UHGV virus genome: UHGV-0126007 | Direction: 5' to 3' (one strand) | Length of the DNA: 21,383 nt | DNA from: a virus | In this document: piece after piece, positions 1 through 21,383 of the stretch | Numbering within the stretch: position 1 is the first letter of the stretch | Layout of the letters: the number at the start of each line of letters is the position of its first letter | Position numbers and translations under genes: made by a program | Notes under the pieces: generated by a model | Seen by the model: the letters and a program-made list of their open reading frames with translations, nothing else | Databases searched by the model: none | Told to the model about the DNA's origin: nothing

Positions 1-29
1 AGGTTGCTCCGGGCTATGAAATAGAAAAA

Positions 30-134
30 TGAATCCGTTGAAGCCTGCTTTTTTATACTAAGTTGGCATTATAAAAAAGCATTGCTTATCAATTTGTTGC
101 AACGAACAGGTCACTATCAGTCAAAATAAAATCA
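30..134. other. attL: Prophage left attachment site attL (bacterial B arm - core - phage P' arm); 15-bp lambda core GCTTTTTTATACTAA at 47-61
   Basis: Exact lambda att core. Left flank CCGTTGAAGCCT matches the bacterial attB arm rather than lambda P arm; right flank GTTGGCATTATAAAAAAGCATTGCTTATCAATTTGTTGCAACGAACAGG is the lambda P' arm. int lies immediately adjacent. Confidence 0.85.
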
Positions 135-1205
135 TTATTTGATTTCAATTTTGTCCCACTCCCTGCCTCTGTCATCACGATACTGTGATGCCATGGTGTC
201 CGACTTATGCCCGAGAAGATGTTGAGCAAACTTATCGCTTATCTGCTTCTCATAGAGTCTTGCAGACAAACTGCGCAACTCGTGAAAGGTAGGCGGATCC
301 CCTTCGAAGGAAAGACCTGATGCTTTTCGTGCGCGCATAAAATACCTTGATACTGTGCCGGATGAAAGCGGTTCACGACGAGTAGATGCAATTATGGTTT
401 CTCCGCCAAGAATCTCTTTGCATTTATCAAGTGTTTCCTTCATTGATATCCCGAGAGCATCAACATGCAATGTTGTTGGGATGGCAATTTTTACGCCTGT
501 TTTGCTTTGCTCGACATAAAGATATCCATCTACGATATCAGACCACTTCATTTCGCATAAATCACCAACTCGTTGCCCGGTAACAACAGCCAGTTCCATT
601 GCAAGTCTGAGCCAACATGGTGATGATTCTGCTGCTTGATAAATTTTCAGGTATTCGTCAGCCGTAAGTCTTGATCTCCTTACCTCTGATTTTGCTGCGC
701 GAGTGGCAGCGACAGGGTTTGTTGTTATATGGCCTTCAGCTATTGCCTCTCGGAATGCATCGCTCAGTGTTGATCTGATTAACTTGGCTGACGCCGCCTT
801 GCCCTCGTCTATGTATCCATTGAGCATTGCCGCAATTTCTTTTGTGGTGATGTCTTCAAGTGGAGCATCAGGCAGACCCCTCCTTATTGCTTTAATTTTG
901 CTCATGTAATTTATGAGTGTCTTCTGCTTGATTCCTCTGCTGGCCAGGATTTTTTCGTAGCGATCAAGCCATGAATGTAACGTAACGGAATTATCACTGT
1001 TGATTCTCGCTGTCAGAGGCTTGTGTTTGTGTCCTGAAAATAACTCAATGTTGGCCTGTATAGCTTCAGTGATTGCGATTCGCCTGTCTCTGCCTAATCC
1101 AAACTCTTTACCCGTCCTTGGGTCCCTGTAGCAGTAATATCCATTGTTTCTTATATAAAGGTTAGGGGGTAAATCCCGGCGCTCATGACTTCGCCTTCTT
1201 CCCAT
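135..1205 (-). CDS. int: Phage lambda integrase (tyrosine recombinase), 356 aa
   Basis: Translation MGRRRSHERRDLPPNLYIRNNGYYCYRDPRTGKEFGLGRDRR...HLLGHKSDTMASQYRDDRGREWDKIEIK is essentially lambda Int from recall; adjacent to attL and overlapped by xis. Confidence 0.97.
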   Translation of the reverse strand: MGRRRSHERRDLPPNLYIRNNGYYCYRDPRTGKEFGLGRDRRIAITEAIQANIELFSGHKHKPLTARINSDNSVTLHSWLDRYEKILASRGIKQKTLINYMSKIKAIRRGLPDAPLEDITTKEIAAMLNGYIDEGKAASAKLIRSTLSDAFREAIAEGHITTNPVAATRAAKSEVRRSRLTADEYLKIYQAAESSPCWLRLAMELAVVTGQRVGDLCEMKWSDIVDGYLYVEQSKTGVKIAIPTTLHVDALGISMKETLDKCKEILGGETIIASTRREPLSSGTVSRYFMRARKASGLSFEGDPPTFHELRSLSARLYEKQISDKFAQHLLGHKSDTMASQYRDDRGREWDKIEIK

Positions 1206-1401
1206 TTCTGATCCTCTTCAAAAGGCTACCTGTTACTGGTCGATTTAAGTCAACCTTTACCGCTGATTCGTGGAACAGATACTCTCTTCCATCCTTAACC
1301 GGAGGAGGGAATATCCTGCACTCGCGTACCCATCGACGAACTGTTTCAAGGCTTCTTGGGCGTCGCTGGCGTGCGTTCCACTCCTGAAGTGTCAAGTACA
1401 T
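1183..1401 (-). CDS. xis: Phage lambda excisionase, 72 aa
   Basis: MYLTLQEWNARQRRPRSLETVRRWVRECRIFPPPVKDGREYLFHESAVKVDLNRPVTGSLLKRIRNGKKAKS matches lambda Xis; 3' end overlaps int start as in lambda. Confidence 0.96.
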   Translation of the reverse strand: MYLTLQEWNARQRRPRSLETVRRWVRECRIFPPPVKDGREYLFHESAVKVDLNRPVTGSLLKRIRNGKKAKS

Positions 1402-1427
1402 CGCAAAGTCTCCGCAATTACACGCAA

Positions 1428-1448
1428 GAAAAAACCGCCATCAGGCGG
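1428..1448 (-). terminator. Rho-independent terminator-like hairpin upstream of xis on the leftward transcript (tL3-like position)
   Basis: Stem CCGCC / GGCGG (1435-1448) with a 4-nt loop; on the minus strand it is followed by a run of U (plus-strand A-run 1428-1434). Confidence 0.5.
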
Positions 1449-1696
1449 CTTGGTGTTCTTTCAGTTCTTCAATTCGAATATTGGTTATGTCTGCATGTGC
1501 TATCTGCGCCCATATCATCCAGTGGTCGTAGCAGTCGTTGATGTTCTCCGCTTCGATAACTCTGTTGAATGGCTCTCCATTCCATTCTCCTGTGACTCGG
1601 AAGTGCATTTATCATCTCCATAAAACAAAACCCGCCGTAGCGAGTTCAGATAAAATAAATCCCCGCGAGTGCGAGGATAGTTACTTGTTCATATTA

Positions 1697-1996
1697 TTAA
1701 TCGTCAATGTATTTTGAGCATTGTGGGCAATCATCGATCCCACAATACGATTCATATGCATCCTTTATTGCGTCGCGGGCTTCAGTAAGAGTATTGAATA
1801 AGTTGCAGCTATTATCTTTTTGATATAGGTAAGTTCCTAATTTATAAGCAGAAGAAGCATCATTTCCGCTGTCTAAAATTACATCGTTATGGATTCTGCA
1901 CCTTGCAAGAACTCCTGATCCCATAAGGGTCTGCATAGCCCATTGCTCTTGATCTTCACACAAATCATGAATGCTCATTTCAACACCTCTCTTCAC
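1697..1996 (-). CDS. Ea8.5-like small Cys/His-rich protein; true start may be the internal Met (MSIHDL...)
   Basis: ORF in the lambda ea8.5 position between xis and the accessory genes; N-terminal MSIHDLCEDQEQWAMQTLMGSGVLARCRIH and C-terminal CGIDDCPQC resemble lambda Ea8.5 from recall (not verified). Confidence 0.45.
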   Translation of the reverse strand: MKRGVEMSIHDLCEDQEQWAMQTLMGSGVLARCRIHNDVILDSGNDASSAYKLGTYLYQKDNSCNLFNTLTEARDAIKDAYESYCGIDDCPQCSKYIDD

Positions 1997-2092
1997 GTTT
2001 CACACACGTTAAGATTAACAGTGTTTTTACATGCTTTGGGAGATTTATTTTATAAAAACTCTTTTAATACAAATAGATATAATAGTTCACTA

Positions 2093-2890
2093 TTATAGCT
2101 CCTTTAATCGAGGCGGTTCTGGTAGAGGCATCCAGTGGGTTACACCGCCAATTGGCTCATCGTCGTCGTACTCCAATGCGGCTATATAGAACCCGTCACG
2201 ACGAGAATAAGAAATCCCGGACATTACAATGCCATCCGAAACAACAATAATGTCACCCGTTTCTTTCGGCATTCGCTCACTACAGCTTATCCAACCATCC
2301 GGAGTCACCGGAAGCGAGAACGGCAGCACATCTCTGTGAACAAGTTTTTGCTGTGACAGGTTATCCAGAACTTTCTGTACTGCTGCATCACCGAATACAC
2401 CAAGCGCATCTGCCATAACTCCTACAACCTGATAAGCCTCAGCGCATACCGTGGATAAACCATCCGGAATTACCGGAGAGTTGCCGGGTTCTTTAATGTG
2501 CAAGCGAGGCTCACCATCTTTTGGTTCAGGCCACTGGCGCTCCATGTTGATCTTCAATTTATCTTCCATAGCAGCGGTAATTTCAGCATCGCTGATGCCA
2601 GCACGGCGCTGTGCATCCCACAACAGGAAATGCATATCAGCCCACTCGCTGAGATCGTCTGGTTCGGCTGCGGCTTCCAGAGCCTCTTTTGAGAGGTGTT
2701 TCAGTGGACCAATGGGGCCAACGCAGCCAAATGTGGAGTCAGACCATTTGGCATGCTCGTGGCGAATCAGTTCGCGTTCCAGTGATGCCAGTGCAATTCG
2801 TGCCAGTTCCATTTGTTCGCCACGAGTAAGCCCGTTTTCAAGCGGATTTTTAATGAACAATTCAATACGTTCTTTGGTAATAGTGGTCAT
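2093..2890 (-). CDS. Lambdoid accessory protein: MazG-like dNTP pyrophosphohydrolase-type region (DUF550-like) plus C-terminal DUF551-like domain
   Basis: Segment LSEWADMHFLLWDAQRRAGISDAEITAAMEDKLKINMERQW resembles the MazG-type NTP-PPase helix pair; C-terminus PDGWISCSERMPKE...VTHWMPLPEPP resembles DUF551 proteins common in lambdoid prophages. Family assignment from memory. Confidence 0.45.
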   Translation of the reverse strand: MTTITKERIELFIKNPLENGLTRGEQMELARIALASLERELIRHEHAKWSDSTFGCVGPIGPLKHLSKEALEAAAEPDDLSEWADMHFLLWDAQRRAGISDAEITAAMEDKLKINMERQWPEPKDGEPRLHIKEPGNSPVIPDGLSTVCAEAYQVVGVMADALGVFGDAAVQKVLDNLSQQKLVHRDVLPFSLPVTPDGWISCSERMPKETGDIIVVSDGIVMSGISYSRRDGFYIAALEYDDDEPIGGVTHWMPLPEPPRLKEL

Positions 2891-2900
2891 TTGTTAGTCC

Positions 2901-3698
2901 TTAAACTGCTAGTTGCAATTGCATTTCAAAGCGGTCGCGTTGTTCACAATACGCAAGAGAACCAGGGCTATTGTGTGCCTCAATCCGTTCTACCATTAAT
3001 GCTGCGCGTGTCTCTTTACTTGCAGGTGCATAAGCCCCAGACCAGGCTTTATCAATACCGATGTTTCGAGCGACGTTCGTACTATCTGCGCTGGCTAAGG
3101 GTAATTTTGTGAATATCAGCGGATTTAACATGCGCAATCCATGTAGTTTCGTAACCGGCTGACCATGCCCATCAACAATGTGACGAATCAGGTCTTTCAT
3201 TCTGGCTACCGCAAGAGTTGGGCGCTTTACGTCATAGTCGCCACAACTACCGATAGCCACTCGCGGAAACTCATTGCACAAATGAATAAATCGCGCGTCA
3301 CTTTCATTCATGTGCCACACTGGAACGCCAGCTAGTTTTCCGTGAGGCCACTCATTCAGAAGCGCATCATTTTCCTCCTCTCCGCCATCAATAATATCCG
3401 GGATAATGGCAAAATCGAATCCTGGGTGATTCTTCCAGCGAGCAACAAACTCGTAGTAATCGCTCCAGTCGATTTTGTTTTTGCCAGCTGCTTTCCAGGC
3501 GGTGAATGCACCGTTGTCCAGCGCGAACGACTGACAGTATTCAGCCGCGAGATTGATCTGGCCTGAATGCGCAAAACTGATAAACGCATGTCGCCCTTTC
3601 CATGCTCTCATTGCGCACGTATCAGGAGTAATAGGCCCACCGTGGTAGTGAATCATCTCACTCTCCTTTGATGCGAATGCCAGTAGCGCGGATTGCAT
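2901..3698 (-). CDS. TGT-fold protein (tRNA-guanine transglycosylase superfamily); candidate DpdA-like DNA 7-deazaguanine transglycosylase
   Basis: 265-aa ORF with FALDNGAF (compare TGT substrate-pocket motif DSGGFQ) and ADSTNVARNIG (compare TGT DCVLPTRSGRNG around the catalytic Asp). Sits in the accessory region of the PL operon. Confidence 0.4.
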   Translation of the reverse strand: MQSALLAFASKESEMIHYHGGPITPDTCAMRAWKGRHAFISFAHSGQINLAAEYCQSFALDNGAFTAWKAAGKNKIDWSDYYEFVARWKNHPGFDFAIIPDIIDGGEEENDALLNEWPHGKLAGVPVWHMNESDARFIHLCNEFPRVAIGSCGDYDVKRPTLAVARMKDLIRHIVDGHGQPVTKLHGLRMLNPLIFTKLPLASADSTNVARNIGIDKAWSGAYAPASKETRAALMVERIEAHNSPGSLAYCEQRDRFEMQLQLAV

Positions 3699-4065
3699 CG
3701 ATGACTTCAGAAACTTTGTATGCCATTACCGTTTGGTAATCATCGTGAAAATCTGTTCGATGAAGCATGCTGCTACGTTCCGGGAGCAGTATTTCCCGCG
3801 CTTCCAGTTCTGCAATGCGCTTTTTTGCTGCTTCCAGTTCATCCAGTAATTCCAGCACGGTAGCCGGATTAGCCTTGGCAACAAAATCCCGGACTGGCTT
3901 ACAATCAATCTCCGCAATGGGTTGATACGATGTGTAGCCATGCTGTCTTGTATAACTACCGTGACGAATAACGAAAAAATCACCATTTATTTTTTTAGCC
4001 TGCCACTTATCTTCACCGGCTTTCTCTGCCGCTTCACGCAGTGCCTGAGAGTTAATTTCGCTCAC
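3658..4065 (-). CDS. Ead/Ea22-like family protein (coiled-coil), 135 aa
   Basis: Contains ANPATVLELLDELEAAKKRIAELEA; the same motif (ANPATVLALLDELEAKDQRIAVL) occurs in the plus-strand paralogue at 12474-12887. 3' end overlaps the next ORF. Confidence 0.5.
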   Translation of the reverse strand: MSEINSQALREAAEKAGEDKWQAKKINGDFFVIRHGSYTRQHGYTSYQPIAEIDCKPVRDFVAKANPATVLELLDELEAAKKRIAELEAREILLPERSSMLHRTDFHDDYQTVMAYKVSEVIDAIRATGIRIKGE

Positions 4066-4283
4066 TTCGAACCTCTCTGTTTACTGATAAGCTCCAGATC
4101 CTCCTGGCAACTTGCACAAGTCCGACAACCCTGAACGACCAGGCGTCTTCGTTCATCTATCGGATCGCCACACTCACAACAATGAGTGGCAGATACAGTC
4201 TGGTAGTTCAGACGACGCATTTTTATTGCTGTGTTGCGCTGTAATTCTTCAATTTCTGATGCTGAATCAATGATGTCTGCCAT
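4062..4283 (-). CDS. TraR/DksA-family C4 zinc-finger protein, 73 aa
   Basis: Four Cys in two pairs (CCECGDPI ... CRTCASC) at the C-terminus after a short helical N-terminus; typical small TraR-like phage protein. Confidence 0.55.
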   Translation of the reverse strand: MADIIDSASEIEELQRNTAIKMRRLNYQTVSATHCCECGDPIDERRRLVVQGCRTCASCQEDLELISKQRGSK

Positions 4284-4381
4284 CTTCCATTAATCCCTGA
4301 ATTGTTGGTTAATACGCTTGAGGGTGAATGCGAATAATAAAAAAGGAGCCTGTAGCTCCCTGATGATTTTGCTTTTCATGT

Positions 4382-4663
4382 TCATCGTTCCTTAAAGACG
4401 CCGTTTAACATGCCGATTGCCAGGCTTAAATGAGTCGGTGTGAATCCCATCAGCGTTACCGTTTCGCGGTGCTTCTTCAGTACGCTACGGCAAATGTCAT
4501 CGACGTTTTTATCCGGAAACTGCTGTCTGGCTTTTTTGATTTCAGAATTAGCCTGACGGGCAATGCTGCGAAGGGCGTTTTCCTGCTGAGGTGTCATTGA
4601 ACAAGTCCCATGTCGGCAAGCATAAGCACACAGAATATGAAGCCCGCTGCCAGAAAAATGCAT
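4382..4663 (-). CDS. Hypothetical protein (likely starts at internal Met, MTPQQENALRSIARQ...)
   Basis: ORF on the leftward early transcript between the TraR-like gene and exo; no recognisable family. Confidence 0.4.
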   Translation of the reverse strand: MHFSGSGLHILCAYACRHGTCSMTPQQENALRSIARQANSEIKKARQQFPDKNVDDICRSVLKKHRETVTLMGFTPTHLSLAIGMLNGVFKER

Positions 4664-4673
4664 TCAGTGGTTG

Positions 4674-5027
4674 TCATACCTGGTCTCTCTCATCTGCTTC
4701 TGCTTTCGCCACCATCATTTCCAGCTTTTGTGAAAGGGATGCGGCTAACGTGTGAAATTCTTCGTCTGTTTCTACTGGTATTGGCACAAACCTGACTCCA
4801 ATTTGAGCGAGGCTATGTGCCATCTCGATACTCGTTCTTAACTCAACGGGAGATGCTTTGTGCATACAGCCCCCCCATTTATTATTTATCTCCTCAGCCA
4901 GCCGCTGTGCTTTCAGGGGATTTCGGATTACAGAAAGGCCGGGAAATACCCAGCCTCGCTTTGTAACGGAGTAGACGAAAGTGATTGCGCCTACCCGGAT
5001 ATTATCGTGAGGATGCGTCATCGCCAT
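4674..5027 (-). CDS. Hypothetical protein, 117 aa
   Basis: ORF immediately downstream of exo on the minus strand, overlapping the exo 3' end by about 10 nt; no recognisable family. Confidence 0.45.
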
Positions 5028-5698
5028 TGCTCCCCAAATACAAAACCAATTTCAGCCAGTGCCTCGTCCATTTTTTCGATGAACTCCGGCACCATCTCGT
5101 CAAAACTCGCCATGTACTTTTCATTCCGCTCAATCACGACATAATGCAGGCCTTCACGCTTCATGCGCGGGTCATAGTTGGCAAAGTACCAGGCATCTTT
5201 TCGCGTCACCCACATGCTGTACTGCACCTGGGCCATGTAAGCCGATTTTATTGCCTCGAAACCACCGAGCCGGAATTTCATGAAATCCCGGGAGGTAAAC
5301 GGGCATTTCAGTTCAAGGCCGTTGCCGTCACTGCATAAACCATCGGGAGAGCAGGCGGTGCGCATATTTTCGTCGCGATAGATGATCGGGGATTCAGTAA
5401 TATTCACGCCGGAAGTGAATTCAAACAGGGTTCTGGCGTCGTTCTCGTACTGTTTTCCCCAGGCCAGCGCCTTAGCATTAACTTCCGGAGCCACACCGGT
5501 GCAAACCTCAGCCAGCAGGGTGTGGAAGTAGGACATTTTCATGTCAGGCCACTTCTTTCCTGAGCGGGGCTTTGCTATCACGTTGTGAACTTCTGAAGCG
5601 GTGATGACGCCGAGCCGTAATTTGTGCCATGCATCATCCCCCTGTTCGACAGCTCTCACGTCGATCCCGGTACGCTGCAGGATAATGTCCGGTGTCAT
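5018..5698 (-). CDS. exo: Lambda exonuclease (Red-alpha), 226 aa
   Basis: [65 protein letters not shown]...[11 protein letters not shown] matches lambda Exo in sequence and length; start overlaps bet stop. Confidence 0.96.
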
Positions 5699-6480
5699 GC
5701 TGCCACCTTCTGCTCAGTGGCTTTCTGTTTCAGGAATCCAAGAGCTTTCACTGCTTCGGCCTGTGTCAGTTCTGACGATGCGCGAATGTCGCGGCGAAAT
5801 ATCTGGGAACAGAGCGGCAATAAGTCGTCATCCCATGTTTTATCCAGGGCGATCAGCAGAGTGTTAATCTCCTGCATGGTTTCATCGTTAACCGGAGTGA
5901 TGTCGCGTTCTGGCTGACGTTCTGCAGTGTATGCAGTATTTTCGACAATGCGCTCGGCTTCATCCTTGTCATAGATACCAGCAAATCCGAAGGCCAGACG
6001 GGCACACTGAATCATGGCTTTATGCCGTAACATCCGTTTGGGATGCGACTGCCACGGCCCCGTGATTTCTCTGCCTTCGCGAGTTTTGAATGGTTCGCGG
6101 CGGCATTCATCCATCCATTCGGTAACGCAGATCGGATGATTACGGTCCTTGCGGTAAATCCGGCATGTACATGATTCATTGTCCTGCTCAAAGTCCATGC
6201 CATCAAACTGCTGGTTTTCATTGATGATGCGGGACCAGCCATCAACGCCCACCACCGGAACGATGCCGTTCTGCTTATCAGGGAAGGCGTAAATTTCTTT
6301 CGTCCACGGATTAAGGCCGTACTGGTTGGCGACGATCAACAATGCGATGAACTGCGCATCGCTGGCATCACCTTTAAATGCCGTCTGACGAAGAGTGGTG
6401 ATCAGTTCCTGTGGGTCGACAGAATCCATGCCGACACGTTCAGCCAGCTTCCCAGCCAGCGTTGCGAGTGCAGTACTCAT
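5695..6480 (-). CDS. bet: Lambda Bet (Red-beta single-strand annealing protein), 261 aa
   Basis: [66 protein letters not shown]... matches lambda Bet. Confidence 0.96.
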
Positions 6481-6485
6481 TCGTT

Positions 6486-6782
6486 TTATACCTCTGAATC
6501 AATATCAACCTGATGGTGAGCAATGGTTTCAACCATGTACCGGATGTGTTCCGCCATGCGCTCCTGAAACTCAACATCGTCATCAAATGCACGGGTAATG
6601 GCTTTTTTGCTGGCCCCGTGGCGTTGCAAATGATCGATGCATAGCGATTCAAACAGGTGCTGGGGCAGGCCTTTTTCCATGTCGTCTGCCAGTTCTGCCT
6701 CTTTCTCTTCATGGGCGATCTGCTGGTAGTGACGCGCCCAGCTCTGAGCCTCAAGACGATCCTGAATGTAATAAGCGTTCAT
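6486..6782 (-). CDS. gam: Lambda Gam (RecBCD inhibitor), short 98-aa GamS-length form only
   Basis: [98 protein letters not shown] matches the C-terminal 98 aa of lambda Gam. The ORF track shows the frame does not extend upstream to a GamL-type start. Confidence 0.9.
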
Positions 6783-6857
6783 GGCTGAACTCCTGAAAAT
6801 GGCTGTGAAAATATCGCCCGCGAAATGCCAGGCTGATTAGGTAAACAGGAAAGGGGA

Positions 6858-7148
6858 TTAGTGATTCAGACCGTTGCCGCGCCCGTCGAGAAAAACTTCC
6901 ACGAGCAAGTCACGGGTATAAGTGCGCTCGATGCCGCGATGCAGATAAAGCCGTCCGCGTAAATTAGCTGATGCAGTCCAGGTACCATCTTTGTGTTTGA
7001 CCAGCATTCCTGGCATGACCGCACCGCGATTAACGGTCTGCGTTCCGTAATGTTGATGAACCATAAAAACTCCTGCCCGTAAGCTGGGCTGCTGAACATA
7101 TAAAGACTTCTGCGCGTATTCAGGCGGTGGATGGCCGCCGGTTGTCAT
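6858..7148 (-). CDS. Hypothetical protein, 96 aa; first gene of the leftward early operon (kil/N position)
   Basis: First ORF downstream of the predicted PL; no arginine-rich motif, no similarity to N, Kil or cIII that I can recognise. Confidence 0.4.
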   Translation of the reverse strand: MTTGGHPPPEYAQKSLYVQQPSLRAGVFMVHQHYGTQTVNRGAVMPGMLVKHKDGTWTASANLRGRLYLHRGIERTYTRDLLVEVFLDGRGNGLNH

Positions 7149-7339
7149 AACTAAGCCGCCTCGTTGAAGCGACTAAGGTATGAAATGTTGAGTTGATTTC
7201 AGCTGGTCACACCGACGTTCACGCGTCCGTTTCATCCCTCGCACTACCCGAAGCCTGCTGAAATTCAAGCTGCGGATCTAAGCGGTCATCGCAACGGTGA
7301 AACAGGTGGTTACCGTATCGTTGTGTCGTTGCGATGAAT

Positions 7340-7420
7340 TTATTTAAAACTATAGTTGTTTTATCGTCAACAACAAAAGTTGTTTTATCGGTTGTTTTAA
7401 ATATAACTGGTTGTATTTAG
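7340..7420 (-). promoter_or_regulatory. PL promoter with OL operators (leftward early promoter)
   Basis: On the minus strand: -35 TTGACG (plus 7365-7370), 17-nt spacer, -10 TTAAAT (plus 7342-7347). Promoter and spacer are nearly identical to the predicted PR (TTGACT-17 nt-TAATCT). Flanked by repeated GTTGTTTTA / AACAAC half-sites similar to the OR half-site GGTTGTT. Confidence 0.6.
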
Positions 7421-7508
7421 GATGGATTTATTTTGTGACTTGCATCGCATAGCGATAACTGAAGTGAGGTCGTGGTGGTTTTTTGAACGGTGTGTGATGA
7501 GGGGAGGG

Positions 7509-7536
7509 CAAAATAAAACCCGGCACGGTGGCCGGG
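7509..7536 (-). terminator. Rho-independent terminator ending the cI-cargo operon (tImm-like)
   Basis: Stem CCCGGC / GCCGGG (7519-7536) with 6-nt loop; on the minus strand it is followed by UUUUAUUUUG. Sits downstream of the 147-aa gene and upstream of PL. Confidence 0.7.
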
Positions 7537-7613
7537 TTTAGATGATTGGTTAAGAGCGAGGGTAATGGGGAATGAAAAATCGCTTTACCTAATGCAAGGG
7601 TGCGAGCATTTTC

Positions 7614-8057
7614 TTAAGCACTAAAGAAAAAGTACATTGATAGCTTATAAAGTCCTGTTCCTGCAGCGATGATTGCTGGAACACCAAGCAATACCGCAAG
7701 CTTTGCGTCTGAAATCTTTCTATCGACAGCATCACTTGATGGCTTGTTTGTTAAGGATTCTTTTATAGAGTCCAGACGTGCAAGAATAGTTATCATATTT
7801 TTGTCGATAGCTTTAACGTCTGTTTTAAGTTCATCAACGTCTCGTTTGATATGAGCAACATCGGACTCCAGTTTTGCAACTTTTTCAGGCATGTTATCAC
7901 TCCCAGACCCACTGCTACCACTTGATTGTAGCATGTCCCATCTTTTTCCAGATATACCTGCTAGCTGGGAAGACGCACTGGAGTGCAAACAAAATGATTT
8001 TGCCGCCTTTGCAATTTTATCATTTAGGTTTGGAGCTTCGTAATAATCGTGTTTCAT
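7614..8057 (-). CDS. Tail-anchored coiled-coil membrane protein, 147 aa (rex-position cargo gene B)
   Basis: Gly/Ser-rich linker (SSGSSGSGSDN), heptad-like coiled coil (KVAKLESDVAHIKRDVDELKTDVKAIDKNMITILARLDSIKESL), C-terminal hydrophobic helix (LAVLLGVPAIIAAGTGLY). Architecture resembles XhlA-type phage membrane proteins (analogy only). AT-rich by eye. Confidence 0.5.
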   Translation of the reverse strand: MKHDYYEAPNLNDKIAKAAKSFCLHSSASSQLAGISGKRWDMLQSSGSSGSGSDNMPEKVAKLESDVAHIKRDVDELKTDVKAIDKNMITILARLDSIKESLTNKPSSDAVDRKISDAKLAVLLGVPAIIAAGTGLYKLSMYFFFSA

Positions 8058-8069
8058 AATTAATTACGA

Positions 8070-8333
8070 TTAGTTTGTTTTAGCTTTGTCATGCTGGTCG
8101 CGAATGAAGTCAGCCAATTTAAGCATCAATTCTTCGGGCATTCTAATGGTTGCAATGTTGTACTTTATGTTCTCAACATCGTCACTTTCATCAACAGGCC
8201 ATTCAGTTACATTATGAAAAAAAGAAATTGAACCTAGGCGCTGAGAGCCGTCACCAAACGAAGAGTAGCCAAACGCGTCGGCGTATGCATCGACACAGTT
8301 ATTTGATTTTTTAACAAGTGTTTTATTACTCAT
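8070..8333 (-). CDS. Hypothetical small soluble protein, 87 aa (rex-position cargo gene A)
   Basis: ORF directly downstream of cI on the same strand and 12 nt upstream of gene B; AT-rich; no recognisable family. Confidence 0.45.
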   Translation of the reverse strand: MSNKTLVKKSNNCVDAYADAFGYSSFGDGSQRLGSISFFHNVTEWPVDESDDVENIKYNIATIRMPEELMLKLADFIRDQHDKAKTN

Positions 8334-8415
8334 TTTTTGCCTTTCCCGTAATGTTATTTTTTATAAGGTATTTTCTTCAGCGTATTACCCAAAAGCCTCA
8401 TCAACACGCGGCTGA

Positions 8416-9105
8416 TTATCCGTGTTTTCTGTACGTCTGCGGCATGCTCCCAATAACCTTACCGAATATGAATACCCGGTTCATCTCGTCTTTCTCGATC
8501 GGGTCCCACGGTGAGTAGCTCTTGTTATCAGAGATAACCAGTAGCTTATCCTTCATCATTTGCAGGCGCTTTACATGGGCGGTGTCGTCATACAGAAACG
8601 CATAGATGCCATCACCGTCGAAAGATTTAACAGTGATATCAACGAACAGCAGGTCACCTGGTTCGATCGTCCCTGACATGCTGTCACCTCGCACGTTAAT
8701 GATGCGGATATTTTCCGCCTTCCTGCCATCGAACATGTGACGAGCATCGTCAAACGAGTACTCAACCGAGCGTAGAACTTCTACAAACTCACGGTTGATT
8801 ACACCTGGCCCGGCACTGACTTCTATATCAAGAACGTCAATTTTGAAGTATTTGGAATGGCTGACAGTTGATTGTATTGGTTGCACTGTACTGTCTGACA
8901 TATTTCCAACGCCAGAAGATAACCATTCTGCGCGTACACCCAAAGCGTTCGCGATCTCCACGATTTTAGTTGTTTGGTTAGCTTTCCCTGTTTCGATTTT
9001 CTGAATAGCAGCCTGGCTAACCCCGACCAAATCCCCAAGCGCCTTTTGTGTAAGGCCTCGCGCTAATCTGGCTTCTTTAAGTCTTTCTGAGAGTGTTGTT
9101 TTCAT
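8416..9105 (-). CDS. CI-like prophage repressor (N-terminal XRE-type HTH, C-terminal S24/LexA-like autopeptidase domain), 229 aa
   Basis: HTH region LTQKALGDLVGVSQAAIQKIETGK; C-terminal domain with the S24 nucleophile motif (NVRGDSMSGTI) and downstream Lys (HVKRL); divergent from a Cro-like gene across an operator region. Confidence 0.85.
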   Translation of the reverse strand: MKTTLSERLKEARLARGLTQKALGDLVGVSQAAIQKIETGKANQTTKIVEIANALGVRAEWLSSGVGNMSDSTVQPIQSTVSHSKYFKIDVLDIEVSAGPGVINREFVEVLRSVEYSFDDARHMFDGRKAENIRIINVRGDSMSGTIEPGDLLFVDITVKSFDGDGIYAFLYDDTAHVKRLQMMKDKLLVISDNKSYSPWDPIEKDEMNRVFIFGKVIGSMPQTYRKHG

Positions 9106-9209
9106 AGATCAAATGTACAACCAAGGTTTTATTTCATCAAACGAAAATGGTTGTTGACTAAAAACAACCATAGTTTTAATCTTGATTCGGATTAACCACG
9201 GAGGTTGTT
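9106..9209. promoter_or_regulatory. OR region: divergent PRM/PR promoters with operators
   Basis: PR: -35 TTGACT (9154-9159), 17-nt spacer, -10 TAATCT (9177-9182). Operator with 9-bp inverted repeat ATGGTTGTT-N7-AACAACCAT (9147-9171) overlapping the -35; SD GGAGG before cro. Confidence 0.65.
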
Positions 9210-9440
9210 ATGAACCCAGCAATCAAAACAGCGATCAATATCGTTGGTTCACAAAAGAAACTAGGCGATGCCTGCGAAGTTTCACAGCAGGCCGTCTATA
9301 AGTGGCTTCACAACAAAGCAAAGGTATCCCCTGAACATGTCGGCAGCATTGTTACGGCTACTGGTGGAGTTGTGAAGGCATACCAGATTCGCCCGGATCT
9401 TCCGAAGTTGTTTCCACACACCGAAAAGAACGCAGCTTAA
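9210..9440 (+). CDS. Cro-like HTH regulator (Cro/YdaS-type), 76 aa
   Basis: Small HTH protein (GDACEVSQQAVYKWL) transcribed divergently from the repressor from the PR-like promoter. Confidence 0.7.
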   Translation: MNPAIKTAINIVGSQKKLGDACEVSQQAVYKWLHNKAKVSPEHVGSIVTATGGVVKAYQIRPDLPKLFPHTEKNAA

Positions 9441-9452
9441 ATTTCCATTTCA

Positions 9453-9465
9453 CGCTCTTTAACAA
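9453..9465 (+). promoter_or_regulatory. boxA-like antitermination element (CGCTCTTTAACAA) in the rightward early transcript
   Basis: Matches the boxA consensus CGCTCTT(T)A and, from recall, nearly the whole rrn boxA (GCTCTTTAACAA) 13 nt after the cro stop; no boxB-like hairpin follows. Confidence 0.5.
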
Positions 9466-9509
9466 TAAGCAATCAACTTAACAGTCAATTCAAACTAAAG
9501 GAGTCAATT

Positions 9510-10049
9510 ATGCAACCACTTACATACCAACAGACTAGCGGATTTATTCCGACTGCGGTGATAAATCGTTCTCAAACAAAACAAGCTCCAGGCCACGAAA
9601 AAATCCGTGATGCCGTCCGCGCCTGGTCGGCTGTAGATAATCAGGATGTCGTTGCCGCACTCATTGTGAATGAGTATCGGGAGCAGGGCGACGGCACCAT
9701 CGATTTCCCTGATGATGTCAGCCGTGCACGCCAGAAGCTGTTCCGCTTCCTCGATAACAAATTCGATTCTGAAAAATACCGAAATAACGTGCGTGAACTG
9801 ACCCCGGCAATTCTGGCGGTACTACCGCTGGAATATCGCGGTTACCTGGTTGAGCAGGATAGCTTCATGACTCGGTTGGCTGAAATGGAAAAGGAACTCA
9901 GTGAGGCAAAACAGGCTGTCATTCTCAACGCACCACGCCACCAGAAACTGAAGGAAATGAGTGAAGGTATTGTGTCGATGTTTCGTGTGGACCCGGATCT
10001 GGCTGGTCCATTAATGGCGATGGTGACCACCATGCTGGGGGCAATATGA
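9510..10049 (+). CDS. Protein in the cII position, 179 aa; possibly a YdaT-family CII analogue
   Basis: Gene order repressor / Cro-like / this ORF / replication genes. Segment TPAILAVLPLEYRGYLV is reminiscent of YdaT-family proteins (weak, memory-based). Not lambda CII. Confidence 0.3.
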   Translation: MQPLTYQQTSGFIPTAVINRSQTKQAPGHEKIRDAVRAWSAVDNQDVVAALIVNEYREQGDGTIDFPDDVSRARQKLFRFLDNKFDSEKYRNNVRELTPAILAVLPLEYRGYLVEQDSFMTRLAEMEKELSEAKQAVILNAPRHQKLKEMSEGIVSMFRVDPDLAGPLMAMVTTMLGAI

Positions 10050-10135
10050 CAGGTCCAGAAATGGCGAAAGTCGGTCTGCGGGAACAGAACCGACTTTCAG
10101 GTGCAAATCGTAACACACTCATTGCGGGAGGAATT

Positions 10136-11065
10136 ATGGCAAACACTGCTGAGATATTCAATTTTCCAGTGCCGGATGCGGCACAAAAGGAGCCGCGCGT
10201 GGCAGATCTCGATGATGGTTATACGCGCATTGCAAATGAGTTGCTGGAAGCTGTGATGCTGGCCGGATTAACACAGCACCAGCTTCTGGTCTTCCTGGCT
10301 GTCATGCGCAAAACATATGGCTTTAATAAAAAACTGGATTGGGTGAGCAACGAGCAACTTTCCGAGTTGACCGGGATATTGCCGCACAAGTGTTCTGCTG
10401 CAAAAAGTGTTCTGGTAAAGCGTGGGATTTTTATTCAGAGCGGGCGGAATATCGGCATTAATAATGTGGTCAGTGAATGGTCAACATTACCCGAATCAGG
10501 TAAGAAAAATAAAGTTTACCTGAAAGAGGTAAATTTACCTGAATCAGGTAAGAAAAGTTTACCCAAATCAGGTAAAGGCACTTACCCGAATCAGGTAAAC
10601 ACAAAAGACAAACTAACAAAAGACAATATAAAACCTTATTCGTCCGAGAATTCTGGCGAATACTCTGACCAGCCAGAAAACGACCTTCCTGTGGTGAAAC
10701 CGGATGCTGCGATTCAGAGCGGCAGCAAGTGGGGGACAGCAGAAGACCTGACCGCCGCAGAGTGGATGTTTGACATGGTGAAGACCATCGCGCCATCAGC
10801 CAGAAAACCGAATTTTGCAGGGTGGGCTAACGATATCCGCCTGATGCGTGAGCGTGACGGGCGTAACCACCGCGATATGTGTGTACTGTTCCGCTGGGCA
10901 TGCCAGGACAACTTCTGGTCCGGTAACGTGCTGAGTCCGGCCAAACTCCGCGACAAGTGGACCCAGCTCGAAATCAACCGAAACAAGCAACAGGCTGGCG
11001 TGACAGCCGGCAAACCAAAACTCGACCTGACGAACACTGACTGGATTTACGGGGTGGATTTATGA
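10136..11065 (+). CDS. O: Replication initiator O: non-lambda N-terminal origin-binding domain with lambda-type C-terminal P-interaction domain; the frame is open from 10046
   Basis: N-terminus MANTAEIFNF...VADLDDGYTRIANELLEA...RKTYGFNK follows the lambda O pattern but is divergent. C-terminus WANDIRLMRERDGRNHRDMCVLFRWACQDNFWSGNVLSPAKLRDKWTQLEINRNKQQAGV...DWIYGVDL matches lambda O. Start preferred at ATG 10136 with SD GGGAGGAA. Confidence 0.85.
   Translation: MANTAEIFNFPVPDAAQKEPRVADLDDGYTRIANELLEAVMLAGLTQHQLLVFLAVMRKTYGFNKKLDWVSNEQLSELTGILPHKCSAAKSVLVKRGIFIQSGRNIGINNVVSEWSTLPESGKKNKVYLKEVNLPESGKKSLPKSGKGTYPNQVNTKDKLTKDNIKPYSSENSGEYSDQPENDLPVVKPDAAIQSGSKWGTAEDLTAAEWMFDMVKTIAPSARKPNFAGWANDIRLMRERDGRNHRDMCVLFRWACQDNFWSGNVLSPAKLRDKWTQLEINRNKQQAGVTAGKPKLDLTNTDWIYGVDL
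10487..10640. repeat. ori: Replication origin inside the O gene: four to five ~18-bp iterons plus adjacent AT-rich region
   Basis: Direct repeats TTACCCGAATCAGGTAAG, TTTACCTGAATCAGGTAAG, TTTACCCAAATCAGGTAAA, CTTACCCGAATCAGGTAAA plus a degenerate copy, each with internal dyad TTACC...GGTAA, followed by ACAAAAGACAAACTAACAAAAGACAATATAAAACC; same layout as lambda ori. Confidence 0.85.
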
Positions 11066-11763
11066 AAAACATCGCCGCACAGATGGTTAACTTTGACCGT
11101 GAGCAGATGCGCCGGATCGCCAACAATATGCTGGAACAGTACGACGAAAAGCCGCAGGTACAGCAGGTAGCGCAGATCATCAACGGTGTGTTCAGCCAGT
11201 TACTGGCAACTTTCCCTGCGAGCCTGGCTAACCGGGATCAGAACGAACTGAACGAAATCCGCCGCCAGTGGGTTCTGGCTTTCCGGGAAAACGGGATCAC
11301 CACAATGGAACAGGTTAACGCAGGAATGCGCGTAGCCCGTCGGCAGAATCGACCATTCCTGCCATCACCCGGGCAGTTTGTTGCATGGTGCCGGGAAGAA
11401 GCATCCGTTATCGCCGGACTGCCAAACGTCAGCGAGCTGGTTGATATGGTTTACGAGTATTGCCGGAAGCGAGGCCTGTATCCGGATGCGGAGTCTTATC
11501 CGTGGAAATCAAACGCGCACTACTGGCTGGTTACCAACCTGTATCAGAACATGCGGGCCAATGCGTTGACTGACGCGGAATTACGGCGCAAGGCTGCCGA
11601 TGAACTGTCCTGTATGACCGCACGAATTAACCGTGGTGAGGCTATACCTGAACCAGTAAAACAACTTCCTGTCATGGGCGGTAGACCACTTAACCGGGCT
11701 CAGGCTCTGGCGAAGATCGCAGAAATCAAAGCTAAGTTCGGACTGAAAGGAGCCAGTGTATGA
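11062..11763 (+). CDS. P: Lambda P replication protein (DnaB helicase loader), 233 aa
   Basis: MKNIAAQMVNFDREQMRRIANNMLEQYDEKPQVQQVAQIINGVFSQLLATFPASLANRDQNELNEIRRQW...AKFGLKGASV matches lambda P; start overlaps O stop. Confidence 0.95.
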   Translation: MKNIAAQMVNFDREQMRRIANNMLEQYDEKPQVQQVAQIINGVFSQLLATFPASLANRDQNELNEIRRQWVLAFRENGITTMEQVNAGMRVARRQNRPFLPSPGQFVAWCREEASVIAGLPNVSELVDMVYEYCRKRGLYPDAESYPWKSNAHYWLVTNLYQNMRANALTDAELRRKAADELSCMTARINRGEAIPEPVKQLPVMGGRPLNRAQALAKIAEIKAKFGLKGASV

Positions 11764-12053
11764 CAGGCAAAGAGGCAATTCTTCACTACCTGAAAACGCA
11801 CCGGACTTTCTGCGCGCCGGATGTAGCTGCGGCAACAGGCGCAACAGTAACCAGCATAAATCAGGCTGCGGCTAAAATGGCGCGGGCAGGAATCTTGGTC
11901 ATTGATGGTAAGGTCTGGCGAACGGTGTATTACAGATTCGCTACCAGGGAAGAACGGGAAGGAAAGGTGAGCACTAACCTGATTTTTAAGGAGTGTCGCC
12001 AGAGTGCCGCGATGAAGCGGGTGTTGATGGTTTGGGGGAGGGTAGGGGTATGA
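11760..12053 (+). CDS. ren: Lambda Ren, 97 aa
   Basis: MTGKEAILHYLKTHRTFCAPDVAAATGATVTSINQAAAKMARAGILVIDGKVWRTVYYRFATREEREGK... closely matches lambda Ren from recall. Confidence 0.85.
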   Translation: MTGKEAILHYLKTHRTFCAPDVAAATGATVTSINQAAAKMARAGILVIDGKVWRTVYYRFATREEREGKVSTNLIFKECRQSAAMKRVLMVWGRVGV

Positions 12054-12250
12054 GCATGATGGATTTCGCAGAAACTAAAAAGGCTATCGACGCCATCACA
12101 ACCGACTGGTCTATCCGAGGACCGTATCACGAAGACGACGGGAAATATTACGCCTTGCTTCGTGGAGAGTGGGTTGGTGGCGGGTATATCGGAAAACGGA
12201 AAGCCCTTGATGCCATTCTCGAAAAGTTAATCCAGGAGGCCGCCCAATGA
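12050..12250 (+). CDS. Hypothetical nin-region protein, 66 aa
   Basis: ATG at 12050 overlaps the ren stop (ATGA); the ORF continues in frame to 12250 and its stop overlaps the next start. Confidence 0.4.
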   Translation: MSMMDFAETKKAIDAITTDWSIRGPYHEDDGKYYALLRGEWVGGGYIGKRKALDAILEKLIQEAAQ

Positions 12251-12477
12251 GCAACATCGACAAACCAATGACAAACCGTGAACTGGTGGATGCCGCCATT
12301 GAATTGGCCGGAGAGTTTTATGCGATGCAGGGCTATTCGCATCGTCCTGGCTTCAAGTATTGGCAATCTCCGCACCCGCATGAGCGCCTGTGCTTTGAAA
12401 TGGCTTGCGTGGCATTCGAAACCATTCGCGGCTCAGATGTAATGGACGCCGTATCTGAGTTGGAGGATGAAGAATGA
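12247..12477 (+). CDS. Hypothetical protein, 76 aa (starts MSNIDK, as does the next gene)
   Basis: Translationally coupled ORF (ATGA overlaps at both ends); shares the N-terminal MSNIDK with the downstream Ead/Ea22-like ORF. Confidence 0.45.
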   Translation: MSNIDKPMTNRELVDAAIELAGEFYAMQGYSHRPGFKYWQSPHPHERLCFEMACVAFETIRGSDVMDAVSELEDEE

Positions 12478-12887
12478 GCAACATCGACAAACGCGCATTA
12501 CGTGAAATCGCTGAGGCAGCAGTTGGTGCGCATGAGCGCCTTAGTGTTATGCCGCCTGATGACATTTTCGATATCTCACTGGCAGAAGGAACTCAGCTTG
12601 ATGCAGATATCACTGCCTTGAACGCGCTGAACTCCGCAGCCAACCCAGCCACAGTGCTGGCGCTGCTGGATGAGCTGGAAGCCAAAGACCAGAGGATTGC
12701 TGTGCTGACCGAATCGCTCAAGCAGACGGTTTCAGGATACAAATCCTGCCTGCGTACCGGACATGAGCGCATTCTTGACCTTGGCGGTGACTGTGACGCG
12801 CCAGAAGTGATGATTGCAGGCAATCCTGACATTCAGCAGGCGCAGAAGCTGATCGCCGCCGCATCCGGTAAAGGAGAGGCATCATGA
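12474..12887 (+). CDS. Ead/Ea22-like family protein, 137 aa (paralogue of 3658-4065)
   Basis: Contains SAANPATVLALLDELEAKDQRIAVLTESL, matching the motif in the minus-strand ORF at 3658-4065. Confidence 0.5.
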   Translation: MSNIDKRALREIAEAAVGAHERLSVMPPDDIFDISLAEGTQLDADITALNALNSAANPATVLALLDELEAKDQRIAVLTESLKQTVSGYKSCLRTGHERILDLGGDCDAPEVMIAGNPDIQQAQKLIAAASGKGEAS

Positions 12888-13690
12888 GCACTATTACCAA
12901 ACAATGGCTGCAGCAGAAAATTGCCGACATGGAAGCAGCCAGAGATGAAATCCCGTTCGGTCTGGACGAAGGCGACAGCAACACGCTGGCGGCACTGCGT
13001 ATCGCGCTGGCATCGCTCGAAGCGGAGCCTGCCATTCACCGGTGGCGTCGTGTGACCTCTGAGCCATACGGCCCCTATCCTTGGCATTATGGTGATTTTA
13101 TCGGCTTCTCAAAGCCCGTTGATGGGATTGAGGATGAGTATTTTTACTCCGCCCCGCCAGAGCCAGCCAATGCCGAAACCGTAGCCTGGCTGTGGTCACA
13201 CAGGAAACACCCGAGCGAAGTCACGCTTGTTCGCCCTGAAGATGATGAGAGAGCGGAGGGTGCTCACTGGTCTGGCTGGAGTTGTCAGGCGCTTTATGCA
13301 GCACCGCCAGTTCCGGTATCTGTGCCCACATTCGAGAAATGGTGTGAGTTGACTGAGCAGAAACCTGTCGGATGGGTGCGTGATGCTATGAAAGAAGCGT
13401 ATGACGGATGCCGCGACGCCATGCTTCAGGGTGCCGAAAAAGCCGAGTCGCCCACCACCATGCAGACCGCGCCAGCCCTAGATTCTTCGCCAAAAATTTC
13501 CGAGTCGCCCGTCAGCAACTCTCCGGTGATTCCGGATGGTTGGGTGCTGGTTCCTAAGGAGCCAACTCCAGAAATGCGTGAGGCGTACCATCAGGCGCAG
13601 GAAGAGTGTGAAGATGGCGGTAGATTATGGAGCCCAGACCACCAATGGAAGGCCATGATCGCAGCAGCACCGCAGCAGGAGGCGAAGTGA
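12884..13690 (+). CDS. Lambdoid accessory protein, 268 aa; shares N-terminal and NSPVIPDGW segments with 2093-2890
   Basis: N-terminus MSTITKQWL...LAALRIALASLEAE parallels MTTITKERI...ELARIALASLEREL of the minus-strand protein; shared NSPVIPDGW; C-terminal VPKEPTPEMREAYHQAQ...WKAMIAAAP. Confidence 0.5.
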   Translation: MSTITKQWLQQKIADMEAARDEIPFGLDEGDSNTLAALRIALASLEAEPAIHRWRRVTSEPYGPYPWHYGDFIGFSKPVDGIEDEYFYSAPPEPANAETVAWLWSHRKHPSEVTLVRPEDDERAEGAHWSGWSCQALYAAPPVPVSVPTFEKWCELTEQKPVGWVRDAMKEAYDGCRDAMLQGAEKAESPTTMQTAPALDSSPKISESPVSNSPVIPDGWVLVPKEPTPEMREAYHQAQEECEDGGRLWSPDHQWKAMIAAAPQQEAK

Positions 13691-13741
13691 TTATGTCGTG
13701 ACAGCATAATTGCGATGTCAACGATAAGCAGAGGTTTGAAA

Positions 13742-13936
13742 ATGAAATCACAATCACCAGTGCAGCATGAAGTTAACATCGACGGCAAAGAGTATGTTGT
13801 CACAGTAGTCCAAACCGGCAAGTCAACGTGGAGGGCATGGGGAGATTCCTGGGGGCGCCATATAGTCGAAACAGGTTCTAGCGAACATAGCGCGCTTTCT
13901 CATTGGAAAGCAAAAGCTTTAGTTATGAATGGGTAG
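13742..13936 (+). CDS. Hypothetical small protein, about 64 aa (the frame is open from 13715)
   Basis: ORF with SD-like AGAGG about 9 nt upstream of ATG 13742; no recognisable family. Confidence 0.35.
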   Translation: MKSQSPVQHEVNIDGKEYVVTVVQTGKSTWRAWGDSWGRHIVETGSSEHSALSHWKAKALVMNG

Positions 13937-13949
13937 CGCGGAAACTTTG

Positions 13950-13985
13950 AAGGTATAATCCCCTCAAATAATCGAGGGGGTTTTT
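13950..13985 (+). promoter_or_regulatory. Hairpin (CCCCTC...GAGGGGG + T-run) immediately upstream of the moron start codon, with a TATAAT hexamer just upstream
   Basis: TATAAT at 13953-13958, then stem CCCCTC / GAGGGG with 8-nt loop and TTTTT running into the ATG at 13986; the 3' arm GAGGGGG doubles as the likely Shine-Dalgarno. Confidence 0.45.
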
Positions 13986-14495
13986 ATGTCTGGTTGGGAT
14001 AACGGTATAGATGCAGTTTCTGCGATTGCAGCTATCGCATCTGCGGTAGCAACTTATTTAGCATGGCGATCCTCAGAAGCTAGCAGGGCCACATCCGAAA
14101 AAGCTTTGCAGTTGCAAGGAAAGCAGTATTTGTACGAGACATTAAAAGCTTGCGCTGAGAGAGCGAATTCATACTCAAAAGGAAAGAAAGGGGCTGACTG
14201 GAGCTTTCATGACGCAGCCAATATTGTTCGATGTTTGAACATGGCAATGGGGAGCATAATAAATTACTCAGATACCAACAATCAGGATGCAATGAAAGGT
14301 CTGAAGCAATTCTTTATTAGTCAATTAAACATGGAGCTTTTTGAAGAGCTCAACTATGAGGTTGGGCCTGATGCCTTCTTTCACGGAGAGGAGCTAACCA
14401 GCATGACGAGCGATATTTACTCGCAGTGGTTAAACATTATTTCATTCTTTAACCTCATGATTGTCACAGATGATGACCTCGCCGATGAAACATAG
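13986..14495 (+). CDS. Membrane-anchored protein of unknown function, 169 aa (AT-rich moron in nin region)
   Basis: N-terminal hydrophobic helix (AVSAIAAIASAVATYLAW) followed by about 140 aa of soluble domain; composition visibly more AT-rich than flanking genes; bracketed by a hairpin upstream and a 187-bp non-coding spacer downstream. Confidence 0.55.
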   Translation: MSGWDNGIDAVSAIAAIASAVATYLAWRSSEASRATSEKALQLQGKQYLYETLKACAERANSYSKGKKGADWSFHDAANIVRCLNMAMGSIINYSDTNNQDAMKGLKQFFISQLNMELFEELNYEVGPDAFFHGEELTSMTSDIYSQWLNIISFFNLMIVTDDDLADET

Positions 14496-14682
14496 CTTGA
14501 TTGATTTTCCATAATCAACCCGCCATAATCATGTCATCGGAGCCTGAACAACTCCGGTGACTTCTGCGCTAAACGGGGACGTTTATGCGCACATACAATC
14601 CAAACTCACTTCTCCCGTCACAGATGCAGAAATGCACCTGCGATTTTTTGTATTCTGCGTTTTACCTCTACGGAGGTGAAGC

Positions 14683-15138
14683 GTGAACCTCCCACAAGAC
14701 GGCATCAAACTACATCGCGGCAACTTCACCGCTATCGGCCAGCAGATCCAGCCTTATCTGGAGGACGGAAAATGCTTTCGCATGGTGCTTAAACCGTGGC
14801 GTGAGAAACGCAGTCTTTCCCAGAATGCACTCAGCCACATGTGGTACAGCGAAATCAGTGAATACCTCATCAGCAGGGGTAAAACGTTCGCCACTCCAGC
14901 TTGGGTAAAAGATGCTCTCAAACACACATATCTCGGTTATGAAACCAAAGACCTGGTTGATGTCGTAACCGGTGATATCACCACTATCCAGTCGTTACGC
15001 CATACCTCCGACCTTGATACCGGAGAGATGTATGTCTTCCTGTGTAAGGTTGAAGCCTGGGCGATGAATATTGGCTGCCACCTGACTATTCCGCAGAGCT
15101 GCGAGTTCCAGCTGCTGCGTGATAAGCAGGAGGCGTAA
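14683..15138 (+). CDS. ybcN: YbcN-like protein (DUF1367, DLP12 ybcN homologue), 151 aa, GTG start
   Basis: [55 protein letters not shown]... recalled as DLP12 YbcN; SD GGAGG upstream of the GTG. Confidence 0.7.
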
Positions 15139-15308
15139 TGGCTACACCGCTTATTCGTGTCATGAACGGACACATCTACAAAGTACCAAATCGTCGTAAG
15201 CGTAAGCCTGAGCTGAAACCATCCGAAATACCAACACTGCTCGGATATACCGCCAGCCTGGTTGATAAAAAATGGTTGCGACTGGCAGCTAGGAGGAATC
15301 ATGGCTGA
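15138..15308 (+). CDS. ninE: NinE-family small protein, 56 aa (below the ORF-track size cutoff)
   Basis: Hand translation from ATG 15138 (overlapping the ybcN stop): [56 protein letters not shown]; basic, NinE-like; its stop overlaps the ybcO start. Confidence 0.6.
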   Translation: MATPLIRVMNGHIYKVPNRRKRKPELKPSEIPTLLGYTASLVDKKWLRLAARRNHG

Positions 15309-15591
15309 TTTGAGAAAAGCAGCGCGTGGTCGGGAATGCCAGGTAAGAATCCCTGGCGTATGTAATGGCAATCCTGAAACGTCTGTACTGGCACATATCC
15401 GGCTGGCTGGATTGTGCGGTACCGGTATCAAACCGCCAGACCTGATTGCCACCATTGCATGTTCTGCCTGTCACGACGAGATCGACCGTCGCACGCATTT
15501 TGTTGACGCTGGATATGCAAAAGAATGCGCGCTGGAAGGTATGGCGAGAACGCAGGTTATCTGGCTGAAAGAGGGGGTAATTAAGGCGTGA
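15301..15591 (+). CDS. ybcO: YbcO-like protein (DUF1364, putative nuclease), 96 aa
   Basis: [64 protein letters not shown]... matches DLP12 YbcO from recall; the frame is open from 15262, ATG 15301 preferred. Confidence 0.75.
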
Positions 15592-15950
15592 ATACCTACA
15601 ATATCACATTACCCTGGCCGCCGAGCAATAATCGCTATTACCGCCATAATCGCGGGCGCACGCACATCAGCGCAGAGGGGCAGGCATACCGCGAAAACGT
15701 CGCCCGAATCATTAAAAACGCAATGCTGGATATCGGCCTGGCTATGCCTGTGAAAATCCGCATTGAGTGTCACATGCCGGATCGCCGTCGCCGTGACCTG
15801 GATAATCTACAAAAGGCCGCTTTTGACGCACTCACCAAAGCAGGTTTCTGGCTGGATGATGCTCAGGTCGTTGATTACCGCGTTGTGAAGATGCCGGTTG
15901 TCAAAGGTGGAAAGCTGGAACTGACCATCACTGAACAGGGAGATGAATGA
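15588..15950 (+). CDS. rusA: RusA Holliday-junction resolvase, 120 aa
   Basis: [100 protein letters not shown]... matches E. coli prophage RusA. Confidence 0.93.
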
Positions 15951-16087
15951 TGTTTGAGTTTTATATGGCAGAACTTCTTCGCCACCGCTGGATGCGCCTG
16001 CGCTTATATCGTTTCCCCGGTTCTGTTTTGACCGATTACCGAATACTGAAGAATTACGCCAAAACACTGACAGGAGCAGGAGTATGA
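15947..16087 (+). CDS. ylcG: YlcG-like small protein, 46 aa (below the ORF-track cutoff)
   Basis: Hand translation [46 protein letters not shown]; start overlaps the rusA stop, as for ylcG between rusA and quuD in DLP12. Confidence 0.55.
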
Positions 16088-16172
16088 AGTCAGAGATAAC
16101 AATCAACTAATACTGTTTTGTTGATTTTTGCTTGTAATTGGCGTTCTGGTCTGAGTTTTGTGGAGTAAGTTG

Positions 16173-16556
16173 ATGCGTGATATTCAGATGGTTCTTGAGC
16201 GTTGGGGAGCGTGGGCGGCTAATAATCATGAAGATGTGACCTGGTCGTCCATTGCCGCCGGTTTTAAGGGATTAATTCCTTCAAAAGTAAAATCTCGCCC
16301 ACAATGTTGTGACGATGACGCGATGATCATTTGCGGGTGCATGGCCCGTCTGAAAAAGAACAACAGCGATTTGCACGATTTATTAGTAGATTATTATGTA
16401 GTCGGTATGACATTCATGTCACTGGCAGGTAAGCATTGCTGCTCTGATGGTTATATCGGGAAAAGGTTACAAAAGGCTGAGGGCATAATTGAAGGGATGT
16501 TAATGGCATTAGATATCCGGTTAGAGATGGATATCGTTGTTAATAACTCTAATTAA
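16173..16556 (+). CDS. quuD: Late-gene antiterminator Q (phage 82 / DLP12 QuuD type), 127 aa
   Basis: [90 protein letters not shown]... matches QuuD from recall; the ORF-track TTG at 16158 is probably not the real start. Confidence 0.88.
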
Positions 16557-16589
16557 TACGCCAATTATTTACTAAAAGTTATTAAAAAT

Positions 16590-16730
16590 GGGGCGTTGAA
16601 ACGCCCCCAAAAATAAAGGGTAATATATAACAGAAGGTTTGTATAGTTAGAAGCAAGGTTGTGCTTCTAAAGGAAGTGGCTTGAGGGAGCCACTTATATG
16701 TTGGGGAGGCAAAGCCTCCCACAACATATC
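16590..16730. promoter_or_regulatory. Cluster of four GC-rich hairpins between convergent Q and porin genes; candidate late promoter PR'/qut and terminators
   Basis: Hairpins at 16590-16607 (GGGGCG/CGCCCC), 16649-16668 (AGAAGCA/TGCTTCT), 16676-16693 (GTGGCT/AGCCAC), 16700-16725 (GGGAGGC/GCCTCCC). Possible -35 TTGAAA (16596-16601) and -10 TAATAT (16621-16626), with a -10-like TATAGT in the initial transcribed region. Confidence 0.4.
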
Positions 16731-16744
16731 TTTTAGTAATCAAA

Positions 16745-17827
16745 TTAGAACTGGTAAACCATACCTACAGCAACGATATCATCGGTAGCAACGCCAGATG
16801 CTTTCGTGAAATCGCTCTTATCAATCAGGTTGATTTTGTAGTCAACAAAAGTGGACATATTTTTGTTGAAGTAATAGGTTGCACCTACATCAACATATTC
16901 AACCAGGTCCTGATCACCCCAAACACCCAAGTCTTTTCCTTTAGAATGCAGGTAAGCAACGGATGGACGCAGGCCGAAGTCGAACTGATATTGTGCAACA
17001 GCTTCGAAGTTTTGTGCTTTGTTGGCAATATGGTTATTACCAAAAACAGTCATGTTCTGGGTTTCAGAATAGGTGGTGGCCAGATAGATGTTGTTCGCAT
17101 CATATTTCAGACCAGCTGCCCATACTTCAGCATTTTGACCAGAAGCATTCAGACCGTTGTTACCGTAGATAACCTGATTATTAGTGCGATCAGATTTAGC
17201 ATAGGTTGCACCCACGCCGAATCCTTCATACTCATAAGTAGTTGAGAAACCGAAACCATCGCCATTAGCTTCAGTTACTTCATTTCGGTCATTTTTGCCC
17301 TGATACTGAGCTGCAAAGTTCAGGCCATCAACCAGACCAAAGAAGTCGTTGTTACGATAAGTTGCAACACCTGTGGTGCGACCAGTCATGAATACATCTG
17401 TTTGGGTCCAGGTATCGCCACCGAATTCTGGCAGAACGTCAGTCCACGCACCGATGTCGTATGCTACACCGTAGTTACGGCCGTAATCGATTGAGCCGTA
17501 GTCACCGAATTTCAGGCCTGCAAATGCAAGACGGGTTTTGTCTTTGGAGGAACCTTGAGATTCAGCGCGGTTGCCTTTGAATTCATATTCCCACTGACCG
17601 AAACCAGTCAGTTGATCGTTGATTTGGGTTTCACCTTTGAAGCCAAGACGGGCATAAGTAGTATCACCATCATCTGCATCATTAGAGGAGAAGTAGTGCT
17701 TAGCATTAACTTTCCCGTACAGATCCAGCTTGTTACTGTCTTTATTATAAATTTCAGCTGCCTGAGCAGACATCGCCATCAGTACTGATGCAGCTACAGC
17801 AGAAATTGCCACTGTTAATTTTTTCAT
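16745..17827 (-). CDS. nmpC: Phage-borne general porin of the OmpC/OmpF family (NmpC / Lc type), 360 aa, apparently intact
   Basis: Signal peptide [23 protein letters not shown] then [17 protein letters not shown]...; typical porin beta-strand repeats; C-terminal aromatic (F); same position and orientation as nmpC between quuD and essD in DLP12. Confidence 0.85.
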
Positions 17828-18254
17828 CGTGAGCCCTTTTTTTTGAACTATTATTAAAAAATGATGTCACTGCGCGATAAATATTCATCTAATCAATATG
17901 ATTATTTCAAGATGTAAGTTTTGGTTTCTCGTTTGATTTGTGAAGTAGATCTCTATTTTTATCTGAACTTTTTCTATCGAATCCTATTCATGGCTCTTGG
18001 CTGAATAAAAATAAATCTATTAGCCAATTTATATTAACGGTTGTTATTTATAAGTGCTCTATGATTTGAAGGTTCAATTTAAATCGGCTAAAAATAACAC
18101 TGGGAATTATTTGTTGGTTATTTGTTGAGATTTGCTTATGTATTTGTGGTGGTGTTTTCAATACTCGGTAGCATTCTCGCAAATATCATTTAGTGGTTTA
18201 CGTACGTAAAAAATTGGTTATGCTGTTAAGAGTGGTTACTTCGTCACACAGCTT

Positions 18255-18287
18255 AAACCCGCCGTCGAGTGGGTTTTTCCATTTTTT
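18255..18287 (+). terminator. Terminator-like hairpin with T-run about 110 bp upstream of the holin gene
   Basis: Stem AAACCC / GGGTTT (18255-18276) with 10-nt loop, followed by TTCCATTTTTT. Confidence 0.4.
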
Positions 18288-18399
18288 GAGTCTCGATATT
18301 AGCTGATAACCCAATACCTGAGTTATTCACTGACTCCGAGTCTGTTACGTTTCGTAGTATTCCCTCAATTTACACCCGCTTTGTCTGCGAGGTGGGGTT

Positions 18400-18615
18400 A
18401 TGAAATCCATGGATAAGTTAACAACGGGTGTCGCCTATGGCACCTCAGCAGGTAGTGCCGGTTACTGGTTTTTACAGCTGCTCGATAAAGTCACGCCCTC
18501 ACAGTGGGCAGCAATAGGTGTGCTGGGTAGCCTGGTATTTGGCCTGCTGACGTACCTGACAAACCTTTATTTCAAGATTAAAGAAGATAAGCGCAAGGCT
18601 GCGAGAGGTGAATAA
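18400..18615 (+). CDS. essD: S21-type pinholin with dual-start motif (antiholin from Met1, holin from Met4), 71 aa
   Basis: [71 protein letters not shown] matches S21/EssD from recall; two TM segments; SD GAGGTGG. Confidence 0.9.
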
Positions 18616-19112
18616 TGCCTCCATCATTACGAAAAGCCGTTGCTGCTGCTATTGGTGGCGGAGCAATTGCTATAGCATCAGTGTTAATCACTGGCCCAAG
18701 TGGTAACGATGGTCTGGAAGGTGTCAGCTACATACCATACAAAGATATTGTTGGTGTATGGACTGTATGTCACGGGCATACAGGAAAAGACATCATGCTC
18801 GGTAAAACGTATACCAAAGCAGAATGCAAAGCCCTCCTGAATAAAGACCTTGCCACGGTCGCCAGACAAATTAACCCGTACATAAAAGTTGATATACCGG
18901 AAACAACGCGCGGCGCTCTTTACTTGTTCGTTTACAACGTGGGCGCTGGCAATTTCAGAACATCGACGCTTCTTCGCAAAATAAACCAGGGCGATATCAA
19001 AGGCGCATGTGATCAGCTACGTCGCTGGACATATGCTGGCGGTAAGCAATGGAAAGGTCTCATGACTCGTCGTGAGATTGAGCGTGAAATCTGTTTGTGG
19101 GGTCAGCAATGA
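18615..19112 (+). CDS. rrrD: SAR (signal-arrest-release) endolysin, lysozyme family (R21 / RrrD type), 165 aa
   Basis: N-terminal Gly/Ala-rich SAR helix ([18 protein letters not shown]); catalytic triad at E35, D44, T50 ([18 protein letters not shown]), as recalled for R21; start overlaps the holin stop. Confidence 0.9.
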
Positions 19113-19573
19113 ACAGAGTAACCGCGATTATCTCCGCTCTGGTTATCTGCATCATCGTTTGCCTGTCATGGGCTGTTAATCATTACCGTGATAACGCCAT
19201 CGCCTACAAAGAACAGCGCGACAAAAATGCCAGAGAACTGAAGCTGGCGAACGCGGCAATTACTGACATGCAGATGCGTCAGCGTGATGTTGCTGCGCTC
19301 GATGCAAAATACACGAAGGAGTTAGCTGATGCGAAAGCTGAAAATGATGTTCTGCGTGATGATGTTGCCGCTGGTCGTCGTCGGTTGCACATCAAAGCAG
19401 TCTGTCAGTCAGTGCGTGAAGCCACCACCGCCTCCGGCGTGGATAATGCAGCCTCCCCCCGACTGGCAGACACCGCTGAACGGGATTATTTCACCCTCCG
19501 GGAACGACTGGTAATGATGCAGGCCCAACTTGAAGGTGCTCAGCAATACATAACCGAGCAGTGTTTAAAGTAA
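19109..19573 (+). CDS. rzpD: Rz-type inner-membrane spanin (i-spanin), about 154 aa
   Basis: N-terminal TM helix ([20 protein letters not shown]) followed by coiled-coil periplasmic domain; ATG 19109 overlaps the endolysin stop. Confidence 0.85.
19329..19514 (+). CDS. rzoD: Rz1-type outer-membrane lipoprotein spanin (o-spanin), embedded in the +1 frame of Rz
   Basis: [23 protein letters not shown]...: lipobox LVVVGC, proline-rich mature part ([15 protein letters not shown]); wholly inside the Rz ORF. Confidence 0.85.
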
Positions 19574-19710
19574 AATCTTAACTACAATATGATTCATTTT
19601 GATGATTGTTTCATAAGGAACAGTGAAGTAAGATCTAAGAGGAGTTAAATTTTATACAGTATAATCATAATATTGCAGCAAGGTGGTTATAATTGAAAGA
19701 ATATTTAGAT

Positions 19711-21168
19711 ATGAATACATCTCATGTAAGAGTTGTTACTCATATGTGTGGGTTCCTGGTTTGGCTCTATAGTCTTTCAATGTTGCCACCAATGGTTGTA
19801 GCATTGTTTTATAAAGAAAAAAGCCTGTTCGTTTTCTTTATAACTTTCGTTATATTTTTTTGCATTGGTGGCGGAGCGTGGTATACAACTAAGAAATCTG
19901 GCATTCAATTACGTACCCGTGATGGGTTTATTATAATTGTAATGTTTTGGATTTTGTTTTCTGTTATTAGTGCATTCCCTTTATGGATTGACTCAGAACT
20001 TAATTTAACGTTCATTGATGCTCTGTTTGAAGGGGTTTCTGGAATAACAACAACAGGAGCAACTGTAATTGATGATGTTAGTTCATTACCTCGGGCATAT
20101 TTGTACTATCGGTCACAGTTAAATTTTATAGGTGGTTTAGGAGTTATTGTTCTGGCGGTTGCTGTATTGCCATTATTGGGTATTGGTGGTGCAAAGCTTT
20201 ATCAGTCAGAAATGCCGGGGCCATTTAAGGATGACAAACTCACTCCCCGCCTGGCCGATACGTCACGGACACTGTGGATAACTTATTCTTTATTAGGTAT
20301 TGCTTGTATTGTCTGTTATAGACTTGCAGGAATGCCTTTGTTTGATGCTATTTGTCACGGGATTTCCACAGTTTCGCTTGGTGGTTTCTCAACTCATAGC
20401 GAGAGTATCGGATATTTTAATAACTATTTGGTTGAGCTGGTGGCTGGTTCTTTTTCCCTGCTATCGGCTTTCAACTTCACTCTTTGGTATATTGTTATTA
20501 GCAGGAAAACGATAAAACCTTTAATCAGAGATATTGAACTTCGTTTCTTTCTGTTAATAGCCTTAGGGGTGATCATTGTTACCTCTTTCCAGGTCTGGCA
20601 TATAGGTATGTATGACTTGCATGGAAGTTTTATTCATTCGTTTTTTCTTGCCAGCTCCATGCTCACTGATAATGGTTTAGCTACGCAGGATTATGCAAGT
20701 TGGCCCACGCACACGATAGTGTTTTTGCTGTTGTCAAGTTTCTTTGGGGGATGTATAGGTTCAACTTGTGGTGGAATTAAGTCACTTCGATTTCTTATAC
20801 TTTTCAAACAAAGCAAACACGAGATAAATCAGCTTTCTCATCCCAGAGCGTTGTTGAGTGTAAATGTAGGAGGGAAGATAGTTACAGATCGTGTAATGAG
20901 GTCTGTATGGAGTTTCTTTTTTCTTTATACTCTCTTCACGGTGTTTTTTATACTGGTGTTAAATGGTATGGGATATGATTTTCTTACATCATTTGCAACA
21001 GTGGCTGCATGTATTAATAATATGGGATTAGGTTTTGGGGCTACTGCATCGTCATTCGGAGTGCTTAATGACATTGCAAAATGTTTAATGTGCATAGCTA
21101 TGATTCTTGGTCGCCTTGAAATTTATCCTGTTATTATATTGTTTTCAGGTTTTTTTTGGCGCTCCTAA
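19711..21168 (+). CDS. trkG: TrkG/TrkH-family potassium uptake membrane protein, about 485 aa (moron downstream of lysis cassette)
   Basis: MNTSHVRVVTHMCGFLVWLYSLSMLPPMVVALFYKE... matches E. coli TrkG (a Rac prophage gene) from recall; multiple TM segments; very AT-rich. An alternative TTG start at 19693 has a better-placed SD (AGGTGG). Confidence 0.9.
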   Translation: MNTSHVRVVTHMCGFLVWLYSLSMLPPMVVALFYKEKSLFVFFITFVIFFCIGGGAWYTTKKSGIQLRTRDGFIIIVMFWILFSVISAFPLWIDSELNLTFIDALFEGVSGITTTGATVIDDVSSLPRAYLYYRSQLNFIGGLGVIVLAVAVLPLLGIGGAKLYQSEMPGPFKDDKLTPRLADTSRTLWITYSLLGIACIVCYRLAGMPLFDAICHGISTVSLGGFSTHSESIGYFNNYLVELVAGSFSLLSAFNFTLWYIVISRKTIKPLIRDIELRFFLLIALGVIIVTSFQVWHIGMYDLHGSFIHSFFLASSMLTDNGLATQDYASWPTHTIVFLLLSSFFGGCIGSTCGGIKSLRFLILFKQSKHEINQLSHPRALLSVNVGGKIVTDRVMRSVWSFFFLYTLFTVFFILVLNGMGYDFLTSFATVAACINNMGLGFGATASSFGVLNDIAKCLMCIAMILGRLEIYPVIILFSGFFWRS

Positions 21169-21329
21169 TATATGGCTGATTTATAATTGTGAGTTTAATA
21201 TTATGTTGACTCACTCATTGATCCAATACCTAACTTTACCAGCAACCCCTCCGTCCCCAGTAGCACTGGCTGCTGGGGTGCGTTTTATTCATAAAGCAAG
21301 GCTGTATGAGCGAGAAATTAAAGATAGTC

Positions 21330-21383
21330 GGTAGTGACTCCAACTTACTGATAGTGCTTTATGTTCAGATAATGCCCGATGAC
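21330..21383 (-). mobile_element. Terminal 54 bp of an IS1 insertion sequence (inverted orientation), running off the window
   Basis: GGTAGTGACTCCAACTTACTGATAGTGCTTTATGTTCAGATAATGCCCGATGAC matches the reverse complement of the IS1 right end (GTCATCGGGCATTATCTGAACATAAAACACTATCAATAAGTTGGAGTCATTACC) with about 3 mismatches, from recall. Confidence 0.8.

Follow-up and report, generated by a model that had tools for sequence, protein, structure and literature searches.

Gene organization of the locus

The analysed window, a stretch of 21,383 nucleotides (21 kb), originates from a lambdoid E. coli prophage and spans its left and central part. The genes are arranged in the order int-xis ... exo-bet-gam-kil, followed by cI/cro and O/P, then by the nin region and Q, and finally by the lysis genes and the first part of the terminase region. 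The insertion site of the prophage adjoins ybhC, which corresponds to the attachment region of lambda, and a 100% identical copy of the window was found in three complete genomes (strains 50EVAW, QDFD216 and MIN9). A DpdA-like gene and its neighbour, both located on the minus strand, are flanked by Ea22-like and DksA-like genes and by ea8.5-xis-int. The following features were identified:

2093..2890, minus strand: EaA-type mosaic gene, 265 aa, composed of a constant N-terminal module, PF04447, a linker and DUF551 (Pfam; open reading frame)
2111..2296, minus strand: DUF551 tail (PF04448), residues 199-260 (E 7.3e-14; 52.8 bits, cut-off 22)
2480..2767, minus strand: PF04447 (DUF550, MazG-like) domain, residues 42-137 (E 1.1e-41)
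2777..2890, minus strand: N-terminal 38-residue module, common to many alternative downstream genes (kept in 27 of 80 IMG/VR loci)
2901..3656, minus strand: DpdA-like gene, 251 aa, singleton phage DNA-guanine transglycosylase homologue (homologue lengths, PGAP, ribosome binding site)
3084..3086, minus strand: codon of D191 (SADSTN), predicted catalytic nucleophile (invariant; aligns with 9g D215)
3141..3143, minus strand: codon of H172 (KLHGLR), DpdA signature histidine (invariant; aligns with 9g H196)
3516..3518, minus strand: codon of D47 (LDNGAF), predicted general acid/base, with F51 as the stacking Phe (invariance; alignment with 9g)
3657..3698, minus strand: 14-codon extension of the mechanical open reading frame, overlapping the end of the Ea22-like gene (homologue starts; position of AGGAG)
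3658..4065, minus strand: Ead/Ea22-like gene, directly upstream of the DpdA-like gene (PF13935, E 2.6e-17; sequence)
4343..4361, minus strand: terminator-like hairpin of the leftward operon, preceding the DksA-like, Ea22-like and DpdA-like genes (consensus scan only)

Judging only from their orientation and the synteny with lambda, the DpdA-like gene and its neighbour may be co-transcribed from pL. Such transcription would require N-type antitermination since two terminator-like hairpins lie upstream, the one at 4361-4343 and a second one at 7539-7516, which was likewise detected by the consensus scan on the minus strand.

The DpdA-like gene and its translational start

The initial annotation had placed a gene of 265 aa at positions 2901-3698 on the minus strand. 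The open reading frame does exist in this form, but its start had to be revised. Most likely, translation begins at Met15, resulting in a gene of 251 aa (2901-3656). Nearly all close homologues comprise approximately 251 aa and possess the N-terminus MIHYHGG, and the CDS assigned by PGAP contains the same 756 nt, its coordinates being identical to those obtained with the Met15 start. The respective ATG (3656-3654) follows the Ea22-like stop codon at a distance of one base and is preceded by an AGGAG sequence (3667-3663) six nucleotides upstream. The 14 additional codons are probably not translated. In E. coli RefSeq genomes, the product of the gene is always annotated as 'hypothetical protein'.

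Relationship to phage 9g DpdA and putative catalytic residues

Both motifs that had been pointed out as similar to conserved TGT motifs, LDNGAF and ASADSTNVARNIG, were found in the open reading frame. An exhaustive HMMER search yielded 784 representative clusters matching the DpdA-like protein at E<=1e-3, and a diverse alignment was built with 52 representatives showing 33-54% identity to the query. In this alignment, the five residues D47, H172, S189, D191 and S192 (numbering of the 251-aa protein) are invariant, demonstrating that the conservation of LDNGAF and SADSTNVARNIG goes beyond chance. The protein is also matched by PHROG 887 ('queuine tRNA-ribosyltransferase') with an E-value of 5.8e-102.

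Comparison of the family profile derived from the 52 sequences with DpdA of phage 9g by hhalign gave a probability of 98.5% (E 2.4e-15, 162 columns). D47 was paired with the Asp of the LDSGAF motif, H172 with H196 and D191 with D215 of the 9g protein, and the spacing between the histidine and the nucleophilic Asp is 19 in both proteins. Hence, the question of whether the catalytic Asp positions align can be answered in the affirmative for both residues. H196 of 9g is the histidine described as the DpdA signature (PMC6884629); it corresponds to H181-G182 of bacterial DpdA and to H172-G173 of the protein studied here, in whose family G173 is conserved to at least 90%. No variation was seen at D47, F51, H172 and D191 when the window protein was compared with its counterparts in SPN3UB and 7-11, with relatives whose genes adjoin or lie near Vut or QueC/QueE genes, and with 9g DpdA. 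In bacterial DpdA, D95 serves as general acid/base and D256 as nucleophile, and mutation of either residue abolishes guanine exchange; by motif, D95 and F99 of this enzyme correspond to D47 and F51, and D256 is the counterpart of D191 (PMC10164549). The assignment is ambiguous for the equivalent of bacterial D130, a second Asp involved in base recognition: D87 (IPD) is conserved to at least 90%, while hhalign paired the 9g Asp with D90 instead.

Scans of the DpdA-like protein against Pfam (E<=0.1), NCBIfam and PADLOC did not reveal any match. This result was not counted against the assignment because the validated 9g DpdA behaves alike: it also lacks a Pfam match, and the PADLOC DpdA model recognizes it only with an E-value of 0.02. 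Similarly, phmmer searches of PDB sequences with the DpdA-like protein, as well as searches with the HMM of the 52 sequences, produced only chance coiled-coil matches, and nothing was found in PDB sequences with 9g DpdA. The family profile did not match the single E. coli Tgt sequence (hhalign probability 0.65%). The protein contains five cysteines, none of which is conserved, and there is no conserved Cys cluster.

The AF2 model of the protein is a TIM barrel (pLDDT 85, pTM 0.84). Among the predicted viral structures in BFVD, 25 matches were obtained at E<=1e-3, and all of the named ones are phage 'queuine/queuosine tRNA-ribosyltransferases', including those of Dinoroseobacter phage R5C and Mycobacterium phage Bella96, which are both listed in the 2019 DpdA catalogue. 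Profile and structure comparisons, suggested initially as a check, thus linked the protein to 9g DpdA and to viral structures, but neither to E. coli Tgt by profile nor to PF01702. PHROG 887, the 9g profile match and the viral-structure matches together support the proposed DpdA-type, TGT-related TIM barrel. We conclude that the protein is a DpdA-family member of the phage 'DpdA-only' clade, remote from canonical TGT and without the zinc site of TGT and bacterial DpdA.

Distribution and linkage to precursor genes

The DpdA-like gene was detected in 204 of 5,426 complete E. coli genomes, and the family ranges over Proteobacteria, Acidobacteria and Actinobacteria. To cover other species, 78 loci with 38-90% identity to the query were collected from one-genome-per-species collections. 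At 14 of these loci, a gene for Vut_1, a queuosine-precursor transporter of the YhhQ type, directly abuts the DpdA-like gene, its end coinciding with the start of the latter; one of them is an Erwinia orthologue with 86% identity. A transporter gene also lies directly upstream of the homologue of the Flyfo siphovirus (45% identical). Genes for QueE and/or QueC were found within 5 kb at four of the 78 loci, one of which (L133) harbors both QueC and QueE above the NCBIfam cut-offs. At a Paraburkholderia locus (L135), a 9g-type DpdA together with QueC, FolE, QueD and QueE is encoded about 1.2 kb away. This linkage ties the DpdA-like clade to 7-deazaguanine bases independently of homology.

The link to precursor supply is seen at the level of the family and not in the window itself. 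Neither queC, queD, queE and folE nor YhhQ-type genes were detected within the 21 kb by phmmer with phage 9g and Flyfo queries (E<=1) or in the PGAP table. Therefore, the base would have to come from the host, and the earlier statement that any activity depends on a host precursor agrees with the missing precursor pathway. A host carrying the identical prophage possesses queA and tgt.

The neighbouring gene

The open reading frame at 2093-2890 on the minus strand (265 aa) was confirmed and is uninterrupted. As proposed, it encodes a MazG-like domain of the dATP/dGTP pyrophosphohydrolase type (PF04447) fused to DUF551, both recognized by Pfam. The PF04447 match attains 141.4 bits (cut-off 23) and covers profile positions 1-96 of 97. 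PGAP divides the reading frame into two features; an interpretation as a pseudogene was rejected since the frame is intact and the split reflects the mosaic N-terminus. In variants of this downstream gene, the first 38 residues and usually the DUF551 tail are kept while the middle part is exchanged, giving rise to proteins of 122-454 aa.

A member of PF04447/DUF550 encoded by Z-genome phages hydrolyses dATP and dGTP, an activity known for the protein of SH-Ab 15497 only (PMC12884076, PMC8342488). Residues 42-137 of the neighbour match the whole PF04447 model, and the domain is a predicted dATP/dGTP pyrophosphohydrolase. Unlike MazZ/DUF550 of Z-genome phages, it is joined to DUF551 and to an N-terminal module of the EaA type. 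A Z-genome (PurZ) context was rejected since PurZ, DatZ and DpoZ are not annotated in the identical prophage. The same DUF550 allele was found in 512 of the complete E. coli genomes.

Possible function of the DpdA-like enzyme

Taking these data together, it is probable that the lone DpdA-like enzyme introduces a host-derived 7-deazaguanine into phage DNA at a low level and that the neighbouring gene is not its partner. The protein would act as a small, zinc-less base exchanger with a TGT-related TIM barrel, whose gene, given the synteny with lambda, may be expressed together with the other early-left (pL) genes once the prophage is induced. As suggested by the mechanisms of bacterial DpdA and TGT, D191 would attack C1' of the target deoxyguanosine and D47 would protonate the departing guanine, whereupon a free 7-deazaguanine base might resolve the covalent enzyme-DNA intermediate. 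This base could be preQ0 or a close derivative thereof, provided by FolE, QueD, QueE and QueC of E. coli, since precursor genes are missing from the phage. Replicated phage DNA would thereby acquire 7-deazaguanine at a low level and probably at specific motifs, a mark which could blunt restriction. The gene at 2093-2890 would be an independent, highly mosaic gene of the EaA type that does not work with the enzyme. E. coli makes preQ0, but in the wild type free preQ0 is normally reduced by QueF, so that the supply is possibly limited. 9g DpdA by itself generated dPreQ0 in E. coli plasmid DNA from host preQ0, amounting to 0.03-0.3% of G, and DNA of phage 7-11 contains dADG (0.02% of G). Assayed relatives showed only traces (7-11) or nothing (Orion), and no lambdoid or P22-like singleton was among them (PMC6884629).

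The initial annotation had regarded the two genes as a functional module. Cooperation of the DpdA-like enzyme with the MazG-like pyrophosphohydrolase in DNA modification, for instance by lowering the dGTP/dATP pools to favour replacement of G, is very improbable, even though the genes adjoin each other on the same strand with a gap of 10 nt and are adjacent in 138 of the 204 E. coli genomes (68%) carrying the DpdA-like gene. The DNA of these E. coli gene pairs is more than 99% identical, and the pairing thus represents linkage by descent within one recently spread block. In about 73% of the E. coli genomes that contain this DUF550 allele, it is not adjacent to the DpdA-like gene. With decreasing identity the association fades: of 32 IMG/VR loci with 98-100% protein identity, 13 have DUF550 at a distance of up to 6 kb, whereas it was found in this range in only three of 48 relatives with 86-94% identity, and within 5 kb in only three of the 78 species-level loci. 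Moreover, beside DpdA-like genes that are 98-100% identical, 27 loci keep the N-terminal module, and in 14 of these the DUF550 segment has been swapped for unrelated modules. On the other hand, diverged DUF550 domains (68-75% identical) reside within about 1 kb at three Salmonella-type loci (L034, L040, L065), DUF550, Vut_1 and DpdA-like genes follow in succession in Erwinia sp. S63, and DUF550/MazZ enzymes of Z-genome phages serve a base-replacement pathway (PMC12884076, PMC8342488). However, no change of the dNTP pools is needed since DpdA enzymes exchange bases after replication (PMC10516641). The neighbour is therefore treated as an ordinary mosaic lambdoid 'EaA/DUF550' gene and not as a partner of the DpdA-like enzyme.

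Two further explanations concern the enzyme itself. It is conceivable, though unlikely, that it uses 7-deazaguanine not on bulk phage DNA but on another target, such as tRNA or a protein-linked base (cf. CBASS Cap10), for host takeover or counter-defence. Yet a Cap9/QueC-like or CD-NTase partner does not exist within the window, the profile homology leads to the DNA-acting 9g DpdA, and the relative at the Paraburkholderia locus shares a cluster with a 9g-type DpdA and all genes of the preQ0 pathway; nothing in this analysis speaks in favour of tRNA or protein as a target. It is decidedly doubtful that enterobacterial 'DpdA-only' enzymes place host-made or imported 7-deazaguanine on specific DNA sites (as a regulatory or self-recognition mark), on tRNA or on a protein-linked base, instead of providing bulk camouflage. 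If true, lambdoid phages would possess an undescribed activity in host takeover or counter-defence during induction. The gene might also be a passenger of the mosaic early-left region, encoding an enzyme that is silent or starved of substrate and whose effect in E. coli would not be measurable, comparable to the situation in Mycobacterium phage Orion, whose DNA is unmodified (PMC6884629). Its position in an accessory ea/b-like region with free gene exchange and its presence in just 204 of the 5,426 E. coli genomes would fit this assumption, to which we nevertheless assign a low probability. The catalytic residues are invariant across phyla, the host of Orion, in contrast to E. coli, has no preQ0 synthesis (PMC6884629), and the recurrent linkage to precursor transporters and to QueC/QueE argues for a selected function. 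Thus, low-level insertion of a host-derived 7-deazaguanine into phage DNA remains the preferred interpretation. If lone DpdA enzymes have this activity, common temperate coliphages, including Stx-converting ones, would bear a DNA mark with possible consequences for restriction, for methylome calls based on sequencing and for phage engineering.

Comparison with known systems

The notion that such a gene is not a textbook feature of temperate lambda-type phages was overstated. Hutinet et al. (2019) listed 76 phages with DpdA only, among them SPN3UB, SfI, HK106, BTP1 and SEN1 (PMC6884629, Supplementary Data 1). They also noted that the gamma-proteobacterial singletons form a cluster of their own whose function may have diverged, and already posed the question of singleton DpdA activity (PMC6884629). 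Experimental work on lambdoid or temperate carriers was not found in the literature on DpdA of these phages. Accordingly, the finding is a correct re-discovery of a catalogued DpdA family and no new system; what is added here is the linkage of the clade to YhhQ-type and QueC/QueE genes and the removal of the supposed MazG partner.

Several known systems differ clearly from the enzyme described here. Canonical TGT (PF01702) is much longer and possesses a zinc subdomain, and neither a Pfam match nor a profile match to E. coli Tgt was obtained for the DpdA-like protein. DpdA of the bacterial Dpd system (PDB 7ui4) shares only 14% identity with it; the zinc site and the DpdA-specific insertions are missing in the phage protein, the PADLOC DpdA model does not match, and the prophage lacks the DpdB ATPase and DpdC. 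CBASS Cap10 is accompanied by Cap9 and a CD-NTase, unlike the DpdA-like gene. More closely related is 9g DpdA (DpdA1), the validated preQ0 DNA insertase, which has the motifs LD(N/S)GAF, VWH/CFH, K(L/V)HG and S(A/C)DS(T/S) in common with the DpdA-like protein, even though the identity is only about 19-22% and the 9g protein comprises 317 aa with N- and C-terminal extensions. The strongest similarities exist to the singletons of group 3 ('DpdA-only'). While DpdA of phage 7-11, a member of this group, is 35% identical, the SPN3UB protein YP_007011024 is 92% identical, its gene being located in the pR/nin region and not, as here, in the pL (early-left) operon. With the group 3 singletons, the DpdA-like protein shares a length of approximately 251 aa, the same motifs, the lack of phage que genes and the occurrence in temperate lambdoid or P22-like phages.

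Cassette structure around the DpdA-like gene

The EaA-type gene located downstream of the DpdA-like gene is a cassette. It comprises one uninterrupted ORF of 265 aa (2093-2890, minus strand), out of which PGAP makes two features:

PGAP feature 1: 234-aa "dATP/dGTP pyrophosphohydrolase domain-containing protein"
PGAP feature 2: 40-codon "DUF550 pseudogene" fragment

This split appears to be an artefact caused by the mosaic N-terminal module. At eight loci harboring relatives of the DpdA-like gene (L003, L009-L011, L013, L015, L022 and L023), EaA-type genes begin just past the DpdA-like stop codon and have an N-terminus of 38 residues, MTTITKERIELFIKNPLENGLTRGEQMELARIALASLE, in common. Their middle segments are interchangeable, and a DUF551 tail (…VTPDGWISCSERMP…HWMPLPEPP) is often present. 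Domain shuffling inside a single phage gene slot is rarely seen as clearly as in these EaA-type genes.

An orthologue of the DpdA-like gene that is 92% identical was detected in Salmonella phage SPN3UB (locus L083):

L083 4001-4756: DpdA-like orthologue

It is placed in the rightward operon past the replication genes and not in the leftward operon; therefore, the DpdA-like gene moves between early operons. It travels as a cassette together with its Eaa-type downstream gene, which also follows the orthologue of SPN3UB, where a DUF550 domain was not detectable in this gene. On the other side of the DpdA-like gene, an Ea22-like C-terminus precedes it in half of the IMG/VR loci (40 of 80). The prophage itself contains two Ead/Ea22-like genes:

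3658-4065, minus strand: Ead/Ea22-like gene of the pL operon, directly adjoining the start of the DpdA-like gene
12474-12887, plus strand: Ead/Ea22-like gene in the nin region

Linked transporter-like and preQ0-pathway genes

Directly upstream of the DpdA-like gene, genes of the Vut_1 family (YhhQ-type queuosine precursor transporters) were found at L082, L089, L149 and other loci. They are short (the copies from phage and from Erwinia have approximately 160 aa), align to the Pfam model over its C-terminal half only and score under the NCBIfam cut-off for a queuosine precursor transporter. Judged by these properties, the linked genes may therefore represent a truncated or diverged transporter type. 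L089 (Erwinia sp. S63) possesses three consecutive genes on a single strand (2173-5753):

ParB-HTH + PF04447 (DUF550) fusion gene
short Vut_1 transporter-like gene
DpdA-like gene, 86% identical

DUF550 lies within 5 kb of the DpdA-like gene at just three species-level loci, L089 included. L135 (Paraburkholderia sp. HD33-4, 5001-10474) contains a pair of DpdA paralogues, of which one belongs to the clade of the DpdA-like gene and the other is of the 9g type; they are adjoined by QueC, FolE, QueD and QueE. Possibly, this locus represents a natural system that assigns distinct functions to the two types of DpdA.

Other features of the window

A scan for terminator-like hairpins yielded 22 sites, compared to 8.4 +/- 2.7 in shuffled sequence, among them:

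7516-7539, minus strand
4343-4361, minus strand
1432-1451, minus strand
1628-1678, minus strand

The predicted hairpins punctuate the leftward operon, which is consistent with an antitermination-dependent transcript. Three further genes deserve mention:

4674-5027, minus strand: 117-aa ORF, DUF1317 (residues 3-56) + DUF1382 (55-114)
16745-17827, minus strand: OmpC-type porin gene, between the Q antiterminator and lysis genes
19693-21168, plus strand: trkG potassium-transporter gene, past the lysis cassette

The first seems to have arisen by a gene fusion or a frameshift; in the identical sequence, PGAP annotates a frameshifted DUF1317 pseudogene and a separate DUF1382 gene. The porin and trkG genes, both carried by the prophage, look like cargo of the type that the prophages DLP12 and Rac contain.

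Follow-up and report, generated by a model that had tools for sequence, protein, structure and literature searches.

Mosaic accessory genes in both early operons of a lambdoid prophage share conserved module junctions

Ea22 genes are mosaic: they join a common N-terminal and coiled-coil part to unrelated C-terminal domains, and one of the domains found on Ea22 variants, DUF551, has been called a "portable domain" and is also carried by YfdS and a MazZ-type PPase (PMC10834534). A K/RGE motif at the C terminus is part of the Ea22 protein pattern (PMC7093339, PMC10834534). Ea22 has been described as pro-lysogenic (PMC7093339). Here we describe four genes of this kind in a window of 21,383 nt (virus genome UHGV-0126007), which is identical to annotated E. 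coli prophages.

Composition of the two blocks

The genes form two blocks, the left one between exo and xis (pL operon) and the right one between ren and ninB/ybcN (pR operon). A preliminary description had presented them as inverted paralogous modules on the PL side and the nin side, about 8.5 kb apart. Both the positions and the opposite orientation were confirmed, with a separation of ~8.4 kb; the orientation is opposite because pL and pR transcription diverges. All four ORFs were found as described: Ead-L (3658–4065) and L2 (2093–2890) on the minus strand, Ead-R (12474–12887) and R2 (12884–13690) on the plus strand. E. coli MIN9 carries an identical prophage, whose RefSeq annotation matches them except at 2093–2890, where PGAP breaks an intact 265-aa ORF into a pseudo-fragment and a CDS and handles the L2 leader as a fragment of a different protein.

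The genes flanking the blocks upstream (4062–4283 and 12247–12477) were compared and are unrelated. The second of these, a plus-strand 76-aa ORF with an MSNIDK start, shares its first 20 nt (ATGAGCAACATCGACAAAC) with the start of Ead-R as an exact direct repeat (12246–12265 and 12473–12492). Its protein similarity to Ead-R is limited to residues 1–18, and it matches phrog_4132 at profile positions 106–178 of 179.

Ead-L, in the exo-xis region, and Ead-R, in the ren-ninB interval, both score above the PF13935 gathering score of 27 bits (64.1 bits, E=2.6e-17, for Ead-L, which also matches phrog_1667 at E=1.7e-56; 85.7 bits, E=5.5e-24, for Ead-R). The proposal that they are paralogues holds insofar as their similarity is significant and both belong to PF13935, but this similarity is limited to the first 88 aa (39% identity, E=2e-10), and their C-terminal halves are unrelated to each other. 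Similarity to other relatives is likewise confined to aa 1–88. Ead-L consists of an N-terminal/coiled-coil Ead domain followed by its own C-terminal domain with the end IKGE, and Ead-R ends in KGEAS; by sequence, both appear to show the Ead/Ea22 pattern of a shared N-terminal part, a variable C-terminal domain and a K/RGE tail. Ead-L is itself mosaic, with residues 1–93 being 93.5% identical to one locus and residues 70–136 being 73–82% identical to others, so that the match boundaries fall at residues 70–93. Its core ANPATVLELLDELEA (3829–3873, minus strand) lies in this overlap zone between N- and C-side relatives, and at the DNA level the Ead core is a 71-nt island matching 12639–12707 with 72% identity.

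L2 is built, in order, of a leader (aa 1–40), a dATP/dGTP pyrophosphohydrolase (aa 42–137), a first linker, a spacer module, a second linker and DUF551 (aa 199–260). Its pyrophosphohydrolase matches PF04447 over profile positions 1–96 of 97 (141.4 bits against a cut-off of 23 bits, E=1.1e-41) and its C-terminal domain matches PF04448 (DUF551; 52.8 bits against a cut-off of 22 bits, E=7.3e-14). L2 and R2 both have PHROG segment matches, and a Pfam search of R2 found neither PF04447 nor PF04448 nor any other match. R2 runs from a leader (aa 1–50) through two modules of unknown type, an ...AMLQG junction and a low-complexity spacer to the linker NSPVIPDGW (aa 212–220) and a "VLVPKEPTPEM...AAAPQQEAK" C module. 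Relatives of R2 carry DUF551 or a PPase domain (PF04447), and in the alignment of its homologues all invariant columns are junction motifs. The AF2 model of R2 is poor overall (mean pLDDT 52.7); it confidently predicts helices for the leader and C module (aa 1–47 and 221–265), with low confidence at aa 48–146 and 181–220 and across the linker.

L2 and R2 resemble each other only in the leader (~50 aa, E=4e-5) and in the 8–9-aa linker NSPVIPDG(W/L) (E=0.002). The L2 leader (MTTITKERIELFIKNPLENGLTRGEQMELARIALASLERE; 2771–2890, minus strand) is 37% identical to that of R2 over 68 aa (E=4e-5), and leaders of the L2 type head many linker genes in IMG/VR. The linkers read NSPVIPDGL (first) and LPVTPDGW (second) in L2 and NSPVIPDGW in R2. 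Thus, the leader and linker similarity noted earlier is real, but as whole genes the two are not paralogous, the remaining modules being unrelated. Pairwise protein comparison of both gene pairs places the shared motifs beyond chance.

Alignment of the blocks gave significant overlap of parts of the proteins, but likeness at the DNA level is confined to short islands; no extended inverted repeat between the blocks was found at the nucleotide level. Linker island 1 of L2 (NSPVIPDG; 2458–2484, minus strand) is a 27-nt inverted match to the linker island of R2 (13515–13541, plus strand), identical at 26 of 27 nt (96%) with a longest perfect run of 13 nt, and it contains a TCCGG-N5-CCGGA palindrome. 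Linker island 2 (LPVTPDGW; 2291–2312, minus strand), just ahead of DUF551, matches 13522–13543 over 22 nt (95%), and a further island of 21 nt (90%) lies at the start codons.

Between Ead-L and L2 lies a gene (2901–3656, minus strand) for a TGT/DpdA/Cap10-like TIM-barrel protein, a candidate transglycosylase with a TGT-type TIM-barrel fold. Its sole profile match is PHROG 887: searches of Pfam, NCBIfam and PDB sequences, one with a 38-sequence profile included, returned nothing, and the protein does not fall into the TGT superfamily by sequence profile (PF01702 or DpdA subfamily models).

The ends of these genes do double duty. The K-G-E codons of Ead-L (AAAGGAGAG; 3661–3669, minus strand) are the Shine-Dalgarno sequence of the TGT-like gene (in sequence ATCAAAGGAGAGTGAGATG), whose ATG follows the Ead-L stop codon and whose translation is coupled to that of Ead-L. 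The same codons of Ead-R (12870–12878, plus strand) are the Shine-Dalgarno sequence of R2 (in sequence AAAGGAGAGGCATCATGAGC), and the R2 ATG overlaps the Ead-R stop codon (ATGA). Among 48 Ead-like ORFs with a terminal [KR]GE, 47 have a Shine-Dalgarno sequence with a start codon 4–13 nt further on. The K/RGE tail of Ea22 proteins, the significance of which was reported as unknown, is now explained: it is conserved because the ribosome-binding site of the next gene is embedded there. The conserved tail APQQEAK of R2 (13667–13700, plus strand) has codons that contain the Shine-Dalgarno-like GCAGGAGG and is followed by a two-codon mini-ORF (ATG TCG TGA); most C modules share the tail AAAPQQEVK.

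Module junctions across the gene family

We consider it probable that the blocks were acquired separately, as independent members of a large mosaic family of lambdoid early non-essential accessory genes. One block of the family sits in each N-antiterminated early operon, pL (exo-xis) and pR (ren-ninB). The proteins are bead-like: a helical N-terminal head, either an Ead/Ea22 N-domain with coiled coil or a "MTTITK...ARIALASLEAEP" leader, is followed by one to three interchangeable modules (dATP/dGTP pyrophosphohydrolase, DUF551, a "VPxEPTxEM" helical module, a zinc ribbon and unknown types). Between modules stand the conserved junctions LEAEP, AAMLQG, (G)NSPV(I/T)PDGW and the tail APQQEVK, and the gene ends contain a ribosome-binding site for the gene that follows. 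By these comparisons, the motifs first noticed in the window appear to be the Ead core and the junctions between the family's modules rather than remnants of a duplication or an inversion switch.

The junctions are conserved at the nucleotide level, and the modules flanking them are unrelated, combined in many ways and found in both arms. In IMG/VR, where all counts are from the matches listed, with related prophages included and events that are not independent, the linker joins at least 47 N-side to at least 40 C-side module clusters in at least 95 combinations (at least 128 genes), and at least 36 four-gamete quartets occur among the linker genes. Between genes that differ on both sides, identity is about 0.5–1.0 from position −9 to +21 and random (~0.25) up to −12 and beyond +50. 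The main junction island, ~30 nt, reads GGN AAC TCT CCG GTA ACT CCG GAT GGT TGG. One codon set was found in 104 of 120 loci (87%) matching the degenerate back-translation among the IMG/VR matches listed, as against 1 of 120 control matches in genomes of all taxa; the 87% comes from the degenerate scan, part of the codon set having been fixed beforehand in the first scan, and the control differs in base composition.

Among the IMG/VR loci listed, at least 59 linker genes lie in a left arm and at least 29 in a right arm (29 of the 88 classifiable loci), with 10 ambiguous and 42 without a marker, an assignment by a limited marker panel in which the P-like marker alone is unreliable. Clear ren-[gene]-ninB/ninE cases are present, and the same C modules (94–95% nt identity) are found in the left arm of some phages and the right arm of others. 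For 78 of 125 linker genes in the loci listed, an Ead domain is present either in that ORF or on its strand no more than 2.5 kb upstream. The genes belong to shared families, and the order of an Ead/Ea22-like gene followed by a leader-type gene recurs as had been suggested. Module exchange, also proposed at the outset, is supported at the population level by the combinations, the quartets and the modules common to both arms.

We infer from these sequence patterns that the ~30-nt islands may act as short homology patches, at which Red/Erf/RecT or RecA recombination between co-resident lambdoid prophages and infecting phages would swap modules by paired crossovers. Alternatively, the joints could have arisen by illegitimate recombination and been selected where the linker tolerates them structurally; the nucleotide identity would then reflect recent common descent within Enterobacterales prophages. 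Going by family membership, the gene products would be early-expressed modulators, with Ea22-type products favoring lysogeny, the L2 PPase presumably hydrolyzing dATP/dGTP and the TGT-like product perhaps acting as a base-exchange enzyme.

A stronger form of exchange at the islands, to which we give only limited credence, is that the ~30-nt islands (the main linker with its palindrome, LEAEP, AAMLQG and the Shine-Dalgarno-containing gene ends) are maintained as dedicated recombination joints and make up a combinatorial domain-shuffling system. If so, shuffling of early phage proteins would span both early operons and lambdoid phage types, with an arms race against functions of the host or of rival phages presumably driving the diversification.

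It seems rather unlikely that the junction motifs are instead kept for what they do in the protein or RNA (for example as a small hairpin, a peptide for binding or a flexible linker that resists proteases), with the shuffling being illegitimate and identity playing no role. The linker is predicted to be unstructured and holds the palindrome, and embedded ribosome-binding sites account for the gene-end motifs KGE and PQQEVK, so nucleotide constraint without recombination is plausible at some junctions. However, the wobble positions are nearly fixed in 87% of loci, including GTA and ACT, which are uncommon codons in E. coli use, and a constraint on the peptide does not predict this. Rare variants disrupt the small stem without compensation, and the identity breakpoints coincide with the island edges.

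Duplication and inversion of the blocks

The blocks are not an in-genome segmental duplication because the closest relatives of each gene are in other phages: partner identity is 37–39%, versus 73–93% to genes of other phages. Segments of Ead-L are 73–93% identical to other loci versus 37.5% to Ead-R. The nearest phage relatives of Ead-R are pL-arm genes of mEp043, mEp213 and CurroJimenez (79–90% over aa 1–87, versus 39% to Ead-L). A local common ancestral cassette is not supported: we regard as improbable an event in which a two-gene cassette (Ead plus leader gene) was duplicated in inverted orientation in the phage lineage and diverged, the TGT-like gene being inserted on the left later. Gene order is equal in both arms, translational coupling appears in both, both pairs are similar at the family level, and the Ead-then-linker-gene order is frequent elsewhere. 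Against this, each gene is far closer to genes of other phages than to its partner, L2 and R2 have no common module beyond leader and linker, and both arms are ordinary locations for this mosaic family. The trio of Ead, TGT-like and leader-PPase genes also recurs as a unit in another prophage type (a P22-like left arm), at odds with a TGT-like gene specifically inserted in the left copy.

An invertible segment or true inverted repeat was rejected as well, with only the 27-nt and 22-nt islands, no invertase and a single orientation. Mediation of inversion by the blocks had been suggested, yet among 5,426 complete E. coli genomes there is none in which either chimeric junction is covered at ≥80%; three genomes contain both blocks, all collinear with the window and with the same 7,590-nt spacing and orientation. 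A natural chimera in E. coli E-93, which supports the mosaic-family reading, joins the L2 N-part and linker to a "VPKExTPEM" C module of the R2 type. For RecA-dependent exchange to be efficient in E. coli, a minimum of roughly 25 nt is needed. That the islands serve as a working substrate for switching the orientation of the recombination/immunity/replication core is highly improbable: the 27-nt inverted match is in frame in both genes, so that inversion would give two intact chimeric ORFs, and one such architecture (PPase, linker, "VPKExTPEM" module) occurs in nature, but both junctions are missing from those genomes, the E-93 chimera, located in an ordinary left arm, begins to diverge from R2 35 nt beyond the linker, collinearity is kept, the 13-nt perfect runs fall below the RecA minimum, and no invertase gene was found among the window ORFs or in the annotation.

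Comparison with described systems

As first stated, the finding is an ordinary lambdoid prophage feature that matters little: its genes have identical annotated counterparts in RefSeq, and the literature already covers both the mosaicism of Ea22 and the portability of DUF551. Short motifs in such accessory genes mark module junctions, not gene-level paralogy, and can mislead automatic annotation, as in the PGAP split of the intact L2 ORF. This, together with the codon-fixed junctions and the explanation of the K/RGE tail, may be of use to annotators and to those working on the exo-xis region.

Compared with the TGT superfamily (the DNA-guanine transglycosylase DpdA and CBASS Cap10), the TGT-like candidate is shorter (251 aa versus 325–577 in the matched chains) at 8–14% identity, and no preQ0 synthesis genes lie near it. 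L2 resembles the DUF550 (PF04447, MazZ-like)/DUF551 (PF04448) proteins in having both domains, and RefSeq annotates an identical gene accordingly, whereas R2 has neither and shares only the leader, junction motifs and tail.

Ead-L and Ead-R are like lambda Ea22/P22 Ead (PF13935, IPR025153) in that both match the family profile and have the mosaic pattern of a common N-terminal part with differing C-terminal domains (PMC10834534, PMC7093339). Ead-L, in the exo-xis region, also adjoins a TraR/DksA (orf73-like) gene and ends in KGE. Unlike lambda Ea22/P22 Ead, Ead-R is in the pR operon between ren and ninB; position in the pL operon between recombination genes and xis, which Ead-L has, is typical but not strictly defining.

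The junctions resemble published phage mosaic joints, in which short near-identical DNA islands at gene starts and ends, here also at domain boundaries, are flanked by unrelated sequence in many combinations. Most phage mosaic joints lack such boundary sequences, according to a published paper, and in the present family, unlike in the published joints, the boundaries lie inside coding sequences, between domains and several per gene. Codon-fixed junctions that link dozens of unrelated modules make it possible to test the old "boundary sequence" model of mosaicism on a concrete example, here inside genes.

The two blocks and their setting

By its ORF map and by an identical annotated stretch in E. 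coli O176:H45 MIN9, the window is what remains of a lambda-type prophage in the att site on the ybhC side. From left to right, it carries (i) int, xis, an ea8.5-like gene, the left block, a TraR/DksA (orf73-like) gene, exo-bet-gam and kil, (ii) a cI-like repressor gene, cro, a YdaT-type gene, O, P and ren, and (iii) four small genes, the right block, ybcN/ninB, ninE, rusA, Q and lysis genes. The left block consists of Ead-L (3658-4065), a TGT-like gene (2901-3656) and L2 (2093-2890), all on the minus strand, and the right block of Ead-R (12474-12887) and R2 (12884-13690) on the plus strand; the two Ead ORFs, L2 and R2 were all found where the preliminary description placed them. The blocks point in opposite directions because the left one is transcribed leftward within the pL operon and the right one rightward within the pR operon. 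Many lambda-like phages match the core (~4100-12030) at 95-97% identity, a similarity that stops where ren ends.

The remnant is about 21 kb long (positions 1-4600 of the MIN9 prophage locus, L001, cover the right end of the window and beyond) and has no head or tail genes. In that locus, an ompC-like porin gene lies downstream of Q, followed by essD/rrrD/rzpD lysis genes directly against trkG. The O-like replication gene contains four 22-nt direct repeats (TTACCCGAATCAGGTAAGAAAA and variants; 10487-10603, plus strand), presumably origin iterons, which are ordinary in lambda-type O genes. Three further ORFs of the ren-ninB insert (11993-12250, 13715-13936 and 13986-14495, all plus) have no Pfam match and almost no relatives among the fetched loci. 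PHROG gave no match for the two of them scanned (11993-12250 and 13715-13936), and NCBIfam none for the two scanned there (13715-13936 and 13986-14495) nor for any of eight proteins searched. A terminator-like hairpin (13957-13982) precedes the 169-aa ORF at 13986-14495. The exact window genes are already named in RefSeq.

Ead-L and Ead-R are 39% identical over their first 88 residues (E=2e-10), and both score above the threshold of PF13935, the Ead/Ea22 family; their C-terminal halves do not align. L2 and R2 can be aligned only at the leader, which is their N-terminal head (37% over 68 aa, E=4e-5), and at the linker, a NSPVIPDG(W/L)-type peptide (E=0.002). L2 is built of the leader, a PF04447 pyrophosphohydrolase (PPase) domain, a spacer and PF04448 (DUF551), and R2 has no Pfam domain. 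When the reverse-complemented left block was compared with the right block by BLAST, and the window with itself, both comparisons returned islands only: 27 nt at 96% (the linker, 2458-2484 and 13515-13541), 22 nt at 95%, 21 nt at 90% (the two start codons) and 71 nt at 72% (the Ead core). The genes immediately upstream of the two blocks are unrelated to each other. The similarities between the blocks are thus real and beyond chance. For L2 and R2, described as a paralogue pair, the shared leader and linker stand, but as patches and not as gene-length paralogy: protein alignment is confined to these two segments, and DNA matches are islands only.

Joints within and between genes

An exact-pattern scan of IMG/VR for CCGGTNAYTCCGGATGGTT returned at least 120 loci. 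In the translated ORFs around the matches listed, PV(I/T)PDG(W) is flanked on both sides by many unrelated sequences. When the flanks (45 aa on the upstream side, 35 aa on the downstream side) were clustered at 50% identity, the linker proved to join at least 47 upstream and at least 40 downstream classes in at least 95 combinations, with at least 36 four-gamete quartets. We then profiled nucleotide identity in pairs of genes, among the matches listed, that differ on both sides of the linker. Identity is random (~0.25) up to -12, rises over GGN AAC TCN, stays near 1 across the linker, most wobble positions included, and is random again by about +50. With a fully degenerate back-translation, one codon set (mostly CCG GTA ACT CCG GAT GGT TGG) was found in 104 of the 120 IMG/VR matches listed; the same pattern in genomes of all taxa (596 Gb) gave it in 1 of 120 matches listed, a rough control of codon choice only, since those matches are mostly chance hits in unrelated taxa. 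Identity profile and codon set together identify the linker as an island of ~30 nt of common DNA, set between modules that are otherwise unrelated. The island also contains a palindrome, TCCGG-N5-CCGGA (2463-2477 and 13522-13536), with the variable wobble positions in its loop. Among the matches listed, rare variants disrupt the stem and no compensatory variation was seen, so that a hairpin or RNA role is a possibility only.

Linker genes were assigned to arms with marker proteins taken from the window and from three reference loci. Among the matches listed, at least 59 are co-oriented with pL-operon markers and at least 29 with pR-operon markers, 10 are ambiguous and 42 have no markers. The P-like marker alone gave contradictory calls (it is co-oriented with int in several loci), and inter-arm claims were therefore restricted to loci marked by nin, ren or rusA. 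The order ren, linker gene, ninB/ninE is clear in five right-arm loci (L009, L020, L049, L081 and L100). The same C modules, at 94-95% nucleotide identity, occur in right-arm loci with rusA downstream and in left-arm loci with erf/abc upstream, joined to different partners. Both arms are normal homes of linker genes. A profile search for Ead domains near linker genes gave 125 informative cases among the matches listed: 12 linker genes have the domain fused into their own ORF, 23 have it in an adjacent upstream position, 43 have it within 2.5 kb upstream and 47 lack it. Ead followed by leader is thus a recurrent neighbourhood, the true kernel of the 'cassette' proposed earlier.

Other junctions were examined as well. 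A large proportion of the linker genes among the matches listed begin with the leader, M(S/T)TITK...ARIALASLEAEP. When R2 is aligned with 44 homologues, columns that are invariant or nearly so occur only at the start, ALASLEAEP, (Y)xAPPxP, AAMLQG, GNSPVIPDGW and AAAPQQEVK; between these junctions, segments are exchanged or missing, and some relatives bear a DUF551 or PPase domain. An AF2 model of R2 built from a mosaic alignment was of low overall quality (mean pLDDT 52.7). Its confident parts are the leader (aa 1-47), a helical hairpin, and the C module (aa 221-265), which has two helices; confidence is low at 48-146 and 181-220, linker included. The model is consistent with R2 resembling beads on a flexible string.

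Two adjacent gene starts share an exact 20-nt direct repeat, ATGAGCAACATCGACAAAC (MSNIDK; 12246-12265 and 12473-12492). The two genes are otherwise unrelated past residue 18, and in R2 homologues MSNIDK and MSTITK replace one another at the start, so that gene starts, too, look like mosaic joints. At the other end of Ea22 proteins, the significance of the K/RGE tail was called unknown (PMC7093339). In Ead-L (3661-3669, minus) and Ead-R (12870-12878, plus) the tail is encoded by AAAGGAGAG, which is in both copies the Shine-Dalgarno (SD) sequence, 5-7 nt ahead of the ATG of the next gene. Among Ead-like ORFs in fetched loci L003-L140, 48/81 end in [KR]GE; 47 of these 48 have an SD-like tetramer with a start codon 4-13 nt on, and the downstream genes are diverse. 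R2 ends (13667-13700, plus) in an SD-like GCAGGAGG and a tiny ORF, ATG TCG TGA, and L2 (2060-2100, minus) in an SD-like AAGGAG and a tiny ORF of GTG plus 7 codons. From their sequence, these tiny ORFs look as if they were the starts of former downstream genes, severed at a mosaic joint. The 265-aa L2 ORF, intact in the window (2093-2890, minus) and in MIN9 (L001 18389-19186), is split by RefSeq/PGAP into a 120-nt pseudogene fragment ('DUF550, missing C-terminus') and a shorter CDS, which looks like an annotation artefact from the mosaic leader.

Inversion and duplication

The proposal that the blocks, as inverted paralogues, could mediate inversion is without evidence. The two junctions predicted from exchange between the 27-nt islands, which both keep the reading frame, were constructed as queries, and no place in 5,426 complete E. 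coli genomes matched either with >=80% coverage. Three genomes that contain both blocks at 100% identity have the orientation and 7,590-nt spacing of the window. One central mismatch leaves the island with perfect runs of only 13 nt, and the islands are a poor inversion substrate. One query reached 78% coverage, in E-93 and related strains, at a natural joint that connects L2 leader, PPase and linker to a 'GWVMVPKELTPEM...' module of the R2-ending class. This joint points to the linker as a general joint.

Nor are the blocks copies of each other, since each Ead gene is closer to genes elsewhere than to its partner. Over its first 87 residues, Ead-R has 79-90% identity to pL-arm genes of mEp043, mEp213, CurroJimenez and Dewey, and phage Louie has a full-length relative (59%), also in its pL arm; the tblastn search of a phage collection with Ead-R returned 9 records only, probably owing to its E-value limit and low-complexity filtering, and is not a census. 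Ead-L is itself mosaic: one IMG/VR locus matches its residues 1-93 at 93.5% identity and others match residues 70-136 at 73-82%, compared with 37.5% between Ead-L and Ead-R. The TGT-like gene had been read as an insertion between two paralogues. The trio of Ead, TGT-like and leader-PPase genes is present again, as one unit, in E. coli E-93, in a left arm of P22-like type (Erf, Abc2), which indicates that the TGT-like gene belongs to a travelling unit and was not inserted into a duplicated cassette. The leader-PPase gene directly follows the TGT-like gene in the window (2093-3656, minus) and in the E-93 prophage (L002 5137-6541). The TGT-like protein had no meaningful PDB match by sequence search or with a 38-sequence profile. 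In sum, the described similarities are confirmed in part, and the reading of the blocks as related modules is partly supported: family relationship, a recurrent neighbourhood and population-level module exchange hold, and duplication within the genome and inversion do not.

Exchange of modules and relation to known mosaicism

Similarity is patch-wise, module combinations are reticulate, island codons are fixed and the genes occur in both arms. The islands probably provide short stretches of homology at which lambdoid genomes in one cell exchange DNA, in line with the model of 'short conserved boundary sequences' that PMC3029335 summarises. A less likely alternative is that selection at a tolerant linker filtered the products of illegitimate recombination. 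With homology at the islands, module transfer between arms would need two flanking crossovers, which the multiple junctions could supply.

Product functions are suggested by family membership only, as for the putative dATP/dGTP pyrophosphohydrolase (PF04447). Ea22 is a pro-lysogenic, tetrameric protein whose C-terminal domains vary (PMC7093339, PMC10834534). We did not find a description in the literature of the codon-level fixation of intragenic junctions or of their number of partners. The arrangement as such is an instance of a known phenomenon, the mosaicism of Ea22 genes: these combine a common N-terminal and coiled-coil region with unrelated C-terminal domains, DUF551 is a portable domain, and one genome can hold several Ea22 variants (PMC10834534).

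Follow-up and report, generated by a model that had tools for sequence, protein, structure and literature searches.

In the textbook account, the regulation of lambdoid phages depends on N. Phage lambda reads through the terminators of its PL operon by means of this protein, which has NusA- and RNA polymerase-binding parts alongside an arginine-rich motif with the core TRRRERR, and the DE3 and Stx phages also use N. The early-left region of phi80 is arranged as N, the terminator tL1A, a conserved segment and then kil, with a 410-nt leader carrying an annotated nutL, the N gene and terminators upstream of the conserved segment. To our knowledge, the sole characterised exceptions to N dependence use put RNAs. 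In HK022, putL starts at +3 of the transcript, and put activity is blocked by mutations in the zinc-binding domain of the RNA polymerase β′ subunit (PMC9378689); N-less lambdoid phages are routinely assumed to be put-like (e.g. PMC12315714).

The leader described here lies in the window (the whole stretch of 21,383 nt that was analysed), which the ORF list and scans against PHROG families define as a 21-kb lambdoid (pro)phage. It occupies the same slot downstream of OL/PL as the N/nutL system of lambda and precedes the same gam, bet and exo genes, but it contains no N ORF, boxA or boxB, and it lacks tL1, the terminator for which N is needed. The reading that we favour, and regard as moderately probable, is that this is a natural, N-independent composite PL leader from which the N/nutL/tL1 (or put) cassette is missing and which would have no antitermination activity of its own.

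The PL operon and its leader

The first gene of the PL operon is kil, followed on the minus strand by gam, bet and exo, and then by cargo genes and xis, which are found between exo and int (Table 1). Upstream of the operators are a terminator (7539-7516), two cargo genes and cI (8416-9105), and on the plus strand cro is followed by a CII-like/YdaT gene, O, P, a ren-like gene, ninB, rusA, the Q-like gene and the lysis genes. The identity of kil is also backed by the annotations in phages 4A7 and IdasGreatGrand and in E. coli RefSeq. The PHROG_294 match covers residues 20-96 of a 96-aa ORF, and the conserved core of Kil begins at ATG 7064, which is preceded by AGGAG, and spans 207 nt as annotated in 4A7. 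As the core begins at 7064, the untranslated leader is ~270 nt long; the earlier note was right that such a leader exists, and that no ORF of at least 60 aa appears in the ORF list between PL and 7148, but its estimate of ~190 nt was too short. The interval is thus the 5′ untranslated PL leader of the kil-gam-bet-exo operon in a Bievrevirus-like, N-less lambdoid family.

Table 1. Positions of the PL leader elements and of neighbouring features in the window.
Feature	Position	Strand	Remarks
int	135-1205	minus	PL operon
Strong intrinsic terminator within the PL operon	4343-4361	minus	~3 kb past PL; 8-bp stem and T-run
exo	5018-5698	minus	
bet	5695-6480	minus	
gam	6486-6782	minus	
kil	6858-7064	minus	First PL-operon gene; KilR-type cell-division inhibitor, 68 aa; PHROG_294, E=1e-38
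Distal leader	7065-7118	minus	GCGCAGAAGTCTT block; small hairpin GCCC-AGCUUAC-GGGC (7089-7075); Shine-Dalgarno AGGAG (7074-7070)
Conserved structured RNA module	7119-7190	minus	Covariation; model R2, 91.4 bits
Module hairpin B	7139-7135/7127-7123	minus	GGCGG-CCAUCCA-CCGCC, loop CCAUCCA
Module outer helix	7183-7179/7149-7145	minus	UCAUA/UAUGA; pairs CAU with AUG 7148
Module middle pairs	7177-7176/7152-7151	minus	
Module hairpin A	7174-7166/7162-7154	minus	Covarying; contains GAG(G)
20-codon Arg-rich mini-ORF	7173-7235	minus	ATG 7235 to TAG 7175-7173; MKRTRERRCDQLKSTQHFIP
Mosaic junction, group-specific leader/conserved module	7183-7186	minus	Relatives have the tL1 U-tract here
Predicted hairpin 2 of the group-specific segment	7240-7284	minus	From folds; weakly supported
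5′-terminal stem-loop of the PL transcript	7286-7337	minus	Perfect 11-bp inverted repeat; 9 bp if the start is 7335
OL operators and PL promoter	7342-7410	minus	Layout repeated at PR; assigned from sequence
cro	9210-9440	plus	
Perfect boxA (CGCTCTTTAACAA)	9453-9465	plus	0 mismatches; 12 nt past the cro stop
Q-like gene	16158-16556	plus	PHROG; sole antiterminator family among 30 ORFs scanned

The promoter itself consists of a -35 element, TTGACG (7370-7365), a 17-nt spacer and a -10 element, TTAAAT (7347-7342). It was not flagged by a consensus promoter scan. The layout GTTGTTGAC.A.AAACAAC.ATAGTTTTAA occurs at 7348-7380 (minus strand) and again at about 9147-9185 (plus strand), and its presence at both sites identifies PL and PR; a repeat search also found the operator repeats D2, I1 and I5. 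Transcription from PL is predicted to start at about A7335, and hence, as the earlier note had said, the start falls within an inverted repeat, namely its right arm.

The arms of this repeat, 7286-7296 (TCATCGCAACG) and 7327-7337 (CGTTGCGATGA), are 11 nt long, 100% complementary and 30 nt apart, so that the repeat is as perfect as was first described, with the left arm displaced by 1 nt from the position originally given. When the leader was shuffled 1000 times with its dinucleotide content kept, four shuffles yielded a perfect inverted repeat of 11 nt or more enclosing a loop no longer than 60 nt, and the entire 21-kb window holds four such repeats. The stem-loop is present in both the minimum free energy and the centroid folds of the PL leader. 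Across three immunity types, with their different promoter variants, the -10 element ends 7 nt ahead of the first stem base, and the predicted +1 is that first stem base (the stem being sought within 0-2 nt of the 5′ end). The three common polymorphisms of the 5′ arm are all wobble-compatible (CG/UG 44:43, AU/GU 64:23 and CG/UG 82:5) and maintain pairing on the transcript strand only; no double compensatory changes were found in the alignment of variants.

Most likely, the stem-loop has a role at the RNA level and probably protects the 5′ end of the mRNA. The hairpin of the ompA 5′ UTR was reportedly described by Emory, Bouvet and Belasco in 1992 as a 5′-terminal stem-loop that stabilises mRNA. 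The stem here resembles it in running from the predicted first nucleotide, without a single-stranded 5′ tail, in three promoter variants; it differs in that the start site is a prediction and the effect on half-life a proposal. A function as DNA, in which the repeat would be a site for a phage or host protein or an extra operator over +1, would suit arms that flank the start site, as well as the recurrence of the arm pentamer ATCGC/GCGAT upstream of OL as the palindrome ATCGCATAGCGAT (7445-7457). We consider this quite unlikely: a separation of 30 bp is atypical of a dimer site, the repeat does not resemble the CI operators, and only one arm varies between immunity types, with G-U pairs kept on the transcribed strand and A-C mismatches on the other.

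Distribution and viability of the N-less family

Of 5426 complete E. coli genomes, 2210 (41%) contain the 5′ 160 nt of the leader at 87-100% identity; the sequence also occurs in more than 120 IMG/VR viral contigs and in at least 16 phage records or isolated phages, including 4A7, 4C10 and IdasGreatGrand. All contexts inspected have the order cI, variable cargo, PL, leader, kil, gam, bet and exo, and none has N. The leader is common to at least three operator types, with homology beginning essentially at the transcription start; in the O157 Z1813 immunity type the first 45 nt are replaced. Prophages of Citrobacter, Kluyvera, Enterobacter and Silvania likewise have PL, a short leader and kil without N.

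The leaders of 4C10 and 4A7 are 94.9% identical to that of the window, and both phages have been reported to be SOS-inducible and to plaque on E. coli C (bioRxiv 10.64898/2026.05.26.727859). The presence of the same arrangement in isolated, inducible, plaque-forming phages and in so many genomes refutes the suggestion, made in the earlier note, that the prophage is N-defective, at least as decay of the family. The idea that the prophage in the window is itself a remnant left by decay and deletion of N has only the absence of N to recommend it, which is nothing specific, and is scarcely credible, given the 96-97% identity between its PL region and the corresponding region of isolated phages, and given that int, xis, exo, bet, gam, kil, cI, cro, the cII-like gene, O, P, Q and the lysis genes are all intact.

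Absence of N, put and boxA

The claim that no N homologue is encoded was borne out when 30 ORFs, among them nearly every sizeable one in both early operons, were scanned against PHROG and gave no N family. Nor was a nutL site recognised: no boxA (a 13-mer like CGCTCTTA) occurs within three mismatches at 7064-7340, and inspection of the folds by eye gave no boxB, that is, no short GC stem with a purine-rich pentaloop.

To search for put, a covariance model (R1) was built from HK022 putL, HK022 putR and HK639 putL, the core sought being a two-stem RNA with GAACGGC..GUCGG..GGCGGG..AGGA.GA..CAAU. The training sequences scored 73-108 bits and 11 untrained put loci 82-90 bits. The model found no match in the leader or in any of 52 loci with the same leader, so that a put-like mechanism in the sense of HK022, as had been proposed, is not upheld. 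Its best match in the window (16.9 bits; 10167-10242) falls within the O gene and was treated as a chance hit, since the invariant put core is missing. The ‘M3-like RNA’ of HK639 has no counterpart in the window, and an Rfam search with the leader and the module that follows it, at gathering thresholds and at E<=10, returned no meaningful family. Two further candidates in the leader were rejected: the YdaT/CII-like site, TTGATTN6AATCAA (PMC9986795), is represented by the half-site AATCAA alone, with no inverted partner, and the RfaH ops element, compared by eye, by GGCGG alone.

A perfect boxA is found after cro. The 45 nt that follow it are AT-rich and form no stable hairpin by eye that could serve as boxB. 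It is identical in 47 loci of the window's immunity type, and the spacer that bears it is restricted to phages of that immunity. At least three immunity types share the PL leader and the boxA is confined to one of them; in phages of the 4A7/IrN type, whose PL leader is the same, a short hairpin takes its place. Antitermination by boxA and host Nus factors alone, without N, in the manner of rrn operons, could be argued from this perfect 13-nt element, conserved in 47 of 47 loci, and from a weak colinearity between the cro-cII spacer and the PL leader, the chain score of which exceeded all of 2000 shuffles. Such a mechanism is nonetheless unlikely, as the PL leader has no boxA, 4A7 and IrN share the leader and are viable without boxA after cro, and boxA/Nus complexes suppress Rho-dependent rather than intrinsic terminators. 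The earlier idea of a boxA-only mechanism is not supported for the PL leader.

The arginine-rich mini-ORF

The mini-ORF noted previously exists and translates as first read (Table 1). Its composition is unusual: of the 156 short ORFs in the window that start with ATG, no other has five or more Arg or Lys among its first ten residues. Its reading frame is poorly maintained. The start codon is ATG in 11 of 88 unique variants and GTG in the other 77, and the stop is TAG in 29 and CAG in 59; a GAGG sits 1-2 nt from the start codon, a spacing that is unusable for a Shine-Dalgarno sequence. The mini-ORF matches no PHROG family, and a tblastn search with its 31-aa frame against 50,697 phages at E<=10 returned the same 16 leader-bearing phages only, a result on which its interpretation as a remnant of N was rejected. 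Polymorphic sites are distributed over the three codon positions as 7:3:7, compared with 1:4:24 in kil, a codon-phase test gave p=0.06 over any frame and p=0.02 for the mini-ORF's own frame, and counts of synonymous and nonsynonymous changes gave no convincing coding signal.

It is most likely, then, that the mini-ORF is not a gene. Its Arg codons overlie a predicted CG-rich hairpin (7230-7211), of which it may be a non-conserved by-product. Translation of the mini-ORF, or of a read-through form fused to kil, into a minimal N-like RNA-binding peptide, or its origin as a piece of an N gene, would draw on its Arg/Lys content, on the resemblance of its TRERR to the core of the lambda N motif, on a frame that is open through kil in 44 of 80 haplotypes and on the excess of third-position diversity in that frame (the p=0.02 above). 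We regard this as very improbable. Besides the unconserved start and stop, the unusable Shine-Dalgarno spacing, the want of PHROG or tblastn relatives, the 7:3:7 distribution and a codon-phase signal that is not significant over any frame, viable phages exist both with and without the stop, and a peptide of 20 aa lacks the parts of N that bind NusA and RNA polymerase. The functional Arg-rich peptide envisaged at the outset is therefore not supported.

A covarying RNA module and the missing first terminator

The leader is composite. Its 3′ part contains a structured RNA module of 72 nt in which, over 29 distinct variants, 97.7% of the cells of the alignment are paired and seven pairs change on both sides (59 cells); none of 500 shuffles reached this level, and slid controls were 29-50% paired. 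The covariance model of the module (R2) finds one copy per locus, scoring 75-95 bits in the sense orientation versus about 21-26 bits in antisense, and it detects two untrained sequences, CobraSix (66 bits) and Salmonella S9-5 (58 bits). No Rfam family matches the module, which is common to N-type, put-type and N-less phages.

ATG 7148 belongs to this module, and its reading frame runs into kil by chance in the window's variant. A conserved leader peptide, MTTGGHPPP, was considered and discarded: CobraSix keeps the nucleotides with the frame shifted by 1 nt, and beyond codon 9 the frame differs in phase and length (10 to 21 codons, or fusion to the next gene). The nucleotide blocks of the distal leader are similarly conserved among relatives in different reading frames. 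A T-run follows hairpin B in some relatives, on the strength of which it is a reasonable hypothesis that the module is a translation- or structure-controlled attenuator for kil and the genes downstream.

Homology links the 3′ third of the leader (7185-7117) to the stretch of phi80 that comes right after N and tL1A, including the covarying hairpin, and also to post-terminator segments in HK639 and HK225. Across 70 distinct contexts of the module, CATACC is immediately preceded in most non-leader cases by a GC hairpin with a T-run, and in two (L147 and L148) by put. In the window the junction reads ...CAACAUUU|CAUACC (7186-7183), where the U-tract of the terminator would end; most leader variants do not retain U's here. 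The leader therefore joins the module exactly at the expected end of a terminator, which indicates that N, nutL and tL1 are absent as one unit. Further along the minus strand, from 7335 to 5018, only weak terminator-like matches are found (5-6 bp stems and interrupted T-runs). With no strong intrinsic terminator ahead of kil, gam, bet and exo, their transcription from PL would need no N.

Taken together, the following course of events may be proposed. Transcription from PL would begin at about 7335, and the first 50 nt of the RNA would fold into a stem-loop, with its stem starting at +1, that shields the 5′ end of the message. There would follow a weakly constrained and modestly structured spacer of ~100 nt, which holds the Arg-rich mini-ORF, and then, from 7190, the module, comprising a helix that would sequester GAGG and AUG together with the GGCGG/CCGCC hairpin. 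In relatives the module comes directly after tL1, with N or further promoter-proximal genes ahead of the terminator; in the N-less family the N/nutL/tL1 (or put) cassette is missing and the leader is joined to the module at the terminator end. RNA polymerase from PL would thus reach kil, gam, bet and exo without encountering a strong intrinsic terminator, and N would not be required. Growth of lambda nin5-type derivatives is N-independent in a comparable way, as the relevant terminators are missing from them; the case in the window is unlike theirs in being natural and widespread, and in that the missing terminator belongs to the left operon.

The downstream terminator and a possible new antiterminator RNA

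A strong intrinsic terminator is nevertheless present further down the PL operon (4361-4343), ahead of the distal genes, xis and int, and it speaks against a plain N-independent leader. With its flanks it is identical to the leftward strand of lambda at ~30689, between orf61 and ea22, and DE3 and Stx phages carry the segment at 96-99% identity; the terminator is also found in 4A7, which is inducible and N-less. Downstream of it are a DksA-like gene, a queuine-transferase-like gene, xis and int, with three further terminator-like hairpins ahead of xis. A search of the phage collection with the nin-region terminator segment (13700-14120) gave no match. Either the distal genes are expressed from other promoters or by partial read-through, or an unrecognised antitermination mechanism operates.

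A candidate for the latter is the group-specific segment of the leader (7337-7186, ~150 nt). Beyond the 5′ stem, evidence for function in this segment is weak. The 5′ 152 nt of the leader fold no better than shuffles (z = -1.22), and their nucleotide diversity (0.029) equals that of the kil-gam spacer (0.033) and is about half that at third positions of kil, where the values by codon position are 0.0025, 0.010 and 0.058. The sole common polymorphism of the predicted hairpin 2 keeps pairing (UG/CG, 27:60). The window holds no second copy of the leader beyond matches of 9-15 nt, and when loci of the put type are compared as natural swaps, they have just the module in common with the window.

The segment might all the same be a new cis-acting antiterminator RNA, an analogue rather than a homologue of put, that allows read-through of 4361-4343 and the terminators before xis. 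As with the putL of HK022 and HK639, the phage is lambdoid and lacks N, and its PL transcript carries a structured RNA that begins at or close to +1 (HK022 putL beginning at +3; PMC9378689) and lies directly after PL and directly before the module; in L147 and L148 put is fused to the module at the same junction. The leader, put and N are mutually exclusive, put being found in 0 of 52 loci with the leader versus 11 of 33 loci, and 4A7 and 4C10 excise and grow with the lambda-identical terminator downstream. The HK639-type put phages that were examined show put in the left operon only, so that a missing right-operon copy is not disqualifying. Set against these points, the segment shares neither sequence nor structure with put (no match to the put model), is weakly conserved, folds no better than shuffles, is as diverse as another intergenic spacer and has undergone wobble-compatible changes only, with no compensatory doubles; the O157 Z1813 immunity type replaces its first 45 nt, and the distal genes may have promoters of their own. 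We therefore treat an RNA of this kind as a tentative possibility, the small share of probability that it retains being due to the lambda-identical terminator 3 kb downstream, the occupation of the slot of put and the mutual exclusivity. In its broadest form, that the 150-nt leader represents an unrecognised class of processive antiterminator RNA which replaces N/nut and lets PL transcripts reach xis and int, the proposal is a shade more doubtful still.

The same observations weigh on the favoured reading, an N-independent leader devoid of antitermination activity, as do the predicted nature of the start site and of the stabilising role of the 5′ hairpin, and the unusual Arg-rich composition and third-position excess of the mini-ORF.

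Significance

A very abundant and inducible family of E. coli phages has neither N, put nor a boxA in its leader. For the promoter-proximal left operon, the simplest explanation for the lack of N is that the first terminator is absent as well. The 72-nt covarying module is a candidate regulatory element for kil and other early-left genes. These N-less phages keep a terminator identical to that of lambda further downstream, and if the leader did prove to be a new antiterminator RNA, it would stand in for N/nut in the lambdoid prophage family that is most common in E. coli.

A structured RNA in the PL operon

The early-left (PL) operon of the window carries an RNA module with strong covariation, consisting of an outer helix and two hairpins, A and B. 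It is found as a single copy in each phage, in the PL operon in every case, and it lies mostly immediately 3′ of the first terminator. The module is common to N-type phages (phi80), to phages of the put type, with an HK022/HK639-type antiterminator RNA (HK639 and contig L147), and to phages lacking N, and the host genera are Escherichia, Enterobacter, Klebsiella and Salmonella. An Rfam search with the module matched no family.

In some relatives (module variants among loci L139-L194), hairpin B (GGCGG-CCAUCCA-CCGCC) is followed 2-8 nt further on by a run of 5-8 T, in the manner of an intrinsic terminator; it is annotated as a terminator in the HK639 record. The outer helix sequesters an AUG ~9 nt upstream of hairpin B, an arrangement that suggests a translation-controlled attenuator. 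The frame of this AUG, at position 7148, contains no stop before kil in the window variant, giving a 96-aa ORF, and in relatives the same frame ends after 10-21 codons. In 44 of 80 haplotypes it is uninterrupted from 7277 through kil, and a long ‘Kil’ is therefore called in some phage records.

Coordinates of features in the window and of module copies in other loci
Feature	Position	Strand	Remark
Structured RNA module, 72 nt	7119-7190	minus	
Module copies elsewhere	L004 2496-2566; L005 2475-2545; L221 1496-1566; L222 1496-1564		
AUG 7148 frame	7065-7148	minus	
Perfect rrn-type boxA (CGCTCTTTAACAA)	9453-9465	plus	12 nt 3′ of cro stop
Lambda-type boxA 9-mer (CGCTCTTAA, inside CGCTCTTAACCAA)	7546-7558	minus	upstream of PL
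Strong terminator closing cI-cargo operon	7516-7539	minus	6 nt after boxA 9-mer
Perfect palindrome ATCGC-ATA-GCGAT	7445-7457		inside conserved 7420-7515
Promoter-like site TTGCGA-16-TATAGT	7329-7356	plus	opposite strand to PL
Intrinsic terminator	4343-4361	minus	with flanks, identical to lambda ~30689, between orf61 and ea22
Terminator-like hairpin, 9-bp stem then TTTTTAT	13957-13982	plus	in nin region, 5′ of ninB and Q
cI-to-PL genes	7614-8333	minus	equivalents in L001, L002, L007, L008

Leaders and antitermination elements

Prophages of Citrobacter, Silvania, Enterobacter and Kluyvera (L131-L137) share an arrangement in which PL is followed by a leader of 80-230 nt and then by kil, without N. 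Their leaders begin with CATCG, a motif also present at the transcript start in the window, phi80 and HK639, and some of them form a different long hairpin that is strongly paired. A put RNA is found in the left operon of eleven viral contigs (L143, L147, L148, L151, L154, L165, L173, L183, L189, L193 and L194); the sequence examined contained no further put, and the HK639 record (L218 3911-3970) has an ‘M3-like RNA’ annotated in the right operon, after cII. Escherichia coli-type kil regions (85-100% protein identity) also occur in MAGs labelled Bacillota and Atopobium (L130, L136), and a record named Campylobacter phage CJLB-4 (H107) is 98.8% identical to the lambda-like left operon; these are probably the result of contamination or mis-binning in public records.

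The rrn-type boxA after cro has no boxB-like hairpin with it. It is kept in all loci of the window's immunity type and is missing from the type represented by phages 4A7 and IrN, where the hairpin GCCGC-CUAAUCU-GCGGC takes its place. The second boxA, together with the terminator of the cI-cargo operon, looks like either a nut-style boxA-plus-hairpin at an unexpected place or a product of chance. Comparison of the PL leader (7274-7164, minus strand) with the cro-cII spacer (9431-9494, plus strand) revealed colinear short matches (CGCAGCTTRAATTTC, AATCAACTYAAC and AGTCnnTTCAA), followed in both by a Shine-Dalgarno sequence and TTATG. The chained match score was above that of 2000 out of 2000 shuffles, and the matches may faintly reflect a relationship between the leaders of the left and right operons.

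Operator-flanking DNA, terminators and cargo genes

The ~100 nt separating the cI-operon terminator from the early-left operators (OL) are conserved across differing immunity and cargo types, and the half-site of the palindrome within them recurs in each arm of the leader hairpin, the inverted repeat at the predicted PL start. The promoter-like site has its -35 element within the right arm of this repeat and is directed into the operators; it may be due to chance.

The lambda-identical terminator is shared with Stx phages, yet phages without N have it too, the inducible 4A7 among them. For the nin-region hairpin, the surrounding 420 nt had no match in a phage collection of 50,697 records. The genes between cI and PL vary among phages: the window has two genes of unknown function, O157 Z1813 has a SIR2-family gene, and 4A7 has an ASCH-domain gene. 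This position, likened to that of rexAB in lambda, is a variable slot for cargo or defence genes.

What the first reader, a model, noticed from the sequence alone, without database searches (positions are those of the whole stretch)
7509..8333. AT-rich two-gene cassette in the rex position, co-transcribed with cI: candidate exclusion or abortive-infection system
Two ORFs (87 aa, then a 147-aa coiled-coil protein with C-terminal membrane anchor) lie directly downstream of the repressor gene on the same strand and end at a strong terminator (7509-7536) before PL. This is the slot lambda uses for rexA-rexB, a known hotspot for prophage defence cargo expressed in the lysogen from PRM. The segment is visibly more AT-rich than the flanking lambda-like DNA, and neither protein resembles RexA/RexB or any family I recognise. 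A small soluble protein paired with a tail-anchored membrane protein suits a sensor plus membrane-disrupting effector pair.
Basis: partly seen in the sequence, partly recalled or inferred. Interest (0 to 1): 0.75.

Follow-up and report, generated by a model that had tools for sequence, protein, structure and literature searches.

The report
Uncharacterised membrane-tethered gene pair behind prophage repressor
Two real, conserved but unstudied genes (a small soluble protein and a tail-anchored coiled-coil membrane protein) sit as foreign cargo between a lambdoid prophage's repressor gene and its terminator, so they are probably made in the lysogen and are a reasonable but untested candidate for a phage-exclusion system.

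Summary
orfA (8070-8333, 87 aa) and orfB (7614-8057, 147 aa) follow cI (8416-9105) on the minus strand. No terminator lies between them, and a strong terminator (7516-7539) sits about 125 bp upstream of OL/PL. Prophages with the same cI but an empty slot show the cargo is exactly 7537-8416. It is AT-rich (GC 0.39, against 0.47 for the window). Both genes are under purifying selection.

orfB has a short head, a Gly/Ser linker, a 7-heptad coiled coil and one C-terminal membrane helix. It belongs to an Enterobacterales-only family of about 158 clusters. In 63 of 78 viral contigs the gene lies just downstream of a repressor gene (cI-type or mnt, the P22 sieA slot). A small partner gene almost always precedes it. 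There are at least four unrelated partner types; orfA is one of them and is very rare. The head changes with the partner type, while the coiled-coil/membrane tails are swapped independently.

Neither protein matches RexAB, SieA, any PADLOC model or any Pfam family above threshold. There is only a weak likeness to XhlA. Function is inferred, not shown. The most likely role is a lysogen-expressed exclusion or abortive-infection module. This is a good experimental candidate, not a demonstrated system.

The parts
8416..9105 (-). cI-type prophage repressor (HTH_3 + Peptidase_S24, 229 aa), first gene of the presumed operon
   Evidence: Pfam PF00717 E 1e-18 and PF01381 E 5e-13; phrog_4 transcriptional repressor; annotated as S24 family peptidase WP_000858975.1
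8334..8415 (-). 82-bp cI-orfA spacer with a GAAAGG ribosome-binding site; no terminator and no consensus promoter
   Evidence: Sequence read; promoter/terminator scan. The comparable cI-bstA operon of BTP1 has an 88-bp spacer that is transcribed through (PMC7067206).
8070..8333 (-). orfA, 87-aa acidic soluble protein (partner type T1), predicted as a beta-sheet followed by a C-terminal helix
   Evidence: phrog_4231 E 7e-54. Only 8 clusters at 50% identity among 1.84 billion proteins. AlphaFold2 pLDDT 80. dN/dS 0.05-0.09.
7614..8057 (-). orfB, 147-aa tail-anchored protein: head (residues 1-~30), Gly/Ser-rich linker (~28-55), coiled coil, one C-terminal membrane helix
   Evidence: phrog_3556 E 2e-58; family alignment A2; AlphaFold2 secondary structure; hydropathy and heptads; dN/dS 0.25
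7749..7892 (-). orfB coiled coil (residues 56-103), seven uninterrupted heptads
   Evidence: 14 of 14 hydrophobic a/d positions; single helix 56-103 in the model
7647..7706 (-). orfB membrane helix (residues 118-137) inside the nearly invariant motif KISDAKLAVLLGVPAIIAxGTGxYK
   Evidence: Kyte-Doolittle 19-residue maximum 1.8 at residue 118; invariant and near-invariant columns in A2
7516..7539 (-). Intrinsic terminator that ends the cI operon; part of the conserved backbone
   Evidence: Also conserved in the empty-slot prophage L019, where homology runs 7101-7536, and directly after orfB in Klebsiella locus L016.
7537..8416 (.). The variable cargo segment: 880 bp here against 122 bp in prophages with the same cI and an empty slot
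   Evidence: blastn of the window against L019; slot polymorphism across E. coli genomes
7342..7386 (-). OL operators (7346-7362, 7370-7386) and PL (-35 at 7365-7370, -10 at 7342-7347)
   Evidence: Operator search; sequence read
9161..9177 (-). OR operator copy between cI and the cro-like gene

Best explanation
Shown: 7537-8416 is horizontally acquired cargo (a moron) inserted between the stop codon of the prophage repressor gene and the repressor operon's terminator. It encodes two genuine proteins.

Inferred, step 1: both genes are transcribed with cI from PRM in the lysogen.

Inferred, step 2: orfB is inserted tail-first into the inner membrane. Its coiled coil, linker and head lie in the cytoplasm. 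The soluble orfA docks on the head.

Inferred, step 3 (the functional guess): the pair is a Rex-like exclusion or abortive-infection module. The variable partner/head unit recognises a cue from an infecting phage. The conserved coiled-coil/membrane tail then oligomerises and perturbs the inner membrane, or a membrane protein in it, so the infection is not productive.
For: Real genes: dN/dS is 0.05-0.09 for orfA and 0.25 for orfB. Both are conserved across genera.

Cargo and hotspot: exact boundaries come from an empty-slot prophage. 198 of 5426 complete E. coli genomes carry the cassette. The same cI allele is followed elsewhere by no cargo, by DUF3800, or by PDC-M63A/B (E 1e-42). GC3 is 0.31-0.39 against 0.50-0.62 in flanking genes.

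Expression in the lysogen:
- There is no terminator between cI and orfA, and the backbone terminator follows the cassette.
- In P22-like phages the orfA homologue overlaps the 3' end of mnt.
- In 63 of 78 IMG/VR loci the orfB-family gene lies downstream of a cI-type or Mnt repressor on the same strand, with many different repressor alleles.
- Precedents exist for this slot: rexAB in lambda, and cI-bstA co-transcription in BTP1 (PMC8585504, PMC7067206). The mnt-gene 16 slot holds sieA in P22 (PMC10883804).

Docking of the partner on the head:
- At least four unrelated partner types exist.
- The head co-varies with the partner type. T1 goes with a YYExPNL head in 6 of 8 loci, T3 with a GKLLVxYS...VGxEF head in 7 of 7, and T4 with a [DY][FY]Px[HY] head in 3 of 3.
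- The same head/partner unit is found on three different tails (alpha, beta, gamma).

The tail as the active part:
- The juxtamembrane and membrane segment is the best-conserved part of the family.
[quoted passage not shown] PF10779 scores E 7e-4 for the phage ENT1 homologue and E 0.05 here; phrog_1193 'hemolysin' scores E 1e-4.
Against: - There is no experimental or transcriptomic datum for these genes, and nothing in the literature searched.
- There is no homology to any known defence protein.
- The XhlA likeness is below Pfam's threshold and could be coiled-coil composition alone.
- Head-partner binding rests on co-variation, not on a structure. orfA homologues in Serratia and Raoultella pair with different heads.
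- Tail-only copies with no partner, next to an AraC-like gene in Pantoea chromosomes, show the module can work outside a prophage operon.
- Almost none of orfB is periplasmic, so a classical surface or periplasmic block of injection is unlikely. This does not by itself favour abortive infection.
- Many other cargo types in this slot have unknown or non-defence functions.
Confidence: 0.4

Rival explanations
1. Superinfection exclusion by blocking DNA entry (SieA-like). The tail-anchored protein sits in the inner membrane and, from the cytoplasmic face, interferes with the channel or host membrane protein that incoming phage genomes use. orfA modulates it or gives it specificity. Infected cells survive.
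For: The cassette occupies the exact sieA slot (between gene 16 and mnt) in P22-like phages that lack sieA. [quoted passage not shown] The membrane segment of orfB is highly conserved, as expected if it contacts a conserved membrane partner.
Against: orfB has one membrane helix and about 10 residues beyond it, so it has no periplasmic domain. It lacks SieA's three membrane helices and the FxRYPxEAxxFNK motif. The same family occurs in lambdoid, P22-like and siphovirus tail-region contexts, which argues against a single injection machinery as target. A variable cytoplasmic partner is not explained.
Confidence: 0.2
2. A lysogen-expressed accessory function unrelated to phage exclusion. Examples: a membrane or stress-physiology factor for the host, in the manner of the tail-anchored stationary-phase proteins ElaB/YqjD; or a modulator of the prophage's own induction or lysis timing, in the manner of an XhlA-like holin helper.
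For: Partner-less copies sit next to an AraC-like regulator in Pantoea chromosomes. There is a weak XhlA likeness. Other cargo stacked in the same slots includes BamE-like lipoproteins and secreted proteins. Lambda's own lysogen-expressed genes include the non-defence genes lom and bor (PMC7067206).
Against: The modular diversification of partner and head, and the rapid evolution of the head (dN/dS 0.58 against 0.05-0.25 elsewhere), are more typical of conflict systems. The gene pair is not in a lysis cassette in any locus examined. The resemblance to ElaB/YqjD is recalled architecture only; no Pfam DUF883 match was found.
Confidence: 0.25
3. An addiction (toxin-antitoxin-like) pair that stabilises the prophage. 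The membrane protein is toxic and orfA neutralises it, or the reverse.
For: Two small, tightly coupled genes, one of them a small membrane protein, in a mobile element. Decayed copies exist: the in-frame orfA::orfB deletion fusion P0070, and a truncated orfB in Raoultella loci L013/L014.
Against: No toxin or antitoxin family match. Most prophages with the same cI lack the cassette and are evidently stable. Tail-only copies exist without a partner.
Confidence: 0.1
4. Chance ORFs or decaying remnants with no function.
For: All databases annotate them only as hypothetical proteins.
Against: Strong purifying selection. Conserved pairing and synteny across at least 10 genera and about 158 clusters at 90% identity. 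A confident fold for orfA.
Confidence: 0.02

Closest known systems
Phage lambda RexA/RexB
   Same: Same genomic slot (cI, cargo, terminator, OL/PL). Presumed transcription from the repressor promoter. A two-gene design with a soluble protein plus an inner-membrane protein.
   Different: No sequence or Pfam similarity. RexB is reported as an ion channel (PMC8585504) and is a multi-pass membrane protein (general knowledge), whereas orfB has one C-terminal helix and a long coiled coil. Both proteins are much smaller than RexA/RexB. Function is untested.
Phage P22 SieA
   Same: In P22-like phages the cassette sits in the sieA slot, directly downstream of mnt. Both are inner-membrane (predicted here) cargo expressed in the lysogen.
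   Different: SieA is a single protein with three membrane helices and the FxRYPxEAxxFNK motif (PMC10883804). None of these features is present here.
BstA of Salmonella prophage BTP1
   Same: Cargo immediately downstream of cI. For BstA, co-transcription with cI has been shown (88-bp spacer there, 82 bp here). Both are tightly associated with repressor loci across many prophages.
   Different: BstA is a single large cytoplasmic DNA-associated protein with an aba self-immunity element. There is no homology.
XhlA (PF10779; PBSX/SPbeta-type lysis cassettes of Bacillus phages)
   Same: Same architecture: an N-terminal coiled coil and a single C-terminal membrane helix in a protein of about 90 aa. 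Weak profile matches to the orfB family.
   Different: Scores are below the Pfam gathering threshold (14-20 bits against 34.7). XhlA sits beside a holin and endolysin in late operons, whereas orfB sits in repressor operons with a variable head and partner.
Mycobacteriophage Butters gp30/gp31 and Sbash gp30/gp31 (recalled from general knowledge; Butters paper PMC7542560 listed but not read)
   Same: Prophage-expressed pairs of a soluble and a membrane protein near the immunity region that defend against heterotypic phages, with no sequence similarity to Rex.
   Different: Different phyla and unrelated sequences. Their membrane components are multi-pass. The comparison is by analogy only.

Membership tests
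Lambda RexAB abortive-infection system | RexA-family and RexB-family proteins detectable by sequence profile | tested here: not met
   No Pfam, NCBIfam or PADLOC match for either protein beyond coiled-coil noise
Lambda RexAB abortive-infection system | Multi-pass membrane component (RexB) | tested here: not met
   orfB has a single hydrophobic segment at residues 118-137
Lambda RexAB abortive-infection system | Located between cI and the terminator upstream of OL/PL, same strand as cI | tested here: met
Lambda RexAB abortive-infection system | Excludes phages by membrane depolarisation on infection | not testable with these tools
   Requires phage challenge and membrane-potential assays
P22 SieA superinfection exclusion | About 160-aa inner-membrane protein with three (type A) or four membrane helices and the motif FxRYPxEAxxFNK | tested here: not met
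   One membrane helix and no such motif in either translation; features taken from PMC10883804
P22 SieA superinfection exclusion | Position between gene 16 and mnt/gene 9 of P22-like phages | tested here: met
   For the homologous cassettes in UPF_BP1, E. coli L002, Serratia L011 and IMG/VR loci L064 and L097. Not applicable to the window itself, which is lambdoid.
XhlA (Pfam PF10779) | Score at or above the Pfam gathering threshold (34.7 bits) | tested here: not met
   14.1 bits (E 0.053) for orfB and 20.2 bits (E 7e-4) for the ENT1 homologue
XhlA (Pfam PF10779) | Encoded next to a holin and endolysin in the late lysis cassette | tested here: not met
   All examined loci are in repressor operons, the sieA slot, the tail region or chromosomal contexts
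XhlA (Pfam PF10779) | N-terminal coiled coil plus a single C-terminal membrane helix | tested here: met
Any catalogued anti-phage defence system (PADLOC-DB 2.0.0) | Significant match to a system component model | tested here: not met
   orfA has no match. orfB has only coiled-coil matches with E above 0.003. Partner types T2-T4 and the other tail types also have none. Neither protein is in the DefensePredictor supplementary tables.

The most novel reading that the evidence does not exclude
The cassette is one allele of a previously unrecognised, Enterobacterales-wide family of modular prophage immune systems that ride in repressor operons. A tail-anchored coiled-coil protein acts as the membrane effector. 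Its short N-terminal head recruits one of several unrelated small cytoplasmic sensor proteins. Sensor/head units and effector tails are shuffled independently by recombination at the Gly-rich linker, which gives lysogens rapidly changing exclusion specificities.
Probability: 0.3. Interest if true: 0.75.

Novelty: new variant of a known kind. Interest (0 to 1): 0.5.

Why it matters
The stretch between cI and PL is a classic hotspot whose best-known cargo (rexAB, bstA) are abortive-infection systems. Most of its cargo is still uncharacterised.

This pair is present in about 3.6% of complete E. coli genomes, including O26, O103 and other Shiga-toxin-producing lineages. The wider orfB family spans many enterobacterial genera. 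It is small (about 0.9 kb) and easy to test.

If it excludes phages, it would add a very compact type of effector: a single tail-anchored helix plus a coiled coil. It would also be a clear natural example of sensor/effector module shuffling. That matters for predicting phage-therapy host range and for understanding competition between prophages.

If it does not exclude phages, it is still a widespread lysogen-expressed membrane factor of unknown role.

Tried and rejected
- Profile searches of both proteins against Pfam, NCBIfam, PADLOC and PHROGs gave only function-unknown PHROG families and coiled-coil noise.
- Profile searches against PDB sequences gave only generic, largely trimeric coiled coils for orfB and nothing for orfA.
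- The BFVD search gave nothing below E 1e-3. The AFDB50 library was unavailable.
- An exhaustive HMMER search with the orfA profile found only 8 clusters, all single-domain proteins of about 95 aa. No fusion partner was found that could hint at function.
- P0070, an orfA::orfB fusion, was considered as Rosetta-stone evidence. It was rejected because it is a single-genome in-frame deletion between two DVENIK-coding repeats.
- Homology between partner types T1 and T3 was tested by hhalign and rejected (probability 0.5%).
- Rfam and tRNA scans of the window found nothing.
- Literature searches for the locus tags, PHROG ids or a tail-anchored prophage defence found nothing. The Brenes and Laub 2025 paper is not held in the library.
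- Only one isolated phage carries the T1 cassette (UPF_BP1). Three Enterobacter phages carry a T4 version.

Full report
**1. What is in the sequence**

The window is a lambdoid prophage. It is 100% identical to one integrated next to ybhC in E. coli QDFD216.

On the minus strand, the repressor gene (8416-9105; HTH_3 + Peptidase_S24) is followed by:
- an 82-bp spacer;
- orfA (8070-8333, 87 aa);
- a 12-bp spacer;
- orfB (7614-8057, 147 aa).

A strong intrinsic terminator lies at 7516-7539 (-15.1 kcal/mol, z = -3.6). Operator-like copies of AAAACTATRGTTGTTTT mark OL (7346-7362, 7370-7386) and OR (9161-9177). A TTGACG-17-TTAAAT promoter (PL) lies at 7342-7370 (sequence). No terminator-like site lies between cI and orfA on the coding strand.

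The cassette has GC 0.39 and GC3 0.31-0.39. For comparison, the window has GC 0.47 and the flanking genes have GC3 0.50-0.62.

**2. Boundaries, and the slot as a hotspot**

A prophage with the identical cI protein but no cargo (L019) is homologous to the window over 7101-7536 and 8417-9300. The cargo is therefore exactly 7537-8416 (880 bp, against 122 bp in L019), and the terminator belongs to the backbone.

198 of 5426 complete E. coli genomes carry the full cassette. Many more carry the same cI allele (95-97% nucleotide identity; identical protein in the loci fetched) with an empty slot. Others carry the same cI with different cargo: a DUF3800 protein, or a two-gene set that matches the PADLOC candidate system PDC-M63A/B at E 1e-42. 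Prophages that share this backbone but have a different (XRE-family) repressor carry DUF6414 or ASCH cargo in the same slot.

Strain CREC-544 has a cI that is 98.7% identical at the protein level, but its cassette proteins are only 75-78% identical. Cassette alleles therefore move independently of the repressor.

The literature already describes the region between cI and N as a mosaic hotspot for cargo expressed in the lysogen. Examples are rexAB and bstA; cI-bstA is one transcript with an 88-bp spacer (PMC8585504, PMC7067206).

**3. The genes are real**

Against diverged alleles, dN/dS is 0.05-0.09 for orfA and 0.25 for orfB. The orfB head evolves fastest, at 0.58.

- orfA corresponds to phrog_4231. 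orfB corresponds to phrog_3556, but matches only positions 128-267 of that 276-position profile.
- orfA is a very small family: 10 clusters in the word-indexed search, and 8 clusters at 50% identity among 1.84 billion representatives. All members are 89-99 aa and single-domain.
- The orfB family has about 158 clusters at 90% identity, all in Enterobacterales. Genera include Escherichia, Salmonella, Citrobacter, Klebsiella, Enterobacter, Cronobacter, Pantoea, Erwinia, Serratia, Rahnella and Rouxiella.

**4. Anatomy of the proteins**

orfB has the following parts:
- a short helix (residues 11-27);
- a disordered Gly/Ser-rich linker (28-55);
- one long helix (56-103) with a perfect heptad register, 14 of 14 hydrophobic a/d positions;
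- a KPSS break;
- a final helix (109-146) whose hydrophobic core is residues 118-137.

Only about 10 residues follow the membrane segment and there is no signal peptide. The expected topology is therefore tail-anchored, with nearly all of the protein in the cytoplasm. This is an inference.

In the family alignment the best-conserved stretch is KKPSxDAVDKKISDAKLAVLLGVPAIIAIGTGxYK, which covers the juxtamembrane and membrane segment. The N-terminal head is not alignable across the family.

**5. Genomic context of relatives**

The orfB family almost always has a tightly coupled small gene upstream and sits in places typical of lysogen-expressed cargo.

- **Downstream of a cI-type repressor, with many different repressor alleles (both S24-type and short CI-type):**
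  - E. coli;
  - Klebsiella (L016-18);
  - Citrobacter (L022-25, three repressor alleles);
  - Salmonella (L021, L026-29);
  - an Enterobacteriaceae MAG (L030);
  - Phaseolibacter (L035);
  - the isolated Enterobacter phage ENT1 (L037).
- **Downstream of mnt, with overlapping stop and start codons, in P22-like phages.** This is the slot that holds sieA in P22. Loci: UPF_BP1, E. coli L002, Serratia L011, and IMG/VR L064 and L097 (PMC10883804).
- **As an opposite-strand insertion in siphovirus tail regions:** Pantoea, Raoultella and Serratia grimesii.
- **Partner-less copies beside an AraC-like gene** in Pantoea chromosomes.

In an automated survey of 78 IMG/VR loci with an intact orfB-family ORF, 63 had a recognisable cI-type or Mnt repressor gene just upstream on the same strand. 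Many of those loci are near-identical, so the count is not one of independent events.

**6. Modularity (the main new result)**

Four partner families were recognised by similarity: T1 (orfA, 87-99 aa), T2 (136-153 aa), T3 (93-95 aa) and T4 (119-127 aa, with two CxxC pairs). Some members are assigned only by architecture: the Citrobacter 136-aa and L108 141-aa T2-like proteins, and the L095 88-aa T1-like protein. No similarity was detected between families. None matches Pfam or PADLOC.

The head of the membrane protein follows the partner type:

| Partner | Head motif | Loci with that head |
|---|---|---|
| T1 | YYExPNL..KLE.AAKSSSLH | 6 of 8 |
| T2 | short, variable (about 35 aa) | no shared motif established |
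| T3 | about 70 aa, GKLLVxYS..G..VGxEF | 7 of 7 |
| T4 | [DY][FY]Px[HY] just before the Gly run | 3 of 3 |

The coiled-coil/membrane tail comes in at least three types:
- alpha, as in this window;
- beta, ...QILWTI..., as in UPF_BP1;
- gamma, ...KILDALNGLVLK, as in ENT1.

These tail types are combined freely with head/partner units. The T1 unit is found on alpha (window, L064), beta (UPF_BP1) and gamma (L097) tails. DNA similarity between the window and UPF_BP1 stops at about codon 57 of orfB, which is the head/linker boundary.

I infer two things. The partner binds the head. The partner/head unit and the tail are separate functional modules that recombine at the conserved linker/MLEARVAKLE junction.

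**7. Comparison with known systems**

- **RexAB:** same slot and the same soluble-plus-membrane design. There is no sequence relationship, and orfB is single-pass. Not a member.
- **SieA:** same slot in P22-like phages, but SieA has three membrane helices and a motif that are absent here. Not a member.
- **BstA:** same slot only.
- **XhlA:** same architecture, with sub-threshold matches. PF10779 scores 14-20 bits against a 34.7-bit cut-off; phrog_1193 scores E 1e-4; one UniRef cluster is auto-named 'Hemolysin XhlA'. XhlA is described as a membrane protein predicted to act with the holin XhlB (PMC5589764). This is a lead toward a membrane-perturbing role, not a demonstrated homology.
- **PADLOC:** no model matches.

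**8. Mechanism and confidence**

That this is lysogen-expressed accessory cargo encoding a membrane-tethered two-protein complex is well supported. I put expression and cargo status at about 0.85 and complex formation at about 0.6.

What the complex does is inferred. I rank the possibilities as follows:
- Rex-like exclusion or abortive infection, with the partner/head as sensor and the tail as membrane effector: about 0.4.
- Block of DNA entry: about 0.2.
- A non-defence lysogenic-conversion or prophage-regulatory role: about 0.25.
- An addiction module: about 0.1.
- An artefact: about 0.02.

The reasons for favouring a conflict function are:
- the diversification pattern (variable sensor-like units, a fast-evolving head, shuffled tails);
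- the slots occupied (rex, sieA);
- co-residence in the slot with a predicted defence system.

**9. Verdict**

The proteins belong to no characterised family. The kind of thing they are (repressor-operon cargo with a soluble protein and a membrane protein) is known. This is a good, compact experimental candidate of moderate interest.

Noticed in passing
window 7537-8416, compared with loci L019, L038, L039 and L040: The slot behind this cI allele is polymorphic across E. coli. The identical cI protein is followed by no cargo (the commonest state), a DUF3800 protein, or a two-gene set matching the PADLOC candidate system PDC-M63A/B. Annotation also lists BamE-like lipoprotein, ASCH and N-acetyltransferase cargo. 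DUF6414 occurs behind a different repressor on the same backbone.
   Followed up: partly
window 7065-7341: PL is followed by a 277-nt leader with no ORF and then directly by kil (6858-7064). There is no N-like gene, although related Klebsiella and Salmonella prophages have an N_peptide gene here. No Rfam family matched. How early antitermination works in this phage is unclear.
   Followed up: partly
L002 5001-5405 (protein P0070): An E. coli P22-like prophage carries an in-frame fusion of orfA residues 1-57 to a beta-type orfB tail. It apparently arose by deletion between two DVENIK-coding repeats. It is a single-genome variant and is probably a decay product.
   Followed up: yes
L016-L018, 4300-4419: Klebsiella prophages have an extra 39-aa single-helix membrane peptide (MSDLVIPILITLLIIGLVGIVLRLDKVFFKRKDERDDFE) between cI and the T2 partner gene.
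   Followed up: no
L022 4474-4854; L002 5496-5864; L011 5957-6262; L064 3464-3838: Further small exported or membrane proteins are stacked downstream of the cassette in other phages. They are a BamE-like lipoprotein, two signal-peptide proteins, and a protein with an N-terminal membrane helix plus a coiled coil. This suggests the slots accumulate envelope-directed cargo.
   Followed up: partly
L031-L034 and L070 (Pantoea), around 3000-3800: Partner-less orfB-family genes lie beside an AraC-like regulator in Pantoea chromosomes. In some loci they are preceded by a second, unrelated 99-aa tail-anchored coiled-coil paralogue.
   Followed up: no
window 16745-17827 (-) and 19711-21168 (+): The prophage carries an OmpC-family porin gene between the Q-like antiterminator and the lysis genes. 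It also carries a trkG potassium-transporter gene after the lysis genes. Both are further lysogenic-conversion cargo of known types.
   Followed up: no
L016 5303-5509 (-), L022 4886-5110 (-), L026 4294-4500 (-), L037 3824-4051 (-): In many related prophages a 68-75-aa ORF lies on the opposite strand between the cassette's terminator and PL. It is absent from this window.
   Followed up: no

Follow-up and report, generated by a model that had tools for sequence, protein, structure and literature searches.

The window, the whole 21.4-kb stretch of DNA that was analysed, is a lambdoid phage or prophage early region, with int/xis (135-1401, minus strand) at one end and, at the other, the lysis genes and the beginning of the terminase. 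The leftward operon is ordered pL, a leader of about 190 nt, kil, gam, bet, exo and more genes to xis and int, while the rightward operon is ordered pR, cro, a cII-like gene, O, P, ren, nin-type genes and Q. In the immunity region, cI is on the minus strand, and to its left are two moron ORFs and then a terminator. The phages nearest to the window are PhiR26_1, PhiR34_1 and IdasGreatGrand; the phages 4A7, 4C10 and Perceval (genus Bievrevirus) are also near and have a different immunity region. Phage 4A7, whose cassette has no boxA, is the ICTV species Bievrevirus bv4A7 (phage collection). As emrE, ybcK and ybcL are found downstream in prophage copies, the phage is assigned to a DLP12-like family. 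The features of the early region, in order of position, are as follows.

6858-7148, minus strand: kil, the first gene of the pL operon, at the place of N in lambda (phrog_294, 1.2e-38)
7229-7337, minus strand: conserved RNA with two hairpins that opens the pL transcript, a candidate put-like antiterminator (fold, conservation, model)
7345-7400, minus strand: putative oL/pL, TTGTTGACGATAAAACAACTATAGTTTTAAAT, a copy of the pR/operator sequence (assigned from its similarity to pR)
7516-7539, minus strand: intrinsic terminator that closes the cI-moron transcript, and conserved edge of the moron slot
8416-9105, minus strand: cI repressor, HTH and S24 peptidase (PHROG/Pfam scans)
9147-9186, plus strand: putative oR/pR, TTGACT, 17 nt, TAATCT, with overlapping palindrome ATGGTTGTTGACTAAAAACAACCAT (read from the sequence)
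9210-9440, plus strand: cro, YdaS-type (PF15943, 6.6e-17; phrog_35; annotated as Cro in PhiR26_1)
9441-9509, plus strand: untranslated 69-nt cro-cII spacer with the boxA and the cII Shine-Dalgarno sequence; unstructured, A/U-rich, more C than G
9453-9465, plus strand: boxA CGCTCTTTAACAA, exact match, unique in the window
9494-9499, plus strand: cII Shine-Dalgarno sequence AAGGAG, 29 nt downstream of the boxA
9510-10049, plus strand: cII-like activator, YdaT-type (PF06254, 4.3e-30; phrog_163); cassette homology breaks at its ATG
13957-13982, plus strand: strongest intrinsic-terminator-like site of the rightward operon between P/ren and Q (9-bp stem, 5 G-C pairs, T5 tail)
16158-16556, plus strand: Q-type late antiterminator (PF06530, 9.7e-54)

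An inverted repeat is detected at oR/pR, and a near-identical copy of it lies at pL. The kil-first order is shared by PhiR26_1, 4A7, an O157:H7 prophage and 10 distinct neighbourhoods of the exact Cro, which are arranged as kil-gam-bet, cI, cro, YdaT, O and P, with N in none.

The boxA is located 12 nt past the cro stop and 44 nt before the start of the cII-like (YdaT-type) gene. It is the sole exact copy of CGCTCTTTAACAA in the window, where 0.01 copies are expected (100 dinucleotide shuffles). The first-pass annotation of the locus had reported a boxA consensus match at 9453-9465 and 12 of 13 positions in common with the boxA of rRNA operons. The consensus match is exact and unique, and the 12 of 13 positions are borne out by the rrnH leader of E. 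coli MG1655, in which the boxA is TGCTCTTTAACAAT; the window and the rrnH leader share the 13 consecutive bases GCTCTTTAACAAT, and the preceding base alone differs. Within the element, GCTCTTTAACA (9454-9464) is a perfect GYTCTTTAANA, the consensus derived experimentally from functional boxAs (PMC5725501), and lies less than 50 nt upstream of the cII ATG (9510). The element also has the boxA sequence of nut sites (CGCTCTT(T)A...), is invariant across 56 loci that carry the same spacer (type A, see below), and occurs in RNA about 270 nt downstream of the putative sigma-70-type pR, as expected of an rrn-type boxA. As the 12-nt core equals the rrn boxA, binding of NusB/NusE to the boxA RNA of the window may reasonably be inferred.

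Absence of boxB, N and nutL

The absence of a GC-rich boxB after the boxA and of an N gene, both noted in the first-pass annotation, is confirmed by a closer search in which neither a boxB-like structure nor an N-like protein is found. In 9441-9540, any hairpin has at most 4 bp and at most one G-C pair. The 45 nt past the boxA fold at -0.8 kcal/mol, compared to -9.3 to -10.4 kcal/mol for real nutR sites (L107, L100 and L097), and the fold of the whole spacer is at the level of shuffled sequence (z = 0.08). Every sizeable ORF between int and Q was scanned against PHROG and Pfam, with no match to an N family. Likewise, N and Nun are absent from the window by tblastn with seven queries (lambda N, P22 N, phi21 N, three N proteins of related loci and HK022 Nun), whereas the same search is positive for N or Nun in the control loci L107, L100, L164-L166 and HK022. 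A partner nutL is not found, the whole window having one boxA core with at most one mismatch and the pL operon having no boxA.

Analogues of N may be non-homologous and unusually placed, as exemplified by Gp17 of mEp021 (PMC11893012); thus, a scan for arginine-rich motifs was added, and no credible N analogue was detected in the window. The existence of such analogues speaks for the proposal that the element is a complete nut site, used by an unrecognised N analogue that is boxB-independent or binds elsewhere. With no conserved arginine-rich candidate ORF, no partner nutL and no hairpin, this proposal is extremely improbable.

Two further candidates were rejected. A second boxA-like string, CGCTCTTAACCAA (7546-7558, minus strand), considered as a nutL, is judged to be a chance match; it has two mismatches, with at least two such matches found in 13 of 100 shuffles, and is located in a moron-specific 3' UTR upstream of pL. 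The string is not conserved, the closest relative of the same moron having CCCTTTCTTAACC in its place. The ARM-like peptide MKRTRERRCDQL..., considered as a mini-N, is encoded by the only ARM-like ORF in a plausible place (7236-7173, minus strand), which lies inside the pL leader RNA; the frame is unconserved, stops after 4 codons in L087 and has a polymorphic stop (TAG/CAG).

Distribution and ancestry of the boxA

The cro gene and spacer are present at 95% identity or above in 1524 of 5426 complete E. coli genomes; thus, the cassette with the boxA is common (about 28%). Its hosts include O157:H7, O104:H4 and ST131, and it is also carried by isolated phages that can be grown (PhiR26_1 and others). 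Cassettes were compared among 83 phage, prophage and IMG/VR loci in which cII is near-identical (at least 97%) and its start identifiable. Of these, 45 have the spacer with the boxA (type A), and 38 have another cassette (type B, e.g., 4A7) in which the cro-cII spacer is 30 nt and the boxA is absent. The two types are homologous at the DNA level precisely from the cII ATG onwards (break at query position 210, window position 9509), and the 12-kb region of 4A7 has no boxA core with one mismatch or fewer. HK639, which has the same cI/cro/cII families, has a 29-nt spacer and no boxA after cro.

In a diverse set of 58 YdaT-type loci (one genome per species), the spacer is short and without a boxA in 55. 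The three exceptions, with a boxA upstream, are: (i) L107, with a lambda-type nutR and a lambda-like N, (ii) L100, with boxA and hairpin at both the nutR and nutL positions and a P22-like N, and (iii) L097, with boxA and hairpin and no recognisable N. The pattern of suhB, in which the boxA is conserved with the downstream gene across genera, is not observed in this set (3 of 58, two of these being full nut sites with N). Thus, conservation in related prophages, proposed as a check with the first-pass annotation, holds within the type-A loci, where the boxA is invariant, and does not extend to type B, HK639 or the 55 YdaT-type loci. In the loci compared, the boxA is a property of one immunity cassette (cI-cro-spacer), and as sister phages with the same cII-O-P operon are without it, the boxA is dispensable for the shared rightward operon.

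This comparison bears directly on the first-pass suggestion that rightward early transcription recruits host NusB/NusE without N, which is supported in part: the binding remains reasonable (12-nt rrn core), and the replacement of N in early antitermination is unsupported by comparison. [quoted passage not shown] The boxA is the sole RNA element required for rrn antitermination, boxB and boxC being dispensable, and it suffices for rrn-type read-through of Rho-dependent terminators (PMC6614797; also reporter studies). The window has such an rrn-identical boxA and terminator-like sites before Q, the pR operon has no copy of the pL leader RNA described below and hence no other candidate upstream of cII, and the pL leaders of other N-less YdaT-type prophages also have boxA-like motifs. 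By contrast, type-B phages manage the same cII-O-P operon with no boxA in about 12 kb, HK639 has none after cro, the pL operon of the window has none, and the best terminator before Q (13957-13982) is intrinsic. Complexes of the rrn type suppress intrinsic terminators poorly (rrnG leader). Operon-wide replacement of N by the boxA is, thus, unlikely.

The ancestry of the element is indicated by diverged relatives of the type-A Cro (79-83% amino-acid identity) that were traced to contigs. Relatives of the Citrobacter koseri type (L162 and L163) have CACGCTCTTTAACAAT followed by 20 nt, a hairpin and a lambda-type cII, with no N recognised; the hairpin is 6 bp and GNRA-capped (GGCUGA-GGAA-UCAGCC). 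N is present in the other three lineages, of which L164 (Pluralibacter) has TGCTCTTTAACAAT and a hairpin, L166 (Pantoea) has CGCTCTTTGTCAAT and a hairpin, and L165 (Serratia) has only a P22-like boxB. Compared to the window, the operators of L162/L163 are nearly identical and the cI DNA-binding domain is about 85% identical; the 16-mer CACGCTCTTTAACAAT is identical at 16 of 16 bases, whereas both of its flanks and the 3' end of cro are diverged. As the Cro-family relatives carry the same boxA with a hairpin, and some carry N, the element of the window is read as a nutR-type site without the boxB half, and its boxA is, by these alignments, orthologous to the boxA of the nutR-type sites of L162, L164, L166, L100 and L107.

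Homology between L097 and L100 ends immediately past the boxA; thus, the boxA sits at mosaic junctions. The 44 nt past the boxA of the window have no residual homology to the hairpin sites of L162 and L097, the observed scores being reached by 304 and 542 of 2000 shuffles, respectively. As these alignments are at shuffle level, a specific deletion of boxB is not claimed, and the half site may have arisen by deletion or replacement. The comparisons point to a truncated nutR, and not to a dedicated N-independent device.

Spacer variation and a proposed local role for the boxA

The spacer has 15 C and 6 G, with a C/G ratio of 2.1-2.6 that is at or above the 99th percentile of the 78-nt windows of the stretch; in composition, it is Rho-entry-like (rut-like). 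Its variation is low: 1 segregating site in 69 nt, compared to 7 in 77 cro third-codon positions (25 haplotypes of 56 type-A loci), where about 6 are expected from the cro third positions (Poisson P about 0.01), and this low diversity could equally come from the Shine-Dalgarno sequence or a pRE-type promoter. Of 1515 genomes, 47 tolerate an insertion of 12 nt past the boxA, and 1443 have one identical sequence over the 85 nt that surround the spacer. This near-clonality of the E. coli copies makes selection on the 13 bases of the boxA themselves unreadable in this set of roughly 1500.

A pRE-type promoter is found at the ydaS-ydaT junction of CP-933P, where the YdaT footprint of about 95 bp covers the 3' end of ydaS and the junction, the location of PRE933P (PMC9986795). 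The equivalent junction of the window is the spacer, which has direct repeats (AGTCAATT twice and TTAACA motifs) and is conserved as a whole. The spacer could, thus, be viewed as a leftward pRE-type promoter or as a set of sites for the cII-like protein, with an incidental match to boxA. A 13 of 13 match where 0.01 is expected, at the canonical nutR position and with orthology to nutR-type sites, can hardly be incidental. Type-B phages use the same cII protein with an unrelated spacer, such that cII sites are unlikely in a spacer specific to type A, and the YdaT of the window is no more than a remote relative of the CP-933P protein (E = 5.5e-4). On balance, such a DNA-level role for the spacer is very improbable. 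The CP-933P YdaT operator motif was also sought in the spacer and was rejected, as its 3 mismatches are at background level and YdaT is only remotely related.

A stronger contender is that the boxA is a relic, left over from a nutR and carried with the immunity cassette into an N-less backbone, where it may bind NusB/NusE in passing and would have no regulatory consequence. The Cro-family relatives with boxA and hairpin at the same place, three lineages of which have N (L164, L165 and L166), are consistent with this history, as are the position of the boxA at mosaic junctions (L097 compared to L100), the sister phages that have the same downstream operon without a boxA, and the E. coli copies that are too uniform to show selection on the boxA. 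A relic is less readily reconciled with the 16 of 16 bases shared with the C. koseri orthologue despite diverged flanks and cro 3' end, or with a spacer that is less diverse than linked synonymous-like sites. N is lacking in each of the 10 neighbourhoods sampled for the exact Cro, hence no recent N-containing donor is visible, and a perfect rrn-type boxA on a transcript of E. coli RNA polymerase should attract Nus factors in any transcribed setting. Inertness is, thus, a credible outcome that falls short of being favoured. If the boxA is inert, it is an example of mosaic exchange that strands half of a nut site and a caution against inferring function from a perfect consensus.

The reading preferred here, put forward tentatively and given a probability of roughly 0.45, is that this N-less DLP12/4A7/PhiR26-like lambdoid phage has an orphan boxA that binds Nus factors and acts locally. 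This reading builds on the observed sequence of the element, the absence of boxB and N, the cassette-linked distribution, the nutR-type orthology and the low spacer diversity. The boxA half of a nutR-type site would have been inherited with the cI-cro immunity cassette, the boxB half being absent. The pR transcript most likely still binds NusB-NusE and would nucleate the host Nus complex (NusA, NusG and SuhB), an ability known from the rrn leader and the suhB 5' UTR. Its action is probably local: at the cro-cII junction, Rho-dependent termination/polarity and/or the translation of cII (YdaT) would be tuned, and the untranslated, unstructured, C-rich/G-poor stretch of 69 nt would offer Rho an ideal place to load.

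Stand-alone boxAs regulate suhB and a ParE-like toxin gene and were found by consensus within 50 nt of a start codon; repression by a stand-alone boxA works even 100 nt from the Shine-Dalgarno sequence and requires the full Nus complex (PMC5725501). The window boxA, which is identical to that of rrnH over 13 nt, agrees with this functional consensus and placement, and a local role is further suggested by the rut-like, unstructured spacer, by variation below that of linked, nearly neutral sites, and by CACGCTCTTTAACAAT being unchanged in the C. koseri prophages L162/L163 despite diverged surroundings. The cassettes without the boxA have only about 30 nt between cro and cII and, thus, no room for Rho entry; set beside the long type-A spacer, a local role would reconcile a boxA that is probably functional with one that is dispensable elsewhere. 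Against a local role, the boxA is absent from most related phages and hence dispensable for the shared operon, and had boxB been lost recently, the boxA would still be intact yet of no use. Nus binding is a prediction, as are the direction and size of any effect; Nus complexes prevent or promote Rho termination by context, such that a boxA effect could be of either sign.

The type-A and type-B cassettes on the same backbone would form a clean natural experiment. In the literature surveyed, regulation by stand-alone boxAs is described only for rrn, suhB and one toxin gene. A phage boxA before a regulator of the lysis-lysogeny choice would, if true, widen this class.

pL leader RNAs and comparison with known systems

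The search for a replacement of N in this phage family leads to conserved pL-leader RNAs. The pL leader RNA of the window (7229-7337, minus strand) is about 105 nt with two hairpins (fold z = -2.66) and is kept behind three different, unrelated pL/operator types. By a covariance model (R1), the window has one copy and its rightward operon has none, and diverged homologues with compensatory changes in stem II are detected in Trabulsiella and Enterobacter prophages (L087, L108 and L122). Two adjacent stem-loops just downstream of pL are the arrangement of put sites. The leader has no sequence similarity by eye to HK022 putL/putR or HK639 putL, and R1 has no match in HK022 or HK639. An Rfam scan of the whole window detects nothing relevant; conserved pL-leader RNAs of this kind belong to no Rfam family and no description of them was found in the searchable literature. 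From the fold and the model, the pL leader RNA is the best candidate in the phage family for early antitermination, and a put-like one.

A second, unrelated family of pL leader RNAs is found in 14 loci of Enterobacter, Citrobacter and Escherichia prophages, L162, L163 and L097 included. These leaders are about 220 nt with 7 covarying pairs and carry a single-stranded, boxA-like TGCTTTTTAACAA, also written TGCT(T/C)TTTAACAA, which in L137 is the exact rrn boxA. The recurrence of boxA-like motifs in leaders of N-less relatives keeps alive a broader Nus-based strategy, in which stand-alone boxA elements and the host Nus complex, either by themselves or in combination with structured leader RNAs, would give the N-less lambdoid prophages of Enterobacteriaceae a third form of early control besides N/nut and put; this generalisation is speculative and its odds are low. 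The strategy would take two forms, the orphan boxA after cro as in the window and the boxA-like motif in the pL leader of about 220 nt. Free NusB/NusE track ribosome synthesis; thus, such a device could couple the cII/replication genes and the lysis-lysogeny choice to host growth.

Similarly to the nutR of lambda, P22 and other N-dependent lambdoid phages, the window boxA lies between cro and cII, a few bases past the cro stop, with a sequence of the P22/consensus type and C-rich, G-poor surroundings. The lambda boxA is embedded in rutA of tR1. Unlike these nutR sites, the window is without a boxB hairpin, an N gene and a nutL partner. The boxA of rrn leaders and spacers, which assembles a NusB-NusE-NusA-NusG-SuhB-S4 complex, needs no phage protein, and that of rrnH is identical to the window over GCTCTTTAACAAT. 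Unlike in rrn, where a long structured RNA without translation follows, the window boxA is followed by translated mRNA; it has neither a hairpin upstream nor a GU-rich boxC, and it is about 270 nt from the promoter, with a translated gene in between.

The HK022 and HK639 phages, like that of the window, are N-less lambdoids. HK022 putL is composed of two adjacent stem-loops (PMC9378689), and it is the pL leader of the window, not the boxA, that resembles it by having two adjacent stem-loops at the start of the transcript. HK639 shares the cI/cro/cII families of the window and has an annotated putL in the left operon only. The put mechanism of HK022/HK639 needs neither Nus factors nor a boxA; read-through of terminators by put RNA depends on the beta' zinc-binding domain of RNA polymerase.

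The stand-alone boxAs described in 2017 (PMC5725501) are alike in form, with a perfect GYTCTTTAANA less than 50 nt from the start codon, no boxB, no N, and a downstream gene that is a mobile-element regulator or toxin-like gene. In these systems, the Nus complex blocks translation and Rho then terminates transcription (PMC5725501). The E. coli rows examined in the supplementary table of that study do not include the window locus. Unlike these boxAs, which are at the 5' end of the transcript, the window boxA is between two genes of an operon. The element is best filed in the stand-alone boxA class, with the pedigree of a truncated nutR and a putative regulatory function.

Leader RNA of the leftward transcript and the start of kil

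The 5' extremity of the leftward transcript of the window, directly downstream of the early promoter pL (about 7345-7400), is occupied by a conserved RNA of two hairpins:

7229-7337, minus strand, two-hairpin leader RNA

This element is present in a single copy in the window, has homologs in Trabulsiella/Enterobacter prophages (L087, L108 and L122) in which the changes in stem II are compensatory, and occurs as the same element behind three different promoter/operator types. No family for it is found in Rfam. The two-hairpin RNA is a candidate RNA antiterminator of the N-less phage family to which the window belongs.

The first gene of the operon, kil, has its Shine-Dalgarno sequence (GAGG) buried in a 9-bp hairpin (about 7179-7159 on the minus strand, in the region 7148-7236). 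In the 96-aa 'Kil' ORF, the conserved Kil start (MVHQHYGT) is preceded by an N-terminal extension in the same frame (MTTGGHPPPEYAQKSLYV...), and a TAG/CAG polymorphism at 7175-7173 sets whether the frame further upstream is open, as it is in the near relative PhiR26_1, where Kil is annotated as 125 aa. Together, the hairpin, the extension and the polymorphism suggest that this toxic gene is under translational control.

Moron slot and other sites in the operons

A variable slot lies between cI and pL, and its boundary is a conserved terminator, CCCGGCCACCGTGCCGGGTTTT, found in many loci from E. coli phages through Citrobacter, Kluyvera, Klebsiella and HK639. The whole stretch from this terminator to cI is variable cargo, which in relatives includes HipA, Gev, lipoprotein and ASCH genes. 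Features of the slot in the window, and of the operons to either side, are:

7516-7539, minus strand, terminator CCCGGCCACCGTGCCGGGTTTT
7546-7558, minus strand, boxA-like string CGCTCTTAACCAA with the lambda-type core CGCTCTTAA, 6 nt upstream of the terminator
7614-8057, moron ORF (phrog_3556)
8070-8333, moron ORF (phrog_4231)
2901-3698, minus strand, 265-aa ORF of the leftward operon, phage queuine tRNA-ribosyltransferase-like (phrog_887, 5.8e-102)
13954-13959, plus strand, perfect TATAAT
13957-13982, plus strand, strong terminator-like hairpin
14501-14518, plus strand, exact TTGATTTTCCATAATCAA
14625-14642, weak terminator-like hairpin, in the same region as TTGATTTTCCATAATCAA

The boxA-like string was judged a chance match, as it is outside the pL transcript and is not kept in the nearest relative. 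The 265-aa ORF possibly encodes a DpdA-type enzyme of 7-deazaguanine DNA modification. TTGATTTTCCATAATCAA matches the operator described for YdaT of prophage CP-933P (TTGATTN6AATCAA) at all 12 specified bases with 0 mismatches, and overlaps a promoter-like arrangement (TTGATT, 17 nt, CATAAT) within the 188-nt gap upstream of ninB. An odd layout within the nin region is the TATAAT and terminator-like hairpin at 13954-13985 (plus strand), where the hairpin ends 3 nt 5' of the ATG of the ORF at 13986-14495 and the adjoining ORF (13715-13936) has no PHROG match.

Downstream of the rightward boxA

Of 1515 E. coli genomes, 47 have a 12-nt insertion, ACTGATTAACAG, which duplicates TTAACAG 3' of the boxA of the cro-cII spacer (9482-9483 region; e.g., L006:6276-6287, and also L069, L151, L156 and L160); thus, the distance from boxA to the Shine-Dalgarno sequence is not fixed. 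Three other prophages, with no detectable N, carry a module of about 50 nt, in which boxA is followed after 20 nt by the hairpin GGCUGA-G(G/U)AA-UCAGCC:

L162:3747-3795 (Citrobacter koseri type)
L163:3747-3795 (Citrobacter koseri type)
L097:3919-3967

The module is kept among them despite differing cI/cro and cII types, and their pL leaders contain a similar hairpin (GCUGA-GCGAAG-UUAGC). The module may serve as a site for an unknown factor or form a piece of an N-independent element.

A second family of leader RNAs and the put phages

A second family of pL leader RNAs, unrelated to the first, spans about 220 nt with 7 covarying pairs and is found in prophages of Enterobacter, Citrobacter and Escherichia that have no recognisable N:

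L162:1121-1358, minus strand
L097:2079-2316, minus strand
L088-L092, L096, L111, L135-L137, L139, L141, L142 and L163, further members

Single-stranded between the hairpins lies a boxA-like motif, TGCTTTTTAACAA, whose L137 version matches the rrn boxA, TGCTCTTTAACAA, exactly. Non-coding sequence extends for about 700 nt after pL in L162. Compared to the put RNAs of HK022 and HK639, the two-hairpin RNA of the window has no sequence similarity; the second family resembles, at its start, the leader of HK639.

Follow-up and report, generated by a model that had tools for sequence, protein, structure and literature searches.

How should one read a replication initiator gene that follows bacteriophage lambda closely in one part and departs from it in the other? 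The question is raised by a stretch of 21,383 nucleotides of the virus genome UHGV-0126007 (called here the window), which is 99.8% identical to a prophage of Escherichia coli QDFD216, with 39 mismatches in 21383 nt. The initial annotation considered the O-type initiator gene at 10136..11065 of the plus strand to be a chimera, in which a novel origin-specificity domain, together with its iterons, is fused to a C-terminal domain of lambda type. We find that the locus is very probably the ori-O-P replication module of a lambdoid prophage, which would most likely work as in lambda while having a different origin specificity. The mosaic structure of the gene can be documented in detail, but the supposed novelty of its N-terminal half is contradicted by its wide distribution among phages and E. 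coli genomes.

The O Gene and Its Neighbors

The gene listed among the open reading frames of the window codes for a protein of 309 residues that matches the Pfam family PF04492 (Phage_rep_O) with E=7.5e-34 and a score of 116.6 bits (cut-off, 28.7), the full profile, 1-95, being covered by residues 21-115. An in-frame ATG located upstream, at 10046, would extend the protein to 339 residues and is the start chosen by PGAP and some phage annotators. Despite the use of 10046 in PGAP and in one phage record, 10136 is the best start for the gene model, because the M(A/T)NTA motif at this position is also where the homologs of lambda, SEN34, Klebsiella, and Salmonella all start, and because GGAGG sits 7 nt 5' of it. 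From this start, O is 10 codons longer than lambda O because of one extra iteron. The P gene follows immediately on the plus strand (11062..11763), its start overlapping the stop codon of O, and codes for a DnaB helicase loader of lambda type (PF06992, Phage_lambda_P, E=9.7e-62); the close relationship to lambda P that had been proposed for it is borne out by the identity of 228 of its 233 residues.

On the other side of O, the list of open reading frames and Pfam identify an S24/HTH repressor resembling CI (8416..9105, minus strand), a YdaS/Cro-like gene (9210..9440) and a gene of the YdaT family (9510..10049) that occupies the slot of lambda cII. All these genes, as well as O and P, are intact in the window. 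An operator-like palindrome is present at 9147-9171 in one copy only. No Rfam family matches anywhere in the window, which consequently has no annotated oop-like RNA. Since genes like ydaS and ydaT precede O, a link with the Rac prophage was also considered; the ydaU gene of K-12 Rac codes for a DUF1376 protein that is no homolog of O, so the idea of an oriJ relative was dropped.

In the literature, lambda O is pictured as two domains, one at the N terminus that binds DNA and one at the C terminus that binds P, joined by a flexible linker (PMC6022878). The protein of the window has the same predicted architecture in an AlphaFold model of its 309 residues based on an alignment of 30 sequences. 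Its N-terminal origin-recognition domain, covered by the Phage_rep_O profile (residues 21-115, encoded by 10196..10480 of the plus strand), has a predicted winged-helix fold in residues 30-118, with the succession H-H-H-H-beta-beta and pLDDT values of 66-86. Residues 119-197 have a pLDDT below 50 and form a predicted disordered linker, while residues 198-288 are modeled as an all-helical domain with pLDDT of about 90. The lambda-type C-terminal part of O (10641..11065, plus strand) thus comprises the remainder of the linker and this helical domain, from about residue 198 to 288, which presumably binds P, a role assigned to it from the literature on lambda O (PMC6022878). No sequence relatives of O are found in the PDB at E<=1. 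A Foldseek search of the PDB yielded a best, nonsignificant E=0.046, and all its matches are DNA-binding proteins with a winged helix-turn-helix, namely of the CRP/FNR, MarR, and IclR families and a Rep-DNA complex; they are compatible with a fold of this kind in the N-terminal domain, short of proof.

Five Iterons within the Coding Sequence

The middle of the O gene contains five direct repeats, with starts at 10487, 10516, 10535, 10559, and 10582 and hence a spacing of 29, 19, 24, and 23 bp. All five are perfect palindromes of 5+5 bp, TTACC-N7-GGTAA, with a spacer of 7 bp rich in A/T. Iterons 1 (10487..10503) and 5 (10582..10598) have the sequence TTACCCGAATCAGGTAA, in agreement with the consensus TTACCCGAATCAGGTAAG given previously, which is correct for these two copies; iteron 2 (10516..10532) is TTACCTGAAAGAGGTAA, iteron 3 (10535..10551) is TTACCTGAATCAGGTAA, and iteron 4 (10559..10575) is TTACCCAAATCAGGTAA. 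The pattern TTACCNNAANNAGGTAA matches on the plus strand of the 21-kb window exclusively at these five sites, a sixth match being the minus-strand image of the site at 10535. The expectation from dinucleotide shuffles is 0.04 matches, and none of 100 shuffles reaches six. The arrangement of palindromic iterons in the middle of the gene, followed by an AT-rich stretch, is the origin-in-initiator-gene layout of the Phage_rep_O family; lambda O likewise contains an AT-rich region preceded by four iterons (PMC5043065).

Do these repeats act as DNA sites, or do they simply reflect a repetitive peptide? They encode residues 118-155, within the predicted disordered segment rich in K, S, G, and P, so that they could in principle be a low-complexity linker of LPESGKK-like peptides devoid of any role as DNA sites. 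However, the same 17-mer is read in two frames: copies 1 and 3 (frame 0) code for LPESGK and copy 4 (frame 0) for LPKSGK, whereas copies 2 and 5 (frame +2), two of the five, code for the unrelated peptides (V)YLKEVN and YPNQVN. The perfect palindrome retained in each copy also goes against a peptide repeat, as does the conservation of the repeat DNA above that of the flanking coding sequence across genera. In the Xenorhabdus homolog, which likewise uses two reading frames for its iterons, the four shared copies are identical in 64 of 68 positions (about 94%) versus 66% for the DNA of the N-domain; for Klebsiella phage ST11-VIM1phi8.2, identity to the window is 91% in the iterons, as compared with 79% in the N-domain and 59% in the spacers that separate the iterons. 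Iteron 1 is missing from the Xenorhabdus homolog and degenerate in that of Klebsiella. Moreover, the position, number, and spacing (24 and 23 bp) of the repeats and the adjoining AT-rich stretch all match the lambda origin, again contrary to what a mere peptide repeat would entail. We therefore regard a peptide without DNA function as highly improbable. The reading in two frames, combined with a conservation of the iteron DNA that exceeds that of the N-domain coding DNA across genera, points to repeats constrained as DNA sites.

A Sharp Junction in the AT-Rich Stretch

The next question is where, and how abruptly, the gene becomes lambda-like. DNA identity to lambda is 53% in the region coding for the N-domain (10136-10486) and 40% in the iterons (10487-10598); it then rises to 79% in the AT-rich stretch (10599-10640), to 95% in the rest of O (10641-11065) and remains at 95% in P (11062-11763). 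The N-terminal half of O and its iterons are thus different from those of lambda, as previously claimed, with an identity of about 45-46% also at the protein level; conversely, the last 141 residues (approximately 169-309) are about 98% identical. The lambda-like part had been described as the last about 100 residues: the close match stands, but it extends over the final 141-155 residues, beginning near position 155-169.

Alternatively, O might have diverged uniformly from lambda O, without any recombination junction. Against this, a two-segment change-point likelihood scan of the alignment to lambda places a single step at 10635, with a support interval of 4 nt (10635-10638), identity being 52% up to this point and 95% beyond it (2*delta-lnL = 406). 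When lambda-type phages and genomes are aligned by megablast, moreover, all alignments start at query position 451-464, corresponding to 10586-10599 of the window, namely at the end of iteron 5. Uniform divergence is refuted by this step, and we give it practically no credence; the sharp breakpoint foreseen in the initial annotation is the pattern that we see. Its proposed location at the interdomain linker of O is equally sustained: the junction falls just to the right of the last iteron and in the middle of the predicted linker (residues 119-197), given that the iterons and the AT-rich stretch, which encodes residues 155-169, both lie inside the segment of low pLDDT.

The junction is marked by the AT-rich region itself (10599..10640), the presumed DNA-unwinding element, with the core ACACAAAAGACAAACTAACAAAAGACAATA. 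This core, in the form CACAAAAGACA...ACAAAAGA, lies right after the last iteron in all eight of the O/gp18 genes compared (window, lambda, SEN34, Klebsiella, Xenorhabdus, Enterobacter, Providencia, and P22), whatever flanks it to the left or to the right. It encodes a T-K-D...K motif, of which T156, K157, D158, and K162 are invariant in 12/12 aligned proteins. From this conservation, we infer that the core may be retained for origin opening, and that it may also supply the short stretch of homology used for recombination between modules. As a joint it is a candidate, the alternative being that it is kept merely for unwinding.

Exchange of Modules among Relatives

In evolutionary terms, a step in identity relative to a single reference leads to a further question: Do the two parts of the gene also occur in other combinations? 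The N-domain of the window has 46% amino acid identity with lambda O, 65% with P22 gp18 (residues 19-117) and 79% with the O protein of the Klebsiella phage. Comparison of the iterons follows the same lines and confirms that the type found here differs from those of lambda, SEN34, and P22: lambda has TCCCTC-N6-GAGGGA, SEN34 has TTAGC-N7-GCTAA, P22 shares TTACC-N5-GGTAA with Enterobacter and Providencia, and the window shares TTACC-N7-GGTAA with Klebsiella and Xenorhabdus. Among the O/gp18 genes compared, the type of iteron tracks that of the N-domain. The C-domain type, in turn, tracks the downstream gene, for the lambda-type C-domain of the window, lambda, and SEN34 is followed by P, the type B of Klebsiella, Xenorhabdus, and Salmonella by a gene for a DnaC/IstB-like AAA+ protein, and the type C of P22, Enterobacter, and Providencia by a gene for a DnaB-like helicase.

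The resemblance to the ori-O-P region of lambda includes the gene order, the protein family and the origin placed inside O, where palindromic iterons precede an AT-rich stretch; the spacing of 24 and 23 bp between the last three iterons is that of lambda iterons 2-3 and 3-4, and identity reaches about 98% in the C-terminal 141 residues of O and 98% in P. A lambda-type C-domain with an adjacent P gene is the composition of the lambda helicase-loading pair, to which the locus can be assigned. In contrast, the N-domain is only about 46% identical, five TTACC-N7-GGTAA iterons replace the four copies of (A)TCCCTC-N6-GAGGGA, and a YdaT-family gene, not cII, lies upstream. Lacking ATCCCTCAAAACGAGGGA iterons and with an N-domain identity of 46%, the locus does not belong to the lambda specificity type (rep-lambda) but to a distinct type within the same family.

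The closest classical N-domain is that of P22 gene 18, with its origin and gene 12, together with the Enterobacter and Providencia relatives, which share with the window both the half-sites TTACC/GGTAA and the AT-rich core CACAAAAGACAATA. Yet the P22 spacer is 5 bp long as compared with 7 bp in the window, and its C-domain is of another type and precedes a DnaB-like helicase rather than P. With a lambda-type C-domain, P as the next gene and a spacer of 7 bp, the window falls outside the P22 gene 18/gene 12 type. Klebsiella phage ST11-VIM1phi8.2 and the Xenorhabdus and Salmonella prophages resemble it in having N-domains with 72-84% amino acid identity, TTACC-N7-GGTAA iterons, four of which are clearly present, and the same AT-rich junction; unlike the window, they have an unrelated C-domain, followed by a DnaC/IstB-like AAA+ loader without P.

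Consequently, the N-domain and iteron module of the window is found paired with two different modules of C-domain and loader, and the module of lambda-type C-domain and P with at least three modules of N-domain and iterons, a count that leaves out the set of protein homologs, mostly partial (<=271 aa). Such double reassortment is direct evidence, drawn from comparison, that modules have been exchanged at the junction. Recombination between modules, as the initial annotation had suggested, finds independent support in the Klebsiella and Xenorhabdus elements, where the N-domain and iterons of the window type are joined to a different C-domain and accompanied by a DnaC-like loader. Phage D2 (OM475427) appeared to be a second hybrid, with a window-type N-terminus up to nt 246 and a lambda-type sequence thereafter; its O gene is frameshifted in a record labeled 'partial genome', and it was discarded.

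The N-domain and its iterons make up one specificity module inherited as a unit, the nearest classical relative of which is P22 gene 18/ori and not lambda, while the C-domain and P make up a second module with about 95% DNA identity to lambda. The two meet in the AT-rich stretch coding for the linker, the conservation of which across otherwise unrelated O/gp18 types suggests a patch of homology for recombination. A more specific scenario is conceivable, which we advance tentatively and consider somewhat doubtful: TTACC-N7-GGTAA might be an experimentally uncharacterized specificity type, derived from the N5 of P22 type by a 2-bp change in spacing with matching changes in the winged helix, and the core of approximately 30 bp, ACACAAAAGACAA...ACAAAAGA, might serve as both unwinding element and universal homologous joint among the modules depending on P, DnaC-like, or DnaB-like proteins.

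Prevalence and Previous Knowledge of the Window Type

Is this combination new? The full-length O gene is found in 15 phage records at 96.6-98% DNA identity over 100% of its length, and all 15 annotate the gene as replication protein O; the phages include PhiR30_1, Lambda_4C10, 4A7, 1W, 3W, Perceval, Turner, and IdasGreatGrand. The N-domain plus iterons are present in 16 phage records, with the same five iterons and an identity of 97.7-100%. The genus Bievrevirus is given in two of the records with the same O, and several name E. coli C or K-12 as propagation host; such propagation implies that the module works in viable phages. Phages 4A7, Lambda_4C10, Perceval, 1W, 3W, and the PhiR26_1/PhiR30_1 series also share with the window an identical O-P arrangement, upstream genes resembling YdaS/YdaT and an 82-like nin/Q region. 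The Escherichia phages with the same O are complete, whereas the prophage of the window is apparently without virion genes.

Among 5426 complete E. coli genomes, 2295 have the N-domain plus iterons at a coverage of at least 80% and 2308 (about 40%) the whole O-P pair, while approximately 1300 others match only to the right of the junction, with another type of N-domain joined to the same C-domain and P. The O-P combination of the window is therefore the commonest in complete E. coli genomes, above the N-terminal type of lambda itself. The N-domain and iteron type of the window is also present in elements of Klebsiella, Salmonella, and Xenorhabdus, and the matches in E. coli include strains of pathogenic E. 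coli O104:H4, O157:H7, and O103.

The literature offers a precedent for the principle. Intragenic hybrids of O between lambda and 82 and between lambda and phi80, together with the two-domain organization of O, go back to Furth and Yates (1978) and Moore et al. (1979), both cited in PMC6022878 and PMC5043065. For the iteron itself, a full-text search with the two commonest 17-mer variants gave 0 matches, and we found no paper describing TTACC-N7-GGTAA. This absence, along with the difference of the N-domain and iterons from lambda, is what could be said in favor of a novel specificity domain newly made by recombination with a lambda-type C-domain. The same type, however, is present in 15-16 phage genomes and in 2295-2308 of 5426 E. 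coli genomes, besides Klebsiella, Salmonella, and Xenorhabdus, and the mosaic principle is classical (PMC6022878), so that a newly made chimera is very improbable.

The attribute 'novel' must accordingly be abandoned for both domain and iterons: the allele is already known and annotated, and the principle of modular lambdoid replication dates from the late 1970s. The term 'chimeric' can be retained in a restricted sense, for a mosaic of two modules relative to lambda. It reflects the choice of lambda as the reference, the combination of the window being commoner in E. coli, and it would indicate neither the ancestral combination nor the direction or number of recombination events.

A possible connection with phage 82 deserves separate mention. 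In this phage the iterons and the N-terminal specificity of O are its own, not those of lambda, whereas the C-terminal half of O and P are common to both. The nin/rusA region of the window and record X92588.1 of phage 82 share 95.8% identity, a lead suggesting that the window may simply carry the classical 82-type origin. There are no phage 82 records among the N-domain matches at 95% identity or more.

Working of the Module and Its State in This Prophage

To judge from the homology to lambda, O would bind the five palindromic iterons within its own gene through dimers of its N-terminal winged helix, and the resulting nucleoprotein complex, or O-some, would bend the DNA and open the adjoining AT-rich region at 10599-10640. 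Iteron binding and AT-rich opening are described for lambda in PMC5043065 and the domain roles in PMC6022878. The C-domain of lambda type would then dock the P-DnaB complex, from which host chaperones would release DnaB, while rightward transcription from a promoter between the repressor and cro-like genes would supply O and P and activate the origin. Because the C-domain and P are of lambda type, it is reasonable to infer that the contact between O and P and the recruitment of DnaB are kept.

Does any of this occur in the present genome? The anatomy could be right and the module nevertheless be an inactive relic of a defective prophage, in which nothing fires. The window extends from int as far as the lysis genes, directly after which come trkG and a ynaK fragment, without virion genes, and one neighboring gene is frameshifted in the nearly identical QDFD216 locus. 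With its lysis genes abutting trkG, the prophage looks defective, and its replication module may therefore be silent in this host. On the other hand, neither O nor P is disrupted, both seem to be under constraint, and plaque-forming phages have alleles of the two genes with 97-98% identity to those of the window; the genes for the repressor and for the Cro-like and YdaT-like proteins are undamaged as well. Defective prophages such as Rac, furthermore, retain a working origin (oriJ), which also counts against a relic. On balance, we consider an inactive relic unlikely, while giving it more weight than the other alternatives to a working module of lambda type.

Implications

The locus is best regarded as a clear and very widespread illustration of the modularity of lambdoid replication genes, and carries little weight as a discovery. 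It offers a teaching example of how a coding region is constrained by a DNA-binding site, with one DNA motif read in two frames. For the typing of prophage replication modules in E. coli, pathogenic strains included, the window type is useful. Its predicted origin specificity is distinct from those of both lambda and P22, and its P protein should be interchangeable with lambda P. Prophages with a window-type O should be blind to origin interference of the lambda type, while they should share the P-dependent needs of lambda for the host proteins DnaB and DnaK/DnaJ/GrpE.

Constant and variable segments of O

In the array of palindromes embedded in O (10487-10598), copies of a single iteron DNA motif are read in two different frames, giving LPESGK/LPKSGK in one and YLKEVN/YPNQVN in the other, and the Xenorhabdus homologue (L009) likewise translates its motif in two frames. 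The AT-rich core that follows, CACAAAAGACA...ACAAAAGA (10599-10640), is retained 3' of the iterons in each of the eight O/gp18-type genes that we compared, namely that of the window and those of the loci L001, L004, L006, L009, L010, L011 and L012, which cover lambda, SEN34, Klebsiella, Xenorhabdus, Enterobacter, Providencia and P22. This core, which encodes an invariant T-K-D...K motif, remains constant although the iterons to its left differ and the C-domains to its right belong to three unrelated types. In the O gene of Escherichia phage D2 (L005, OM475427.1, 1411-2432), the first 246 nt match the N-terminus of the window's O at 99.6% identity, after which the gene continues into other sequence. 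A frameshift splits the D2 gene into two CDSs, and its record carries the label 'partial genome'; the gene could be a second intragenic hybrid, or else an artefact of assembly.

Upstream genes, putative control elements and the start of O

The region preceding O (9210-10049) carries a YdaS-family gene in the position of cro (E=6.6e-17) and a YdaT-family gene in the position of cII (E=4.3e-30), the same arrangement as in the Rac prophage; Rac then has ydaU/ydaV as replication genes, whereas in the window the YdaT-family gene is followed by genes of lambda O/P type. Between the repressor and the cro-like gene lies a palindrome with perfect 9-bp arms, ATGGTTGTT-N7-AACAACCAT (9147-9171), which has only one full copy in the window, with half-sites resembling ACAACC close by; it is probably an operator.

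The start of O itself admits two annotations. An ATG at 10046, in frame with O, overlaps the stop codon of the YdaT-like gene (ATGA) and would give a protein of 339 aa, as annotated by PGAP and in one phage record; the resulting 30-residue extension (10046-10135) has no counterpart in the O proteins of lambda, SEN34, Klebsiella and Salmonella. On the minus strand, a promoter-like site, TTGAAT-17-(TG)CATAAT (10133-10161), overlaps the O start codon. To the left of this site there is a strong hairpin, GAAAGUCGGU...ACCGACUUUC, with GCCAUUUCU after it (10066-10098); the folding of the 94-nt stretch containing this hairpin has z=-4.3. Place and orientation are those of lambda pO/oop, and the two elements mark a candidate oop-like antisense RNA, for which a search of the window against Rfam returned no match. 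Lambda oop is antisense to the 3' part of the gene preceding O, which in the window is of the YdaT family.

Possible mosaicism downstream of O and the probable nature of the prophage

Within P, DNA identity to lambda drops to 78-87% over the segment 11546-11665, as against 95-100% on either side; at the protein level this segment brings just two changes, ELSCMTAR versus ELVHMTAR. The pattern is suggestive of another small patch of mosaic origin or gene conversion. After P comes a Ren-like gene (11760-12053) with 88% aa identity to lambda Ren, annotated as "hypothetical protein" in the near-identical QDFD216 record. Further on, the ybcN-ninE-ybcO-rusA region (14683-16077) shares 95.8% identity with phage 82 (record X92588.1), and the entire stretch from ybcN to Q is common to the phages having the window's O allele.

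The window corresponds to 2966351-2987733, reverse strand, of E. coli QDFD216 (NZ_CP053211.1). Its genes are arranged in the order int-xis...exo-bet-gam-kil, repressor, O-P, nin/rusA/Q, an ompC-like porin gene on the minus strand (16745-17827) and lysis genes. These last directly abut trkG and a fragment of ynaK, both belonging to the Rac locus. There are no virion genes in the window, and therefore its gene content points to what is probably a defective prophage at the Rac site, the early regions of which would have been replaced.

What the first reader, a model, noticed from the sequence alone, without database searches (positions are those of the whole stretch)
13937..14682. Self-contained AT-rich moron in the nin region encoding a membrane-anchored protein, with its Shine-Dalgarno buried in a hairpin
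The 169-aa ORF (one N-terminal TM helix, about 140-aa soluble domain, no recognisable family) is more AT-rich than its neighbours. It is preceded by a TATAAT hexamer and a hairpin whose 3' arm (GAGGGGG) is the ribosome-binding site, and followed by 187 bp of non-coding DNA with a weak hairpin and T-run. This looks like a moron with its own promoter and terminator inserted between the accessory genes and ybcN. The hairpin could act both as a terminator for upstream read-through and as a translational gate. Morons at this position often encode defence or lysogenic-conversion functions.
Basis: partly seen in the sequence, partly recalled or inferred. Interest (0 to 1): 0.65.

Follow-up and report, generated by a model that had tools for sequence, protein, structure and literature searches.

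The report
Prophage accessory gene behind terminator-RBS cassette
A real but uncharacterised membrane-anchored prophage gene sits in a swappable cargo slot just before the nin genes, and the hairpin in front of it is one copy of a widespread 40-base terminator-plus-ribosome-site cassette, not a private regulatory device.

Summary
The 169-aa ORF (13986-14495) is a real, conserved gene. It belongs to the function-unknown family phrog_1779, found in about 36 clusters, nearly all enterobacterial prophages. It is AT-rich (GC 0.43; neighbours 0.51-0.57).

The TATAAT, hairpin and buried Shine-Dalgarno sequence are all present. They form one copy of a cassette, TATAAT-CCCCTC-loop-GAGGGG-T-run-ATG, found in at least 120 viral contigs. 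There it precedes at least seven unrelated accessory gene families. The phage HK639 GenBank record annotates it as a terminator, and its layout matches the hairpin just upstream of lambda ninB, which I take to be tR2.

Homology between different left-hand contexts starts exactly at TATAAT. Homology to K-12 DLP12 starts right after the stop codon. The mobile unit is therefore 13954 to about 14500.

The 187-bp "non-coding tail with own terminator" is wrong. It is the conserved, highly structured leader of the ylcH-ybcN module and contains a 33-aa ORF.

An own promoter is unproven. The hexamer is conserved (41 of 45 unbiased copies), but no -35 or extended -10 accompanies it.

The protein is an N-terminally anchored helical bundle with no structural, Pfam or PADLOC match. 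A defence role is conjecture.

Verdict: a cargo-slot accessory gene behind a terminator/RBS punctuation cassette, not a classical moron. Moderate interest.

The parts
13954..13959 (+). TATAAT hexamer. It marks the left edge of the shared mosaic unit, and its last three bases form the base of the stem.
   Evidence: Homology between different upstream contexts begins here (A6). In an unbiased sample, 41 of 45 distinct cassettes have TATAAT, one CATAAT and one TACAAT. No -35 enrichment accompanies it.
13957..13982 (+). Terminator-like hairpin with the layout of the lambda tR2-position hairpin: AAUCCCCUC / GAGGGGGUU, 9 bp, 8-nt loop.
   Evidence: Terminator scan. Fold energy -14.2 kcal/mol, z = -3.1. 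122 of 126 cells paired across variants, with compensatory changes. The same cassette is annotated 'terminator' in HK639, HM208537 41560-41586.
13974..13980 (+). Shine-Dalgarno sequence GAGGGGG, which is the 3' arm of the hairpin.
   Evidence: Read directly from the sequence. The distance from stem end to start codon peaks at 6 nt and is 5-9 nt in 66 of 92 distinct cassettes.
13981..13985 (+). T5 run, serving both as the terminator U-tract and as the SD-to-AUG spacer.
13986..14495 (+). 169-aa ORF of the phrog_1779 family: an N-terminal hydrophobic anchor followed by an all-helical domain and an acidic C-terminal tail.
14007..14066 (+). Coding region for the hydrophobic, Ala-rich N-terminal helix (about residues 8-27), the putative N-out/C-in membrane anchor.
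   Evidence: The 19-residue Kyte-Doolittle (KD) hydropathy mean is 1.74 here and 1.5-2.4 across the family. N-flank is net negative and C-flank net positive in all members. The AF2 model has one long helix spanning residues 5-64 that projects beyond the bundle. A 288-aa relative has extra TM-like segments ahead of the domain.
14501..14529 (+). Right boundary: start of the conserved ylcH/ybcN leader. It holds the inverted repeat TTGATT-N6-AATCAA overlapping a promoter-like TTGATT-17-CATAAT. This belongs to the neighbouring module, not to the ORF.
14533..14591 (+). Two conserved leader hairpins. Hairpin 1 has a covarying stem and the invariant loop CCUGAACA. Hairpin 2 presents GGGGA, the ylcH SD, in its loop.
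14585..14686 (+). 33-aa ylcH-type ORF. Its stop overlaps the ybcN GTG start, and its 3' end forms a hairpin that buries the ybcN SD.
   Evidence: PGAP annotation. K-12 ylcH b4588 sits at the same place. Fold result.
13742..13936 (+). 64-aa ORF, the left neighbour (SD AGAGG). It is not part of the mobile unit.
   Evidence: A homologue is annotated in E. coli SCU-113 ahead of a different cargo gene. Other copies of the 169-aa gene have different left neighbours.

Best explanation
The locus is one cargo unit (13954 to about 14500) in the variable slot that lies just upstream of the conserved ylcH-ybcN/ninB leader in the rightward early operon of enterobacterial lambdoid prophages.

The unit has two parts:
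- a portable cassette of about 32 nt, built as TATAAT, then a CCCCTC/GAGGGG hairpin, then a T-run, then ATG;
- a gene for a small protein that is non-enzymatic (inferred) and anchored by its N-terminus to the inner membrane, with a helical bundle on the cytoplasmic side.

The cassette acts first as an intrinsic terminator of the lambda tR2 type, punctuating the operon. Only RNA polymerase made termination-resistant during lytic growth reads into the gene efficiently.

Because the 3' arm of the terminator is also the Shine-Dalgarno sequence, translation of read-through mRNA is additionally limited by the -14 kcal/mol hairpin. The gene is therefore a tightly gated delayed-early accessory gene rather than a free-standing moron.

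Shown here: the gene is real and conserved; the unit boundaries; the cassette's wide distribution; the conservation of its stem and spacing.

Inferred: terminator activity; translational gating; membrane topology.

Guessed: the protein's role. The most likely guess is an exclusion, abortive-infection or host-takeover function exerted by protein contacts at the membrane.
For: Gene:
- Full-length phrog_1779 match.
- 29 clusters found by single-sequence search and 36 by profile search of 1.84 billion representatives, with conserved W/F/P/N positions.

Position:
- In eight protein-anchored loci (the window, E. coli, Enterobacter, Phytobacter, Citrobacter, Kluyvera, Scandinavium) the gene follows the replication and accessory genes. 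In six of the eight it directly precedes the ylcH-type leader and a ybcN or NinB gene; L009 has the leader but other genes after it, and L010 lacks the leader.

Boundaries.

Cassette:
- At least 120 viral contigs carry it, before at least seven downstream families and after at least ten upstream genes.
- In annotated E. coli prophages it always lies between the replication genes and ybcN, on the same strand.
- It is annotated as a terminator in HK639.
- A palindromic copy sits between convergent genes with no gene following it.
- The hairpin upstream of lambda ninB has the same build: 8-bp stem, 8-nt loop, -15.7 kcal/mol, T-run, then the first nin gene.
- It is the best + strand terminator-like site in the 8-kb early region.
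- Stem pairing is 96.8%, with compensatory changes.
- SD-to-start spacing is constrained.

Protein:
- AF2 model with pLDDT 88: one 60-residue N-terminal helix plus five helices.
- Hydrophobic anchor with a conserved charge asymmetry.
Against: - No experiment or transcript data exist for this element. Terminator efficiency is unknown, and the U-tract is short (5 T), being replaced by other bases in some relatives such as L008.
- I found no N-like gene and no match to the HK639 putL-like RNA in the window. How polymerase would read through is therefore not established.
- The strict conservation of TATAAT, including the three bases outside the stem, is not explained by a pure terminator model.
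- A -14 kcal/mol hairpin over the SD would almost silence translation unless something opens it. That argues for an alternative route of expression.
- The TM prediction for this particular copy is marginal.
- The protein's function has no supporting homology at all.
Confidence: 0.55

Rival explanations
1. True moron with a built-in insulator. TATAAT is the -10 element of a weak or activator-dependent sigma-70 promoter. Transcription would start about 7 nt downstream, in the distal 5' arm or first loop bases. The gene's own mRNA would then lack the 5' arm and carry a free SD. Read-through transcripts from upstream would be terminated or translationally silent. The gene would be expressed in the lysogen and serve the host, for example through superinfection exclusion or defence.
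For: - The hexamer is as conserved as the stem in an unbiased sample: 41 of 45 TATAAT, and the variants CATAAT, TACAAT and TATACT keep the critical A2 and T6.
- Meanwhile the loop has diverged freely.
- 0 of 143 generic CCCCTC/GAGGGG terminators from other phages carry the hexamer.
- The unit's left boundary is exactly the hexamer.
- AT-rich composition.
- A distant homologue is kept intact in a small prophage remnant in three samples.
- This reading solves the problem of the buried SD.
Against: - No -35 enrichment in 86 distinct flanks compared with background, and I saw no TG extended -10 in the flanks read.
- The promoter scan does not call the site.
- The last three bases of the hexamer covary with the 3' flank as stem pairs: AAT/ATT changes to ACT/AGT.
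- In palindromic copies the hexamer is simply the outer stem.
- There is no downstream terminator belonging to the gene.
- No expression data exist.
Confidence: 0.25
2. The cassette works mainly at the DNA level as a recombination linker. A conserved junction of 30-40 bp on the left, together with the conserved ylcH leader on the right, would let homologous recombination (Red or RecA) swap accessory genes in and out of the slot. Any terminator or RBS properties would be secondary.
For: - The same cassette joins many different upstream and downstream genes.
- Homology breakpoints coincide with the cassette and with the leader.
- 33 of 99 distinct cassettes have the leader 0.5-1.1 kb downstream.
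- The slot holds unrelated cargo in other prophages: emrE-ybcKLM in DLP12, theta homologues and a 210-aa protein.
Against: - A linker needs only sequence identity. It does not explain the maintained base pairing with compensatory changes or the constrained SD-to-start spacing.
- The variable loop interrupts the identity, leaving stretches of only 12-15 bp.
- This role is compatible with the terminator/RBS function rather than an alternative to it.
Confidence: 0.12
3. The hexamer and hairpin act on RNA or on the elongating polymerase in another way. Options are a sigma-70-dependent pause site that boosts termination, an AU-rich standby or S1-binding site for 30S loading next to the structured SD, or an RNase E entry site that leaves a protective 5' hairpin.
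For: - A conserved AU-rich hexamer lies immediately 5' of a stable hairpin that contains the SD.
- -10-like elements inside transcription units are known to cause sigma-dependent pausing; this is discussed for HK022 putL in PMC9378689.
Against: There is no direct evidence. These are mechanisms recalled from other systems, and none was testable here.
Confidence: 0.08

Closest known systems
Phage lambda hairpin just upstream of ninB, which I take to be tR2 (one of the nin-region terminators removed by the nin5 deletion)
   Same: An intrinsic-terminator-type hairpin with an 8-nt loop and a T-run, lying in the rightward early operon after the replication and ren genes and directly ahead of the start codon of the next gene. 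The energies are comparable: -14.2 against -15.7 kcal/mol.
   Different: - In lambda the SD (GGGGGAGAGGG) lies downstream of the T-run. Here the 3' arm of the stem is itself the SD.
- Here a conserved TATAAT abuts the stem.
- Here the element is a portable cassette found before many different genes.
- Calling the lambda hairpin tR2 rests on my own knowledge, not on a tool result.
'Terminator' feature of phage HK639 (GenBank HM208537, 41560-41586)
   Same: It is the same cassette: TATAATCCCCTCAAATAACCGAGGGGGTTTTATG, in the same region between the accessory genes and the theta/NinB genes.
   Different: - In HK639 it precedes an unannotated 60-aa ORF, not the 169-aa gene.
- The annotation appears to be a sequence-based prediction. 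I could not read the paper.
- HK639 carries a putL-like antiterminator RNA that I did not find in the window.
Morons of lambdoid phages (HK97 gene 15, lambda bor/lom), as defined in PMC3594210
   Same: An extra, AT-rich gene of foreign composition, present in some related genomes and absent from others. It encodes a small membrane-associated protein, as HK97 gp15 does.
   Different: - No terminator of its own.
- The promoter is unproven.
- It lies in line with the early operon rather than in the late region.
- It is exchanged as cargo of a defined slot rather than appearing as a simple insertion.
Membrane-bound superinfection-exclusion or abortive-infection proteins of temperate phages (P22 SieA/SieB, lambda RexB, HK97 gp15)
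   Same: Small prophage-encoded proteins with a membrane anchor. One distant homologue (P0065) lies in the leftward early operon two genes after an N-like gene. As I recall, that is roughly where sieB lies in lambda and P22.
   Different: No sequence or profile similarity to any of them (Pfam and PADLOC searches were negative). No phenotype is known.

Membership tests
Moron (independent transcription unit added to a phage genome; PMC3594210) | Extra DNA, present in some related genomes and absent from others at the same place | tested here: met
   The unit 13954 to about 14500 occurs in 26 of 5426 E. coli genomes. More than 3000 genomes carry the adjoining ylcH-ybcN module with other cargo in the slot.
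Moron (independent transcription unit added to a phage genome; PMC3594210) | Base composition differs from the surrounding genes | tested here: met
   GC is 0.429, against 0.51-0.57 upstream and 0.509 for ybcN.
Moron (independent transcription unit added to a phage genome; PMC3594210) | Own promoter | tested here: inconclusive
   A conserved TATAAT is present. There is no -35 enrichment, I saw no extended -10 in the flanks read, and the scan does not call a promoter.
Moron (independent transcription unit added to a phage genome; PMC3594210) | Own terminator downstream of the gene | tested here: not met
   The DNA from 14501 onward is the conserved leader of the next module, present whatever the upstream gene. 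No hairpin with a T-run lies between the stop codon and that leader.
Moron (independent transcription unit added to a phage genome; PMC3594210) | Expressed from the repressed prophage | not testable with these tools
   No transcript data are available.
Intrinsic (rho-independent) terminator of the lambda nin region (tR2 type) | G+C-rich stem-loop followed at once by a U-run | tested here: met
   9-bp stem with 5 G-C pairs, an 8-nt loop and T5.
Intrinsic (rho-independent) terminator of the lambda nin region (tR2 type) | Lies within the rightward early operon, on the same strand, between the replication genes and the nin genes | tested here: met
Intrinsic (rho-independent) terminator of the lambda nin region (tR2 type) | Terminates transcription and is overridden by the phage's antitermination system | not testable with these tools
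In addition, no N gene or put-like RNA was found in the window.
SD-sequestering translational hairpin | The Shine-Dalgarno sequence is base-paired in a stable local structure at a functional distance from the start codon | tested here: met
   GAGGGGG is the 3' arm of the stem, which folds at -14.2 kcal/mol. The spacing is 5-9 nt in 66 of 92 distinct cassettes.
SD-sequestering translational hairpin | The structure changes translation yield | not testable with these tools
   This needs translational fusions with disrupting and compensatory mutations.
phrog_1779 (phage protein family of unknown function) | Full-length match to the family profile | tested here: met
   E 2.5e-77, residues 3-167 matched to profile positions 2-169 of 169.
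Known anti-phage defence proteins (PADLOC-DB 2.0) | Match to any defence-system model | tested here: not met
   No hit at E up to 1 for the window protein or for four relatives.
HeLo / Helo-like / Bell membrane-disrupting cell-death domains | Profile or fold similarity to the helical bundle with an N-terminal membrane-inserting helix | tested here: not met

The most novel reading that the evidence does not exclude
The 40-nt cassette is a portable, three-in-one expression module for prophage cargo genes.
- It stops and translationally silences read-through from the early operon.
- Its TATAAT launches a short leader that lacks the 5' arm of the hairpin. The ribosome site would then be open only on self-initiated transcripts, so translation would depend on where the transcript began.
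- Its conserved sequence serves as the left-hand junction for swapping cargo by homologous recombination.

Under this reading the 169-aa membrane-anchored protein is made in lysogens and is a new kind of exclusion or abortive-infection factor.
Probability: 0.15. Interest if true: 0.7.

Novelty: new variant of a known kind. Interest (0 to 1): 0.42.

Why it matters
If the cassette works as inferred, it gives a simple rule for reading the accessory region of thousands of enterobacterial prophages. Cargo genes there are punctuated by one recurring terminator/RBS element and bounded on the right by a conserved leader.

That rule defines a slot where new accessory genes can be harvested systematically. 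The slot already holds theta homologues, a DUF1643-like protein (my reading of its N-terminal motif; it scans only as function-unknown phrog_3230), a 210-aa protein with weak HEPN-like matches, and this membrane protein.

It also poses a concrete, testable question: how is a gene whose ribosome site sits inside a terminator stem expressed at all?

The protein itself is an orphan fold with a membrane anchor, present in about 4% of complete E. coli genomes if the O104:H4-type variant is counted. Its function is unknown.

Tried and rejected
Searches on the protein that found nothing:
- Pfam, NCBIfam, PADLOC and a PDB sequence profile gave no hit.
- By eye, I found no conserved Rx4-6H (HEPN-type) motif in the 169-aa family alignment.
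- The HeLo-like lead from a UniRef name was not supported.

Searches on RNA and promoter elements that found nothing:
- Rfam gave no family in the region or anywhere in the window.
- A sigma-70 -35 element upstream of the TATAAT is not enriched.
- No match to the HK639 putL-like or M3-like RNAs, and no N-like ORF left of the repressor.

Ideas that did not hold up:
- A two-gene module with the upstream 64-aa ORF was rejected. Other copies of the gene have different left neighbours.
- Translational coupling to the upstream ORF as the general way to open the hairpin does not hold. The distance from the upstream stop codon to the hexamer ranges from -5 to more than 50 nt and is 18 nt in the window. 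My automatic ORF calls for this measure are rough.

Methods that failed:
- The generic pattern CCCCTC..GAGGGG+T-run mostly returned ordinary terminators from unrelated phages.
- The MAFFT alignment of the cassette mis-registered the 3' arm, so I counted pairs on hand-registered arms.
- RNAalifold missed leader hairpin 1 for the same reason.
- The literature search for ylcH returned only unrelated words.
- King et al. 2011 on HK639 is not held in the library.
Full report
**Setting.** The window is a lambdoid prophage integrated at the lambda attachment site (between ybhC and bioA) of E. coli. A 99.9%-identical copy is annotated in strain QDFD216. The gene order is int-xis, bet/exo/gam, S24 repressor, cro-like, CII-like (YdaT domain), O, P and ren-like. 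Then come several small accessory genes (Ead/Ea22-like and others), the finding itself, and ylcH-ybcN-ninE-ybcO-rusA-ylcG-quuD. The finding therefore sits in the rightward early operon, at the border between the accessory genes and the nin-type genes.

**The observation.**
- The ORF 13986-14495 (169 aa) exists and PGAP annotates it as a hypothetical protein.
- Its GC content is 0.429. The five upstream genes are at 0.51-0.57, ybcN at 0.509 and the whole window at 0.466.
- Upstream anatomy: TATAAT 13954-13959; stem 13957-13965/13974-13982 (9 bp); loop 13966-13973; GAGGGGG 13974-13980; T5 13981-13985; ATG 13986.
- The hairpin folds at -14.2 kcal/mol, with 1 of 200 shuffles as stable. It is the best + strand terminator-like site in the 8 kb from 9000 to 17000.
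- No sigma-70 promoter passes the scan at the TATAAT.

**The 187-bp tail is not the gene's own.** The stretch 14496-14682 is not empty.
- PGAP annotates a 33-aa ORF (14585-14686) whose stop overlaps the ybcN GTG start. K-12 has ylcH at the same place.
- The stretch folds far better than shuffles (z = -5.3).
- Aligning the window with K-12 DLP12, an O104:H4 prophage and strain PEC422 shows that similarity to DLP12 begins at about 14501, right after the ORF's stop. In DLP12 the upstream gene is ybcM.
- The same leader occurs in 50 sequence variants among the loci I collected, after many different genes and before either ybcN-type or lambda-type NinB genes.
- It is therefore the leader of the next module, not the terminator of this gene.

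**The gene family.**
- The protein matches phrog_1779 over its full length (E 2.5e-77, function unknown).
- It matches nothing in Pfam, NCBIfam, PADLOC or PDB sequences.
- A word-indexed search of 5.8 billion proteins found 29 clusters, all enterobacterial where named. A profile search of 1.84 billion representatives found only 36.
- About 26 complete E. coli genomes carry this allele. A further 175 match only a short stretch at 76% DNA identity; the one I examined (O104:H4) encodes a 47%-identical homologue in the same position.
- In eight loci found through the protein alone, the gene follows the replication and accessory genes. In six of them it directly precedes the ylcH-type leader and a ybcN or NinB gene; L009 has the leader but other genes after it, and L010 lacks the leader.
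- More distant relatives sit elsewhere. One lies in the leftward operon two genes after an N-like gene. Another lies in a small prophage remnant after a fragment of a theta gene. These have ordinary ribosome sites and no cassette.

**The protein.**
- With a deeper alignment, AlphaFold gives a confident model (pLDDT 88). It has one 60-residue N-terminal helix (residues 5-64) followed by five helices.
- The first 20 or so residues of that helix are Ala-rich and hydrophobic. The 19-residue Kyte-Doolittle hydropathy mean is 1.74 here and up to 2.4 in relatives.
- Every member has a net negative N-flank and a net positive C-flank. This fits an N-out/C-in anchor with the bundle in the cytoplasm.
- A 288-aa relative has extra TM-like segments in front of the domain.
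- Conserved positions are structural (W, F, P, N, A) with no catalytic-looking set. An acidic tail (EDLxD) is common.
- One relative's UniRef name, "Fungal N-terminal domain-containing protein", hinted at HeLo-like death domains. Neither Pfam scans of 30 members nor the fold searches support this.

**The upstream element is a widespread cassette.**
- Four of the eight protein-anchored loci have the same TATAAT-CCCCTC-loop-GAGGGG element despite only 50-88% protein identity.
- In those loci the element precedes at least seven unrelated families:
  - DNA polymerase III theta homologues, in 51 of the 116 matches that have a downstream ORF;
  - a 60-aa protein (30 matches);
  - the 169-aa family (15 matches);
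  - a secreted-looking protein;
  - a DUF1643-like protein (my reading of its N-terminal motif; it scans only as function-unknown phrog_3230);
  - a two-TM protein, and others.
- It follows at least ten different upstream genes.
- In annotated E. coli prophages it lies between the replication genes and ybcN, on the same strand.
- Phage HK639's GenBank record annotates the very same sequence as a terminator.
- The hairpin just before lambda ninB has the same build: 8-bp stem, 8-nt loop, -15.7 kcal/mol, T-run, then the start of the first nin gene. I take this hairpin to be tR2 from memory.
- A perfectly palindromic version stands between convergent genes with no gene after it. This fits a terminator role that does not depend on a downstream gene.

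**What is conserved in the cassette.**
- *Stem.* In 14 variants found through the protein, so without bias toward the element, 122 of 126 stem cells are standard pairs. Sliding one arm by one or two positions gives only 59-71%. Compensatory changes occur at three pairs, including AAT/ATT to ACT/AGT and CCCCTC/GAGGGG to CCCTTC/GAAGGG, plus an inserted G:C pair.
- *Spacing.* The distance from the stem end to the start codon peaks at 6 nt and is 5-9 nt in 66 of 92 distinct copies. The 3' arm acting as the ribosome site is thus the usual design. A minority, including some 169-aa family members, have a separate SD further down.
- *Hexamer.* I searched with the stem and ATTTTTATG but no constraint on the hexamer. 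41 of 45 distinct copies have TATAAT, one CATAAT and one TACAAT. By contrast, 0 of 143 generic CCCCTC/GAGGGG terminators from other phages have it. The loop varies freely.
- *What is missing.* The 86 distinct upstream flanks show no more -35-like hexamers than random positions in the same loci, and I saw no TG extended -10 in the flanks read.

**Unit boundaries.** I aligned six copies of the gene that have different left neighbours. The invariant columns begin at the T of TATAAT. The mobile unit is therefore 13954 to about 14500. The 64-aa ORF to the left (13742-13936) is not part of it. That ORF has a homologue in another prophage, where a different 210-aa gene follows in the same slot.

**Interpretation.**
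- The best-supported reading is a cargo gene in a defined slot of the early operon, preceded by a tR2-type terminator whose 3' arm doubles as its ribosome site. On this reading it is a delayed-early gene gated at both transcription and translation.
The hexamer would be a -10 element, and transcripts starting about 7 nt downstream would lack the 5' arm and carry a free SD.
- Hexamer conservation and the problem of translating through a -14 kcal/mol hairpin favour the rival. The absence of a -35 or extended -10, the covariation of the hexamer's last three bases as stem pairs, and the lack of a terminator of the gene's own count against it.
- I could not establish how polymerase reads through in this phage. 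I saw no N-like ORF and no match to HK639's putL-like RNA.
- A DNA-level role as a recombination linker is compatible with either model. It is suggested by the coincidence of homology breakpoints with the cassette and the leader.

**Function of the protein.** Nothing ties it to a known defence or exclusion family. The case for a host-beneficial or exclusion role rests on four points:
- the membrane anchor;
- the variable-slot location;
- slot mates such as a 210-aa protein with sub-threshold DUF4145/HEPN_Swt1 matches around an RNKYAH motif;
- one relative retained in a prophage remnant.
I treat that role as a guess.

**Verdict.** The claims of being self-contained, with own promoter and own terminator, are only partly right. 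The locus is a new member of an uncharacterised family, behind a variant of a known kind of element. The wide reuse of that element was not described in anything I could find, apart from a bare "terminator" annotation in the HK639 record.

Noticed in passing
window 14501-14686: The conserved leader before ybcN is a composite element with four parts. (1) An inverted repeat TTGATT-N6-AATCAA, with conserved arms and a variable centre, overlaps a promoter-like TTGATT-17-CATAAT. (2) A hairpin has a covarying stem and the invariant loop CCUGAACA. (3) A second hairpin has five compensatory pairs and shows GGGGA, the ylcH SD, in its loop. (4) A terminal hairpin buries the ybcN SD, and the ylcH stop overlaps the ybcN start. 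The leader occurs in 50 variants, including K-12 DLP12 and HK639, and before lambda-type NinB as well. There is no Rfam match. It could be a regulated internal promoter, or a nut/put-like antitermination site for the nin genes.
   Followed up: partly
window 13742-13936 (+): A 64-aa ORF with a good SD (AGAGG) is not annotated by PGAP in the near-identical genome. A 58-aa homologue is annotated in E. coli SCU-113 ahead of a different cargo gene. In strain S51 a deletion fuses the 268-aa upstream gene in frame to this ORF's C-terminal half. It matches no family.
   Followed up: partly
L006 3225-3857 and L329 5280-5912 (same slot in other E. coli prophages): A 210-aa protein (phrog_5712) occupies the slot just before the ylcH leader. 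It has an RNKYAH motif and sub-threshold Pfam matches to DUF4145 and HEPN_Swt1. It may be a HEPN-type abortive-infection nuclease, but PADLOC gives no hit.
   Followed up: partly
L021, L037, L070, L117 (9720-9750), L118: A perfectly palindromic form of the cassette, TATAATCCCCTC-N6-GAGGGGATTATA, lies between a short theta-like gene and a convergent 163-aa gene. The theta-like gene's TAA stop sits inside the hexamer. A second hairpin follows the cassette.
   Followed up: partly
window 7148-7614 and 7614-8333 (- strand): No N-like gene lies left of the repressor. Instead there is an 87-aa ORF, then a 147-aa coiled-coil protein with a C-terminal TM segment (phrog_3556, with weak XhlA/hemolysin-like matches), then a 466-nt stretch with no ORF of 60 aa or more on either strand and none longer than 48 aa on the - strand. 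No match to the HK639 putL-like RNA was found. The phage's antitermination system is unidentified.
   Followed up: partly
L001 (window + 301): 17046-18128, 20012-21469, 24589-25455: The near-identical prophage is defective and carries host-type cargo. An ompC-like porin follows quuD, trkG follows the lysis genes, and the terminase gene is cut by an IS1 element next to ybhB.
   Followed up: no
HK639 record HM208537 41586-41766 (L366 3538-3720): The 60-aa ORF that follows the cassette in HK639 (MSNEEMTPAEKYK..., phrog_16632) is not annotated in the GenBank record. It is nevertheless the second most common gene after the cassette in IMG/VR, with 30 loci.
   Followed up: no
L331 5065-7371: A distant homologue of the 169-aa protein (P0065, 28% identity) lies in the leftward early operon two genes after an N-like gene. 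A second 171-aa ORF lies two genes further on. I did not check whether the two are paralogues.
   Followed up: no

Follow-up and report, generated by a model that had tools for sequence, protein, structure and literature searches.

The window, a 21,383-nucleotide stretch of DNA, is a lambdoid prophage of the DLP12 / PA-2 type. On its + strand it carries a Q antiterminator gene of the QuuD type (16173-16556, 127 aa), a member of the Q21/Q933W family that matches Pfam PF06530 over its full length (181 bits), shares 79-82% identity with the Q proteins of Stx phages, and matches the solved Q21 structures at E = 7.6e-8. This gene runs toward a porin gene of the nmpC / lc type on the - strand (16745-17827; PF00267, full length, 507 bits), and the two converge on a 188-bp spacer (16557-16744). 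Beyond the porin lie its upstream control region (17828-18195) and then, again on the + strand, the holin gene (18400-18615, with its ATG at 18400; PF04971, 121 bits), which is the first late gene 3' of the late promoter PR' proposed below. The same arrangement of Q, 188-bp spacer, reverse porin, a region of ~570 bp, holin, endolysin and Rz is found at 93-95% identity in the quuD–nmpC–essD region of DLP12 (qsr') and in the lc region of PA-2. The K-12 copy of DLP12 differs in that its nmpC carries IS5, whereas the porin of the window is intact. In the DLP12 and PA-2 records examined, neither the spacer hairpins nor the PR' cassette described here is annotated.

This module is widespread. Many functional lambdoid phages, PhiR70_1, ev243, mEp332 and 434B among them, have a Q–porin–holin segment with 92-99% identity to that of the window, and K-12 DLP12 has the segment too; phage 434B acquired the module from DLP12 and is viable. 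In IMG/VR, the layout of the window recurs at all 80 loci whose Q is 99-100% identical, and there the segment that contains PR' is better conserved (97-99% identical) than the remainder of the porin–holin region (often 90%). Of 5426 complete E. coli genomes, 2510 contain the spacer; the median is one copy per genome, and 2502 of the 2510 have it near full length (at least 80%). At the ~85 loci inspected it is part of the same Q–porin module.

An earlier note on this DNA described four consecutive GC-rich stem-loops between Q and the porin, and four inverted repeats are indeed present, here called H1 to H4 from left to right. The spacer folds far beyond its shuffles on both strands: the + strand reaches -71.6 kcal/mol, its shuffles a mean of -39.7 (z = -9.1), and the - strand reaches -67.5 kcal/mol (z = -8.7), with 0 of 200 shuffles as good in either case. 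The description as GC-rich suits the stem of H1 and the inner stem of H4 but not H2, H3 or the outer stem of H4, which are mixed in composition. H1 (16590-16607; GGGGCG/CGCCCC stem, dG -12.5 kcal/mol) is followed on the - strand by the tail ATTTTTAATA at 16580-16589. Its tail T content is 5/8 on the - strand and 1/8 on the + strand, and a terminator scan called it on the - strand only. A conserved and largely unpaired linker (16608-16646) separates H1 from H2 (16647-16670), and H3 (16674-16695), whose loop reads CCCUCA on the porin strand and is conserved, follows. H2 and H3, both detected by an inverted-repeat search, are not terminator-like on either the + or the - strand when a stem followed by a U-tract is looked for. 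H4 (hairpin 16696-16729, dG -22 kcal/mol; 16696-16737 with its + strand tail CTTTTAGT) has a tail T content of 5/8 on the + strand and 2/8 on the - strand, and in most natural variants this tail reads CTTTTTAC. On the porin strand H4 is the first 3' UTR hairpin past the porin stop codon.

The combination expected of an intrinsic terminator, a stable stem and then a U-rich tract, is found for H1 on the - strand and for H4 on the + strand. These features suggest that H1 terminates transcription on the porin strand and that H4 probably stops rightward transcription coming out of Q; the termination efficiencies of both, as well as any role of H2-H4 at the RNA level, are predictions. A scan of 16000-18700 against Rfam 15 at permissive thresholds returned nothing relevant, its sole match being a snoRNA in the porin ORF at chance level (E = 3.1). 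A 53-aa open reading frame on the - strand (16582-16743), listed as 'hypothetical' in some phage records, was rejected as coding, as common variants carry 1-nt indels inside it.

Natural variation follows the predicted structure. Among 31 spacer variants, variable positions make up 14% in stems, 50% in loops and 24% in linker, with 5/39 positions variable in the linker between H1 and H2. A common change, T>C at 16666 in H2, which is present at 27 of 85 loci, keeps its pairing only as G·U in RNA of the - strand. Six one-sided stem changes, this one included, remain paired (as G·U) on the porin strand only and three on the + strand only, an excess of porin-strand-compatible changes (6 vs 3) that is not statistically significant by event count.

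To which of the two convergent genes do the hairpins belong? Spacer and porin co-occur in an identical set of 36 lambdoid phage records, and one decayed prophage has kept the porin and the spacer with Q reduced to its 3' end (at least the last ~30 nt) and with no lysis genes. The comparison that I regard as decisive is that with the P1-like phages P7 and JL22, in which an nmpC homologue (76% identical) adjoins ssb, not Q. The 3' flank of this homologue contains four hairpins in the same order as in the window, together with the H3 loop, the conserved linker and a terminator on the porin strand, and in P7 it folds with z = -5.7. It differs from the window in its neighbour, in an 18-nt insertion in the linker region, in the sequences of the stems, and in lacking a T-run on the opposite strand after H4. 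Thus the porin 3' end of the window also accompanies nmpC in P1-like phages.

Supporting this, the two flanks differ in ways that preserve the structure. RNAalifold, run on a MAFFT alignment, recovered each of the four helices and found 8 pairs in which both partners differ; counting from the stem bases gives up to 15 such pairs and no one-sided change, with the register uncertain for H2 and the inner part of H4. By the latter count there are two such changes in H3 (A-U to G-C and U-A to A-U, around an identical loop), three in H1, at least two compensatory changes in the outer stem of H4, and up to five in H2, the stem of which has a different sequence in P7 and retains its pairing. P7 has an equivalent of H1 too, followed on the porin strand by T7, and this is the only T-run that P7 has retained. 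The core of the linker is conserved as well (GGTAATAAATAACATGAAGTT vs GGTAATATATAACAGAAGGTT). The 3' flank of the chromosomal ompN of Salmonella, on the other hand, has one plain terminator and no four-hairpin tail, so the tail is not a general feature of porin genes and is particular to the phage nmpC/lc cassette. By these comparisons the four hairpins make up the 3' UTR of the porin gene with its terminator, H2 and H3 being 3' UTR hairpins, and the porin is the cargo of a moron.

The late promoter that this Q would serve was sought among its relatives, in 30 Q loci from species-representative genomes and in further loci from phage records. About 25 Q homologues (68-100% identical) from eight genera (E. 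coli, Shigella, Citrobacter, Trabulsiella, Pantoea, Xenorhabdus, Providencia and Morganella) share one conserved cassette near the Q stop codon, with the pattern CTTTACG(AT/TA)CGTAAAA…TAT..T…TAAGAGTG…hairpin-Tn, in which the -10 element is followed by TAAGAGTGG. In these homologues the cassette lies 4-59 nt past the Q stop codon or overlaps it, with no ORF between, and the full pattern occurs once per locus of the window's Q clade, always on the strand of Q. In a Q clade that is only ~52% identical (PhiR5_1, SfIV, cdtI), the transcribed part and the terminator are the same and the upstream palindrome is different (GCGGTCCGCA). A palindrome that changes with the Q clade beside a transcribed part that stays constant is what one would look for if each Q clade had its own binding element adjoining a common pause/terminator module. 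What follows the cassette also varies: the holin directly in the window, a small ORF and a methyltransferase at L046, L090 and cdtI, and tRNAs and stx in 933W. As the content of the late region changes right after the cassette, the cassette appears to be the head of an exchangeable late region.

A profile HMM made from 24 clade cassettes, none of them from a porin-carrying locus, gave one significant match in the 21.4-kb window with nhmmer (18195-18256, + strand, E = 2.1e-16) and no match in the spacer 16557-16744. The whole cassette, at 18195-18287, is placed ~170 nt upstream of the holin and occurs once in the window. Its promoter, assigned as PR' by homology (18197-18224), consists of a -35 element TTTACG (18197-18202) and a -10 element TATGCT (18219-18224) with a 16-bp spacer. 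The -35 element lies within the palindrome TTTACGTACGTAAA (18197-18210), for which a search of the window at up to 3 mismatches returned the site at 18197 and one chance-level site at 7824, and an exact match once. The initial transcribed region TAAGAGTGGTTAC and the terminator tR' occupy 18227-18287, with a start that would fall at ~18230/18231. The terminator scan called tR' on the + strand, with a stem at 18255-18276 (AAACCCGCCGTCGAGTGGGTTT, then TTCCATTTTT) and a T-rich tail to 18287, and the holin ATG lies 113 nt further on. No sigma-dependent pause element is recognisable in the 18197-18287 cassette. The co-variation of the palindrome with the Q clades makes it a candidate Q-binding element.

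The homology extends to promoters that have been mapped. Several hundred Stx-phage records contain, where Q ends, a stretch homologous to window positions 18196-18278; it covers pR', the initial transcribed region and the first hairpin of the PR'–tR' unit of 933W and Sp5, which is the source of StxS. In the 933W record this stretch is annotated as 'pR' putative late promoter', 'qut' and 'terminator'. Over the 18197-18287 region the window and the 933W/Sp5 pR' region are 76-77% identical and have the exact cassette pattern in common. In the Stx phages of strain Sakai, dRNA-seq and Term-seq place the PR' start 258 nt upstream of the 3' end of tR' (PMC7547250; Sy, Lan, Tree), and counting back from the T-run of the second terminator puts that start 6-7 nt after the TATCAT of the cassette. 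In the Stx phages the PR' unit and the Q stop codon overlap, and the transcript mapped there runs 258 nt to a second terminator; in the window, by contrast, 1.64 kb separate PR' from Q, and only one terminator stands before the holin. Homology thus supports 18197-18287 as the PR' of the window's Q. The earlier note had named this region as its fallback, with PR' in the AT-rich region upstream of the holin and a terminator-like hairpin at 18255-18287, and both parts of that suggestion hold up against the mapped Stx promoter and the terminator scan.

A more distant comparison is offered by phage 21 (6P18 / 6JNX), the Q of which also belongs to PF06530 and is only distantly related to that of the window (E = 7.6e-8). 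There, too, the cassette is compact, with a promoter, a nearby Q site and a terminator ~50 nt downstream; in the phage 21 record 7 nt separate the end of Q from the start of the promoter, and the QBE lies between the -35 and -10 elements. The phage 21 unit also includes a sigma-dependent pause element. That QBE is a direct repeat, ATTGAGCA/AATGAGCA, in contrast to the candidate QBE of the window's clade, a palindrome that overlaps the -35 element.

How did PR' come to lie so far from Q? In an alignment with moron-less Q loci, homology stops at ~16545 and restarts at ~18195/18196; therefore the hairpins, the porin and the porin control region constitute an insert of ~1.65 kb between Q and PR'. 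The control region (17828-18195), the right-hand portion of this insert, has no homology to the moron-less loci, and at these (in E. coli, Shigella, Trabulsiella and Pantoea) the cassette follows Q by 36-59 nt. PR' is therefore displaced by ~1.6 kb from Q because a porin moron was inserted between them. Morons, a concept due to Hendrix and Juhala, are promoter–gene–terminator cassettes inserted between the genes of lambdoid phages. The porin resembles them in being an extra gene in opposite orientation that is missing from close relatives at the same site, in having its own control region, and in ending in a factor-independent terminator, H1 on the - strand, which has the T7 tail in P7. The PA-2 lc record marks CRP sites in the porin control region, and the activity of the nmpC promoter has been studied in K-12 (PMC11677980). 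Where the porin differs from other lambdoid morons is in the unusual elaboration of its 3' end, with three extra conserved hairpins and a conserved linker. The three extra hairpins count as a point against the terminator reading, which gives no reason for them.

Taken together, I favour the reading, to which I would assign a probability of about 0.72, that the spacer hairpins are the 3' end of a porin moron that sits between Q and its late promoter, and that PR' lies at 18197-18287, upstream of the lysis genes. The leftward porin mRNA would traverse H4, H3, H2 and the conserved single-stranded stretch before stopping at the U-tract of H1. A rightward transcript from Q would cross the cluster and meet its first U-tract after H4, just before the porin stop codon, and the Q and porin transcripts would overlap by ~140 nt. 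The cluster would in this way stabilise and terminate the porin message and insulate Q and the porin from each other, each coding region being shielded from any polymerase of the other that has not been antiterminated. Early (PR) operon transcription under N antitermination might still run into the porin gene in antisense and interfere with the porin, which is what is left of the idea in the earlier note. Q itself would not act at the spacer. It would load at 18197-18224, and the polymerase would read through the terminator at 18255-18287 into holin, endolysin and Rz on a late transcript that never crosses the porin.

The reading that the earlier note had put first is quite different: PR'/qut would lie within the spacer (TTGAAA…TAATAT, with TATAGT as a pause element), and the Q-modified polymerase would read through H2-H4 and go on for 1.1 kb antisense to the porin before it came to the holin, so that induction would silence the porin. 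It has its attractions. A site directly downstream of Q is where lambda, phage 21 and most relatives have it, and phage ev087 has a promoter-plus-terminator unit directly after Q. The three hexamers exist, TTGAAA at 16596-16601, TAATAT at 16621-16626 and the -10-like TATAGT at 16642-16647, and the latter two are invariant among the variants; moreover, the + strand T-run of H4 could serve as tR'. As a promoter, however, the hexamers do not hold: they are 19 bp apart, the scan that I used accepts 16-18 bp, and it reported no promoter in 16557-16744. The same scan did not list the PR' homologue either, which is a weak consensus match (TTTACG / TATGCT, 8/12), and the sigma-70 promoter scan cannot discriminate between the two locations because it reported none at either. 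The TTGAAA falls in the loop and stem of H1 and is variable, reading TTGCAA, TTGAGA or TGTCAA (the last in L090) among natural variants, while TAATAT and TATAGT belong to the H1–H2 linker. The whole cluster recurs after the nmpC of P7 with no Q nearby, where the stems are retained and the candidate -35 element and its spacing are lost. Neither the clade cassette nor its palindrome was matched in the spacer, a complete PR' homologue is present at 18197-18287, and the spacer is followed not by late genes in the same orientation but by the reverse-strand porin. A weaker point against it comes from K-12, in which a strong terminator replacing part of the spacer caused no measurable change in the expression of the downstream IS5 (PMC11677980). 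Comparative sequence evidence thus appears to refute a late promoter in the spacer, which I consider very improbable, and since PR' lies beyond the porin, late transcription would not silence the porin by collision. A 9-nt string, ATATAACAG, that is common to the spacer and the post-Q unit of ev087 was taken as chance, being only 9 nt long and differently spaced.

A third location for the start of late transcription comes from work on DLP12, in which Rueggeberg (2013, 2015) and Toba (2011) reportedly observed Q- and RpoE-dependent expression; Rueggeberg and colleagues are said in 2015 to have placed an RpoE-dependent start, 'essDp', in this prophage. Could the lysis genes be driven from this promoter, with Q acting there and not at 18197? 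The primers of a DLP12 reporter spanning '-121 to +650' map to ~17755 and ~18524 of the window, which puts the cited start at ~17876 (PMC7918800), and a sigma-E-like motif, GAACTA-N16-TCACT, is found at 17845-17871. Position 17876, however, lies inside the inserted porin control region that moron-less Q relatives do not have, the cassette shared across the clade is at 18197, and a transcript from 17876 must still pass the terminator at 18255-18287. Furthermore, proteins of the Q21 family load at a sigma-70-dependent pause beside a specific DNA site (Yin et al.). Improbable as it is as the site of Q action, essDp is a rival candidate for basal expression of the lysis genes. A further reading is that the hairpins belong to a family of dispersed, REP/BIME-like palindromic repeats, or that a selfish miniature element settled between Q and the porin. 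Stacked palindromes do look like such repeats, and the cluster is flanked by an 8-bp inverted repeat (ACTAAAAG at 16572-16579 and CTTTTAGT at 16730-16737), but this repeat is accounted for by two opposite terminator tails, the spacer is fully linked to the porin, and it occurs whole and in constant context at a median of one copy per genome in its 2510 of 5426 E. coli genomes. On that copy number a REP-like dispersed repeat was rejected, and I give this explanation next to no credence.

The explanation that deserves the most attention after the favoured one, while still unlikely, is that the cluster encodes a regulatory sRNA, either an Hfq-type RNA cut from the porin mRNA (H2, CCUUCUGUUAUAUAUUACC and H1) or an independent + strand RNA ending at H4, that moves together with the porin cassette. 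No other unpaired part of the spacer is as well conserved as the linker (5/39 positions variable), which is kept in P7 despite the diverged stems. Hairpins, an AU-rich single strand and a U-tailed terminator form a layout that resembles known 3'UTR sRNAs, and RNAs proximal to PR' in related phages act as sRNAs (StxS, PMC7547250). This likeness is only a resemblance, however; no Rfam family was matched, and functions in termination and stability explain the data without an sRNA. Nor is the locus present in the datasets searched: quuD, nmpC and essD have no entry in the supplements of E. coli Term-seq (PMC7815308) or RIL-seq (PMC5145812, PMC8550237), and nothing on this locus was found in PMC5811629 or PMC13502914. 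A related and similarly doubtful extension of the moron reading is that the tail is a portable RNA module of phage porins, lambda-like and P1-like, acting either as a 3'UTR-derived regulatory RNA with CCUUCUGUUAUAUAUUACC as its seed or through the ~140-nt duplex with the Q transcript, which would couple the porin to the lytic switch.

If the porin-moron reading is correct, the hairpin cluster is an ordinary but unannotated part of a well-known prophage module. That module is present in nearly half of complete E. coli genomes, and its late promoter would not be where synteny with lambda suggests. The comparison gives PR' a concrete position and the QuuD/Q933 clade a candidate palindrome for Q binding, at a site that differs from the published RpoE 'essDp', and it suggests that the porin gene takes a structured 3' tail with it when it passes between unrelated types of phage. 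The site between Q and the cassette receives other cargo as well: SfIV and cdtI carry reverse-strand genes there, in both cases with a bidirectional terminator that directly follows Q; C. braakii has an insert of 2.3 kb, ev087 the Blc lipocalin and YbgA, and phiP27 a GIY-YIG nuclease.

Overlapping the -35 element of PR', the Q-dependent late promoter placed by homology, the window carries a palindrome, TTTACG(TA/AT)CGTAAA (18197-18210), that also occurs in the compared cassettes L095-L119 and in those of 933W (L006) and Sakai (L123). Among the cassettes compared it is near-invariant in eight genera where Q is 68-100% identical, and its position is occupied by GCGGTCCGCA in the clade whose Q is 52% identical (PhiR5_1, SfIV and cdtI). 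The palindrome is a candidate Q-binding element (QBE) for the QuuD/Q933 clade, to which the Q of the window belongs. Its symmetry is unlike that of the phage 21 QBE, which is a direct repeat.

Within the PR' cassette, the stretch transcribed first, GTGGTTACTTCGTCACA, is conserved and forms a small inverted repeat as well; in Xenorhabdus it co-varies (GTGA…TCAC). It is overlapped by one of the CRP sites that the 1986 annotation of the PA-2 lc record assigns to lc regulation (L124 1067-1087, equivalent to window ~18230-18250). In Stx phages, the PR' transcript contains two hairpins (1260-1284 and 1465-1493 in the 933W record, L006; also in Sakai, L123). The mapped 258-nt transcript passes the first of these, which carries T7 and has the look of a strong terminator, and ends at the second, whereas the window has a homologue of the first hairpin only, ahead of the holin gene. 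Phage ev087 (L004) carries, immediately 3' of Q, a promoter-like TGtTAGAAT and a GCCAGCC…GGCTGG-T8 terminator (3379-3510), a unit similar to the short StxS promoter/tR' unit of 933W. This is followed by a reverse-strand gene for the lipocalin Blc and by YbgA, and a PR'-like TTTACAATCGTAAAA is not reached until 1.9 kb downstream, at ~5256.

Back-to-back with the porin start codon lies a sigma-E-like motif, GAACTA-N16-TCACT (17845-17871, plus strand). It coincides with the +1 of 'essDp', the RpoE-dependent start cited for DLP12, whose position (~17876) I worked out from published reporter primers (PMC7918800); the PR' homologue follows ~355 nt downstream. Further along the porin upstream region, a tandem 11-bp direct repeat, TTATTTGTTGG / TTATTTGTTGA (18107-18128, plus strand), precedes the PR' palindrome by about 70 nt and may bind a regulator of the porin promoter.

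The E. coli SCU-123 chromosome (L089) holds a decayed DLP12 remnant that keeps the porin gene and the four-hairpin spacer; the lysis genes are gone and of Q just the 3' end is left (at least the last ~30 nt). The porin gene now abuts chromosomal yedK/yedF, which suggests that the cassette was kept to benefit the host.

Within the spacer, a 53-aa ORF runs across the hairpins (16582-16743, minus strand) and is annotated as a hypothetical protein in some phage records; since 1-nt indels occur within it in common natural variants, a coding role is very unlikely. In the predicted fold, ACTAAAAG (16572-16579) and CTTTTAGT (16730-16737), inverted repeats of each other over 8 bp, pair at long range and enclose the entire hairpin cluster. 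The two sides are altered jointly in the common variant (A5 / T5), and the repeat is most simply a by-product of the two opposed terminator tails.

Follow-up and report, generated by a model that had tools for sequence, protein, structure and literature searches.

The porin locus in this stretch of DNA (the window, 21,383 nucleotides in full) is very probably an intact allele of the NmpC/Lc cassette, a self-contained minus-strand unit that lies between the antiterminator gene Q and the late promoter pR', would be transcribed from its own promoter and would bring about a porin swap in the lysogen. This reading is built on the integrity of the gene, its family membership, the conservation of its flanks, its position relative to pR' and a mosaic divergence focused on the loops, all of which are observed in the DNA. 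The features referred to below are as follows.

Positions 16173–16556, plus strand: antiterminator Q of the QuuD type (PF06530, E = 8.5e-54; annotated as quuD in E. coli QDFD216), the left neighbour of the cassette.
Positions 16585–16744, minus strand: structured 3' UTR with three internal hairpins and a Rho-independent terminator; its homologue is the ipeX region of DLP12/PA-2.
Positions 16590–16607, minus strand: terminator stem-loop of the porin/ipeX transcript, GGGGCGTTTCAACGCCCC and then ATTTTT, from a terminator scan and an RNA fold.
Positions 16745–17827, minus strand: porin coding sequence, 360 aa, of which 23 form the signal peptide and 337 the mature porin of the NmpC/Lc/OmpD type.
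Positions 17828–18190, minus strand: AT-rich 5' regulatory region and 5' UTR (GC 0.31–0.35; 95–100% identity to K-12/PA-2).
Positions 17936–17956, minus strand: putative CRP site as annotated in PA-2, ATAGAGATCTACTTCACAAAT, a 21-mer identical to J02580 1363–1383.
Positions 18197–18281, plus strand: putative pR' (TTTACG-16-TATGCT, 18197–18224), a short leader and tR' (18255–18276 and a T run), from homology to 933W/Stx phages and a terminator scan.
Positions 18400–19573, plus strand: lysis cassette of the phage-21 type, with pinholin S, lysozyme R, and Rz with an embedded Rz1 (PF04971, PF00959, PF03245; ORFs).

Judged from its sequence, the porin gene at 16745–17827 is real and uninterrupted, and it is probably functional. 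The ORF list holds exactly one minus-strand frame over this interval, with an ATG start and no internal stops. The frame matches the Pfam family Porin_1 (PF00267) with E = 3.6e-152 along the entire profile (1–337 of 337), which excludes a chance ORF, and PDB chains of OmpK37, OmpC, OmpK36, PhoE and OmpF are matched over their full length with E values of about 1e-135 to 1e-115. Residues 1–23 are identical to the signal peptide annotated for PA-2 Lc (J02580 sig_peptide 1492–1560), and the N-terminus of the mature protein, AEIYNK, is also identical to that of PA-2 Lc and aligns with all K-12 porins. The loop-3 motif PEFGG is found at residues 133–137, and the protein terminates in VYQF. The C-terminal aromatic residue of general porins, a Phe, is required in outer-membrane assembly. 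An AF2 model computed from an alignment of 30 sequences contains 16 long strands (pLDDT 74.5, pTM 0.72) and places PEFGG inside the 117–153 loop, which is modelled at low confidence. No insertion is present in the gene, unlike K-12 nmpC, which is split by IS5. An earlier note on this DNA had described a full-length OmpC/OmpF-family porin of 360 aa with an intact signal peptide and a C-terminal Phe, and all three descriptions hold: the frame is single, the 23 signal residues are those annotated for PA-2 Lc, and the protein ends in YQF. The same note considered that the gene looks intact, and we agree, as it has neither an internal stop nor an insertion and the gene of phage ev099 is nucleotide-identical to it.

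By sequence comparison the protein is a classical member of the NmpC/Lc/OmpD subfamily. For this comparison K-12 nmpC was rebuilt in silico by removal of IS5 and its 4-bp target duplication, which restores a frame of 365 aa. Alignment to NmpC, Lc and OmpD, proposed in the earlier note, gives identities of 91.7% to the rebuilt K-12 NmpC, 91.7% to PA-2 Lc and, for OmpD of Salmonella, about 80%. Between NmpC and Lc themselves the identity is 98.9%. According to the literature, OmpD is a major porin encoded in the chromosome. In a large protein database the OmpD proteins of Salmonella enterica and Citrobacter, which are similar in length to the window porin, are its nearest chromosomal relatives (approximately 78–81% identity). 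The chromosomal porins of K-12 are more distant, at 62–67% (OmpN 67%, OmpC 64%, PhoE 64%, OmpF 62%). Together with OmpK36/37 they belong to the same fold family, for which solved structures are available, and have PEFGG and the C-terminal Phe in common with the window porin.

RefSeq labels the protein "porin OmpC", and it could be supposed from this label that the ORF is the host chromosomal ompC, or a duplicate of it, rather than phage cargo. PGAP gives the name ompC, and the protein scores 515 bits against the NCBIfam OmpC subfamily model, above its cut-off of 484; its scores lie below both the PhoE and the OmpF equivalog cut-offs of NCBIfam. Only the broad "subfamily" model is thus passed, the identity to K-12 OmpC is 64% as against 91.7% to Lc/NmpC, and the gene has a prophage context instead of the ompC-micF one. 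The porin has Q and the lysis genes as its neighbours, within a prophage whose limits are int and ybhC; phages ev099 and ev243 carry an identical gene in their packaged genomes; and most genomes with a match contain additional matching places apart from it (median 2 per genome). We regard the host ompC identity as refuted by the prophage context, the ev099/ev243 copies and the identity values, and the probability left to it is practically negligible.

As phage cargo of the NmpC/Lc type, the gene can be compared with three carriers. Lc ("protein 2") of the lambdoid phage PA-2 (J02580) belongs to the same gene family and cassette, and its position and orientation with respect to the lysis genes match those in the window. 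Lc has 365 aa compared to 360 aa here, with 35 differences, 26 of which fall in the predicted loops L4, L5, L6 and L8, and PA-2 is an active phage whereas the window porin is carried by a defective prophage. K-12 NmpC (b0553) is located in the cryptic prophage DLP12/qsr', where IS5 lies 58 nt ahead of the stop codon, in accordance with the earlier statement that an insertion sequence disrupts nmpC in K-12; the window copy is intact. DLP12 and the window have the gene order ybcN, ninE, ybcO, rusA, ylcG, quuD, porin (minus strand), essD, rrrD, rzpD in common, and the porin flanks are 95–99% identical. In ev099 and ev243 (NC_049953, NC_049955) the porin is annotated OmpD/OmpC and is identical in protein sequence to the window porin. 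The ev099 gene has zero nucleotide differences and the Q-porin-holin order is the same, but part of its 5' region, corresponding to 18137–18038, is only 78% identical to the window. Both are complete plaque-forming temperate coliphages with virion genes, unlike the window prophage.

The arrangement of Q, porin and lysis genes is the same in K-12, PA-2, ev099 and 434B. The earlier note had placed the porin on the opposite strand between Q and the lysis genes and had called this the nmpC/Lc arrangement. Both points are confirmed, with Q at 16173–16556 and the lysis genes at 18400–19573 on the plus strand and the porin on the minus strand in the slot between them, as in K-12 and PA-2.

The window corresponds to E. 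coli QDFD216 (NZ_CP053211) with one mismatch in 21,329 bases. The prophage there is inserted between ybhC and ybhB/bioA, which is the lambda attachment region. Its genes run in the order int, xis, exo, bet, gam, kil, an S24/HTH repressor, replication genes and the nin region, followed by ybcN, ninE, ybcO, rusA, ylcG, quuD, the porin (minus strand), essD, rrrD, rzpD, trkG and ynaK'. The last 54 bases of the window (21330–21383) are an IS1 end joined directly to the ynaK' fragment. In QDFD216, the closest complete genome, 3.1 kb more phage DNA precedes the same IS1, which there cuts the terminase gene, and the shorter distance in the window suggests an IS1-mediated adjacent deletion. No complete genome contained the exact trkG/ynaK'-IS1 junction as an uninterrupted match. 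The window shows no virion genes, and this, together with the IS1 truncation, makes the element a defective prophage. The element is not DLP12, though its nin-Q-porin-lysis module is of the DLP12/PA-2 type: DLP12 resides at argU in K-12 whereas the window prophage resides at the lambda att site (ybhC/ybhB), and the window prophage, unlike DLP12, has lambda-type int and red genes and a Rac-type trkG.

Lysogenic conversion by the NmpC/Lc family is established for PA-2 Lc. The proposal in the earlier note that the present porin is a candidate for such conversion stands as far as prophage carriage is concerned, but the carrier is an IS1-truncated element at the lambda att site without virion genes, so that any "conversion" would be by a defective prophage.

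In a sensitive search, positions 18196–18278 are 76–84% identical to the segment right after Q in hundreds of Stx phages. The 933W record labels its homologous segment putative pR' and tR', and in the alignment with 933W the TTTACG-16-TATGCT element pairs with the promoter of that phage and the plus-strand terminator at 18255–18276 pairs with its terminator. In the window this pR'/tR' module is situated just upstream of the holin gene and is separated from Q by the 1.6-kb porin cassette. The Q-to-porin spacer (16533–16760) was found by the same type of search only in 36 porin-carrying phage records. With Q on one side of it and pR' on the other, the cassette is outside the Q-antiterminated late transcript and is not crossed by late transcription.

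These positions bear on another explanation, in which the porin is an stx-like late-operon moron expressed mainly at prophage induction via Q antitermination. The porin does sit in the interval from Q to S, a location also used by stx and other cargo. A moron of the stx type is located downstream of pR'/tR' on the late strand, but here the porin is read from the opposite strand, the cassette ends in a terminator of its own, and the pR'/tR' homologue lies beyond it, adjacent to the holin gene. We therefore consider late expression of this kind highly improbable and prefer the self-contained unit. That the cassette lies upstream of pR' is a mildly new angle, of a descriptive kind.

Other assignments for the late control region were tried and rejected. 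One was a pR' right after Q (TTGAAA at 16596, TAATAT at 16621) with plus-strand hairpins next to it, from which late transcription would run antisense through the porin. It has a 19-nt spacer, the stretch 16533–16760 occurs only in porin-carrying phages, and the true pR'/tR' homologue is at 18197–18281. A late promoter in common with phage 1H12, whose Q has 88–89% nucleotide identity, was rejected as well, there being no similarity past position 16532 of the window. The record of phage 434B has no late-promoter annotation. We do not equate the pR' leader with StxS, as only about 80 nt can be aligned and the pR' transcript of the Sakai phages is 258 nt long (PMC7547250). In phage 1H12 (NC_049947) the same slot after Q is taken by an opposite-strand gene (1062–1586) for Blc, an outer-membrane lipocalin, so that the slot is a site of exchange for envelope-related cargo. 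A separate observation is that PA-2 and ev099 have, between tR' and the start of the holin gene, the 16-bp segment GTATCGCAAAAAAGCA, which is missing from the window and K-12 DLP12 (at about 18331/18332; alignment columns 70–85).

The region upstream of the porin has a GC content of 0.306 over 17828–18000 and 0.346 over 17828–18399, compared to 0.466 for the whole window. The AT-richness given in the earlier note is thus correct, but the extent of 17828 to about 18000 is too short, as the functional 5' region probably reaches to about 18190, where pR' begins. The 200 nt preceding the porin ATG are 98–100% identical to PA-2. A consensus promoter scan gave no match to a sigma-70 consensus promoter upstream of the porin. 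The PA-2 record also has a distal "CRP site", CTGTGTGACGAAGTAACCACT, which is found in identical form at 18231–18251, within the first part of the pR' transcript. 933W retains part of this stretch, which may serve Q binding or pausing instead of being a CRP site of the porin.

AT-rich DNA such as the porin 5' region is of the kind silenced by H-NS. The main alternative to expression from the cassette's own promoter is accordingly that the porin is intact but silent ("quiescent"), through H-NS-type silencing or through catabolite or temperature control, so that it is a remnant that has not yet decayed and gives no phenotype under ordinary conditions. The upstream GC content of 0.31–0.35, the promoter scan without a match and the IS1 truncation of the prophage agree with silence. 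The frequent IS knockouts in other strains suggest a dispensable or costly gene (bioRxiv 10.64898/2026.08.19.745717), and a reference title cited in PMC3333887 calls nmpC "quiescent" in laboratory strains. Several observations point the other way. The 98–100% identity of the 5' region is to lc, whose product is the new major outer-membrane protein of PA-2 lysogens (Schnaitman 1975, as cited in PMC8065619), and proteomes of outer membranes or vesicles from AIEC strains and Nissle 1917 include NmpC (PMC9409007, PMC6598517). In an evolution experiment with a B-type strain, excision of the IS alone was sufficient to restore nmpC transcription (bioRxiv 10.64898/2026.08.19.745717). Furthermore, the frame is identical to that in plaque-forming phages, which means that signs of decay are absent. 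We find a silent gene unlikely on this evidence, and we retain transcription from the cassette's own promoter as the preferred explanation.

The 3' UTR, which was missed in the earlier reading, extends for approximately 160 nt from the stop codon to the terminator and folds into four strong hairpins (MFE -58.5 kcal/mol, z = -8.6). Compared with the ipeX region of K-12 DLP12 it shows about 7 differences (identity about 96%), and with that of PA-2 the identity is about 95–96%; one review gives the length of the ipeX region as 167 nt. In Rfam, neither the 3' UTR nor the pR' leader has a match at the gathering threshold or at E ≤ 1, and IpeX apparently has no Rfam model. According to secondary accounts, among them reviews of Castillo-Keller et al., IpeX RNA represses ompC and ompF (PMC5069750, PMC12197685), and it is this RNA that lowers OmpC/OmpF. 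For PA-2/DLP12 the same accounts document expression in the lysogen along with diminished OmpC/OmpF. We assume that the activity is conserved here, given the approximately 7 differences from K-12 and an action on ompC that is poorly understood.

How the cassette would be expressed and placed under catabolite control, what IpeX would do and how phages would be excluded can be proposed from homology and the literature. The cassette would most likely be transcribed in the lysogen from its own promoter, independently of Q, and the porin is likely to be under catabolite control via the conserved CRP site. The protein would be exported by Sec and inserted by BAM, to form a trimeric general-diffusion channel in the outer membrane, and the co-transcribed 3' UTR RNA would decrease the synthesis of OmpC/OmpF. 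The net result would be a swap of the surface porin, in which permeability is changed and OmpC is removed as the receptor of OmpC-dependent phages. The swap would also have consequences for phages, colicins and CDI systems that dock on OmpC or OmpF. As the prophage is defective, any benefit from exclusion would now go to the host and not to the phage.

Comparison of the cassette with K-12/PA-2 reveals a clear and sharp recombination mosaic. From 18337 to about 17439, which covers the 5' region and the first ~390 nt of the coding sequence, nucleotide identity is 94–100%. It is only 69–87% over the distal ~680 nt (17438–16754, minus strand), i.e. two-thirds of the porin coding sequence, and climbs again to 95% in the 3' UTR. 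It is this low identity between highly identical flanks that marks the mosaic. When the 35 residue or indel differences from NmpC are placed on the loops of the AF2 model, 26 are in the 78 predicted surface-loop residues (L4, L5, L6, L8) and 9 in the other 259 residues of the mature porin. The enrichment corresponds to an odds ratio of about 14, with a Fisher p of about 1e-11, an approximate value given the mutual dependence of indel columns. In its barrel, loop-3 constriction and signal peptide the protein is essentially the same as Lc/NmpC. This loop-restricted divergence of the allele class in the window is again a mildly new, descriptive angle.

The loop-focused mosaic opens the possibility that porin cassettes are exchangeable "surface-swap" modules, in which a constant regulatory shell (the 5' region and ipeX, the latter silencing OmpC/OmpF of the host) is recombined with alternative distal L4–L8 segments. 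A lysogen would then display receptors and antigens characteristic of its allele class, adapted against particular porin-targeting phages, colicins, CDI toxins or antibodies. We put this forward tentatively and think it somewhat doubtful. It goes beyond what is documented for Lc, yet it extends a known idea and involves no new kind of system.

The exact 360-aa sequence is present in at least 1,000 public contigs, under the names "porin OmpD" or "outer membrane porin protein LC", and its 90% cluster has 2,741 members. Relatives of the gene occur in 42 phage records, including PA-2, 434B and P7. Of 5,426 complete E. coli genomes, 2,465 contain 80% or more of the 1.9-kb segment from the Q end through the porin to the holin start, and only 25 records match it at 99% or more. 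Copies disrupted by insertion sequences recur, with IS5 in K-12 and ISVsa5 in LT838200, and with IS1 in nmpC of the strain described in a 2026 preprint (bioRxiv 10.64898/2026.08.19.745717). Work since the 1970s–2000s has described the gene family together with its position, regulation and RNA tail, and this very protein is widespread and already carries an annotation. We therefore judge the finding correct but ordinary; it opens no new question.

Intact NmpC-type porins influence antibiotic entry, and together with ipeX they change the surface receptors shown to phages. Because of these effects, an uninterrupted copy is worth knowing for the annotation of strains and for predicting their susceptibility to phages and drugs. 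Reactivation of nmpC lowered beta-lactam resistance at the cell level and raised it at the population level, which the authors credit to higher drug permeability (bioRxiv 10.64898/2026.08.19.745717).

Three further observations concern the remainder of the prophage. A 61-aa ORF at 19329–19514 (plus strand) lies out of frame inside Rz, has a lipoprotein-like N-terminus (…LVVVGC…) and is the expected Rz1 o-spanin. At 9510–10049 (plus strand), beside a cro-like regulator in the immunity region, the QDFD216 annotation has a "toxin YdaT domain-containing protein". Directly after Rz, trkG encodes a TrkH-family potassium transporter (19711–21168, plus strand) with a low GC content of 0.378, a gene familiar from the Rac prophage. 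The segment 19600–21383, containing trkG, ynaK' and the IS1 end, has a match in 1,679 of 5,426 complete E. coli genomes, which makes trkG a second cargo gene of the same element.

Follow-up and report, generated by a model that had tools for sequence, protein, structure and literature searches.

We analysed a 21,383-nt stretch of viral DNA (UHGV virus genome UHGV-0126007), which we refer to as the window. Near its right end, a lysis cassette with holin, lysozyme and Rz/Rz1 genes is followed by an AT-rich spacer, a full-length potassium transporter gene (trkG), a hairpin that resembles an intrinsic terminator, and the first codons of ynaK, where an IS1 element begins. These features and those that mark the left end of the window are as follows, with positions in the window, strand and supporting evidence:

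47..61, plus strand: lambda att core (attL), beside the ybhC flank; exact 15-bp match to GCTTTTTTATACTAA, with 0 expected by chance
135..1205, minus strand: lambda-type tyrosine integrase, 356 aa; Pfam Phage_integrase 1.7e-40 and lambda arm-DNA-binding domain 7.1e-33
18400..18615, plus strand: P21-type holin; Pfam
18615..19112, plus strand: phage lysozyme; Pfam
19109..19573, plus strand: Rz i-spanin, Rac-type allele; Pfam Phage_lysis 3.7e-53
19329..19514, plus strand: Rz1 o-spanin, embedded in Rz; Pfam Rz1 2e-19
19574..19710, plus strand: AT-rich spacer (25.5% GC), predicted trkG promoter region; 100% identical to the K-12 Rac spacer
19711..21168, plus strand: trkG, membrane subunit of a Trk-system K+ transporter, 485 aa; Pfam TrkH 5e-145
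21252..21289, plus strand: intrinsic-terminator-like hairpin (arms 21252-21282) and U-run after trkG; terminator scan
21306..21329, plus strand: first 8 codons of ynaK, a ParB/Srx-family gene of the Rac-type late arm, cut by IS1
21330..21383, no strand assigned: terminal 54 nt of IS1, extending past the window end; 100% identical to the IS1X2 ends in QDFD216

A preliminary description, made from the sequence of this DNA, had recognised a full-length gene of the TrkG/TrkH type behind Rz/Rz1, and profile searches agree: Pfam PF02386 (TrkH) scores 484 bits against a cutoff of 27, with residues 40-483 spanning profile positions 3-500 of 502. The NCBIfam model for the TrkH-family subfamily (TIGR00933) is passed with 415.4 bits (cutoff 331.15), and the TrkH equivalog model (NF008020) is failed with 449.7 bits (cutoff 866). 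All 485 residues are identical to K-12 TrkG (P23849 / b1363), from which the gene differs at 2 nucleotides, both synonymous; judged by its sequence, the protein is the TrkG paralogue and not TrkH. Like the core E. coli paralogue TrkH, for which there is a Vibrio parahaemolyticus structure, TrkG belongs to the same Pfam/TIGR family and has four pore loops with selectivity-filter glycines, here TTTG116AT, LGG225FS, DNG322LA and NNMGLG. The acidic residues typical of Na+-activated members, D121, E231 and D327 (positions per PMC9898762), are all present.

The trkG reading frame is intact. From the ATG at 19711, which is the start annotated in K-12 and in RefSeq, the spacer after Rz is 137 bp and the protein has 485 aa. 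The longest open reading frame opens at a TTG at 19693, 119 bp past the Rz stop, which accounts for the 120-bp spacer given earlier. A Shine-Dalgarno-like AAGGTGG (19680-19686) lies 6 nt ahead of this alternative start, and in the six extra codons 4 of 15 nucleotide positions are changed in Escherichia albertii.

A base composition distinct from that of its surroundings is one of the features by which morons are recognised, and the GC content of trkG is 38.1% (GC3 32.3%), compared to 47.4% for the rest of the window. In sliding windows of 1458 nt the backbone has a mean of 47.5% GC (sd 3.8%) and a minimum of 40.1%, so trkG lies below every backbone window of equal size, and the earlier impression of a strikingly AT-rich gene of foreign origin holds. 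This is also the established view of the gene in K-12, where trkG (38% GC, compared to 53% for trkH) has for long been regarded as a foreign, phage-delivered gene given its GC content and its location in Rac, a view that PMC9898762 attributes to an earlier reference.

The spacer contains two perfect TATAAT hexamers (19660-19665 and 19688-19693) without good -35 partners. A scan with the sigma-70 consensus returned fewer promoter-like sites than in shuffled controls and no convincing one in the spacer, with one weak match (9/12) at 19564-19593. The spacer core is kept in E. albertii. In K-12, genomic SELEX has identified a constitutive sigma-70 (RpoD) promoter at trkG, among the few such promoters in the K-12 prophages, and the authors concluded that trkG and its promoter entered Rac together (PMC5811629). 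Activity of a trkG promoter-reporter has also been shown in K-12, where H-NS and StpA lower transcription of the gene without silencing it (PMC9898762). Since the spacer in the window is identical base for base to that of K-12, the K-12 promoter is predicted to be present here, on the strength of the K-12 experiments.

On the right side of trkG, the hairpin has a predicted folding energy of -22.5 kcal/mol (z = -3.4) and with its U-run would supply the terminator of its own that is another mark of a moron. The ynaK frame that starts at 21306 is interrupted at 21330 by the end of IS1, whose inverted repeat we take the terminal GGTAGTGACTCCAACTTACTGATAGTG... to be; in strain 50EVAW the same start runs on into a 263-aa ParB/Srx protein. 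Searches of the whole window with Rfam (gathering thresholds) and a tRNA scan gave no matches.

Up to position 21329 the window is 100% identical to three complete genomes, QDFD216, 50EVAW and MIN9. In QDFD216 and 50EVAW, the two that we examined, the matching DNA sits between ybhC and ybhB-bioA, which is the lambda attachment site, and in the identical genomes ybhC lies immediately to the left of window position 1. The att core at 47-61 likewise places the integration at lambda attB and not at the Rac site. What the window contains is a defective lambdoid prophage at lambda attB, of which it covers the left end and the greater part. It carries exo, bet and gam, an S24 repressor, O/P-type genes, quuD and a porin, and its early region and Q-porin region are of the lambda/DLP12 type. 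The integrase with its lambda arm-binding domain bears out the lambda int and attL of the preliminary description.

Rac is characterised by integration at ttcA with IntR, by the early and immunity genes recET, racR and ydaS/T/U/V, and by a late arm consisting of a particular Rz allele, trkG, ynaK and terminase. The window has neither the first nor the second of these: IntR is a separate gene of 1236 nt, unlike the lambda-type integrase here, and positions 1-18383 have no similarity at the megablast level to a full-length Rac (strain EcPF14). The third it has, with 99-100% identity over 18384-21329 and 99.9% onward in relatives. The prophage is a lambda-attB element and not Rac, which is the outcome that the preliminary description had expected from an alignment to Rac.

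The Rac-type DNA can be followed from inside the conserved lysis cassette. The alignment to EcPF14, in which a full-length Rac resides at ttcA, starts at 18384 and has 0 mismatches over 19160-21329, and K-12 Rac aligns over 19129-21329 with 8 mismatches in 2201 nt. Beyond trkG, 50EVAW and QDFD216 have ynaK, two small genes, the small terminase subunit and a fragment of the large one, and over 3274 nt the ynaK-terminase arm of 50EVAW matches Rac at 99.9% identity. The front of the prophage belongs elsewhere. A sibling prophage at lambda attB, KKa014, has the int-to-Rz backbone in common with the window (87% of the window covered, 97.9% identity), diverges after 19499, and then continues with bor, ybcV, ybcW and a lambda-type nohD/terminase. 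The presence of bor at this point in the same backbone confirms that trkG occupies the position equivalent to bor. Between 18384 and 19160 the lysis cassette is a mosaic, with scattered differences between the window and each of the two comparators, so that the crossover can be placed within it, though not at an exact position.

Based on these comparisons, we believe, with a probability of about 0.9, that this is a hybrid lambda-attB prophage in which recombination within the lysis genes brought in trkG together with a late arm of Rac type. From the lysis cassette rightward the DNA is of Rac type: first the Rz allele of Rac, then the AT-rich cassette made up of promoter spacer, trkG and terminator, and after it ynaK. 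In uninterrupted relatives the Rac-type terminase and P22-like head genes come next. The most likely history, we infer, is homologous recombination between lambdoid phages within the conserved holin-lysozyme-Rz block, so that trkG would not have been newly inserted here and would have been carried in on the late arm.

The same Rz-trkG-ynaK-terminase block is found at three attachment sites: ttcA, lambda attB and the argU/DLP12 site. In strain GF66.2, where it is at the argU/DLP12 site, it stands behind a different holin and lysozyme, and the alignment to the window picks up again precisely where Rz starts. This suggests that trkG is a passenger of a module reaching from Rz to the packaging genes, which recombination joins to various lambdoid front ends at various attachment sites.

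Lambdoid phages are known to carry variable cargo between their lysis and packaging genes, and this interval is such a slot. Prophages that have the same ynaK arm and no trkG (F2_407_2_2 and 442/2) carry in the slot either small ORFs or two genes annotated as members of an enterotoxin family, and their similarity to the window returns at ~21264. This point falls within the 3' arm of the hairpin and sets the right limit of the cassette. The left limit is given by other Rz alleles, which cease matching at 19498 or ~19550. Together with the presence of the full Rz-trkG junction in 1502 of 5426 complete E. coli genomes, compared to 1551 of them with trkG, this indicates that the last 25-75 nt of Rz are linked to trkG. 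Among the sampled matches, none has Rz directly abutting ynaK, the clean empty site that is the classic evidence for a moron.

The preliminary description had suggested that a cargo-insertion site behind the lysis genes is reused across different lambdoid backbones. The site is indeed variable, and a mobile trkG cassette that inserted independently into a preferred position of a lambda-type backbone would account for the equivalence with bor in KKa014, for the varying slot contents among relatives, and for the occurrence of trkG behind different sets of holin and lysozyme genes. However, the flanks are Rac DNA as well. The comparison that had been proposed, between this Rz-trkG junction and that of rzpR/rzoR and trkG in Rac, finds the same DNA, including the Rz tail and the spacer, and speaks against independent reuse; on the other side, the identity of 99.9% in the closest relatives extends from ynaK through terL. 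The block common to every backbone that we examined takes in the complete Rz gene along with packaging genes of Rac type, and no transposase, repeats or other insertion machinery lie beside the trkG cassette. Because the identity to Rac covers trkG and the flanks on both sides, they are best read as one cargo block inherited with the late arm and not as a second insertion, and we regard an independent insertion as very improbable.

That the window is Rac itself, or that trkG was moved when the chromosome was rearranged between two resident prophages, one at the lambda site and the other Rac, would fit the right 2.9 kb, which are of Rac type at 99-100% identity. We give this hardly any credence. 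The left side has ybhC, the att core of lambda and an integrase of lambda type, with ybhB-bioA on the right side in relatives, and to the left of 18384 megablast gave no similarity to Rac. The near-identical strain 50EVAW has nothing inserted at the Rac site, where ttcA and uspF are direct neighbours, and gene order between the Rac site and lambda attB is normal where sampled, whereas an intrachromosomal exchange would delete or invert ~600 kb. Enterotoxigenic E. coli (ETEC) H10407 moreover carries such a hybrid in complete form at lambda attB, extending from int to the end of tail gene J.

The H10407 prophage (NC_017633.1, 862-903 kb) is a close known counterpart of the hybrid that we propose. 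In agreement with that layout it has a lambda-type int at ybhC, then quuD, porin, essD-rrrD-Rz, trkG, ynaK and a Rac-type terminase, and it is 96.5% identical to the window over 15502-21329. Its immunity and early genes differ, and it keeps the whole virion arm through gpJ, whereas the lineage of the window is truncated by IS1. Forty-four of the 5426 complete E. coli genomes, H10407 included, have this quuD-porin-lysis-trkG layout. The cryptic Rac of K-12 is the other natural comparison: the protein and spacer are identical, an Rz/Rz1 tail lies upstream and ynaK downstream, and the gene has the same low GC content (38%, PMC9898762). There trkG directly follows rzpR/rzoR, as the preliminary description had it. 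The two prophages differ in that Rac has intR, recET, racR and ydaSTUV at ttcA, compared to the lambda attB, lambda-type integrase, exo-bet-gam, S24 repressor, O/P genes, quuD and porin of the window, and in that Rz is full length here, whereas rzpR in K-12 is a truncated pseudogene. Among post-lysis morons, bor of lambda and DLP12 and others resemble trkG in occupying the Rz-to-packaging interval, in having a distinct composition and in being expressed from the prophage. In contrast to bor, which is on the opposite strand, trkG is on the strand of the late operon, and it encodes a polytopic transporter subunit that depends on host partners.

Potassium uptake by TrkG needs SapD, and neither SapD nor TrkA is encoded in the window. 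TrkG works in partnership with TrkA (PMC5811629); in K-12 it requires Na+ for K+ uptake, itself takes up Na+, and can back up TrkH, which neither needs Na+ for K+ uptake nor conducts it (PMC9898762). As the protein in the window is identical to K-12 TrkG, these experimental results are expected to apply directly to it. In the lysogen, a sigma-70 promoter of its own, located in the spacer, would drive trkG, with H-NS on the AT-rich DNA damping transcription and not silencing it. The product would join host TrkA (and SapD/TrkE) to provide Na+-activated, low-affinity K+ uptake beside the core TrkH system. The extra K+ uptake system that had been foreseen for the lysogen is therefore a fair prediction from identity to a characterised protein (PMC9898762).

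A terminator scan found no terminator ahead of trkG. Since the gene is on the late-operon strand, Q-modified polymerase should cross it on its way toward the packaging genes, and judging by this layout we expect late-operon read-through of trkG in lytic growth. It is conceivable, though in our view unlikely, that TrkG is a late protein that serves the phage, for example by adjusting K+/Na+ balance or membrane potential and thereby holin timing or burst. If so, trkG would be more than a gene of benefit to the lysogen, and such a role could explain why it has stayed joined to the Rac-type Rz and packaging arm at three attachment sites.

Complete E. coli genomes with trkG nearly always have one copy of it, and in 1516 records the identity is at least 99%. 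The E. albertii copy has 92.6% amino acid and 84.4% nucleotide identity, with a dN/dS of 0.047. The type strain of that species has an intact trkG in an unrelated chromosomal remnant, along with the spacer and ~30 nt from the tail of Rz. The gene is intact even in heavily eroded prophages such as K-12 Rac and the IS1-truncated prophage of the window, and this survival argues that trkG is maintained by selection. Strong purifying selection on trkG while the prophage around it decays is consistent with domestication of a phage-borne transporter. We find it extremely doubtful that trkG is functionless in this host, a passenger that has been silenced or is decaying, as its AT-rich DNA, repressed by H-NS (PMC9898762), and the degraded state of the prophage, with IS1 in ynaK at 21330 and relatives that lack structural genes past the terL fragment, might suggest, because the reading frame is intact and identical to that of a protein expressed and transporting K+ in K-12 (PMC9898762), because identity of at least 99% is kept even in heavily deleted prophages, and because of the low dN/dS against E. 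albertii.

The sequence, function and phage association of trkG have been published, as have, for the identical sequence, its foreign composition, prophage location, promoter, control by H-NS and transport, and annotated genomes, that of ETEC H10407 among them, already contain the hybrid layout. The significance of the locus lies mainly in its correct annotation, with a modest evolutionary point beyond.

Among species-representative genomes outside Escherichia, the nearest homologues of TrkG are in Buttiauxella (68% aa identity) and Morganella (61-63%). We considered these as donors, and as their genes have ordinary GC content (47-51%) and no Rz or ynaK neighbours, we do not name one. We also looked for a sequenced free phage with trkG among 10 phage-collection records that carry the gene; the one that we examined is a predicted Rac-type prophage at ttcA. 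All 10 of these records also have the ynaK-terminase block adjacent to trkG.

The prophage in the window carries a second cargo gene besides trkG, a porin gene of the OmpC family, which is flanked by quuD (the Q antiterminator gene) and the holin gene and lies on the strand opposite to both. The interval between Q and the holin is the location of nmpC/lc in DLP12- and PA-2-type phages. The features of the window discussed here are as follows.

4838-5021, minus strand, DUF1317 gene, frameshifted according to the annotation of the identical QDFD216 sequence
7149-7613, ORF-poor stretch of 465 nt to the left of the repressor, flanked by the kil-like gene and a 147-aa ORF
16745-17827, minus strand, OmpC-family porin gene (Pfam Porin_1, 3.6e-152; 515 bits with the NCBIfam OmpC subfamily model, whose cutoff is 484)
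19680-19695 region, Shine-Dalgarno-like motif AAGGTGG, 6 nt upstream of TTG 19693
21330-21383, IS1 end, interrupting ynaK past codon 8

Rac-type phages have a second slot of variable cargo, situated between their replication genes and nin-like genes: in the full-length Rac of EcPF14, which served as comparator, it contains iteA/iteS, and in the Rac-site prophage PK8566 it contains an AIPR-family gene. The prophage of E. coli 442/2 has the same ynaK-terminase arm as the trkG carriers and lacks trkG, and its slot after the lysis genes is occupied by annotated enterotoxin genes. The comparator features, each in the coordinates of its own locus, are listed below.

EcPF14 Rac, 12884-16277, annotated anti-phage pair iteA/iteS
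E. coli 442/2, 370-1661, subtilase-family AB5 toxin pair, upstream of the holins
E. coli 442/2, 3438-4575, slot genes annotated as "enterotoxin A family protein" and "enterotoxin"
E. albertii NBRC 107761, 3690-5458, diverged trkG (92.6% amino acid identity) with about 30 nt of the Rz tail and the promoter spacer

The annotated toxin genes of the 442/2 prophage fit the report of Jobling, as cited in PMC5917428, that Rac-type prophages encode type II heat-labile toxins.

In E. albertii NBRC 107761, trkG lies between copC/copD/DUF2511 genes on one side and an NleF-like gene on the other, with no other phage genes nearby. Because its synonymous divergence from the trkG of the window (0.93) is apparently high for these two species, there is a hint that this copy may have been acquired separately, from a diverged phage pool. 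Outside chromosomes, trkG places were found in 15 plasmid records and in a record named "Salmonella phage SPF_0923" (99.4% identity); examples of such non-chromosomal matches are NZ_CP081691.1 and ON032529.1. They may represent phage-plasmids, misassemblies or genuine carriage across genera.

The Shine-Dalgarno-like match is good ahead of TTG 19693 but poor ahead of the annotated ATG of trkG at 19711, and the 491-aa product in the phage-record annotation reflects choice of the TTG start. Neither strand of the ORF-poor stretch has an ORF of at least 50 aa, and Rfam gave no match there. No N-like antiterminator gene was identified across the window.

The exact IS1-ynaK junction of the window was seen in none of the complete genomes examined. 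Since ynaK is uninterrupted in QDFD216 and 50EVAW, the 100%-identical relatives examined, and their IS1 lies 3.1 kb farther along, within the large-terminase gene, IS1 probably mediated an adjacent deletion in the strain of the window. The DUF1317 gene, intact in the sibling lambda-site prophage KKa014 but annotated as frameshifted in QDFD216, is a further sign of decay in the window prophage.
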